DNA of 64,000 bases, taken from positions 278,113 to 342,112 of the forward strand of contig NW_003314335.1 in the NCBI RefSeq assembly GCF_000143415.4, read 5' to 3'. Source of the DNA: Selaginella moellendorffii. Taxonomy: Eukaryota; Plantae; Lycopodiophyta. The notes beneath the pieces were generated by a model, which was not told the DNA's origin, ran no database searches, and saw nothing but the letters and a program-made list of their open reading frames with translations. Positions 1 to 64,000 of the stretch are shown here, in pieces. Every line of letters starts with the position of its first letter. The first letter of the stretch is position 1. Position numbers and translations under genes: made by a program.

Positions 1-11649: not shown

Positions 11650-14400
11650 CGGTGCGCGGCTCCTGTGCACGCTCCTGGCTACGATTCCTGGCAAATAAAC
11701 AGCTACGAGTGGCCCTTCCTACGAAGAGACGAGGCCACTCCTCGACTGAATCTGCGAACATCCAATGTACTCACTGTACCCGAGCTCCATCACTTCACCC
11801 AGCTGCTCAGCCAGGGAAAGCTTCTCCAGGTGAGCTTGCTGCTGCTCTCTTTCCTTGTGTCATCCAGCGCGCCTGGCAGGGCGAAGACCTGGATTTTGCC
11901 TACGACAGCATCTCCGCGTTTGAGAGCAAGAGGTCAACGCAGGAGGCCGTCTTGGGTGCTGAGGAGTCCCTCTAGGAAATCCGGTATCCTATCCATGATC
12001 CAGCCTCCTCTTTTTCTTGACTCCTCCCCCGTGTTTGTCTCCTCAGGAAAGGCACGCACTGCCTGAAAGAAGAGGCTTCCGCATTGCAGCGGAGGGTCCA
12101 GCTTCTGCAAGCACACATGGACTCGCTCACGGCCTACACGTCGTCGCTCATTGAAGGGCGCAGAGCCAGAGTTGCTGTTGCGTCCGCCGCGGGCAACCAG
12201 ATGATGGTCGCCGAGGAGAAGCTGGCTAGTCGCAACTTAGAGGTGCGTCAAGGAAAAGCTGGCTAGGCATTCACAATTCACTCGCAGATGAACGCTGTTC
12301 TTGACAAGCTTGCCTCGTCCTCCAGAGAGCTTGCGCACTATCACTCGGGCGAAGGTGGTGCTTTGCTTTCTCCTTTTACGTTTTTCTTAACACGGTTTGG
12401 GAGCTGCAGAGCAAGGGATCTTTCTTTCGTTTGCCGACTTGGGTCATTTTCTGGTTCAAGATCAAGCCTGTACAAAGCAGCTCAACGAGTGGTTTGTGAA
12501 GCAGTTTGATGTGGTAAGCCACTTTTGTGTGCTTGCGAACACGTCGATTTGACGATGATGCTCACGGGTCGCAGGGTCCCTCCCGGTTAGTAGCCGAAGA
12601 AGGAATATCGAAATGTTCGTGGGTGACACTGGATGATCTTGTGACCCAAGGTAAACACGGCCGGCACAGTTGCTTTCTCCTAACTGACTAGCTCTCCCTC
12701 TTGTTCAGGAGACTCCGAGAAGAGCCATCACAGGCGAGTTTTGGAACTGCAGCGCCTCCGCTCTATGTACACGTCTTGTTCTGATCTTGTGCGCTAGCTG
12801 CTGTAACTCCTTGTCTTGTTCTCTGTGGAATAGGACAGCTTCGGCATAAGCGAGAGGAAGTGGATTGACGCTCAAGTTGAAAAGGCGAAGCAGCTGGCAG
12901 TGCTTGCGACTGCCAAGTTGCAGGCTTCCGCCAATCAAGCATATGTCCATTCAGATCTCCAGTCGTTAAGGTAGGCGGCATTCTCTATTTACGCTGCGTC
13001 GGTTGACGAATCTAGTGGCGAAGGCGGAGGAATGCAGAGGTAGGAGGCGAGCTGCATCCACTTGTTTTGAAGGAGGACAAGCTTCTTTCTGAGGCAAGTC
13101 TGAGTTTTCCAGGCCCTATGAAAGTCATGTTGCATGCCGCAGGCCGTTCCTTCTCTGTGTTGGGAACTCGCGCAACTTCAAGACACGTATATTTTACGAG
13201 GTGATCGCCCCGTTACATACTTTAATCTGTGGCTAAACAGTTGTTTTCAGGAGACTATGACGTCAAGGTCATGCGGCAGGAGTACTACATCTCGCAACAG
13301 AAACGGGTTGAGCTTTCAATCAAGTTGATGATCCCGCGTTGTTGTTTTTAACGAGTTTTGGTGCGGTGCCTGCTATTTCATCAGCCACTTGGTCTGCCAA
13401 CTCGCTCGGCATCGTTTCCTTGAGATCGCATGCCACCTTGAGAGGAGGTCCATGAACGGCGCCTTCGAGCTGCTGAGGGCAATAGAGTCAGAGCTGGACG
13501 GATACACCCAGGCTACCATCGGGCACATTGTAAGATCGGATCGCGAATAGAGTAGTGCCATTTCCTGACCTGTTTCACGCGCCTTCTCTTTCTGTGGTTT
13601 CTCAGGACCGGTCCTATCACTGTCGCAAGCGGGTGCCGAAGCACAAGAGCATGGCGCTGTGGATGATCACGACACTTTTCTGCATCGCGTTAGAGACGTC
13701 TTGAACATATATATATACATGTAAGGCTGCTCCGCAAACGCGAAAGGGACTCATGCCTGGCTTTACAGATGAACAGGGAGCCATTCCAATCTGCGTGTCG
13801 GTTCCCGGTCTAGTGCAGCAGGTTAACAACTTGCAGGCTGAGTTGCAATCCCTGCAACTGGAGCTGGACAATTCCGAGGACAAAGCGAAATGCATAAGCG
13901 AGCTGTGAGTTGTTTGTTATCTATCATCCCAGGTGCCACGTCAATCTAATGCTCGTCTTGTTCTTGTTGCAGCCTGACCATGATCAGAAGAATGCAGCAG
14001 CTTCTTTTTGCGTCATCGACGTCTGCGCAACCAATTCGTAACTCCTTGGGTATGCAAACTCGCCCCCCGCCCTGCTCGTGCTAACACTCGGTTTCGTGCT
14101 GCGCCGCCGAACAGCCGTTGATGAAAGAGCTGGCGGACATGGAAAAGGTGAATTCCCAGCTGTCGTCGGCAATAGAGGAAGTCACCCGCGAGCACCGGGA
14201 GAAGGCAGAGGTACGGGCAGATTTTACAAGGCCTCACCGTTCGTTAATTCCATTGCACGCAGATTGTCAAGCACCACCCGCACGAGGTTGGCAGGGAGAA
14301 GCAGGTGTTTGTCAACTTTTTCTGTGCTCCTGATCGGCTGCGTAGCCAGGTAAAGGGAGCTGGCGGCAAGGGTCAAGTCTCTGCAGGCTTAAGCCTTCAA
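11650..14400 (+). pseudogene. AUG3: AUGMIN subunit 3 (HAUS3) pseudogene
   Basis: YEWPF, GEDLDFAYDSISAF, EGRRARVA, MNAVLDKLASSSRELAHYHSGE and GPSRLVAEEG match plant AUG3. Lesions: frameshift and W>stop near 11720-11750, in-frame TAG at 11973-11975. Confidence 0.85.
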
Positions 14401-14439
14401 GCTGGTGTCTGTTTGTTTTCATCAAGAGCAATCGTCCAC

Positions 14440-14830
14440 GAGTGCAATCGAATGCCCGCCTCTTCCATGTCACCGGTGCAACTAGAAGAAATTCTCATCT
14501 TTTGTAATCTTCCCTTCTCGTCCTGCGCAGGCTGCTCCTTATTAAGAGGGACACAGGTAACATCTCTCCGTCGCTGGAACAAGTTCCGGATCGTTCTCGA
14601 GGCCACTTTACTTGACTTGTGGTCATACAGAGTGGAGCAGTGCTGACCAGCCCTGTCCAAGAAACTAGATCTTTCTCCGGCAATGCCTCGAAGAATTGAT
14701 GAAGATTCCCCGCGCGAAGATGAGCAACGAGCATGATGTTCAGGGATACAGTGTCCTGCTCCGGTATCGAATTGAAGGTCCGCCGCTACAGGTAGGATTC
14801 TTTTAGTTTCAAGACACATTTCTCTTATCG
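14440..14830 (-). pseudogene. PLS-class PPR fragment
   Basis: MLVAHLRAGNLHQFFEALPEKDLVSWTGLV-type PPR motif remnants spread over broken frames. Confidence 0.55.
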
Positions 14831-15050
14831 TTTGAAAAACTGCAGTACAAAATCGATGTGAGCTGAAAGATCATCAAAAAAAGCTATCAGGAAGCTCGGT
14901 TTGAGGCATTTCTGCTTACCATCTCCAAAGTTTGCAATTGATCTCGGCTCCTAGCAGCCCGAATCTGTCGAAGATGACACATCCCAACACGGTCGCTACA
15001 CTTAAAACTGGAAAATTTTTCCCCTTTTGCTTCAATTTTAGCATGCTTTA

Positions 15051-16588
15051 TTAATAGTACGCCGACTCGTCCAAGCGGGGATGGCCAGAGAGATTGATTT
15101 TGGAGGCAAGCTTGATTGAGAGAAGTCCCTTTGCAGTCTCCAAGCTATTTCCATCCTGTCGCTTCCATTCAAACGAGTGGAGAAGAGTTGCCACAACCAA
15201 AGGGATAGATCTCATTGCCAATGGGTAACCGACACAGATCCTCCTCCCAGCCGAGAACGGTATAAAATGGAAGTGATTACCGGCGACATCGTAATCTGAG
15301 TTGATAAAACGCTCGGGCAGAAACTCCTCAGCACGATCCCAGCAAGCCGGATCTCGTCCGATGGCCCACATGTTGACGAGAACTTTGCAGTTGGCTGGCA
15401 CTGTGTATCCAGCGATACTGACAGGCTTTGGGTTGGCGTGAGGAATCCCAAGAGGACCCGGTGGATGCATCCTCAGTGTTTCCTTGACAATTCCTTGCAC
15501 GTACGGCAGCTTTACCAGATCTTCTTCACGTACAAGCCTCTTTCTCCCGACAACAGCGTCAAGTTCCTGCTGGGCCCTTTGTATGATATGCGGATGATTC
15601 AGCGACTCGGCGATGGAGAATTCAGCCACGTTTTGGGAGCTTTCTAATCCAGCAGTGATCATATCCTGTCATCACCATGGAAAATAATATGAAATAAATA
15701 AATGAATAAAACGTCAAGACGAAACATTACCATTAACAACGCCATCACAGAAGCCTCTGATACGCCATCATCATCTTTGAGGGTCAACAAGACATCCAGA
15801 ATGTCCCGAGCCTCCTGTCCTTCCTTTCGTGTGCCGTTGCGCTGTTCTATTATCTCACCAAGGACTTTCTTGATGTCTGGCAGGATCTCCTTCTTCATGA
15901 TTTTATAAATTCCATGGAGGTCGAGCCAGTCCATAAGAGGGAACAGCTCACCAATATTTATTAGTAACGATAAGCTGGCCGTTTTCTCCACTAGACCCAC
16001 AACTGTTTTAGCAGCCTCCAGCTTTTGTCCGAACAGCATGAGGCAGATGACGTTCGTATTGTATTCTGCCACCAAGTCTCTCAGCTCGACCGAATTACCG
16101 CTGTCAAAGGATGTTTTGATAGAGCGAATGATTGAGAGCAGCTCCGTCTCGCGTTGTCTTGCTGAAATGTTGAGCTTGGAGGATGTAAACATATGTGTAG
16201 TAGAGACTTTTCGTAGCTTCTTCCAGGAGTCGCCATAAGGTGCAAAGAGGAGATCTTTGTACCCCAAACTGAACAAGCGGAAACTCCTTGTGTCTGGCCT
16301 GTAGGCAAACTCAACATCGTGGGTCTGGAGCACTTCCTTGGCCATGGCGGAGTTGTTGGCCACTAAAAGGTCGCACATACCGACTTTTAAATAGATGAGG
16401 GGACCATACTTCTTGCTAAGATGTATGAAATGCTCATGCAGAGGTTGCTTCAGAGAGAAAATGCTACCAAAGAGAGGGATAGACAATGGTCCGGGTGGAA
16501 GCCTGCCTTGAGGCTTACGGAAGCTCATAAGCCATGTGCAACTCAAGGCGAGAATGCAAGAAGCTATCACAAGATCCAAAAGCTCCAT
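15051..16588 (-). CDS. Cytochrome P450, CYP71 clan (A-type), 2 exons, 490 aa, intact (CYP-A)
   Basis: N-terminal membrane anchor plus PPGP, single phase-0 intron 15666-15730, I-helix AGLESS, ETLR, PERF and heme motif FSAGRRICVG. Confidence 0.93.
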
Positions 16589-16719
16589 CTTGATCAGTGG
16601 CAGGGTGCGGGCATGGATCTTGCATTGTATTTAAACCATGAGCCAACGTGATGCGAATGGTTGTTGCTGAGCCCATTGTTTTGGGGCCCGATGAATACTA
16701 TGAGACTGCCTGACCAGCT

Positions 16720-17780
16720 CATGAAACCTCTCTACAACCTTCAGTCAGGAAATTTCCTGCGTTCAAACGCAGGGTTTACTGACTTTAAAAGCAACAACCA
16801 CTCGCATCAAGTCTGCTTTGTAACTTAGACCATGGTGGCATGCTTGTGTGGAATGACTGCCCACACTTTTGGCTAGAGATTGAGACATTCAGAAGTTTGT
16901 TTCGAAGTTTTTGTGAATCTTTTTAGGGTCCAGATGGTGAAATGAAGTAACAATAGGTCAACCAGTCAATTGTACTTTGTTGGGTGTAGACTTGAATCGG
17001 CTCCTTTGTTTTCTAGCTACTTTCTTAACAGCATCGTCTTTAGAACAGGGGCCCAATGAATACATTAGAGCAAAAGTGTGGCTTGGATTTGGAGACTGGG
17101 GCCACAGGTATTAACCAGTCCAGGTCAACAACAGTCTTCTCTCTACACCTTTCAGTCAGGAAGCACATCAAGTCTGCTTTGTAACTTAGACCATGGGGCA
17201 TGCTTAGGTGGAATTATGACCGCCGATACTTTCGGTATTCAGTCCTAGAGATTGAGACATTCAGAAGTTTCTGTGAATCTTTTCGGGGTCCAGATGGTGA
17301 AATGAAGTGAGTCAAGATAAAGTGACTTTGTGAAGTGCGTCTGCACTCTTAGTTCTTCTCATTAGTGGAGGAAGCCCGTCTTTACTTTATTGGGTGTAGA
17401 CTTGAATCAGCTCCTTTGTTTTCTGATCAAGAATCTTAGCTACTTTCTTAACAGCACCCTCTTTAGAACTGGCAATTGTTTTGCAATGAATACTTTGTTG
17501 CACATTACATTACAGCAAGATTGTGGCTTGGATTGGAGACTGGGAGAGTTTTTCCCACATTCGGACTATGAATATGCCACAGGTATTAACCAGTCCAGGT
17601 CAACAATAGTCTTCTCTCTGTCAGGAAAGTCTACTGACTTTATAAGCAACCGCTTTGAGACCATGTTGACATGCTTATGTGGAATTATGACCTCTGACAC
17701 TGTCAGTATTCAGTTCTAGAGGTTGAGACATTCAGAAGTTTCTGTAAATCTTTTCAGGGTCCAGATAGTGAAATGACGTA
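16720..17780. repeat. Three degenerate tandem units (~360-470 bp spacing) containing copied fragments of the TPS last exon
   Basis: TCAGAAGTT..GGGTCCAGATRGTGAAATGA recurs at ~16890, ~17260 and ~17730. Segments 16973-17045 and 17368-17468 are near-copies of TPS coding sequence 18089-18190. Confidence 0.85.
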
Positions 17781-17918
17781 AGAAACAATAGAGAAGAAAT
17801 ATTTTAAATAAAAATAAATATCAATAGAATTTACAGAAAAAATTTTAAACGATTATAGGGAAGCCACGTCATTGAATATTCTAATATGTTTACAAGAATA
17901 CATTTTTCAATTTCTATA

Positions 17919-20900
17919 TTAATTTATGTGGGAAGGCTCAACATCACCTTTGGTACCTATGATATTCCTTATAACGGTCTGCATGTCATCGCCGGGAAGC
18001 TTGAGTTCATCTCGTGATTCCTTGATACCATTTGCATAGACCAAGCGGGCTGTACGTGCAGTCTCAAATATAATTCTTCTCACTAGCTGAGGAAGCCCGT
18101 CTTTACTTTGCTGGGTGTAGACTTGAATCAGCTCCTTTGTTTTCTGATCAAGAATCTCAGTTACTTTTTTAACAGCATCCTCTTTAGAAGTTTCTGGACA
18201 ATAATTGAGGTAAGCTGTGATGCTAGAGATGCTCAGGCCATTTTCCATCTCAACCTGCATATATAAAGCTGTAACATGGTAGATCGAGTTGGCACCAGGG
18301 CTTACCTTATATGTTGCAAGATCATTTGATAATCTTATAATATCACAAGTCAGCTCCATTTCTTTGCAATTTGAAGCTCTTTCCAGCGTTTCCAGGTCCA
18401 TGTCTATTCCGCAGAATGGCAAAGAACAGATTATTACGGCTGGAATTCCAGTTCTTGGCCTTGACTTTTTCAGGTACTCTTCAAGTGTAGGCATGCTAGT
18501 ATTGCCCCTCTGCGTGACTTCACCAACCACAGACTTGGCATACACTGCAAACTATAACCAATGGACCAAATGTCAAGCAAAATATAGTACATGAGCTGTA
18601 TGTACCTGGCGTGAGATTATTCCGCTCGTGGAAACACATGCTTTCGATGCTTCTTGCATGAGCTCATTCAGTGTGGTGTATACAGCATGATAAAATGACT
18701 TAGCGTCATCAGTCAGCTTTGTCGCTGAGGGATCATCCCATCTTCAGAAACAGTCATGCGTTAATCAATAATCCATCAAGACCTACCGTACCTCTCTATT
18801 GATGCAACTAGCTCTTGATATTCTCTGGCATCCAGAAAATGATCGGCAAGGTCGTCACAAGCAACAACAAGACATGCTGCTTTAGTGTACGCAAGCCTCA
18901 TAGCAGAAAGCTCGGGTTCAAAAATATAAGCAGCGATTTGAAAGTGAAGCCTGTTCACCAGGTGGTCTGTCAACTTCACCCGCTTGCTTGTGAATGAAAT
19001 TCCAGTGCTGGACCACCATCTGTTTATGAAAATGCAAGTGTCGAAATATTAGAGAGAAAAAAAGAAGCAAGCATACCTGGATAGTTCAGCAGTTTCATCT
19101 TGCAGAACTGATCTGCAAAAGTCGTAATCTTGTTTCGCCATTTCCAGAAAAGCGGCATTGTTGACATTAGGTAGCCTGCACTTATACATTATTGTGATAT
19201 GCATGTGTGTGTAGAGGGGAGTGCACCTGTAAATGGTTTTTGCTATCCATGAGTCATCTGTCCCGTACTTCGATATGTAGGACTTCGCATACAGCCTTGG
19301 AGGGCATGAACAAAAGGCATTGTTCAGCTCGAAAGTCACCTGTAAATGCATGAATATTGATTAATAGAAATATATGTTATACCTCGCCAGAAAGGTCATT
19401 TTTAAAAGCCCATTTGTCCAAACCGTGGTCATGGAGGTGTGAAAGATACTGCTGTGAATAAGCATGGGCTTGATCTAGTATAGCCTCTTTTGGATATGCT
19501 ACTTGAGAAGCTCTGAACAATGAGAAGACGTCAGATATTCCATGACTCCGTTCCCCAGAGAAGCAAAAGAACTTCCCATCTTTCATGAAGTTTGTGAAGA
19601 CGTCTGTAACACATATGCACTTGTTAGAGTCAAACTAGCTGTAATAGCCAAATCATACCAGCCGACACGTCATAGCCGTTCAATCTGAGAAGTCTAAATC
19701 CCATACCTGAGCAATCTAGCTCAGGTACAGAGACGTTTCTTGCCCAGCCAATGCCCTTTTTATCGTCCCAGTACCTGAATCATAATATATAAAAATAAAT
19801 GCCAAAATATGCCTTTAGCTACCTGTAAACATAGTCAAGTATCTCCTTAATCTCTTGTTTGAAGAAACGATCGATGCCTAGGCGTTGAAGGGTGTCAACC
19901 ACCCACAGACGTTCAAACATGTCCAATGGATAAAAATCGGGCACTGTATAAAGGTAAATGTATATATGTGCATGCATGAGATAATTAATTACCTGCATTC
20001 TTGTGCAGTTTGACCAAGTTCCGCAAGTACGTGAGGCATTTTTCATCTTTGGTGTGGAGGTACACGCATGCTGTAGAAGAGGGTGACGTTAAAAAGGATC
20101 CGTCTTCTGACTGCAATGTCAAGATCTGCGTCCAGTCAATACATTCTTGCAGCCCTTCCAGGGAAAAAAGCACTGTGGTTGGAGCAGAGTGTATGGTATC
20201 GAGCGAGATTCTAAAACAGGTCTTGTGAACCCTGTGGAAAAATATAAAAACACAGTTCTTACCCTTTAAGTTTAGCTTCCCGTAGTTCTTCTAGAAGTTG
20301 TATGAATAGATGGTTACTTGGAATGCGTAAGCCTTGGGATTTTGCTTCCTCAACCATCGGAGGAAAGATAAGTTCGAAACCTACAAGCAAGTCCCCCTTG
20401 TCTTCCTTCAGCACATTAATGTTTCTGGATGAACTCCAATCCTACAGAAGTATAGTGTTAATACAGTACTAGCCAAGATATTGCTTTTACCAGTAGCAAT
20501 GACGTCGTCATGTATGTTCCATGTCTTGAGTGCAAGAATACAAGACAGAGTACACAAAATCCGGTCATAGATGTTGAAGACTTCGTCTCCCCATGATCCA
20601 TCCTGGCGCTGGTTTTCCACAATCCAGTCGAGGCACTGAGGGAACTCCGGTTGCTGGCTGTTGAGTGGAGATGGAACCCGAGCAACCCATGCAGTGTCAT
20701 AAGGTGACATGGAGATGTTACCATCGGACACCAACCGCAGCATTTGCCTAACCTCATTTATCAAATCCGGCAACTTCTTACAGGAAGGAGACTCTCGAGT
20801 ATCATATGCCTGCATCAATGTAGAAAAGTGAAAAGTGTAATTTAAAACATCACCACTGCTTACAGTTTGCAGAGTTGCTTTTGGAACATGGAGTACACGA

Positions 20901-21037
20901 GACGCACTAAACCGCTGGCATGACCGCTGGGGTGCAATATAGCGAAATGTTAGCCTCTCACTCCGATTGGGCTGGAAAGAAAGCATCGAGAGTTTCCAGC
21001 AGCTGCTCATGATGGACAGATTGCCGGTGCACGCCAT
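17919..21037 (-). CDS. Plastid-targeted tri-domain (gamma-beta-alpha) class I terpene synthase, KS-like; 13 exons, one apparent frameshift in exon 3
   Basis: Ser/Arg-rich transit peptide, [40 protein letters not shown]. The class II DxDD position reads ELDC (inactive). Class I motifs DDLAD and NDLATYKVE are intact. All introns are short GT-AG, but exon 3 reads GLEFIQKH* (TAA 20416-20418) while the conserved frame continues [21 protein letters not shown]. Confidence 0.88.
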
Positions 21038-21589
21038 TAGTTTAGGACTGTAGCAAGCTTTTTGTTTCACAATTTATATACCTCCAGAGCAACTACCGTT
21101 CATGACTGAAGCGCCGTGATTGTCTTAAATGCTTGAAAACCTTTGAAGTTCGGGAGAAATTTACAAAGGCCAGTCCTCCTCTGTGGACTCTTTGATTGGT
21201 AACAACTATTCCGTCAAAACATCAAAACTTCAAAAGTTCAAAGTTCAAAGCTTCAAAACTTAAGTCAAACACGGCGCTTCAGTCCACAGTTCGGGAGAAG
21301 TTTTGCTGACTATTAAGATTTTATCCTTTATACCCTAAATCAACTAATTAAAAAGGTGATCACTTGACTATAAGGTTTTTTCCGTATCTTGACCTGATGA
21401 CAAAGGCTAGTCCTCCTCTGTGGAGTCTTTGGAGATTGACCTGATGCCTAACAATGACAAAGGCTAGTCCTCCTCTGTGGACTCTTTGGAGATTGACGGA
21501 TTGGTAACAGCTATTCCTTTGCGAAGAAATGGTTGCGGCAGCAGATAAATTTAACTAGGGCACTGAGGAAGGAGTGGCTCGCATTCCAA
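21038..21589. promoter_or_regulatory. Divergent promoter shared by the TPS and CYP-B
   Basis: ATGs are 553 bp apart. TATATAAA on the - strand at 21073-21080. Three 30-bp direct repeats (21164, 21401, 21458) and a 15-bp perfect inverted repeat (21104-21118 / 21270-21284). Confidence 0.7.
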
Positions 21590-23205
21590 ATGGAGACGAT
21601 TGTGAATGGTGCAGCTGCGGCATCAGCTATGGGAGCGTTTGGACTGCTGTTGTACTTGAGGAACAAGATGAAGAAGATCCAAGGAAACAAGCAGCAGCTT
21701 CCTCCTTCCCCACAGTCACTCCCAATCATTGGTCATCTGCACCACTTTGTTTCCTCCGGGAAAGAGCCTCACCAACTATTCCAGAGCCTTGCAGCCGTCC
21801 ACGGGCCAATCTTCTCCCTCCGCCTCGGATACATGAATGTCGTTGTTGTCTCGGACAGATCTACTGCTAAACAGGTTCTTAAGACTAATGACTTGGCTCT
21901 TGCTTCCAGGCCCAAGCTCATCTCCGTAAAGCATGCCTTGTACAACTTCCAAGATGTCGTCTTCAGTGATTACACCAAAGAGCTGCGAGAGATCAGGAAA
22001 TTTCTAGCTATGGAGCTCCTGTCGGCCAAAAAACTGGATATGTTCACAAATGTCAAGGAGGACGAGCTCTCATGGCTGGTTTTGACTCTAGCCAATGCGT
22101 CAGAGCAACTCAACACTTTCAAGATGAGGGATTACCTTGTTGGACTGACATACAACGTCATCACAAGAATGCTTATGGGCAAACGGTACTACGGAGCCCC
22201 GCCGGATGACAAGGAGTATGAAGAGGGAGTTGCATTCAAGAAAGTCGTTGACGATGCTATCAAAATTGGAGTAGCTGGAAGCATTGCCGACTTCTTCCCG
22301 CAGCTCGAGTTCCTTGACTGGAAGGTCTCACAGGCTAAAAAAGTTCAGCGAGAACTGGACAAGTTCCTGCAACGTATGCTGGATGAACACCGTGTGCCGA
22401 ACCGAGGAAACTCTCAGGAGGATTTCCTTGACATGATTCTGGAGGCTTCGTTCATGAGCGATGACAGGATCAAGGCGACTGTGTTTGTAAGTTAAAAAGA
22501 TGCTCACATATTTTATAGGAATCAATGACACTGTTACATTTGCAGGATCTCATCACAGGTGGAACCGACAGCTCATCCTCGTTCCTTGAGTGGACCTTGG
22601 CGGAGCTTATCATGCATCCTCAAGTCCTTGCCAAAGCACAAGAGGAAATAGATACCGTGGTTGGTCACGGACGCAAAGTAAAAGAGTCGGACATTCCCAG
22701 GATGCCTTACTTACAGGCAGTGATCAAGGAAGGCTTCAGGCTGCACTCACCAGTCCCACTCCTGGTGCCTCATTACGCTAACCAAGAGTGCAGCATCAAC
22801 GGTTACACAATCCCATGCAACACAACCGTCTTTGTCAACACATACGCAATGGGAAGAGACCCCAAGGTGTGGGATAATCCACTCGAGTTTGACCCGGAGA
22901 GGTTCCTTTCAGGTCCACATAAGGAGGTTGAGGTGTTGGGTCAGAACGTCAACTTCGAGCTGCTTCCATTTGGTTCTGGACGCAGGTCATGCCCAGGCTC
23001 TGCACTTGGCAACTCTATAGTGCACTTCACTTTGGCTACACTGCTCCACTGCTATGACTGGAAAGCTGGGGATAAAATAGATTTTGCTGAGTCTAGCGGA
23101 GCTGCTAAGATCATGAAGTTTCCGTTGTGTGTTCAGCCAACTCCAAGGCTCCAGATACAGGACATGTATGTTACCAACCAGTATACCAACCCAATCCATA
23201 TGTGA
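21590..23205 (+). CDS. Cytochrome P450, CYP71 clan (A-type), 2 exons, 518 aa, intact (CYP-B)
   Basis: LPPSPQSLPIIGHLH, phase-0 intron 22487-22545, I-helix GGTDSS, EGFR, PERF and heme motif FGSGRRSCPG. Confidence 0.93.
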
Positions 23206-24329
23206 TTACTTCAACACAGCATATTTTATTTTAATTTTGATATAGCTTTCACAAAAATCATATGGTTTGAAATCTGATTTTTGTAAAACATAAAGTAGAA
23301 TTGAATAGAATTATAAATATACATAACATGAAATCTAATTTATATAACTATAATTATAGATAGCATAGTTTTGAAATTATAGATTGATATAGTTTTTAAT
23401 GTATATATAACTTATAGTATTATTATAAAGTGGAATATAATATAGTTTTCAACGTAAATAATGACTATTTTAGAACTAAAATATAATACATTTTTGTTTG
23501 CTTAGGAATATAGTTAAAATATACTTAGGTATATTTTATTATTAATGGTTATTATACATTTAAATTGGGGTTTTGCGTGATGGCTGGATCAATCGCGGTT
23601 GTAGGAGACGGGAATGGCGACACTGGCCTGGATCTTGGAGCTCTGGTGGCGGCGTCGACTGGAAAGAGGTAGTCTGGCTCCTGGATTGCAATCGTGTTGT
23701 TGTTAAGCTCTTGCTGCTCACGCTCGCAACATCCTGTGCTTGTGATCGAGAAGAGTTTTCATTCACTGGGTTCTGGATGGATCATTCGATGGAAATCATT
23801 CGACGAAAGAAATTTCCACTCACAAACCTATCTTTGCGTTGGCTGAATGCCTGTGAGAAGAACAAGAGCTATGAATCTCGCTGGATCAATAAAACCTTTC
23901 GGGCATTGGCGTACACCATCCACCTCCTCGTGAACTTGGCGTAGTACGACGCCACGGGCTCCTGGTACGGATCCCAATGGTTTTCAAAACATAGCTTCCT
24001 TATTATGGCTACATTTTGTCTTTGTTTCTTTCTCGTGGATGAATTTCTAGAATTTTTTTTATCTAAGACTAAACCACAGACTACTGGAAAGATTCATTTT
24101 GATGCTTTCTCCATATCGTTTCTAAAGCTTGCAAGAAGCCCCAGTTGAGTGAATCCAGCTTGCTTGACGAGATCTCCTTATCAAAGATAAACTATTATGC
24201 GAGCAGTTAATCCGGGCTACTTTGTTGATTTTGCTATAAATCTCTTGCCAAAGGAAGGACAACAAGAGCTCGCGAACAAGAAGGCAATGGGGCTAAACAC
24301 TAACTCTATGTCAAATAGTAAATGTTCTA

Positions 24330-24455
24330 CAATGTTAATAAGGGAGTATTTTCAAAATCAATGGCTCCCCGATGAGATACTGCTTAAGATCTTTGAGCTG
24401 CTCACAGGGGTGGCATTCGTTTGCCATTACTGGAGGCGCTTGTGCCAATCTGAGG
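24330..24455 (+). pseudogene. Isolated F-box motif fragment
   Basis: WLPDEILLKIFELL...VCHYWRRLC followed by a GT donor; no convincing downstream exons. Confidence 0.5.
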
Positions 24456-24777
24456 TATGTTATCACAAGACTCCATATTTTTTTCTTGCCATTCTCTCCA
24501 AGAAGCATTGACCAGGTTTGCAAGGTGCGTGAGGTTTTTGGCATCTTCCTTTTTTTTGAATCAATGGCACAGCGTTCACGGGCTTGGTCCTCAAACATTT
24601 ATCCACAATCTCAAATATGGTAGCTTCGCCTTCGCTGCTCGCGAACTTAAGTGCTTGTTGACTTATCATTGACTTTTGTTACTCGTTTTTACTTCATATT
24701 GAGTAGATTGACTTCTCATTGACTTGACTTTTTGAGACCGCGTATGATGTACGCTAACATATATCATTGGAGACCAC

Positions 24778-25594
24778 TTACCTTCGCAGTAGCGAAAGAT
24801 GATCTAGCTCAAGAGGTCGTAGGTTGTACTGGAGCACCTTCCTTTTGATCTTGGAAGTGTCAACCCATGTCACAAAGTCTTCCATGTTTCTCCTCACCAG
24901 AAACGCTGGATCTGTGATTGTGTCTGGTCCTACTCTGATATCTGTGATCATGCCTGTCAAGGAAAACTTCTTTGATCTAGCGAAAACAAAAAAAAAAAAA
25001 ACAAAAAAAAGAGAGGATACGTCCTTGCTCCACAAACGTCACTGCGTCCTTGAGATTCTCGGCAAAGTGGAGCTTCACTAGCACCACTGCCAATCTCCTC
25101 CTGAGAAAACAAGAGAAGAGAGTAACAACATATTTGATTCTCAGTGGAAAGAGATGGAAAGTTTTTTTACCTGCAAAGCGCTGAAGCAGCAAGACTCTCG
25201 CATTGAGCCAAGCTCTTTTTCGTCGGGATGATTCCCATGTTCTACCTGGAAGAATTTCTAAGCAAAGAGCACAAGAAAAAAAAAGAGTGATGTTTCTTAC
25301 AATTTGTCCAGCACCTGGTCAGTCATTTGTATCCGGAATGGATCTTTTGGATCGAGCTTCTTTAGAATGCTGGTGAGCTTAGAAACCATTCCACAGATCT
25401 TGTTATAGCTGACCAAAACAGGGACACAAAATCAGCGCTCGCGAGAGAAAACAAAGACGCTACTCACTGCTTGTAATCGTCGCGGCTGGTGATCCTGTAG
25501 CGCTGCGGACCTCCCGCGAGTTCCTCTCGCGCTTCCATTCCAAGAAATTCACCTTCTTGAGCAGCCGCTGCTCGTGGAATTTGAGCTTCCTCAT
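24778..25594 (-). pseudogene. IMP3: U3 snoRNP protein IMP3 pseudogene
   Basis: MRKLKFHEQRLLKKVNFLEWK, RRRLAVVLVKL and [28 protein letters not shown] frameshifting deletion lies between EVR and QRYRIT (~25505) and the C-terminus is aberrant. Confidence 0.85.
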
Positions 25595-25657
25595 CGCGCC
25601 CCCAAGAACCCTAACAAGACCCTAGCTCAAGAAGCCTAGGCCCAAAGTCTTGGAGGA

Positions 25658-27098
25658 ATGCTGGGCCGCAATCGGGGTAAGAGTGGGGTCTCTAGCCTGC
25701 GAATCTCCCTAGGCGCTAGCTCTCGATTTACACGCGCTGGCTCTTATCTCGGCCGCTGGCGCGGCGTTAGAAAGACACATTCCTGGAGCTCTGACGAGGA
25801 ATTGGAGATGGAGGTCGATGTAGACGATGAATCCGTGGAAATGCCGGATCTGGACGCGCAGGAGCTAGATTTCCACGCAAGAATGCGAAGAAGCAATCCG
25901 GTAAGAAGCCTCTCTCCAAAGCAAAGATGAAGAAGCTGCTCAAGCAAGAGCTCGAGAAGGAGAGAAAGTCCAACGTTTTCCACTCCTTCTCGGCCTTCTA
26001 CGAAGAACAGTATGGAAGCGCTCGGTGGAGCTCCTTGATGGCGTGCCTCTTGTCAAAGCCCCGCGTTGCATGCCTCGTCAACAAGTGCTGCAACGACGCC
26101 AGCGTTCCTCCATCGCCAAATTCCACTTGAGTTCCATCCTCAAGCTTCTGGCCTACGAATCCAACGAGCTCTTCCCTCATCCCGAGCGCGACACCCAGAA
26201 CGTCTTCGACTATTACCTGATGGATGCCGCGTCCGTTCTTGTCACCGAGGCTCTGGATCTCGAGATGGGCGACAAAGTCTTGGATTTGTGTGCTGCTCCC
26301 GGAGGGAAAACTCTGGGAATTTTACAGCAGCTGGATCTCCTCCAAGCCTCGCTGGTAGCAAACGAGCCATCGCCAACAAGGAGCAAGCGGCTGTCGAAGG
26401 TACAGAACTCTTCGTTTTTAGTTTTTCTTCTTTCATTTTCTTCTTTTCTTTCAAGTGATCAGGGTTTCAGCTTTGCAGGTTATCTCCGAGTACGTGCCAG
26501 AAAATCTAAGGACTTCCATTCGAGTCACCCGTCGCAATGGCATTAAGTGGACCGAGTATGATCTCTATGACAAGGTGCACCGTTCGCTCACGCTAGCTAG
26601 GAATATGATCAACGTGTTCACGGGGTATTTGTTCGTAGGTGTTGGTGGACTCGCCTTGTTCCTCTGAGCGACACTTGCTACACGATCCAAAGGAGCTCGG
26701 GACATGGACACCCCGACGCACGGAGAATTGTGCAAAGAGGCAGCTCGCACTCTTGTTTGCCGCTCTACGAGCAGCCAAGCTCTATGGTAGGATTGTCTAC
26801 TCGACGTGTTCACTCAGTCAGCTAGAGAATGACAGTGTGATTTCAAATGTGGGAGCACTGAGGCCATTGTTTATACTTTATTTTTTTCTTCCTCTTTCTT
26901 GCGGTTCCAGCTTTAACCTTTGGAGTGACAGGCAATAGAGAAAGGTAAGCTTGATTTCGAGGTGATCCACAGGCAGTGGCCGGTGGGCGAGAAGACGGAG
27001 CACGGCAGGATTGTCCTCCCTGACGTTTCTCAAGGATGGGGTCCAATCTACATTGCGGTGCTCAAAAAGCTTAGCCATAGCTTCAAAACACGAACATG
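25658..27098 (+). pseudogene. NOL1/NOP2/Sun RNA m5C methyltransferase (NSUN3/4-like), frameshifted, head-to-head with IMP3
   Basis: YYLMDAASV, VLDLCAAPGGK, LVDSPCS, IVYSTCS and GWGPIYIA motifs. Frame breaks near 25925 and 26110; the 3' end runs into the hAT terminus. Confidence 0.75.
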
Positions 27099-28247
27099 AA
27101 CACGAACATGGCATTCAATTTTTTGAACACGAACACGGAACACAGAAATGAACACGGATAAACACGGGTGAAAACACAAATATTTTCTAGAATATTCTAC
27201 TTATCACTCCATCTCATCTAGAAGCTCCTCATTAGCAAGATCATCATCTTCGTCTTCGTCCTCTTCTTCCATACCTTCAATATCAGCATCAATAATTTGA
27301 GGAATATTTCCTGTCTGGCTCAATCCCACAAACTTGTCATAGGAAATGTGGCTCCCTATCAACTTGGTATTATTGGCCACAAATACCAAGTCTGCAATCC
27401 GGCTCACTACTAAGCAATTCCTCTTCTTTGAAGTGATGTGCCCAAAAATGTTGAACAATCGCTCCACAGATGAAGAAGAACTTGCCTGACTAAGCACTCA
27501 AATTGTCAACCTTTGCAAATCTGGACCTGAGTAGCCATTGTCCTCCCACCACTGCATAGAACCCTTTGTTGTATGATCCATCTGAGAGTCCCTAGTGCCA
27601 AAACTACCCTCCAAGTTCCTGTATTGGCAAAGCTGATTTTTTATAGTTGACCTTTCATGATAGTCAGGGAACTGGATCTCCAAGTACATGTTCCAATCTT
27701 TGGAAACTTCCCTGGATTTTTCCTGTCCTCGCCCCTGAAACTCTGGATCAAGCATGTATGCCATGGAGTGAAAGGTGCTATGATAAGCCCACCACCTGTT
27801 TGAAATCAGTTGGTTTAGCTCCTCATACCTAAGATTGTTCTCTTCTTGTTGACGGATGTTCTCGCTCATCTGATCCATCCCCTCGTAGACCTTCCCAATC
27901 ACAGGCACGTCTCCGTCAACCATCCGTAGCAAATACATCACCCTCCTTGAAACACCCAGCATGTGGTTAACCTCGTTCCAGTATGTATCGTTGAACACAA
28001 TTCCTTGGCATGCTATCCCAGAATCTGTCCTTGACTCTAGCCTTGCATTGTAAGCGTCGCTCACAAACATTTGTTGTAGCTTTGGCCTCAGCTCCACCAA
28101 TCTCTCCATCATAAGAAAGTTGAAGGCAAATTGTGTTTCACTGAACTTCAACACTCGTCGTGAAGAGAAGGATGCCAAAATCGCTACTAGATGCGAATGG
28201 TTCCAGAGGAAGCCAACCAGAGTCTTTCCCTTGTCTAGCAGCCCAAC
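27076..28247 (-). mobile_element. hAT DNA transposon remnant (C-terminal transposase with dimerisation domain), truncated by LTR insertion
   Basis: LLRMVDGD, HSMAYMLDP, WWEDNG...LQRL and SSSSVERLFNIF...KRNCL motifs, with an internal TGA at 27498-27500. GAACACG subterminal repeats at 27090-27170. Confidence 0.88.
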
Positions 28248-28511
28248 TGTCAGGAATCCCTCAATTCTTGCCACATTCTTGACTCTCACCAGATTCTTGA
28301 CCTGCAGACCACATTTTTGACTCTCAAGACACTTCCCTATTCCTGACTCTCTGATTTCCTGTACGATTCTTGAGTCTCGAGCCAGATTCCTGATGATGAT
28401 GTGGCGCCTCCTCGACCTCAGCTATATTTAGGCCGTTCTCGATCTAAGAGTGGTGGAGCTTCATCAACCTATAGTATATATAGATTAGCTTTGTTCCATT
28501 TCTCCACAATC
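28248..28511 (+). mobile_element. Diverged, 3'-truncated LTR of the chromovirus family
   Basis: Starts TGTCAGGAATCCC and aligns to 29292-29580 with many transitions. Confidence 0.85.
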
Positions 28512-29291
28512 AGGATCAACCCCATCGCTGATTCGAACTAAGTCACCAACACCCTCCGCTTCCATCACTTGAACCCAAAAGGTCCGACATCCCCTCTTAG
28601 CTGCTTTTTGAGCGGCCCTCGCAATCAGGAACTTTGCATCCCAATCCTTTGAGGAACGCTTTTGCAACTGAAAGGATACATTAGGACGTCCTTCTGACTT
28701 CAACTTGATACGACTTTGTCCAGCACCATAAATCCCTTTTATATACTTGTTGAAGAAATCCATACCAAACACCATCTGAAAATCTAGTATCTTCAACACT
28801 ACCAAGTCTACTCTTTCTTTCCACTTGGATATTTTTATTGGAACATCACTCACAAACTTTCTAGCTACTTGCCCACCTTCTGCAAACTGGAAGTGCATAG
28901 GTGACATTTGCTCGCATTCAATCCTAACAACTTAACTAAGTCTTCGGATATCACGTTGTGCGTAGCTTTCGTGTCAATCATCACTCGGATTCGGTGTCCA
29001 CAGACAAAGCCTACCAAATACATCAACGAATCAGTGTTTGCATTGACTGCAAGAAAAGCTTGAGGAAAGCAACAAAAGTTACTCACCTCTTTTTCCTCAT
29101 AGTCTGCATTGACCAACTCGTCAACCCCTTCAGCTTCACCACCACCGTCTTCCCTCATGACATTAACACGAGACCTTGTCTTATGCTTGTTGGGACATTC
29201 TAAGGACCTATGTCCCGACTCTCCACAATGGAAACAATGACCCACACTACCCATTCCGCTAGGAGCAGGTTTTGCAGGTTGCTGCTGCTTG
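28512..29291 (-). mobile_element. Fragment of a second Ty3/gypsy element (gag Zn knuckle + aspartic protease)
   Basis: CFHCGESGHRSLEC (CCHC), VMIDTKATHN (degenerate DTGA), MVFGMDFF; frameshifted. Confidence 0.8.
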
Positions 29292-29776
29292 TGTCAGGAA
29301 TCCCCCAATTCTTGCCACATTCCTGACTCTCGCCGGATTCCTGACCTGCAGACCACATTCCTGACTCTCGAGACACTTCCCTATTCCTGACTCTCGAGAC
29401 ACTTCCCTATTCCTGACTCTCGAGACACTTCCCGATTCCTGAGTCTCGAGTCACATTCCTGATGATGATGTGGCGCCTCCTCGACCTCAGCTGTATTTAG
29501 GCCGTCCTCGATCCAAGAGTGGTGGAGCTTCATCAACCTATAGTATATATAGGTTAGCCTTGTTCCATTTCTCCACAATCTGAATCAACACCAGTCTAAG
29601 GCCTCTTCTTTGTTTTCACTAGCTTTTTCTCTTTGTCTTTAGCATTTTCCAGTCTTGATCTTGTTGGGGGTCTTGACAGTTTGATTCAGATTGTGTTTTT
29701 TTGCTTTTCTTTTAGCTTGTTTTGATTATTTGATTGCCTTTGTCTTTTCCCCCCTTTCTTTTCTTTCTTCTTGCCA

Positions 29777-30748
29777 ATGGAGTCTCCAAGCCATTCTGAT
29801 TTCTTTGCTGAAGTCCTTGCAAAAATCCAGTCTGAGAATACCGAGCTGAAGGCAACCCTTCTTCGCATGCAGCAGGAGCTTGCTTCACTTTCGGCTCAAG
29901 GATCCAGCAAAGTTCCTGAACCGAAGGTGAGTTTCCCGGCGAAATTTTCAGGCAAGCGTTCGGAGCCTCGTGGATTTTTGAATCAAATGGAGCTGATCTT
30001 TGCACTTCATCATCGGCGGTACCCCACTCCCGAGTCTCAAATCGGCGCGATTGGGACATTGCTCGAGGGTGCAGCTTTGTCATGGTTTTCTCCTCTTCTG
30101 GAGAAGAGCATGAAAGGGGTCGTGGTTCCGGAGCTGATGGATCTTCAATTGTTCAAAGAGAAGCTCGAAGCATGTTTTGGCGAGACGGATCGGGTTCGGG
30201 CTGCTACCACAAAGATGAGACGTCTCTCTCAGGGGTCTCGTCCTGCCTCGATCTACGCTGCAGAGTTCCAACTCCTTGCCTTGGACACTCAGTGGGATGA
30301 GCGGGCCCTGATTGACCAATTTCGTTTCGGCCTCAACAACGGTGTCAAGGATTTGTTGCTCACCATGGAGGATCCCAAGGACCTGTCGGACACCATCAAC
30401 AAAGCTGTTCGATGTGACAATCGTCTCTTTGAACGTCGTCAGGAAAGTCGCCGCGCCGCTATTTTTCCGTCCCAGACTCAGGAATCCCAGCTTGAGTCTT
30501 CGGGGCATAGTCCTGAACCTACTGCTCCGGTCCCGATGGATATTTCTGGTACTCCCCGACTCATTAGAGGGAAGTTGAGTCCTGCTGAGAGGCAACGTCA
30601 AATATCTCATAATCTTTGCCTCTACTGTGCTGATCCTAATCACAAAGCAGCTGTGTGTCCCAGGAAGCCTCCCCGATTGCTCGAGTTCACTCTGCCTCAA
30701 AGTCCACCACTGTTGCAGTCGGGAAACGACCCTATCCAAACAGAGTAG
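29777..30748 (+). CDS. Gag (intact, PEG10/sushi-like) with CCHC knuckle
   Basis: [34 protein letters not shown] and [14 protein letters not shown]. Confidence 0.9.
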
Positions 30749-33700
30749 GAGCTGTCTGTTTGGACTCCCCAAATAAAAATCACTTTTCTTCCTTATCAAG
30801 CTCCTCACCACCTTTCATCAAAGCCACCACCAATTCCCGCAACTTCCGCGTCCCATGTCTCCTTTCTTTCACCGGACAATCAGGACTCAAGGCTTTGGCG
30901 CTACTGGACTCGGGTGCAACTTCCTGCTTCATGGACACGGACTTTGCTGCCCGACATCACGTTCCTCTTTCTCCTACTATACGGGATCTGAGGGTTGAAG
31001 GCATCGGCGGGCATTTTGTGTCTCCATCTTCTGGACTTAGGGAAACGTTGCCCGTTCAAGTACACATCGGGTCCACCGTCACCGATATCGCCTTCAACAT
31101 CATCAACAGCAAGTCTTCCTCTGTGGTGCTCGGTCTTCCTTGGTTCCAACTACATCAGCCTCAGATTTGTTGGAAGGACTTACAGCTCATCTCTCCCACA
31201 TCACCATCTCCCACGGCTTCCCCTGGTGTTCATCGAGTCCGAATCAGGAAAAGTTCCCTAAACTCAAGTCGGGGTTCTGTTCCTGACTCTACGCAGTTTT
31301 CATCCTCTTCTTTTTCCTCTCTTCCATCTTACACTGGACAGTATCCTCGTCTCATCATTCCATTTAGTCGTACCCCTCCTCCTATCTCCACAATCACTAT
31401 GAAAGAACTCCTTCATGAAGAACCTCTTTTTCTTTTTGCTTTGCATGTTTCTCCTGTCAGTCTTCCTGAGAAGTATCATGATTTTGGGGATGTGTTTGAC
31501 AAGAAAAAAGCTAGTGTACTGCCTGTTCATCGGCCTTATGATTGTCCCATTGATTTACAGGAAGGAGCATCACCTCCGTGGGGGCCTATCTACGGGTTAT
31601 CCCCGTCCAAGCTTAAGGCCCTCAAAGAGTACGTGGATGAGAACCTTGCCTCGGGCTACATTCAGCATTCGCAGTCCCCGGCTGGAGCGCCTGTCTTCTT
31701 TGTCAAGAAGAAGGATGGGAGCTTGCGGCTAGTCATCGACTACCGAGGTTTGAACAAGGTGACTGTTCAGAACCGTTATCCGCTGCCCCTGATCTCGGAC
31801 CTGTTGGAACGCCTCGGCGGTGCCCGCTTCTTCACCAAGATCGACCTCCGTGGAGCATACAACCTGATCTGGATCCGGCCTGGTGATGAATGGAAGACTG
31901 CATTCCGAACCCGCTATGGCCACTTCGAGTACACTGTCATGCCATTTGGCTTGACAAATGCTCCAGCGGTTTTCCAACACATGGCGAACGACGTTTTTCG
32001 GGAGTTTCTTGATCAAATGGTGATCGTCTACCTCGATGACATCCTCATCTACTCAAAAACTTAGGAGGAGCATGACGAACATGTTCGCAAGGTGCTAGCG
32101 AAGCTGCGAGAACACAGCCTATACGCGAAGCTTGAGAAATGTTCCTTTGATCAGCAGTCTGTGGAGTTCCTTGGGTTCATTGTCACTCCTGAGGGTATCA
32201 CGATGGATCCTGCTAAAGTCAAGACTATTCTCGAATGGGAGCCTCCACAATCAATGTCAGACGTTCAGGTTTCCTTGGCTTTGCCAACTTCTACCGCAAA
32301 TTCATTGATCACTACTCTGACATTGTCCTTCCTCTCACACATCTCACTCGCAAGGATGTTCCCTTCTCTTGGTCTGCTGCTGCCCAGCAGGCCTTCGACA
32401 CACTCAAGGCGGCCTTCAGTTCTGCTCCTGTCTTGATCCATGCTGATTCCTCACAACCTTTCTTCATCGAGGCTGACGCCTCCGACTTTGCCATTGGTGC
32501 TGTGCTATCTTAACTCGGAGCGGATCACGAACTTCATCCGGTCGCTTTCCATTCTCGGAAATTCCAGCCTGCGGAGATCAATTACGAAATCCACGACAAG
32601 GAGCTTCTTGCCATCGTGGATTCCTTTGGAGAGTGGCGCCGTTTCTTGGAGGGGGCGAGCCATCAAACAACAGTCTGGACGGATCACAAAAATCTCGAGT
32701 ACTTTGCCACTTCCCGAGTTTTAAGCCGTCGTCAAGCAAGGTGGGCACAATTCCTGAGTCGGTTTGACTTTGTTATCAAGTACAGACCTGGAAAGTTTCA
32801 AGGCCTTCCTGATGCTCTTTCAAGGCGCTCCTATCTCAGTCTCAGGCTTGGTAATCCTGCCTTCGATCAACAGGATCAAGTTATCCTCGGTCCTGATCGG
32901 CTTCAAGTTATGGCAATTTCCCTGGCCCCTCAGGACTCCTCCTTGATGGATGCAATCAGAAACGATCTTCAATCCGATGATCTTGCTAGCGACATTTTTC
33001 CCCATCTTTAGGCTGGACACCCAGTGACTCTCGACTGCCGGCGATTTGACGAGTTCGAGTTCTTAGATGGCTTATTGTACCGTGGGGAACAGCTTTACGT
33101 TCCTGAAGGTGATGCTCGAAGGTTGATCCTGATGGCGTGCCACGATAGCCCGACTGCTGGTCACTTCGGCATTGCGAAAACCTATGAGCTAGTTGCATGG
33201 GACTTTTGGTGGCCTCACATGGACGACTACATCAAAGCTTTTGTTACCTCCTGTGACACTTGTGCCCGGAATAAGGTACCTCGCCACCTTCCTTCAGGTT
33301 TGCTTCGTTCCCTTCCGGTCCCTTCAGGTCCTTGGGAATCCATCTCCATGGATTTCTTGAGTGATCTTCCGAGTTCTGGAGGCTTCAACAGCATTTTAGT
33401 CGTGGTGGATCGCTTCACAAAGATGGCGCACTTCTTGCCATGTACCAAGGAGTTTTCGGGCGAGGACATGGCAAAACTGGTATTCAGGGAAATTTTCCGA
33501 CTTCATGGGATTCCTACAGATGTGGTTTCGGATCGGGGGCCTCAGTTCATCTCTCATTTCTGGCAACGGTTTTTGCAGCTGCTTGGAGTGAAGGCCAACC
33601 TCTCTTCGGCATATCATCCTCAAACTGATGGGCAGTCCGAGCGAACGATTCAGACGTTGGAACAATTCTTGAGGTGCTTCATCAACTATCATCAGGATAA

Positions 33701-34493
33701 CTGGTTCGATATCCTTCCCCTTGCTGAGTTCTCCTATAACAACTCTGTTCACTCCTCTCTTCGAGTTTCCCCCTTCTTTGCGAACTCTGGCCGAAATCCC
33801 CAATTCAATCTCTCACTTCCTTCTCCATCTGAATCCTCTCGTTCAAATCCCCGCTCTGAATCATTTATCTCCAACCTTCAGGAAATCCACAACTCCATCT
33901 CCTTCCACCTCCATCGTGCTCAGGAATCTCATAAAACATTTGCCAATGTCCATCGTCAGAATTGTCCCCCTTACAATATCGGGGATAAAGTCTGGCTCCT
34001 CAGGCGAAATATCTCCACCACTAGGCCCTGTCCAAAACTCGATTTCAAACGCCTTGGTCCTTTCCCTATCACTGCCATCATTAATCCTGTCACCTATCGC
34101 CTTGCACTTCCCTCCTCATATCAAATTCACCCCATTTTTCACTCCTCTCTCCTTGAGCCTTATATTCCCAGTCCTATTCCAAATCGGGTCATTCCTCCAC
34201 TTCCACCAGTGTAGCTCGAGGATGGGTCTGAGTACGAGGTTCAGGACATCCTTGATTCCAAGATTTCACGATCTAAACTCTACTATCTGGTGGACTGGAA
34301 GGGTTACGGACCTGAGGAACGCACTTGGGAACCTGCGGACAACCTGATTCATTCTCCTGACCTTGTTCAGGACTTCCACCGCTGCTATCCTTCTCGTCCC
34401 AGTCCTCATTCTTTTTCTCCATCTCCCATCCCTCACCGCTCATCTCATCCTCCTCTTCGTTCTCGTTCACATCCTCGTTCCACTCGTTCTTGA
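30721..34493 (+). pseudogene. Pol in the -1 frame (PR-RT-RNase H-IN-chromodomain), disrupted
   Basis: LLDSGA, YLDD, ADASD, GH..HHCC, SMDF...SDRG, GPF, EYEVQDILD..YLVDWKGY..TWEP. Stops at 32062, 32511, 33009 and 34212; frameshift ~32270. Confidence 0.9.
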
Positions 34494-35904
34494 GGAGGGG
34501 GTGCTGTCAGGAATCCCCCAATTCTTGCCACATTCCTGACTCTCGCCGGATTCCTGACCTGCAGACCACATTCCTGACTCTCGAGACACTTCCCTATTCC
34601 TGACTCTCGAGACACTTCCCGATTCCTGAGTCTCGAGTCACATTCCTGATGATGATGTGGCGCCTCCTCGACCTCAGCTGTATTTAGGCCGTCCTCGATC
34701 CAAGAGTGGTGGAGCTTCATCAACCTATAGTATATATAGGTTAGCCTTGTTCCATTTCTCCACAATCTGAATCAACACCAGTCTAAGGCCTCTTCTTTGT
34801 TTTCACTAGCTTTTTCTCTTTGTCTTTAGCATTTTCCAGTCTTGATCTTGTTGGGGGTCTTGACAATTTCCACACTAAATTTATCAATTCTTCCATTGTG
34901 TAAACTAGTTATTCCATGTGAAACAACAAGTCATTTATCTGTACCATACTTTCGTCCATGGATGCTCTACCAAGGGGAAGAACATATGCATGAATGCCCA
35001 ATATGTATAATTTCAAATTTAGGAGTAGGAATATACCTTGCTCAAGGGTACATTATATTTTTAAGTAGCCACTAATTAATGGAAATCGAACTTGTGCCAT
35101 TTGCTCTGATACCACATATAACACACTTTATATCTCTCCCCTTAAGCCAACTAAAAAAGAGACAATTGTTTAATAAGAGAGCCTTTAATAGCTATTTTAT
35201 CCCCATTTATCCCCCAAGGTTTCAAAGATCCATGATGACAGTATATCTAAATCTCATCCCATGATCACATGCGCTATAGTAGTGGATCTATGTTTAAACT
35301 ACTAAAGTTTACGAAAATTACAAGCACACTAATTCAAAGTATCAATATGGAAATTCTTGTGAATCTATCTAGATTTCCTAAAGACTATAATAAAAATTTG
35401 GTTTTTAAACTTCCACCTTCTAAAAATGCCATAGAAGGGATGCACCAGGATCAAGATGAGTATGTTTGGGTGAAATTTATGGCTTGTTTCATAGAGTGTT
35501 ATATATTCAATCTAAATGAGATGAGGTACTTACAAAGATTTAGTTACTAGAGAATAAAGAGGACTAGTGCTTATGAGAAATCAAGAGGTTAGATGCTTCC
35601 AAATCAAAGAATAAAAGATTTATAAGATTGAGTGAGTTATATATCAATTTGGAGTAGGATTTACAATTAAGTGTCTTGCTTGGATTGGAGGAATATTATG
35701 TGGTAAGTAGATAACTATAGGAACTCTATACACTCTAGCACTTTGTTTGTAGGGACAATGACAATATGGTGATCCTCCACAGCATTGTGATCAATTCATG
35801 TGGTTCTATTCAATAGAAGTTTTACATATATAGTCTATTGTAGTTATAGATTATTTAAAAACCAAAACATATACCACATACTTGGCCAATTGAAGAAGGG
35901 GTAG

Positions 35905-38900
35905 TGTCGCGAATGTGACTTCGGGTATCGAAAGTTACCTGTCGGCTAGTCCTTACGGACACTCTTACCTTACTGCCACGATGGCAGGAGGTCGGTATTG
36001 CTGGACCCTTTATTAGTCCCTCTTGTTCAAGTGTTAGTAAACTGGACTTTGCATCTGTACTTGGCCGGATGAGCATAAGGAAGGAATTCCTAAGTGTCTA
36101 TTTAGCTGAGCATACTCGGCCCGGCTTGTTAGTTCTCTTTTGCTTTGTCTTGCACTGGCTTGACAAGAACCCTCGCGTATTGAGATTGGTCCCTCAATAT
36201 CGCTACATGATAGCTTACCGTGTCTGCCAAACACCCTCGCTATCATGCCCTTTGTGTTAGTCTCATTTCGGTCCCAAATGCTAATTATGGAAAGTGTCCA
36301 GATTTGCTCATTTGGCATATCTACGAAATGTAGAGATTGGCCTGAACACAATAGTGTTCGTCCCGTGTCCAAATTCACAATCTAGGGACATTCCATATTT
36401 AGTAAGTTTCGAGTTTGTCCCAGAGACTAACTCCTGATACTAAAGGAGGCTTGGGGTGAAAGCCCAAAGCGTGTGTTCCTCAAGGGGGGGGGGGGGGGGC
36501 TATGGGGGGTTTCAAATGTATAGTAGGGATAGTGGGTAGGTCGGACATGGCCGACCAACCTGAGGCATAGTCTAGCTCCCGCTTGCGTGCCTATCCTTGT
36601 TCTGCGTCCAGCTTGGGTCTAAGCCCAAGTTCCATTCCATGCTAGCTGGTGGAGTACCCATATCCTCACGTTAGGCCACCGGTATGCTGAAATAGCGCCA
36701 GACTCCGTTTGGCTCCGTTTTGCGTGTTGGTCCTGGCATTGGGATGCTGGTTGCTCCAGGACTGTTCCAAGTCGCTCCGGGCTCCTGTCCCTTCGCTCGT
36801 TGGGCTATATGCTCGGGAGTTGCTCCATGGTCCGGTTCCATCACTCCTTGGCGTCATGCTTGGGAGTTTGGCACCGTTCCTTCGTTCAGTGGCCCAAGGC
36901 CCTGAACCTCGGGTTCCTATGGACATGTGGCACGGACACATGGCATGTGACACGTGGCATCTGTCACGTGGCACAAAGAGGGTTTAGGTTCCGCTTCGTG
37001 GTGTTATCCTATGGTAAATCACCATAGGATAAAGGGTCAAAACCACGTGCGCTACATTTGGTATCAGAGAATGAGTCTCAGCGAGTACTATTCAATGAGA
37101 TTGGGCAATTAGTCTTGTTGCATACGCAGAGATGAAAACGATGATCCGAGTGGGTACACGTTTGGGTGCAAAGGCTTCGCAATTGGTTCCTTGGGTATGG
37201 ATATTGTTACCTTGTTGTACCTTATGATGTGAGCTTGTGCTTGGGCTCATAGGATGGTTTGGAGATGTTCCGTTTGCACGAGTTTGAGCTTGAGCTTGTG
37301 AATGAGGCACATTAGCAACTCGAGGTTACACTTTGAGTTGGCAGGATTAATGTTAGCCTATCGTTGGTTCCATGAGTTGTTCTATGTACCATGGGTGAAA
37401 GCAAACCTCCCTGGGTTTGCTATGAGTGGCAAATAGGCTGGTCCGTAGCTGTTTAGCACGGCACTAGTGGATCCTTCCTAGGCATGATTATAATTGGATC
37501 AGTAAAGACTGTAGGGAATAGTCTTTTGGTTCAAGTAATCATTGCCATGCTCTCTCATAAACTTTTCTTGGATTGAACTGAAGGTAGTGCGAAAGCAAGC
37601 TTGAGGTTTGGTCAAAGATGAGACCGAAAAGAGAGTCATCGAGGACGGAGGATCAAATACGTAAATCATTTTCTCTTTTGGAGAGATGATTTGCAACGAG
37701 GTGTTAACTCATTGCTTGTGTTCACATTATGCAATCAAGAGTCCCTACCTTGATGCATATTGGAGATGATGGCCTTACAAATGGTGAGTTGTGGGATGGA
37801 TAGCGGTGAAGCGCTAAACCATTTTATCTAAGCTTGCTATTGGAAGACTTGGGTTGCAATGCTCAATTCTTTTCCGGGGAACCTTGCTACTGCTCCTTGA
37901 GTAGCTTGGTGTTGGATTAGTGTTGAGTTTGGTCGGAAAGAGAGTGGCATGAGCTTGTCCGTGTGGTGAACAAAAGTTAGTGATGTTGGGTGTTGTAAAT
38001 CTCTATCGGTGGAGTGTGGCATTTATGTTGCATTTTGTCGAATCGAGTTGGCATTTGATACTCACATAAACGTTTGAAGTAATGACATAAGCCTTGCTCA
38101 TTGCGTTACTCAATTGATGATCAAGTCATTGTGATTTATATCATATCCATGTGATAACGAGCAATGTGTTTACGAAGTTGCTTGGGTAAATGATGATTAA
38201 CCCCAAAGTGGTTGATGGAGAAGCTAGTCTACTTGCACGAAATAGCATTGTAGTAGCCTTGACTGGATTCTCAATGGTGGTCTATTATGCTAAGCTTATG
38301 TTGGTACCTTGTTTCTTTGAGGGTTTGCCCATAAGGTGTTGGGAATGGGTTGTAGCATTCATTTGCTATAGCTCATCTATTGATCCGTTAGCACTTGGAG
38401 TAGATTATTGGATGGAGAAAGTGTGAGGTTGATGCATTGACATCGCTAGCACTTGTGTTAGTGGAAGTGGCATTGTTGATTTGAGTGATGAGGAATTTTC
38501 CTTAGAGCTTGATTTTCCATGTCATTTTTCTTGTTAGTGTTTTGGCTTCCATTGGATCTTGAAGGTGGTTGAAGAAGAGTGTTAGTGCAATGTGGATATC
38601 CGATGATGTGGTCTTTGTGATCAAGCCTTGGATGCTCATTTTGCACTTTGCGGATGTCGGTGTTGGATATCGGTTAGATGGGCAAAGATGTTCGATGCTT
38701 AAGCATATTTTTGGATCATGAGAATTTTTGTTGAGGTGAACCTATGTGGAGTTGTTAGTAAGAGGAAGTTGGTTGAGTCTTGAAAGTTTGCAATTTTGGA
38801 TTGAGAGTCATTCTTTCTCTAGGATGGAAAATTTTCCACAAATTTTCTTAGACTTTTCCAATGGCTGATCTATTGATCACTTTGCTCGAAAACCATTCCA

Positions 38901-41900
38901 TTTTCGAAAGCCAGTACAAACTAGTGAAGGGGTTGGAGTTGACTTCGGTTGGCTTAGATCTTAGTAGGTAGTTTGTATGATGCGACCCGAAAGGGATGCT
39001 AACTTTTGGGGCTAAAGCAATTGAGTTGGATAGAGTCTGGAGTTGGTGTAGAAAAGTGGCTGTTGCGCTTTTCTAAGAAAGGTGACCCTTGTGCCTTTCT
39101 TTAGTAGCGTTGTGCTTGGTGGCAGTTTGCACCTTGCATTACGTTAGACTCTATGAGAGTAGTGAGCTCTCACTGATCTTGACTTGGTCTTGGTGGCTGC
39201 ACTTTGGCTGAGGATGGTGATGTCCAACTTAGTTGTTTGAGGTTGAGATGTTAGTACCCGTACTATAGCTTTGTCTATGAGGAGGTTGTGTACCGATATG
39301 AGTCCATCTCATGGTCTTCACTTTAGTTTCGACTGAGTGTTGATCACATAGCTAGCCTCTTCAAGGCATGCTCAGAGCTATTGACTAAATGCATTAGTGA
39401 GCTTATTGCGGTTGAGTTGGATTCGAGTGGTCATTTAGTTCGTGCTTGTCTATGAACTTTTATCTCGTACCTGGGGTATCACATTCATATTGGGCAAGTA
39501 TATAACTTGATGACAAGAGTTGGTGTTTAGGTCTTGTGAAGGCAAGTTGAGGAGTGATTGTTAGTTGTTTTGTGACTAGTGATTACTTGTAGACTTCGTC
39601 AAGGACCATTGACACTGGCTTTGCTCGATGATGATTTAGCAGTGATGGGCTTGCTTTACCGGATGGTGTTGTGGAGGATCGTGTCGTTAGACTTACATGA
39701 GTTTTTCATGTTGATATATCGACTCTACCTCTGTCGATATCATTAGGTTACATCTAGTCTGTAGTGTTGGATTTCATTGAGTCTTGGACGTGGTGATTCA
39801 CTCCTTGATGATGTGTTATCTGAAACTGAGTTTTGCTGAAGGATTGGTCTCAGATACTAAGTATAGTATCTTCGACTTTGGTTAGCTTGGTTGCTAGAGA
39901 GTTTTGAGTGGTGATTCACTCTTGCTTTCTACTAGCTTTGTTCTGTTGTTGATGGCATTGAAGTGATGCCTTGTCGTTAGCATTGTTGGTATTGAGATTC
40001 AAGTGAAATTAGATGTCTCTCTGTAGGATTGATATTGAGTTTCATTAGTCTTGATGAATATAGTGTTGATGATTTGGCTATAGCTTTGTGTTGTTGGCAT
40101 TCGTGCATTTTAGCAACTGTGTTGACGTTCAAACGAACTGAGTGGCAAGTTGAGTTAGTTGTGTTCTAGACGAGATTATTTAGTAGAGGGTTGAGCTTTA
40201 GCTTTTCCTTGAAAAGTGATTTAGTCATGGACTATGCTAACTCTACGAGAGGAAGAGTTAGTGATCGATATTAGAAGATTGAGTCCTTGCTGGATTTGAG
40301 TTCGGGATATAGCGATCATTAATGATTTTTTTTTTGAGCTTGTTACGAAGTGAGTTACGTCTTGCTATAGATGGATTCATGGAGGATCATTTGATGATCA
40401 TTTGTTAAGCATAGCTTCGTTATGCTTAGTTTTTGGATTGATGCAGAAATGCTCTTCATTAGCTTTGGCATTATGAAGTTTGGCTTATGGATGTGTTGAG
40501 GAAGATATTGTGGGTTGCACCATGGTTTCTTCTTTAGCATTGAAATTAGTTCATGCAAAGACTCGTGATCATTATTAGGCAAGACTTAGCTATAGGCTTC
40601 TTTGAACTTTTGGTTCCTTGAGTTTTCATGCTCATTGTTCCATTTGTTAAAAGTTGTTGGGGAAGGCATTTTGGCTCATTAGCTTCGATGTTGAAGTTGG
40701 CTTTGCATCTAGCACTCATTGGTGATGATTGACTATCATCTAGGATAATTGATTATCCATGTCAAAAAGTTTTGCTTGATTATTGTTAATATAAAATGGT
40801 TTACTGTTCTTCAGGATGGTGGATTCCTTCTTAAACGATGATTATGCATCTCTTTATTGATGGGCTAATTGATGACGTCAGTAGGATGTTGCTGACACTT
40901 GCTTAGGCAACTTGAGTTCCTTGGTATTGTTGGCTGGGATCTATTCAGATTGGCTTTTGTGATAGTTGGCAGGCATGAGTGTTTGTTGGTCTTACCACAT
41001 TCATTCTCTTCTGCTGATTATTGCTCAAGTTAGTTTTGATAGATTTGGATGTTATTTCCTTTGGGTGATACATTCGCAAGCATTGTGCTTGTTAGTCAAT
41101 GATACTTTGTGTTCTTTGAGTTTTCTCTAGTAAATTGTTGGCTTACTGTCTATTATTTTCGGTAGTTAAGTTTCATCATTGAGTTTCCTTGATGATATAC
41201 TAGCTATTGAATTTTGTTGGATGGTCATTCCTGTGTTTGCCAAATTATGATGATGTTGGTGGTTCCTATCTACAATACTACTGGTTTATCGGATGATAAC
41301 TTGCTTAGAATACTTTTGTGTTCTACTCTAAGATATAATCACTAGTAATTAAGCTTCTAAGATATCATTGTTTATGACTTTGATATAGTCCCTCTATATT
41401 GATCTTTGAGTTTGGGCCAGTATCGGCAGACTGGCTTCGGCACTTCGTGTGCATGCTAAAATCTCTAGTCATGGGGTAGCTACTGTCGACTGGTCACATA
41501 ACCCGCCTCTCTGTCGATGTTCTTTATTCCGTTGAAAGGGCGTGACCGTGTAAACAACTCTAACTGCCTGTTGACAATAGTCTATCTAAACCTTACCGAC
41601 GGGTTTGGTTTCTTTGCTCAGGAGGGTTGGGGCCTCTAGCTTCTCTCTCTATGTTCCTGCGGGCAGGGCATATCACACTTTTGTAGCTGGGTGACACCCA
41701 GAGCAGCAAGGGTGGCTGACTCCGTTGGTCATTTCCTTGTCGGCGACGGCTGAGAGGTGTCTGAGCTGGTAGCGCATCCGCGTTAGACAAAAAGGTTACC
41801 CCCTAACTCATTTAAGTTGGTGCATTTCTCACATAGTGTGAGTACCGTGAACTTTTTCTGGAGTTGTTTCCTTGGTGGTATTCTAGACTCGAGTGTGCAT

Positions 41901-43082
41901 CGACGAGGACGTCGATTTTCCCAAGGGGGGGAGAGTGTCGCGAATGTGACTTCGGGTATCGAAAGTTACCTGTCGGCTAGTCCTTACGGACACTCTTACC
42001 TTACTGCCACGATGGCAGGAGGTCGGTATTGCTGGACCCTTTATTAGTCCCTCTTGTTCAAGTGTTAGTAAACTAGACTTTACATCTGTACTTGGCCGGA
42101 TGAGCATAAGGAAGGAATTCCTAAGTGTCTATTTAGCTGAGCATACTCGGCCCGGCTTGTTAGTTCTCTTTTGCTCTGTCTTGCACTGGCTTGACAAGAA
42201 CCCTCACGTATTGAGATTGGTCCCTCAATATCGCTACATGATAGCTTACCGTGTCTGCCAAACACCCTCGCTATCATGCCCTTTGTGTTAGTCTCATTTC
42301 GGTCCCAAATGCTAATTATGGAAAGTGTCCAGATTTGCTCATTTGGCATATCTACGAAATGTAGAGATTGGCCTGAACACAATGGTGTTCGTCCCGTGTC
42401 CAAATTCACAATCTAGGGACATTCCATATTTAGTAAGTTTCGAGTTTGTCCCAGAGACTAACTCCTGATACTAAGGGAGGCTTAGGGTGAAAGCCCAAAG
42501 CATGTGTTCCTCAAGGGGGGGGGGGCTATGGGGGGTTCCAAATGTATAGTAGGGATAGTGGGTAGGTCGGGCATGGCCGACCAACCTGAGGCATAGTCTA
42601 GCTCCCGCTTGCGTGCCTGTCCTTGTTTTGCGTTCGGCTTGGGTCTAAGCCCAAGTTCCATTCCATGCTAGCTGGTGGAGTACCCATATCCTCACGTTAG
42701 GCCACCGGTATGCTGAAATAGCGCTAAACTCCGTTTGGCTCTGTTTTGCGTGTTGGTCCTGGCATTGGGATGCTGGTTGCTCTAGGACTGTTCCAAGTCG
42801 CTCCGGGCTCCTGTCCCTTCGCTCGTTGGGCTATATGCTCGGGAGTTGCTCCATGGTCCGGTTCCATCACTCCTTGGCGTCATGCTTAGGAGTTTGGCAC
42901 CGTTCCTTCATTCAGTGGCCCAAGGCCCTGAACCTCGGGTTCCTATGGACATGTGGCACGGACACGTGGCATGTGACATGTGGCATCTGTCACGTGGCAC
43001 AAAGAGGGTTTAGGTTCCGCTTCGTGGTGTTATCCTATGGTAAATCACCATAGGATAAAGGGTCAAAACCACGTGCGCTACA
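35905..43082 (+). mobile_element. Non-autonomous LTR element (LARD-like); ~1.15-kb LTRs at 35905-37056 and 41936-43082
   Basis: TG...CA LTR pair about 98% identical by hand count, tRNA-iMet PBS TGGTATCAGAG at 37059-37069, PPT AAGGGGGGGAGAG before 41936. The 4.9-kb interior has no long ORF. Confidence 0.88.
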
Positions 43083-43084
43083 GT

Positions 43085-44720
43085 GAACTTGATGAATTTG
43101 GAGTTTCAATCTTTAGTTGAAATAAGTTTTAAATTTGAAGAGAACACAATACAGCCACAACCACAAGCTTAACCTCAATATTATTCTTAAGAAGTTTCAA
43201 AAATAAAAAATAACAAACATGTAAAGATTACAAATATTTGGTCAAAGGAAATAAAGGCAATATACTCAAAAGCATTATAGTTAAAGGTGAAAGTTAAAAG
43301 TGTCAACATTAAGCAGCAATATCATCATCACAAGTATATAATTCTCAATTATGGAATTAATAATATAAAAAAAAAGGTTTATAACATCACAATCAACTAC
43401 AATTATGCATACTTCTTTTAACATCAGACTTTTGGTAAGCCTTTCATCCCTTGCATATGTATTTTGTATATTGTATGCTCTTTGGGTGGATCTAAATGTT
43501 AAACTTTTGATTCATCACCCTGCAATGTTTGAATATGAGGTATTTATAATATTGCAAAAAAATTAGATAGTGATATTTTATTCAAACTTAATATAAGATA
43601 AATAATTTTTTACTTATAAATTACATCTAAAAAACCATATAGATTTTCTTATAATAAGATTTTATATAATGATAAAATTTAATATAAATATACATTATAA
43701 ATTAGAGAATTCTTACTTAAATAATTAGTATAACTATTAAATATTAAATATTAAAATAATAATTCTTTCATAAATATGTTGATAAAGAAAAACCTCTATT
43801 AGTAACTATTGCTACTAAGATTACATACTTGTAGTTTATAGATATCTAAATATTATTAAAATTATTCATTAAGTATAAAATACCTATTTAATGTAAATGT
43901 TGACACTAAACTCATAACAGATTAATTTTTAGTGTGCCAAAATATTATAAAGATATTCTTGTTAACCACTGGCTCCCTATTGACATTGGTAAATCTTAAT
44001 AAAAGTTTTGCATATATGGTCTATTGCAATATAAATACCATTTATTTAATTAGTTAGAAATTTAATTAGTTTATTTAATAAACCCTATATATATTTCTAA
44101 CTATTTAATTAGTTAAAAAAGAGGTAAACCTGAAGAATTTAGAGTTTTGTTAAATATGTTTTCAATTTGAAGAGAACACTTTACAACTATAACCACAAGT
44201 TCAAAATCAACACTTTTTTTAAGAAGTTCCAAAAATAAAAAATAACAAATATGTAAAGCTTATAAATACTTGGCCAAAGGAAGTAAAAATAACATATTCA
44301 AAGGCATCATAGTTGAAAGTGGAAGTTAAAAGTGTTAATATCAAATAACAATATTACCATCACAAAGTATATAATTCTTAATTATGAAACAAATATTTTA
44401 AATAGAAAGGTTTACAACATCACAATTATCCAATTCCCAAGTTGTACTTGTGCATACTTCCTTCAACGTTAAATTTTTTGGTAACTTCTTAATCCTTTAC
44501 AAACATATGTATTTTATATATTGTATACTTCTTGGGTTGGATCCAAATGTTAATTTTTGGATTTATCACTCTGCAATGTTTGAATATAAGATGTTCATGA
44601 CATTGAGAAAGAATTCTATATTAATATTGTATTTGAATTTAATATAATATAAAAACATTTATTTATATATTATACCTAAAATAACATAGAGAATTTATTT
44701 TAATAAGCTTTTAAGTATAA
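43085..44720. repeat. Diverged tandem duplication of an AT-rich ~600-bp segment
   Basis: 43085-43660 aligns to 44130-44720 (AATTTGAAGAGAACAC..., TGCAATGTTTGAATAT...). 43670-43980 also recurs at 55730-56010. Confidence 0.75.
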
Positions 44721-46927
44721 TCACTAAAAGAATCTGATAGCCAGTCAACCAAATAATATAGTTTAGAACTATAATTTATTTAAATCTATTTGGAAAAAAG
44801 AGATGATGTTGGCAAGAGTAATTATAACACAATGATGAGTATCTTAGGCACAAGAAAGGTGATAATGAACTTTTTTATGAAAAAAAATCTAAAGTAGCAT
44901 AAGAAGTAACAAGAAATCACTTTGCAAGATTAGGTGTTTTAGGAAATAAATATGATCAATGAGAATGAATGCTATAGTTCACAAAAAATAAAGAGTGATA
45001 TATCAAAAAGTGTTGAAAAATGTTATAAGAAAACTTAACAAAAGGAAGAAAACCATCTTAATTATTTTATTTAATTAATAAAGTTTTTGTTTAATATTTT
45101 GATAAAATTTTAATATATTTATATATATATGGGGCCACCAAGGACCTCAATCTTAACATGTGATATGATTCCTTTAACTAACTAATAGAGTTAAGCGCGA
45201 AACTTCTCTAATACCAAATATAAACTCCTGAATTTAAACTTTCCAAGATGTCACCCAACCTAATATTACTCAAACCCAAGGACCCCTAAGTATCCCAAAA
45301 TTGTTAACCGATTGGGAAAGAAGATGCATTTTTATTCATGGATCCTTTCCTTTTATTTTTGAAATCATTCTTTTTGGTTGTTTATAGAATATTAAAATAG
45401 TGCCAAACTTTATATAGCTCCATTTATTTTATATATTAAGAGGAGTGAAGGAATAAATGCATAAAGTAATATTAGATTAGTCCTAGTGATTTCAACATTC
45501 CAATGCCAAGATTAATATTCATTGACTTTTGCATTATAAAATTTACCTTATGGATGTGTTAATGAGGATATTATGGGTTGTACCATAAGTTCCTTAGTGT
45601 GCTTTTGAACTTTTGCTTCTTGGTTTTAAACTCAAAAGTTTATCTCCATCTCTTTGCTTAATGGCTCAAGGCTTTAAAACTCAAGCCCTACTTCATTGCC
45701 TTTATCAGTGTTATGTTCTGCTCTATGGTTATTACTATAAGATAAAGGATGAAAACCATGTATATTATATTAAGTCACCAGTATACTAAAATCTTTATGA
45801 CTATTCCAATGTTATTCCTTACTTTTATTCATTTTCTCTTTAATTGTATACTTAGAAATTACTTTATACACTTATTATTTTGCTCCTTAGTTATATATTC
45901 AAGAGTTTATCTTTGTCCCTTCGATCAATAGCTTAAAGCTCTAAAACACAAGCCCCATTCTATTACCCTTGACACACATGTCCAAAAGTTAGATTTTACT
46001 CTATGGTTATCCTAACCATTTAAATAGTAAAACATCTAATGTTAGATAGTAATTTACTATAGTTAAAATGATTATAAAAATATTTATTAGTTTATGGCAC
46101 ACATCCTCAATTGATCTCAAGCTATAGTGCATTTAGTTTTCACCTTTCATAATAGTTAAATAAGGAGAAAAAATGATCCACAATCACAATAAGCTAATCT
46201 AAAGGATTTGCCTCTATAAATATAACTCACCCTGTTTCACATGCACTACACTCACACCCCTATTCCTTATAAAACAACTAGTTATCCACCTATATTGTAA
46301 TCCAATACAATAAATACCTATTTTAATTTTATTAGTTAACATTAAATATATACCATTTGCTTTGATACCACATATAGTACACTTTATCTGTCTTCCTTTA
46401 AGCCAATTGGAAAAGGGGCAATTGCTTAATAAGAGAGCATTTAATACCTATTTTATTCCTATACATCCCCCAAGTTTTTAAGAATTCACAATGTTAGTAT
46501 ATCTAAAGTTCATCCTCTAATCAACAAAGAAATACATATTCAGATAGATGAGGATAATAGCAAGAATGAATATAAATGTTAACAAATTGAATACAGCTTT
46601 AATAATAGAAAAGCATAGCATCTTTTATGATAATTTATATAAGGGAGAGTGATTTTCAAAATGTCCTAAATAAAGTGATAGTAGAAATTTCTAAAGCCAA
46701 GTTAATAATAAACATTACAAAGAGGTTAAGTGTTACTATTTAAGAATGATGAAAACTTTGGTAAGATTTATAATGATGCTATGTGAAGAAATAAAAACTT
46801 TATTGAGATTTAATTAAAAAATCATTTCTAATATCATAGAAAGGTTATGTTGTAGAAGGTGTTTGAGAACAAAGTGAATATCATAATTGTGTTTTTTTTG
46901 TCTTAACAAAATGTTATTAAAGTAGAT

Positions 46928-47851
46928 TGTCGCAAATGTGACTATGGATATTGAAAGTTATTTATCGATTAATACTTTTGGATATTTTTTCCTACGGAAA
47001 GAAGTCAATATTGTGTTGTGGGGTTAATTTGGCATTTTGAGTGTACTTAGACTGGACAAACATAAAGACATAATTTCTACATGCTATTAGCTAAACATAT
47101 TTAACCTAGTAAGGAGTTCCTATCTTATTTTGTCTTGCATTAGCTAGTGACAAAAACCTTTATGTATTGAGATTAGTTCCTCAATATCACAAAATAATAA
47201 TTTACTATATTTGCTAAACACCCTTACTATCATTCCTCATATGTTGGTCCAATTTGGTCCCAATGCCTATTTATAGAAAGCTTTTAGATTTTCTAGTTAG
47301 AATTATAAATAGAATGTAGAGATTGTCTTGAACATGATGATATTGTTCTTGCATCCAAATTCGCAATCTAACACCATTTTATATTTAGTAAGTTTTCATG
47401 ATTGCTTTAAAGACTAACTCTTGAGACTAGGGTGAAAGCCTTAGCTTGGGTATAAGCTCAAGCTCCATACCATATTAGCTGGTGGAGTATTTATATATTT
47501 ACATTAAAGCATTGATATACTAAACTAATATTAGACTTTGTTTAGCATTGTTTTGCATACTAGTCTTGGCATTGAGATATTCAATGCTTTAGGATTGTTT
47601 TTATGTTGCTTTGTGCTCCTGTCTCTTTGCTTGTTAGGTTGAATGCTCATAAGTCATCCCATGCTCTGGTTCTTTTGCTCTTTGATTATATATTCAGGAA
47701 TTTGGCTTTATCCCTTCATTTAGTGACCTAAAGTTTTAAAACTTGTCCAATTTATTGCCCTTAGACATGTGGCTAAGGGTTTAAGTTCTGCTCTATAGTT
47801 ATTATATGGTAAATCATCATAGGATAAAGGGTGAAAACCATATATGCTACA
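46928..47851 (+). mobile_element. Old solo LTR of the LARD family
   Basis: TGTCGCAAATGTGAC...ATGCTACA aligns to 35905-37056 with pervasive C>T/G>A changes; flanks TAGAT/TAGAA are a 4/5 TSD match. Confidence 0.85.
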
Positions 47852-47870
47852 TAGAAAAAAAATTTAAAAA

Positions 47871-48300
47871 TCACAAAAAAGCATAATTTTTCCTGTGTTT
47901 GAAAATAATTAAAGCATTGGTCATATCAAAAGGCCTCACTATATACTTATAACAAATATCGAACACTATAGCCACCCTCCCAATACAAATTAAATTTAAG
48001 TCAATTTTGGTGAAGAATTGACTTTTTAAGAGATACTCTAACATCTCATGAATTAGCAAATATAGGTATTAATTTGGGGTAGTGGATAATCAACCACTTG
48101 ATAAAGAAAGGATTTTCTTTAGATGAAAAAGAAAGCTACATTAGCAAGAGTAAGAGATTGAGAATGTTAAATAAACTATTTGAAAGGCTTTTTAAAATGT
48201 TTATGAAAAGCCTCAAAATCCACCAATAAAAGATTATAGATTAGAATAAATGGTAGTGATTTCCCCTCCAAAAAATTGATTAAAGCTGATAACATTGGCA
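47871..48300 (-). mobile_element. Ancient chromovirus RT relic
   Basis: FFTKIDL...YKYIVRPFDMTNALIIFKH parallels FFTKIDL...[19 protein letters not shown] of the young element. Confidence 0.7.
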
Positions 48301-49545
48301 TTCTCCTTCAATGTTTAATTTGTGTTGAATTGGTAAATAGTAGACAAAATGCTATGCTCATTATACACGATATTGAGTCTAGACTGAGTTAGTTGAAAAT
48401 ATAAGGTTGTAGGATTTGTTATAACATTTCCTCAACATTTTTTCCATTATAAAGATTTTTATTTCTTAGTCTTTTTTTATTTGAGTTAGTGTTTGGCAAA
48501 TCCTGCCTTTCTGTAAGTTTTTCTCATGTTAATTTTAAGTCTTATATCTTTTTAGTTGGGTTTTAGGGTGATAGTTATTATGATTTTGGTTCTGTTTCTA
48601 CTATATTCATTCATCCAATATTTTCCAGTGTTAATATTAAGCGCACATTTTTTTTAGGTTTTTTAGCATACCAATTTTCAAGAAGATATTGTTGGTATTG
48701 AGAAATTTCTTGACTTGGTATAACTTTTGATTGCAGAGCATTAAGATTTGACATAAGTTAAAGGAGAGGAAATAAGAAGATATCAATCATAAAGTGTTTA
48801 AATTGTCAAGGGTTACTTATCAAGAGAAGGGGAGATGAGCAAATTATTGATAAAAAAATAAAGAAAAGAGGAAAGATGAATTTATATTGAAACGCCTTAA
48901 AATACAAAAATTCTAGAAACTTTTGATAAATTACCTTAAGCTAATTTAGGCATTAATATTAAGTATTCATACATGACTTGAATTCAAATTTTATGAGCAA
49001 AGGTTTGAGGTTCAAATCTTATAATGGATAATGATGGCAAAATATACTTCAAAAAATACACTTTGAGTGTATTAAATATTTAATTGCTTATTTATTCTTT
49101 CTGACATATGGGCTATGAGTAAGTGTCATCATTAATAATAGAGTACGAAGAGTAGTATTGAAGAAATCAAGTGACCTATCAAGTGTAGTATTATTATTAT
49201 GTTTTTAATAACATGTATGATTTAATATACACAGTTAAACCAAGTGTTACTTCAATACAAAATGTAGCAGTTTATTTTTTCCTCAAGAGGACAAGCTTTA
49301 ACTATGGTATGAAGCATTGGAATATTCTACTAATTAGCAATAGTAGTGATAATAAGAACAAGTTTATTTGTCAAGTAAAATATATTTTAACTTTATAGTA
49401 GGTTTATTATAGTAAAATAATAATAGAAAGATATCTAGTAAAGTAATATAAGAGTTTATCCTATTTTTAACACTTGGCTTAATAAGATAAACTTGTTTTA
49501 GTATAAAAATGAATTATTAATGAGGTTTCTATAAAATTAATACTA

Positions 49546-50047
49546 ATGACAATTCATATACACTACATTCTATTCATGTTTTTGTATTCATATTTTATCA
49601 TATTTGTAAACAGCAGCAAGGTAAGAGTTTGATTACTTAAGTATAGTTAATATGCATAATCTAACTTAAGAAAATCTTAACTAGTGTGATTATACAATTA
49701 GTATACAAACTGGATGTGTAGACAAAGCAGGAACCGATGCTAATATTAATATTTTTTTTTTCTCTTTACAAGGGCATCTGTTACCATTTTTTAATATAGA
49801 TAACAAAGATAATAATTTTGAGAAATGTCAGCTTGACACATTTCATGTTCAGGGAGATTGTTTACCTAATGAAGATAAGATATGTAGAATGATTATAGAA
49901 CGGGATAATGCTGGTCGATATCAAAATTGGTATATTGATTGGATACAAATTACAGGAGCAGGAAATGGCCCTAAAAAATTTGATGTGGATGCTTGGCTTG
50001 ATAATGATAACCAGCATAAAGATATTGATTTATGCAAAGGATTATAA
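49546..50047 (+). CDS. Second secreted Cys-rich PLAT/LH2-domain protein (ATS3-like), 2 exons, 145 aa; absent from the ORF track
   Basis: Exon 1 49546-49620 (MTIHIHYILFMFLYSYFIIFVNSSK). GT-AG intron 49621-49684. Exon 2 49685-50047 open: CDYTISIQTGCVDKAGTDANINI...NNFEKCQLDTF...ICRMIIERDNAGRYQNWYIDW...FDVDAWLD...LCKGL*. Confidence 0.82.
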
Positions 50048-50979
50048 TATTTCTGGTATAATTAAAAAAGAGAAAAGATATATTAGAGGTAGAAAAAATA
50101 AATAATCTCATAAATAATTAGTTCTTTTAAGCTGGTTTATGATATGATATAAAATAATATAACACAATAAAATTATCCTACTTAATTTATTTAGTCTTAT
50201 AGATTTTATTTGCCATCAAAGCTCTAGTTGTTTTTATATAAATTAATATGGAAAAATAGTAATTTATTTAGTATATATATTCTATATAAATAGATTCTAA
50301 GATAAATAAAAAATCCATTTATACAATCATGGATTTATATATAAAAGTAGTAAAAAACCCAAGACTAAGAGCTTAAATCTCAAGTAAACACCAAACACTA
50401 GATAAAGACCAATATTTGGCATTTCTTTTACTTATTTATAATGTAATATTTCATATCAAGAAAGAAAGATAATTCACAATTATGTATTTACAGACAGATT
50501 AGTTAAGCTAAGCTAAGCTTGTTTTATCTAATCCCAACCATTCAAAAAACCACTTAAGTACTATGAAGTGGTATAAGATCTTTATACTTCTAAATATATT
50601 AGCATTTTTTCGCATGGCTATATATCCTTGTGTGAGTGCATAAAATATGGAAATAAATAACAAAAACATGTCTGGATTGAAAATAATCCAATAGCTACAA
50701 GATCCCACAATGCTAATAAAAGTATTAGGAAAAGACACTAGAGGATATATAGGTGGTATTAATTATTTCTAATCCTTTTATACAAATTTATGGAGGATTG
50801 GCTTATTGAATATTATATTAAACCTTATAAACTTGTAGACTAACTTGCCACAACACCCAATAGTCCCTTCCATTGAGCAAATAACCCTTTACACAAACTA
50901 TATACTATAAGATAGACTCTACTTGAACAAATGGAAGAATATTCATCAAAGTCAAACCCAAGTCAGGAATAAGACTTAT

Positions 50980-53900
50980 GAACATTGTAAATGAGACACC
51001 TCCAAGTGGTCAAATGTGTGGTTAAGTGACTAAAGTAAAATCAAAAATTAATTGCTTACAATTTGGTATTAAAGTTATTCCCTAATCTAACTTTTATTAG
51101 TGGTTAAATATATCACCATTTGTATTGGCATTGGAAGGTCTTTATTTTTGAAGAGTAATATGTCAAGATAGCATGACTCTCCACTTTAGTTCATACATGA
51201 ACATGTATATAATGTGGTGGATAGAAAGGGGTCAATAAATAAATGACTTTAGATCTTGGGAATAATAGAAAATTTTCCTCAAAGAGTTGAAAATGTGATT
51301 TATATAAGTGTTTGATTTAGCAAATTTGCTAATGTAGTTATGGTAAACAACTATAGTTGGGATCACAAAAAGGATAAAGACTCCAAAACAATAAAGGAGT
51401 CACAAGATAATACTTATATAGTTAAGGATGATATCTATGAATTTGAGTCTAGAGTTAATGATTATGAAAGGTTAAATATGAATGAAGACACATTTATGGT
51501 GGCACCTCAAAAATAGCTATGAAACTAGGACCTTACAAGACGTAGATTAACAAATTTTAAAATTTAGATGACTCAATAAAGTCAAGGGATAAAACCAAAC
51601 CATAAAAATCAAAGGGCATAATTGAAAATAGTTATATAAGTTGGGAGTGGAGAATCAAGTGGGTGTTCAAAATGTTGTTACTGACAATTGTATTGCTATG
51701 GAAAGTTTAAAATATGGAATCGTCTATATTAGACTTTATAGCCATTAGAAAGCTTACGAAAGAAGAAGCATTAGCAAGTTAAGAAACAAAAAATTTTCAA
51801 TGTTCAAAAAGATAATTTTAGGTAAATTAGTACCTAAAAAGACAAATGTAAATGATTTATAAAATTGCACAAAATTAAAATGGTACAGCAGAAGCATGGT
51901 CTTAAAACTTGCCATAAAGTGATGTTATCAAGGTTAGAGAGGTAGTTCTTGTGGGTTCAAACAAATGACTTTCAATAAAAGTCAATATTTAAGGACTTTC
52001 ATGCTTATGCAAAGAATTATATTATATTGGTTAGGTGACTTGCTAAGTAGAATTGACAAGTTGGAGGAATGAAAACCCTAGTTGAATCTAATAACTTAAA
52101 AAGAGTGGCCCATGAGGCCAAGCATAGGGGAGTCCATGCATGATCATAAGTAAGTCAATTAACTTGTCAAGTGAGAGGATTTGGAAGCTCAGAGGAATTA
52201 AATTCCTAAGTGATGATTCATAACACACGTTGGATTAAGTTGGTGCATCGGCATAGGGAGTCACACCAAACATCCTAGGTAATGCCATCTGCAAATGCAT
52301 ATACAAAAGTTAGGTTTGAGTTTCAACCGTTTAGTTTTTGGGTTTGAGTCCCAACTTACTAGGGTGTGATGATAATTTGGAATATAAAGACACTCATTTT
52401 TGGTAGTCATGGACTCTTAGTAAGAAGGCTAGTTTGGGCACACTGCTAAATGGGGATGCCCTGGAGTCATAATACATGGTTAGAGTGTTTAATGTGAAAA
52501 CTCAACATATCTAGCTTACTTTAGTGCAATTGATATTGAGGACCTGGTAAATGAAATGGGAACACCTAGTCTCAATTGCTATGGACTTTTGGTCAAAAGG
52601 GTTAGTTTGGGTGCAACACTAAGTGTGAGGATGCCCTCGAGGTCGTGGTTAATAATTTAGAGATCTGGTAGACATAATACATATTGATAAACCCATTAAG
52701 CTATCTATGTGGGATCACTAAGTGATTCCATGGCTAATAATCAAAGGCAAAGCTCCTTGGCGGGTTAAGGAATGGTATTTTTGATTCTTGAACAAATAAT
52801 ATGATGTGATTTAGTCAAGGTGACCAAATGGGAAATATGCCTAAAGGAAATAAGCTATGACAATGCAATGGTATTGTAAGAAAGTAATCTCTAAGGAAGG
52901 ACTCATAAAAAGGTTGCAATATTAAGCCGTGGGTAGAGCCCATAGCAGAAAATGTTAGAGAGATTTATTAAGGGTGAACACCCAAACCAAAGCCTTTATT
53001 ATAGAACAAAAAGAATACCTCAAGGATAGAAATAGTGATCTTATGTTGCCTTATGCAACAATCAAAGGATAGGAGCAAAAGACTAGTGGCCAAGAATAAG
53101 CTTTAAAAAAAATTAGAAGGAATCCAAATGATAAGTTATGCAACGAATGCTCATATAGTGGATGCTAACAAATTGTGGGAAAGGAAATATATTTTTAAAG
53201 ATGGATTTCCCAAATCCTTCAATATAGTAAAGGTGAAAGCTCCAAGAGATGGAGCAACAAAGTAGCCAAATAATAGGGATATAAACAACTCTAACACAAA
53301 TTATGGATAAATCAAATTAAATGTTTAGTGGCACGAAGTAAAAAAGAGGATAATAGTGCCCTCAATTGAAAGACTTTCTAGGATGGGAAAGTGAAGTTTG
53401 CACAACATATGCAATTCAAGGTGTCAGAAACACAAGTAAGATTGAAATAGAAAAAGTGTCTTTAACAAATTTAGTAAGAACTAAATGAACAAAAGGAAAG
53501 AACCATCACATATAATTTAATAAGACTTTAAGTTGAAGAAATTATGTTCCTTAAAGGATGGAAAGGCATGGTGAGCCTTTAGTGTTGAATCATTGATGAA
53601 TATTGGCTTGGTACTAAGGAAAATTATAACTCATGATAGGTTTACTTTATGAAATGGTTTATCATTCAATAAAGGTATTGTAAGCAACTAAATTTTCATT
53701 TTTACTTTAGTTACTTAACGACACCTTTGACCATTTGGAGGAGTCTCACTCACAACCTCCATAATCCCATTCTTTACTTAAAGACATGTTAGCCCCATAA
53801 ATGGCATCTATGCCATTTAGCCTTTGCACTTGGTCTAAATGCTTCATATGTCTGATCCCATGATAGACTAACGAAAGGTACCACTAACATTTCAGCCTAT

Positions 53901-55700
53901 TATGGTAAGGCCATATCCATTTACTCTCGTTTCATTGGTAGTCCAAGACCACTTATGCCATATTCCCATTCTAAAAAATTGGGCCATTTATCCATAAGTG
54001 GTCATCTTAGGACCACATCTTAATATTCTTAGGATGCTTAGAGACATGAAGAATACTCTTCCCCACTATTTCTTCTTCAATCCCCACCACGTCCCTTTCC
54101 ATCCACAGCCATGCTCGCCAACACTGCCATTAGATTAGGGCCCAAAAGCTCGACCACTAAGTCCCATTAACCTCTGGGACTTGTGACTGTATCCTTAGTC
54201 ATTACACAAGAGGATTTTCCACAGTTTGGGATTTTGGGATGACATTTTGAAACACCATAGCCCTACACAAACCTCATATGTACTCTCTTCAGCTTCTACC
54301 CTTAGGTGCCCTGGTTATGTGGCTAGAGTGAGGTTTCGATGAGCCATACCAAGTATCCAAGTAAGTAGTGTCACCCACGCTTCGATTGAGAGTATCGATC
54401 ATTCGATCTCCTGGGAGAGCTAAATGTAAGCTCTTGAATTTGAACTTGTCAGGAGGTCATCCAACCCAGTACTATTCAAACCCAAGGATGCTTAACCCCA
54501 AATATTCTAAGACCCTTAACCGATTGGAAAAAGGGGTGCACTCTTATTTATAGGCCCTTTCTTTTTATATTTAAACCCCTATAGATCGTGTCTTAAGTCG
54601 TTCTCTTTGATGACATACACTAAAACTGACTCTTAAACACTTCACCAAGTTACCCTACTTATCCATCTATATTCACTTTAGCCTTAAACTCCTTAATGGT
54701 TATATCATCACCCATTACATAGGTATAGCTTTCCTTAGTCACATTTGCTCCATTGGAATTCTCCCCCTACTATCCTTTTGGAGCTCATCAAACCCCCTAG
54801 GGTTTGTGAAATGATTGCTTTAGACTTTCACCCTTGGACTTAGACTTGGACTTGGACTCGGTCTCTACCCTGGTAAAAACTTGATGGATCATATAATTGT
54901 CTTAGGTGCGAGAGAGAATTCAATGGAGAACTAGTTGCAATAGTCTATTGCTGTGATTGTAGAGTGCCAAAGGGTTTTTGATGTCATTATTCTTGAGTTG
55001 GCACTATGCTTCTCACCTTAGAACATGCTACCAAACGCATGAATCAATTAAAAATTAACTTAAGACTTTCAATCCCCAAGAAAGCTTATGTGAGTTATCG
55101 TGAGTAAAGATAAGTTTAAGATCACTAGAATACTTTGAGTCTTGAGTAAATGAATGTGCATTAGTGTTAAGCTAAAGTATAATAAAGATAGGGATAGGGG
55201 TCAAGTGTTAACTCTCCCCTTTAACTACTCCTACATGGTGGTAACTACCACTTTTTGAGTTCTAACTATCAAGATTGTAATCTTAAGTGTCAAGGTTGTA
55301 AACCTAATTGTTAAGAAAATGCTCGAATGCATAGTTAATTTGCTATGCTTCATCTAGTCTCAATCTTAGTCTTGGTGTCAATCTCAATCTCTATCTTAAT
55401 CCCACTACTCATTCCTAAATAGTCCCAACCTCCATTAATATAACCATTATACTTTGGAACTATAATATTGACTTCTCAAGTCAATTTCTTTAGTATCTCT
55501 GACACTTTGAATTGCACATGTTGTGCAAATTTCATTTCCCCATTTTAGGAAGTTTTTCAATTAAAGGCACCATCATCCTCTATTTTACTTCGTACCACTC
55601 TAGGCATTAAGTTCCATTTATCCATAATTTATTAAAAACTTGGTGAAAATGTTGGTTAGTGATGTTGTAGTTTTGTTGCAAATGTGAGAGAGAATTCAGT
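50980..55700. mobile_element. Decayed, nested LTR-retrotransposon relics
   Basis: LTR-like end plus PBS-like TTGGTATTAAAG at ~51060, mirrored in inverted orientation at ~53680-53760. 53290-53430 recurs inverted at 55500-55630. No intact ORFs. Confidence 0.5.
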
Positions 55701-56638
55701 GAAGAGCTAGCTATGACGGTAATGGATTTATAGTAATAATAAAAATTTAATATAAATATATATTATAAAATAATTAATGTTAATATTAATTATTAAATAT
55801 TAAAATAATAATTTCTTCTGTAAATGAGGTGATAATGCAAAACCTCTATTTAATAGCAACTATTGCAACTAGGATTAGATACACAGATCTAAATATTATT
55901 AAAATTAATAATTTTTTAAAATAACTATTTAATAAAAATGTTACCACTAAAACCTTAACAGAATATTCTTTTATGTACTAAACTATGTTGAGGACTCTCT
56001 TGGCTCCCTATGTTGGCTAGTCAAGTCTATCACTACAAGCTATTAAGTACAAAATGAAACAAGGCTGAAACTAGCTCTTCAATCTCTTCAATATTCTTTT
56101 GGTTTTCTTGTTTTAAGCTGTTGTGATTGCTATTAGTAATTATTGAACATTTGGTTTCATAAAATGGAGACTTTAGGCTTTCAGAAGTCAACAACGTCCA
56201 AGGTCTCCAAAGGACGTTGATCCAACTTTTGCATATCCAGGGATATCAAACACTAAAAGGTCTTGGAATTGCATACAATTTCAAAACTTCCCAAATCTTT
56301 GCCATTAGCAATAACCCCCTTCCATACTGTAGCTATACATACTTACAATGGTTCCATAGAGAAAAGGGGAGAATGTAAGCTTTAATTTCCTTGATATCCC
56401 TAGAGTTTCCCATTTCAGTTTTGTGCTTGAAAAACTTGACAGTACCAATACTTAATTTCTTTCTCCAGTTGCAAATTGAGAATGTATGCATTGAGCAGTG
56501 TTTTGCAAGAAGCTGCTGAAGATGCTTTGTACATAAAAGGGAGTAGCCAGAAAACCTCGAACTGTAATTGATGTGGGATTTGATAATAAAGCTGGGAGAC
56601 TTTAAGAGTGTAATTAGCGATGGTGGTGTGGATTTGTG

Positions 56639-57015
56639 ATGAACAGGAACGCCAGCATCGATCTTGTCAAGTCATGCACAACACAACGTCAGGCTGGGGA
56701 GATCTACAATCGTATTCATCACCTAGTAGTTTCCGACGTCTACCTCGCCAATCTCCTGATTCAGCTACTTGGCAAAGTTGGCAGCCCACAGCTCTCCCGC
56801 CAGATCTTTGATTCAGTGCCTTGCCACAAAAGAGACTCGTACACATGGGACTACCTCCTCGTGGCCTATGCCCAAAACGGGCATATCAATCAAACGCAAC
56901 AAGTCTTCGATGCAATGCCCCGGAGAAACCTCGTGTCCAGCACCACACTCTTGCGCTTGTATGCCCAGGCCGGGGATCTGGAGGGGGCGATACGAGTGTT
57001 CCAAACGATGGCATT
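56639..57015 (+). CDS. PLS-class PPR protein, 5' part, truncated by the assembly gap
   Basis: DVYLANLLIQLLGKVG, TWDYLLVAYAQNGH and FDAMPRRNLVSSTTLL motifs. Confidence 0.75.
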
Positions 57016-57115
57016 NNNNNNNNNNNNNNNNNNNNNNNNNNNNNNNNNNNNNNNNNNNNNNNNNNNNNNNNNNNNNNNNNNNNNNNNNNNNNNNNNNNNN
57101 NNNNNNNNNNNNNNN
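57016..57115. other. Assembly gap (100 N)
   Basis: Run of n characters. Confidence 1.
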
Positions 57116-57281
57116 CTCAGATTGACTCTCACTTTGTACTGTAGGGCATATAATTATCTATAAAATCCTGATTAAGCTAATTCCTTTTAACCATGCCTTC
57201 TAACCGCCACTAGGAATATTCTTCGTATAGCTTCCCGGAAAAGCCTCCTGGATTAGGGTTCTTGGGCGCAAGTTTGAAATC

Positions 57282-60140
57282 ATGTCGAGCGGCCTCACGG
57301 TCGTGAAGCTGCGCGAGGCGCTTCGCAAGCGCAATCTCGACGCGACGGGGCTCAAGGCGGATTTGGTAATGTCTGTGTGGTTCGATCGAGCTTGAGAATG
57401 CGTTTTCCCCTTGTAATCCCTAGGTCGCCAGGCTCGACGATGCGATCGCCGCCGAAGCACCGACGACGAAGAAATCCCCGACAAAGAAGCGAGCTGCAAA
57501 GAGAAAAGGCGAGGAGGAAGACGAAGACGATGGAGACGATGCCCCACCGGCGCCTAAAAGATCGAAGGCCGACGAGGTAAAAAGAATGACAGTGGTAGAT
57601 CTCCGCGCGGCATTGAGCGAGCGTCAGCTTGCCACGACTGGGCGGAAGAACGATCTCGTGGAGAGGTTAATTGCTGCTCTCGAAAGTGATGTCGACAAAG
57701 GTAACGCGAATGGAAGTCTTCCTTCTCACCGTGATTTTGATAGATGAGGAAGATGCCAAGAGCGATGCTACTGCCAAAGATCAAGCCGACGATACCCAGC
57801 CCGACTCTCGCAGAGCAAGTGCTCGTGGCAAGGAGAAAGAAGGAAAGAAGGAAAGGGAGGAGGAAGCTAAGATGGTAAAAGCTTACAAGAAGGGTCGCGC
57901 GGTCTTGGACGAGGTGCTAGCCGATCATATTAAATCGTCGTGTCATGTTCTAGAAGAGGTGCGTTCTCTTTACTTTTCTAGTGAGTTTTTTTATCCTAAG
58001 CCAGTGGTTATTTCACATAGGGGGACGATGTGTATGATGCAATGCTCAATCAAACCAACGTAGGAGAGAACAATAACAAGTACTATAAGCTCCAAGTGCT
58101 AGGCAAGTACGCTTACAAATCGTTTCTTGTGTTACTGACAGCGTTACATGGCAGAATCTGATGACAACTCCCAGTACTTTGCGTGGTTTCGTTGGGGTCG
58201 AGTTGGATACAAAGGTCAAAACCAGCTCCATAACTTATCCCGAGAAGGTGCAAAACGGGAATTCGAGAAGAAGTTTTATCAGAAGACTCGTAACAACTGG
58301 AGGGATCGCAGTCGGTTTGTTTCACACCCGCAAAAATACACGCTTCTGGAAATGGACTACGAAGAGGAAGATGCCGCGAAAAAAAAGGTTGCATTTGCAA
58401 TCCAACTACGAGATCCTGACTTTCTCTTCTTGCAGACGGAGAAGAAGAAAGACGTGGTCCCTCCTATGAAGAAGCAAGTTCAGAGCAAACTTGACAGCCG
58501 TGTTGCGCAATTTGTGTCTCTGATTTGCGATCTCAAAATGATGAGGCAACAAATGGTGGAGATAGGATATGACGCTCGAAAGATGCCCCTTGGCAAGCTA
58601 AGCAAGGCGACAATCCTAAAGGTGACGTGCCTCTTTTGAACTCTTGACGAGACTGGGTAACTTTTGTGTTTTCCAGGGATATCAAACACTGAAATCCATT
58701 CAAGGGGTGTTGGAATCGCGTGGACCACCGCAAACCTTGCTAGACTTGAGCAGGTAAAGTTTATTCTAATCTGGTTTGACTCAACATATGTTTATTTGGT
58801 TTTGCAGCGAGTTCTACACACTTATCCCGCACGATTTTGGCTTTCAGAATATCCGTAAGTTCCCAATTTTGGTTTATTCATCAGATTGCGAGCTTATATT
58901 TGCAGGACAACAAACTATTAACACTATCGAGAAGCTGAAAAAGAAAATTGAAATGGTACTATGCGTGACGTCGATACGTTTAATACAAGCTTATGTTTTT
59001 CTAATCAGGTTGAGGCTCTTGGAGAGATTGCAATCGCTGCGCAGGTTCTAGAAGAAGATGACGAGGAGGTAAAGTACTTGTTTAACATCAGTGTAAAATC
59101 TCAATGTTTTTCTTGTACACAGGATGATCCAGCATTTGCACATTACAAAAGGCTGATGTGCAAGCTTGAACCACTCGACCAAAGTGGTGAAGAATTCAAA
59201 ATGGTTTGTAACAAGTTTTGAAAGTTTAGGTGCATACAAGTAAAAATTGTCTTTGTTTTCCAGATCCAGGAGTATTTGAAGAACACCCATGGCCAAACAC
59301 ATCGCAGTTATGACCTTATTTTACAGGATGTATTCAAGGTTCAGAGAGATGAAGAAGATGCGGGTTTTCGTAGTGTAAGTGAGGCGCATTCTGCTAGAGC
59401 AATCGCTTACTCTGCATTTGCAGTTTTCTCAAACTCCCAACCGCATGCTTCTCTGGCACGGCTCACGGCTGACAAACTGGACGGGCATTCTTTCTCAAGG
59501 TTATTTTGTTGTGCTCAGACATAGACTAAACCGTTTATGGATTTAGGACTCCGTATTGCTCCTCCGGAAGCACCATCGACGGGTTATATGTTTGGGAAAG
59601 GCGTTTATTTTGCTGACATGGTATCCAAGAGTGCCAACTATTGCTTTACTACATCGCAAAATCCCCGTGGAGTTCTCCTCTTGTGTGAGGTACCCCGCTC
59701 TTCTTTTTGCTCGCAACCGTCATTCTTTGCGTGTTTCAGGTGGCTCTTGGACAGATGAATGAGCTTTATCAAGCGGACTACAATGCGAACAGACTCCCTC
59801 CCGGAAAGCTAAGGTCACGCAGTGCTGTTTCCTCGTTGCTTCTATTGGTTTTTGAATGTGGTGTGGTATTTCAGCACGAAGGGTCTGGGTCGATCGGTAC
59901 CAAATAGCTCGCAGTTTAAGACGCTACCAGATGGAGTAGTCGTGCCTCTGGGAAAACCAGTGAAATCTCCTAACGTAAGTTAACGTATTTCCGGCTCGTG
60001 TGTGACGTGGTTTGTTTTTCTTTTCTTTGCAGAGCAATACTAGCCTCGAGTACAACGAGTACATCGTCTATGACACCAAGCAGATCAGAATGCGATATGT
60101 TTTGCAAGTGGATTTCCAATACAAGCTCGGCCGCTATTGA
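57282..60140 (+). CDS. PARP2: Poly(ADP-ribose) polymerase 2 (two SAP domains, WGR, regulatory and catalytic domains)
   Basis: SAP motifs [21 protein letters not shown] and [19 protein letters not shown]; RWGRVG; KMPLGKLSK; LWHGSR; [12 protein letters not shown]; LEYNEYIVY (H-Y-E triad). Many short introns. Confidence 0.92.
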
Positions 60141-60332
60141 ACAATGCTGGTCCTTTTCTTTTTCTTTTTCACTGTAAATATAACACGTTTCAGGAACAAA
60201 AGCTGATGAACTTAACATGCTAAACTCCTTAGGGCAAACAGAGGAATATGGTTTTCTGAGCCGTGACAAGGTATGGCTGCTTCGAGCTCCATGTAAACTC
60301 TTCATCCTTGGTTTTCTTTCATTCTTTCCAGG

Positions 60333-61647
60333 ATGGCGTTTTGTGTGCATTGTGTAAATGCGGGGGCGACGGGCTTTGGAGCAGCTTACAATGGTGCTAG
60401 AGGTATCTGCTTGGCTACGTTTTTTTCACGCTTCCAGCTGTGTGGTCTTGCAGAAAATTGTGGAGAGATACGCAGCAGCGTGTGCTTCAGGCAAATGAAA
60501 GGGGCAGTAAGCTTCAATTTTGCTGCATCGCCGCTTGCAAGAGATAAATGTGGAAGAAAAGCGAAGCTCCTCAGGTCTCTCTTTCCTTTCTGTAACTCTT
60601 TTTATTTACACGGGACGTTTCCAGGTTTGTGAGGGCTGCAACTGTCGAGGACATCGAAGCCGAGAAGCAACTCGTTGAAGAAGATGCTGTACGTATACAT
60701 TGGGCAGTCTCAAGTAAATATGTGATATGACTTTCCAGATGGAAAGAATGGAGAAGACCATTGAGACCGTCAAGTCCAACTTCAACACAATTCGAACAGG
60801 CCGTGCTAGCCCTGCTCTGCTCGATCGTGTTGAGGTATGCTTCTTTCTAAAGCGTTCTAGTTAAATCGTTCTATGGACAGGTCGAATACTATGGAACACT
60901 TGTGCTTCTCAAAACCATTGCTCAAATAAGTACACCGGATGGAAGTACTATACTTGTCCAGCCATTTGATCGATCCAGGTAGAGGATGTGGGAGTTTTGT
61001 TGTTATGACTACTAGCTATTGTGCAGCTTGTCGGCCATTGATAAAGCGATCACAAAGTCGGACCTCGGCCTGACGCCGAGCAACGATGGAATTGTCATTC
61101 GTTTGAATATACCGCAGCTTACTGCTGAAAGAAGGAAGGTAAGTTTGGTTCTCTTTCAATTCCCATTTTCTTTTCATTTACACTTTTTTATCTCTCTTTT
61201 GCAGGAGCTTCTCAAGCTCGTGGCAAAGCTAACCGAGGAGGGGAAGGTTTGATCTATATCGTTTTGAGTCATACTTTTTAGGCCTTGACCAACAGGTAGC
61301 ATTGAGAAATGTCCGAAGGGATGCCATCAAATCGTACGAAAAGCTCGAAAAGGTATCTAAATTTCCCCGGAACTTCCGCTAACAAATCGAATGGTCAGGA
61401 AAAGAAGATATCCACGGACAATGTAAAGGATCTCTCCACCGAAATGCAGGTAAAATACCAGATCTAATTTTTATCCACCACGCTTCAACAAGAAGCTCTG
61501 ATGCACAGAGGCTCACGGACGAATACGTGAAAACCGTGGATGATTTGTTCAAACAGAAAGAAAAGGTTTGAGAGCGTAGTCACACAGTCTCAGAGTTAAC
61601 TCCTGTTTCTTTTCCTTTTATTTCCGTAGGAGCTGTCAACCGTGTGA
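60333..61647 (+). CDS. RRF: Chloroplast ribosome recycling factor
   Basis: Transit peptide, then [54 protein letters not shown] and [11 protein letters not shown]. The start codon is less certain. Confidence 0.88.
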
Positions 61648-61831
61648 TCTTGCAAAACTCTTTTATTTATAGGATCAAACATTATACTGGAAGTGTGAAC
61701 AATGCAAAAATTGCTGTATTACAATTCAAATACATGGATCAAACATTTTGTGTGACCTTGATTTCAATGCATTCTATTTTTTAGTATGTAAGAGTGTTAC
61801 TGTCAACTGCAAAATTGTTGTGATCAAAATA

Positions 61832-62482
61832 TCAATCCACCACAGAAGGCAAAGCCCTATTGTCCCAGGCCATGCAGCACCCCTCGGAGCCACAGCAGCA
61901 CATCTCATTGTAAATATACCGCTGCTCGCCGCCCGAGTAGTCAAAGCATAGCTCCTCGCCAACTTTGATATCCCTGCTCGCAAACATCATAATATGGAAC
62001 ATCGGGCGCTCGTCGTCGTCCAAGCCCTCGTACGGAACGTGCTCCACCCGGATGTTCCCGCCGTCACACCGGTGGTTGATGAACCTGGCCACGTTCCCGT
62101 AGGCGACGGCGTCCACCACCACCAAATTGGCCGGGAACCTGGCGTCGCCAGGCATCTGGAACTGGTAGTCATGACGCGCGGAGCTTGAAAAGTCGAGCAC
62201 CTCGCCCACGTACTCGCACACGAAGCTGTCTTTGGGGATTGTTTCCGCGGCTCGGACGCCCCAGCCGCAGCTTTCAGTCTTGAAGATGGCGAGTCTCTTT
62301 TGCATCTGGCAGCTGCACTGCGGGCCGCACCTGTCTTTCGGCTCTGAGCGTGGCGAAGGGTTGCGGTCGAAAGGTGGCAACGGTCCACGAATGTTGTGGC
62401 GCACGTAGTAAAAGTTGGCGACGAAGTCCTTTGGAAACGAGACGCGGTCCATGGAATCCTTTGGTTGTAATGAATGGACCAT
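61832..62482 (-). CDS. Minimal intronless SET-domain protein (SUV39/SUVR-like; truncated pre-SET, SET, post-SET), 216 aa
   Basis: CGPQCSC, GWGVRA, FVCEYVGE, ARFINHRC, ELCFDY and post-SET CCCGSEGC. Confidence 0.85.
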   Translation of the reverse strand: MVHSLQPKDSMDRVSFPKDFVANFYYVRHNIRGPLPPFDRNPSPRSEPKDRCGPQCSCQMQKRLAIFKTESCGWGVRAAETIPKDSFVCEYVGEVLDFSSSARHDYQFQMPGDARFPANLVVVDAVAYGNVARFINHRCDGGNIRVEHVPYEGLDDDERPMFHIMMFASRDIKVGEELCFDYSGGEQRYIYNEMCCCGSEGCCMAWDNRALPSVVD

Positions 62483-62646
62483 CTTTGCGAGGTTTGCGCT
62501 TATATAGTTGGCACCGAAAAAGGGTTAGATGCTAGGTATATTTTACTGGTAGTTAACTCCTGTTGAAGTAAAGGAACTAACCTTAAGGCTTAGTAGGAAA
62601 CGTTTTTCTTTCTCTTGTTAATAATACAACTTGTCTGTGCAAATAG

Positions 62647-63913
62647 TCATTCTCCTCTCTGGGAAATTTTCTTCAAAATCTTGGATCTCACGAACTCTTG
62701 CTGGTCCATGTCGAGCACGCCACCGGTACCCTCCTCCACCACGTAAAACACATCCTCCACTCGGCTATCCTGCGTCGAGATCTTCGCTCCTTGAACGCTA
62801 CAAAACAAGCAACGAGAGTTACGTAAGTTCCTTCCTGTCTGGCAAGAGAAATCAAAATAGAAGAGCACACATACCTGACGCCAGCTTCGTTGAGAGCCAG
62901 AATGATGTCCGCCAGGAGCATGTGTCGATCCGGCCCCTCGACTTTGATCTCGGTTTGCTTGCCGACGTTCTGGAAGTGAATGCCGACGCTCTCGGCTCCT
63001 CCCGAGTCCACCACCGCGTCGTGGATCCTGGCGCTCTCCTCTTCCAGCGAAGTTCCAATGCTCAGAGTCGGAGACACCGTCCCGGCATCCTGTTCTTCCA
63101 GGCAGCTCGAGCGAGAGTTCACGTCCACGTCCCACGGCGGTGCCACCGATTCATAGACACTGTCCGACAAGTCTGCTGCCGCTCCAACCACGTCAAACCT
63201 CGTCAAGGTTGCCGCCGGACTGGAGAAGTCATCGTCCAAGAGCTCGCAGTATGTCTTCCTCCTGAAAAAAAGAAAAAGCAACGGGGGTGGCAAGCGAAAG
63301 ACCTGCTAAGTGAGAAGATCGACGACAAATGGAAATGAGACACAAAGATTAAAAAGCTGGAAGAAACGTACCCGGCTCTAAAACTCTCCCACGAAAGGAT
63401 CTTCGAAACTTCGATGCCTCGACCGACCGGGAGCGTGGACGAGTCGACCCCCGGCTGCTGACGGACGTGCTTTATGTACTCGTTGGTGGCGTCGTCCAGC
63501 GCATTGTAAGCGACGATGATGGCCGCGTGCGTGAATCTCAGGCTGTCAAAGTAGTCGATGTAGTTCTCCGGCTCGCCAGTGAAGAGCACGAAGTCGAAGC
63601 CTTCCCGGTCCAAGACGAAGGAGCCGGGCTTGTCCGGGAAGAAGTCCACGTAGTCGCTGAGGCCGAGGTCCAGGACGTAGCGGGCGACGACGGCCTGCTT
63701 CTGGCGGTCGGTGTCCACGCACTCGAGGCAGCCACCGGTTGCTCGAGCGGCGGCGGCGAGGGCGATGGTGGAGAGGCCGCAGCCAATGTGGAGAATTCGG
63801 CGAGAGTTGCTCCCGGCGGCCAAGGCGGCTATAAACTCAGCACTTCCGGGTTCTAACACTCGTGGGCGGCTGGACGACCAGTTTGGGTGCTGCTTCTCTA
63901 GAATGATTTTCCG
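62647..63913 (-). CDS. DUF1442-like SAM-dependent methyltransferase-fold protein fused to a C-terminal GlnD/ACR-type ACT domain; 5' end lies beyond the window
   Basis: EPGSAEFIAALAAG...STIALAAAARATGG...DFVL...AYNA...LPVGRGIEV. Phase-2 introns 63262-63371 and 62798-62874 join it in frame to TEIKVEGPDRHMLLADIILAL...VQGAKISTQDSRVEDVFYV. Confidence 0.75.
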
Positions 63914-64000
63914 CTGCAAAGCCACACAAGGTGGAGGAGAGTTAGAAATCTATACCACCCATCCAGCAAGATCACGACGAAAAGATCGAGAACAAGGGAA

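What the first reader, a model, noticed from the sequence alone, without database searches (positions are those of the whole stretch)
15051..23205. Compact CYP-TPS-CYP candidate diterpenoid biosynthetic gene cluster
Seen: within 8.2 kb and with no intervening genes lie a plastid-targeted tri-domain terpene synthase and two intact, mutually dissimilar CYP71-clan P450s. CYP-B is head-to-head with the TPS (553 bp), and CYP-A starts 1.3 kb after the TPS stop. Established: TPS/CYP pairs are the core of plant terpenoid clusters (e.g. momilactone, casbene-derived), and CYP71-clan enzymes commonly oxidise terpene scaffolds. Inference: this is a scaffold-plus-two-oxidations pathway for a specialised terpenoid in a non-seed plant, where such clusters are little described. 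No class II (CPS) gene is in the window, so the TPS would need GGPP directly or CPP supplied in trans.
Basis: partly seen in the sequence, partly recalled or inferred. Interest (0 to 1): 0.88.

Follow-up and report, generated by a model that had tools for sequence, protein, structure and literature searches.

The report
Spikemoss terpene synthase flanked by P450s
In the spikemoss Selaginella moellendorffii, a terpene-making enzyme gene sits between two oxidase (P450) genes and all three are transcribed together, so this is a plausible but untested small pathway cluster; the terpene gene copy in the reference genome is broken by a 2-base deletion.

Summary
The window is Selaginella moellendorffii scaffold GL377639.1. 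Within 8.2 kb, with nothing between, lie three genes:
- CYP-A, a 490-aa P450 whose public model is truncated.
- A 13-exon gamma-beta-alpha terpene synthase, SELMODRAFT_124329.
- CYP-B, which is CYP794A1 (518 aa).

The two P450s are 32% identical and both belong to the CYP71 clan.

New here:
- **Broken reference allele.** The reference TPS allele has a 2-bp (AT) deletion in exon 3, giving a stop at codon 173. A spliced RNA contig from one run carries it; another run carries an intact 835-aa allele.
- **Transcription.** All three genes are transcribed, and the TPS correctly spliced, in the same three RNA assemblies. The spacers between them are silent.
- **TPS class.** It is a long-branched TPS-h member, 46% identical to SmCPSKSL1. 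Its class II motif is degenerate (ELDC) and its class I motifs are intact.
- **Paralogous neighbourhood.** SmCPSKSL1 itself lies beside a BAHD acyltransferase, a taxadiene-hydroxylase-like P450, and a P450 that is the closest relative found for CYP-B (41%).

The cluster reading is partly supported. No product, substrate or true co-expression is shown. It is a new member of a known kind.

Earlier scan notes report microbial-type TPS/P450 neighbourhoods elsewhere in this genome, not this one.

The parts
15051..16588 (-). CYP-A: two-exon CYP71-clan P450, 490 aa (exons 16588-15731 and 15665-15051; 65-nt GT-AG intron at the conserved A-type position). It has a PPGP hinge, I-helix AGLESS, ETLR, PERF and heme motif FSAGRRICVG. 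The public GenBank model is truncated to 307 aa.
   Evidence: (PF00067, E 1e-31 and 7e-56). One search shows the 307-aa model. RNA contigs reach 16581-16585 in X1 and X2 and 16530 in X13.
16589..17918 (.). TPS-to-CYP-A spacer, with no RNA coverage from 16600 to 17799. It is built of degenerate 360-470-bp tandem units that carry two fragments of the TPS last exon: 17350-17468 (92% to 18071-18189) and 16973-17045 (79%).
17919..21037 (-). Terpene synthase SELMODRAFT_124329 (TPS-h), 13 exons: 21037-20864, 20809-20491, 20441-20263, 20210-19993, 19943-19823, 19774-19659, 19603-19383, 19339-19227, 19175-19077, 19019-18792, 18741-18606, 18551-18306 and 18254-17919. Motifs are [14 protein letters not shown], and ELDC in place of DxDD. 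The N-terminal 58 aa are Ser/Thr- and Arg/Lys-rich with a single acidic residue, which is transit-peptide-like.
20429..20432 (-). Site of the 2-bp deletion in the reference allele. The reference plus strand reads AT|GAAC; the X13 transcript reads ATAT|GAAC. The reference reading frame gives GLEFIQKH-stop at codon 173. The ATAT allele reads [18 protein letters not shown] and stays open for 835 aa.
   Evidence: (tables 5 and 5c). The JGI model P0029 dodges the lesion with an odd splice.
21038..21589 (.). Shared divergent promoter region between the TPS and CYP-B. RNA contigs end at 21087 (TPS) and begin at 21581-21617 (CYP-B). It holds three copies of a 44-bp element at 21160-21203, 21397-21440 and 21454-21497.
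   Evidence: 3 matches, 0 expected from shuffles, and none elsewhere in the window.
21590..23205 (+). CYP-B = CYP794A1 (SELMODRAFT_124314, UniProt D8ST36, RefSeq XP_024516123.1), 518 aa. Exons are 21590-22486 and 22546-23205, with a 59-nt intron. Motifs are GGTDSS, EGFR, PERF and FGSGRRSCPG.
   Evidence: Of the three genes, the RNA contigs covering it have the highest depth.

Best explanation
This is a three-gene neighbourhood in Selaginella moellendorffii that most likely encodes, or until recently encoded, a short specialised terpenoid pathway, probably diterpenoid.

**Proposed mechanism**
- A plastid-directed TPS-h enzyme has lost class II cyclase capacity and keeps a class I active site.
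- It would ionise a prenyl diphosphate. That substrate is either GGPP directly or a copalyl-type diphosphate made in trans by one of the species' class II or bifunctional diTPSs.
- Two ER-anchored CYP71-clan P450s would then oxidise the product. These are CYP794A1, which shares a roughly 0.5-kb divergent promoter with the TPS, and the downstream CYP-A.
- The TPS/CYP794-like pairing may be old. SmCPSKSL1, the most similar TPS found (46%), also lies head-to-head with a P450 array whose CYP71-clan member is the closest relative found for CYP794A1.

**State of the reference allele**
In the reference haplotype the TPS is a recent null allele. It carries one AT-dinucleotide deletion and the rest of the 2.5-kb coding sequence is otherwise open. 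An intact allele is expressed in another S. moellendorffii sample, so the locus may be polymorphic for the pathway.

**Shown versus inferred**
- Shown: gene structures, transcription and splicing, the two alleles, family placement, and the paralogous neighbourhood.
- Inferred: plastid targeting, loss of class II activity, the substrate, that the P450s act on the TPS product, and block duplication.
For: **Identity and layout**
- The gene content and spacings are confirmed.
- The organism and scaffold are identified: EFJ12417.1, and L001 is 100% identical to window 7919-30815.

**Expression**
- Spliced contigs of all three genes occur in runs X1, X2 and X13.
- Depths for CYP-A / TPS / CYP-B are 177/50/440 in X1, 186/183/512 in X13 and 11/2-4/49 in X2.
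- Coverage is zero over 16600-17799 and 21200-21399.
- Some RNA runs of the same species hold none of the 862 sampled words.
- The TPS transcript is about 3-fold lower relative to CYP-B in the two runs carrying the frameshift allele, as nonsense-mediated decay would give. This is anecdotal.

**Alleles**
- An intact allele exists (tables 5 and 5c).
- With those two bases present the ORF is open for 835 aa, so there is a single lesion.

**TPS family features**
- DDLAD and NDLATYKVE are present, and ELDC stands where most aligned relatives, including every functional class II cyclase, have DxDD.
- It falls in the Selaginella TPS-h clade with SH-aLRT 100.
- Monofunctional class I TPS-h enzymes are documented (PMC9169658).

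**P450s**
- Both are CYP71-clan orphans with at most 37% identity to any non-Selaginella hit.

**Paralogous neighbourhood, locus L004**
- It holds a CYP85-clan P450, a CYP71-clan P450 of 508 aa, a BAHD acyltransferase and SmCPSKSL1.
- The 508-aa P450 is 41% identical to CYP-B and groups with it at SH-aLRT 94.

**Background**
- Two other SmTPS loci, L002 and L003, have no P450 within 10 kb.
Against: - No enzymatic or metabolite evidence exists.
- Expression evidence is three assembled RNA data sets without normalisation, tissues or treatments. That shows presence, not correlation.
- The reference TPS allele is a null, and the TPS has the longest branch in its clade (0.99 against 0.51 for SmCPSKSL1). 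Relaxed constraint could explain that as well as neofunctionalisation.
- The C-terminal half of its alpha domain finds only 7 relatives at E<=1e-3 among 1.84 billion representatives.
- Both TPS SNPs between the two alleles are non-synonymous.
- The CYP-B/CYP508 grouping comes from a tree with no other Selaginella P450s. It may only reflect shared species origin.
- The middle Asp of DxDD, the catalytic acid, is retained in ELDC, so loss of class II activity is likely but not proven.
- No second-haplotype copy or orthologous locus in another species could be examined.
Confidence: 0.5

Rival explanations
1. The adjacency carries no shared pathway. The TPS is a decaying, fast-evolving duplicate on its way to becoming a pseudogene. 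The two P450s act on unrelated substrates and lie next to it through local rearrangement.
For: - The reference allele carries a frameshift that its transcripts also carry.
- The TPS has a long terminal branch and a very divergent alpha-domain C-terminal half.
- Both TPS SNPs between alleles are non-synonymous.
- The TPS-CYP-A spacer is made of duplicated TPS 3' fragments, which shows local rearrangement.
- In all three runs the TPS contigs have the lowest or equal-lowest depth.
- Other SmTPS genes have no P450 neighbours.
Against: - The 2.5-kb CDS has only one lesion, and an intact expressed allele exists.
- All catalytic class I motifs are kept.
- All 12 introns are correctly spliced.
- Two P450s flanking one TPS with no intervening gene is improbable by chance (rough estimate 0.002-0.01).
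- The nearest TPS paralogue shows an analogous TPS/P450 arrangement, with the most similar P450 found.
Confidence: 0.35
2. It is a functional cluster but not a diterpenoid one. With its class II site lost, the TPS uses FPP or GPP (or GGPP in a non-labdane cyclisation). The P450s then decorate a sesqui- or monoterpene, or a macrocyclic or linear diterpene.
For: - DxDD is degenerate, and no class II partner lies in the window.
- Loss of class II activity repeatedly preceded shifts in substrate use during TPS evolution (PMC9169658).
- The active-site half of the alpha domain is highly divergent.
Against: - The N-terminal extension looks like a plastid transit peptide, which favours GGPP or GPP pools.
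- All characterised members of the clade in the tree act on C20 substrates.
- According to the literature (PMC7826640), mono- and sesquiterpenes in S. moellendorffii are made by the microbial-type MTPSLs.
Confidence: 0.15

Closest known systems
SmCPSKSL1, the labda-7,13E-dien-15-ol synthase of S. moellendorffii (UniProt G1DGI7), and its genomic neighbourhood on scaffold GL377628.1
   Same: - It is the most similar protein found (46% identity over 96% of the query).
- It sits in the same Selaginella TPS-h clade and has the same gamma-beta-alpha build.
- It too lies head-to-head with a P450-containing gene array, whose CYP71-clan member is the most similar P450 found for CYP794A1 (41%).
   Different: - SmCPSKSL1 is bifunctional, with DIDD present. 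The window's TPS has ELDC.
- Its neighbourhood also holds a BAHD acyltransferase and a CYP85-clan (taxadiene-5-alpha-hydroxylase-like) P450. It has no CYP-A relative.
- SmCPSKSL1 is represented on two scaffolds, the two haplotypes. The window's TPS and CYP-B are each found on one scaffold only.
Plant diterpenoid biosynthetic gene clusters, from my own knowledge and not tested here: the rice momilactone and phytocassane clusters, the Euphorbiaceae casbene clusters, and the momilactone cluster of the moss Calohypnum plumiforme
   Same: A diterpene synthase lies directly beside P450s of different families, is co-transcribed with them, and belongs to a lineage-specific enzyme family.
   Different: - Those clusters have demonstrated products and co-regulation, and usually more genes (class II plus class I diTPS, a dehydrogenase).
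- Here there are only three genes, no class II partner and no chemistry, and the reference allele of the scaffold enzyme is broken.
Monofunctional class I enzymes of the TPS-h subfamily: the lycophyte 16-alpha-hydroxykaurane synthase and the fern syn-manool synthase, as described in PMC9169658
   Same: [quoted passage not shown]
   Different: - The window's TPS is not one of them. No characterised protein is more than 46% identical.
- Its loss of class II activity is inferred from the motif alone.

Membership tests
Plant terpene synthase family, TPS-h subfamily | Gamma-beta-alpha tri-domain architecture with plant TPS N- and C-terminal domains | tested here: met
   - PF01397, PF03936 and PF19086 are found on the exon pieces and on P0029.
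- The 835-aa model aligns with tri-domain diTPSs over 96-99% of its length.
Plant terpene synthase family, TPS-h subfamily | Phylogenetic placement with lycophyte non-hormone TPSs | tested here: met
   - It falls in a clade of 7 Selaginella TPS-h proteins, including SmCPSKSL1 and SmMDS, with SH-aLRT 100.
- That clade sits within an h/d clade of 23 rows with SH-aLRT 99.
- The order within the 7-row clade is unresolved.
Plant terpene synthase family, TPS-h subfamily | Class I metal-binding motifs DDxxD and NSE/DTE | tested here: met
   DDLAD and NDLATYKVE are aligned with the motifs of characterised enzymes.
Bifunctional class II/I diterpene synthase (typical TPS-h) | Class II DxDD motif | tested here: not met
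   - ELDC stands where SmCPSKSL1, SmMDS and all other functional class II enzymes in the alignment have DxDD.
- The middle Asp is kept, so activity is unlikely but not excluded.
Plant 'typical' TPS gene architecture | 12-14 introns at conserved positions | tested here: met
   There are 12 GT-AG introns of 43-57 nt, all confirmed by spliced RNA contigs. The 12-14 range is given in PMC6779861.
Cytochrome P450, CYP71 clan (A-type) | P450 fold with heme-binding FxxGxRxCxG, PERF, ExxR and I-helix (A/G)Gx(D/E)T(T/S) | tested here: met
   - PF00067 is found on all four exon pieces.
- CYP-A has FSAGRRICVG, PERF, ETLR and AGLESS, with Ser in place of the conserved Thr.
- CYP-B has FGSGRRSCPG, PERF, EGFR and GGTDSS.
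Cytochrome P450, CYP71 clan (A-type) | Closest relatives are CYP71-clan families | tested here: met
   - Best hits are named CYP81, CYP82, CYP93, CYP75 or CYP71 at 31-37% identity.
- UniProt names CYP-B as CYP794A1.
- The family name of CYP-A was not determined.
Plant biosynthetic gene cluster | At least three adjacent genes of at least two enzyme classes for specialised metabolism | tested here: met
   One TPS and two P450s of different families lie in 8.2 kb with no intervening gene.
Plant biosynthetic gene cluster | Co-expression of the member genes | tested here: inconclusive
   - All three genes are present in the three RNA assemblies examined, and some other runs hold none of the words.
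- Contig depths are not a measure of expression.
- The one raw-read run tried, X18, laid no reads.
Plant biosynthetic gene cluster | Members act in one pathway | not testable with these tools
   This needs heterologous expression and metabolite analysis.

The most novel reading that the evidence does not exclude
An ancestral, divergently transcribed TPS-h/CYP794-like gene pair was duplicated as a block early in Selaginella. It then grew into two different diterpenoid gene clusters. One is the SmCPSKSL1 cluster, which gained a BAHD acyltransferase and a CYP85-clan oxidase. The other is this cluster, which gained CYP-A and lost class II activity. That would be the first family of related typical-TPS biosynthetic clusters in a lycophyte. 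The present cluster would also segregate as a presence/absence (null-allele) chemotype within the species.
Probability: 0.25. Interest if true: 0.7.

Novelty: new member of a known kind. Interest (0 to 1): 0.5.

Why it matters
Terpenoid gene clusters are well documented in flowering plants. They are scarcely known in early-diverging vascular plants, and how such clusters arise is an open question.

This locus, together with the SmCPSKSL1 neighbourhood found on the way, gives two small, related and experimentally tractable TPS/P450 neighbourhoods in the model lycophyte. One is anchored by an enzyme of known product. The pair allows a direct test of whether clusters grow from duplicated TPS-P450 pairs.

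The naturally occurring null and intact TPS alleles offer a ready-made genetic contrast for finding the metabolite.

Practically, two public gene models need correction. The TPS model is mis-spliced around the frameshift and lacks its first exon. The CYP-A model is truncated.

Tried and rejected
- **Assembly error for the frameshift: rejected.** An independent de novo RNA contig (X1) carries the same sequence, while X13 carries two more bases.
- **Alternative splicing that rescues the frame: rejected.** No GT-AG combination restores homology. The JGI model's splice (..ILAST|EDKGD..) is not used by any RNA contig.
- **The TPS as an already characterised SmTPS (SmMDS, SmCPSKSL1, SmKS, the 16-alpha-hydroxykaurane synthase): rejected.** No protein above 46% identity other than its own model was found.
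- **The P450s as orthologues of conserved enzymes such as F3'H: rejected.** RefSeq's automatic name for CYP-B is 'flavonoid 3'-monooxygenase', but identity to such proteins is only about 33%.
- **Second-haplotype copy: not found.** The protein clusters of the TPS and CYP-B each hold sequences from one scaffold only. No tool here searches plant genomes by DNA.
- **Synteny in Diphasiastrum complanatum and further S. moellendorffii TPS loci: no data.** The gene look-ups returned 'not on record'.
- **Literature.**
  - Li et al. 2012 and Boutanaev et al. 2015 are not held.
  - Searches for 124329, CYP794, SmCPSKSL1 and lycophyte BGC found no description of this locus.
  - The expression-atlas preprint has nothing on it.
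- **Raw RNA reads of run X18:** laid nothing, which is no test.
- **CYP-A's official CYP name:** not looked up, because its spliced protein has no reference and I did not type long sequences.

Full report
**What is there**

ORF listing and Pfam scans show P450 pieces at 15051-16588 (minus strand) and 21533-23205 (plus strand). Terpene-synthase pieces lie between them on the minus strand.

A library-wide phmmer search with the last TPS exon region found one 99%-identical protein, P0029. This is GenBank EFJ12417.1, SELMODRAFT_124329, of Selaginella moellendorffii. The contig encoding it, GL377639.1 of GCA_000143415.2, is 100% identical to window 7919-30815. The window is therefore the 2011 reference assembly.

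The annotated neighbours run in this order: an RsmB-type methyltransferase, ribosomal protein S4, P450 (518 aa), TPS (775 aa), P450 (307 aa), HAUS3, Tubby and PP2C. The rest of the window holds a WD40 gene, a Ty3/gypsy retrotransposon, PPR, PARP, SET and DUF1442 genes. There is no class II diterpene cyclase, no prenyltransferase and no further tailoring enzyme.

**Gene models**

Spliced contigs from three public runs gave 12 GT-AG introns of 43-57 nt for the TPS. These runs were guessed to be RNA. Their intron-skipping joints and the empty intergenic bins show that they are.
- The TPS has 13 exons, from the ATG at 21037 to the stop codon ending at 17919.
- CYP-A is 16588-15731 plus 15665-15051, 490 aa. 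The GenBank model of 307 aa is truncated.
- CYP-B is 21590-22486 plus 22546-23205, 518 aa. It is identical to RefSeq XP_024516123.1, and UniProt names it CYP794A1.
- Each P450 has its single intron at the position typical of A-type P450s. Both carry complete heme, PERF, ExxR and I-helix motifs.
- The two P450s are 32% identical.

**The TPS is broken in the reference but intact elsewhere**

With the RNA-confirmed splice sites, the reference mRNA is 2,506 nt, which is not a multiple of three. It reads ...[12 protein letters not shown]-stop at codon 173.
- The contig of run X1 is identical to the reference across this exon. The lesion is therefore real and not an assembly error.
- The contig of run X13 has 12 letters between 20430 and 20490 where the spliced reference has 10. 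This amounts to ATAT instead of AT on the plus strand at 20429-20432 (tables 5 and 5c).
- With those two bases the frame reads [18 protein letters not shown], parallel to ERFLKQNIYKLTKDKGD of SmCPSKSL1. It stays open to give 835 aa.
- X13 also differs at five single bases across the three genes:
  - TPS Gly>Arg, which restores the conserved KLKR.
  - TPS Ala>Gly.
  - CYP-A His56Gln plus one silent change.
  - CYP-B, one silent change.

The reference therefore carries a recent null allele with a single lesion, and an intact allele is expressed in another sample of the species.

The JGI model P0029 hides the lesion with a splice that no RNA contig uses, and it lacks exon 1. P0029's 90% cluster has no RefSeq member, and no other protein above 46% identity was found. 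This is consistent with RefSeq treating the locus as a pseudogene, although I could not verify that.

**What kind of TPS**

The nearest proteins are:
- SmCPSKSL1, the labda-7,13E-dien-15-ol synthase, at 46% identity.
- SmMDS at 41%.
- Diphasiastrum and Phylloglossum TPS-h proteins at 41%.

In a maximum-likelihood tree of 46 proteins, the TPS sits in a Selaginella TPS-h clade with SH-aLRT 100. Its branch is long, 0.99 against 0.51 for SmCPSKSL1.

DDLAD and NDLATYKVE are present. The class II motif reads ELDC, where the other Selaginella TPS-h proteins have DIDD or, in two of them, DIED.

Loss of class II activity within TPS-h, giving enzymes that take a copalyl diphosphate from another enzyme, is documented in PMC9169658.

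The first 58 residues are Ser/Thr- and Arg/Lys-rich with a single acidic residue. This is compatible with a plastid transit peptide, but no predictor was run.

**Expression**

All three genes appear as long spliced contigs in X1 and X13. In X2 the two P450s are full contigs and the TPS is fragmentary. The table gives contig depths.

| Run | CYP-A | TPS | CYP-B |
|---|---|---|---|
| X1 | 177 | 50 | 440 |
| X13 | 186 | 183 | 512 |
| X2 | 11 | 2-4 | 49 |

- Bins 16600-17799 and 21200-21399 have zero depth.
- Several other RNA-sized runs of the same species hold none of the sampled words.
- This shows joint presence and joint absence. It is not quantitative co-expression.
- The TPS/CYP-B depth ratio is about 0.1 in the two frameshift-allele runs and 0.36 in the intact-allele run. 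Nonsense-mediated decay would give that pattern, but the sample is tiny.

**Promoter and spacer**

RNA contig ends leave at most about 490 bp of untranscribed DNA between the TPS and CYP-B. It contains three copies of a 44-bp element found nowhere else in the window.

The TPS-CYP-A spacer consists of degenerate tandem units that include two fragments of the TPS last exon. This is evidence of local duplication.

**Context from paralogues**

Two other SmTPS loci have no P450 within 10 kb: SmMDS (L003) and SELMODRAFT_418910 (L002).

The locus of SmCPSKSL1, on GL377628.1 (L004), does have them. Upstream of the TPS and on the opposite strand lie three genes:
- A BAHD acyltransferase of 480 aa, with HMVMD and DFGW motifs.
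- A 508-aa CYP71-clan P450.
- A 471-aa P450 whose best solved relative is taxadiene 5-alpha-hydroxylase (E 1e-56).

The 508-aa P450 is 41% identical to CYP-B. That is more than any other protein found, where the maximum was 37%. The two group together with SH-aLRT 94. That tree contains no other Selaginella P450, so sisterhood is not established.

The shared head-to-head TPS/CYP794-like arrangement suggests an old pair that was duplicated as a block. This is an inference.

**Literature**

No paper in the held library describes this locus, CYP794A1, or clustering around SmCPSKSL1. The two most relevant papers, Li et al. 2012 and Boutanaev et al. 2015, are not held, so prior mention cannot be excluded.

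Earlier notes of this scan report microbial-type TPS/P450 neighbourhoods elsewhere in the same genome. They do not report this one.

**Verdict**

The biosynthetic-cluster reading is reasonable and somewhat strengthened by transcription, the paralogous neighbourhood and the orphan P450 families. It remains unproven, and in the reference haplotype the scaffold enzyme is a null allele.

It is a new, uncharacterised member of a known kind, the plant TPS-P450 cluster, in a lineage where few are known.

Noticed in passing
L004:3846-13130 (S. moellendorffii scaffold GL377628.1, 94734-117863): The characterised diterpene synthase SmCPSKSL1 lies directly beside a BAHD acyltransferase, a CYP71-clan P450 (508 aa, 41% identical to CYP794A1) and a CYP85-clan P450 (best PDB match taxadiene 5-alpha-hydroxylase). 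This is a four-gene candidate cluster for oxidised or acylated labdadienol derivatives. I found no mention of it in the held literature.
   Followed up: partly
window:21160-21497: Three copies of a 44-bp element (core AAAGAGTCCACAGAGGAGGACTAGCCTTTGT) lie in the divergent TPS/CYP-B promoter and nowhere else in the window. They could be a shared cis-element or a small repeat insertion.
   Followed up: partly
window:16589-17918: The spacer between the TPS and CYP-A is made of degenerate 360-470-bp tandem units. They carry two decayed fragments of the TPS last exon: 17350-17468 (92%) and 16973-17045 (79%).
   Followed up: yes
window:17919-21037 and 15051-16588: Two public gene models are wrong. 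EFJ12417.1 (775 aa) lacks exon 1 and bridges the frameshift with a splice that no RNA contig uses. The CYP-A GenBank model is cut to 307 aa, although a 490-aa ORF with a normal membrane anchor is transcribed.
   Followed up: yes
window:28248-34869: A Ty3/gypsy LTR retrotransposon (gag, protease, RT, integrase ORFs at 29771-34214) has LTR-like direct repeats near 28248-28524, 29292-29593 and 34504-34869.
   Followed up: no
window:1-4000 and 44000-52000: Long AT-rich blocks (26-29% G+C) have no ORF of 130 aa or more and contrast with 43-55% G+C in the genic parts.
   Followed up: no
run X3: A run labelled as a different organism ('organism B', 2018) holds 37% of the sampled 31-mers of the 8.2-kb stretch. 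It is either a mislabelled S. moellendorffii sample or a very close relative carrying the same three genes.
   Followed up: no
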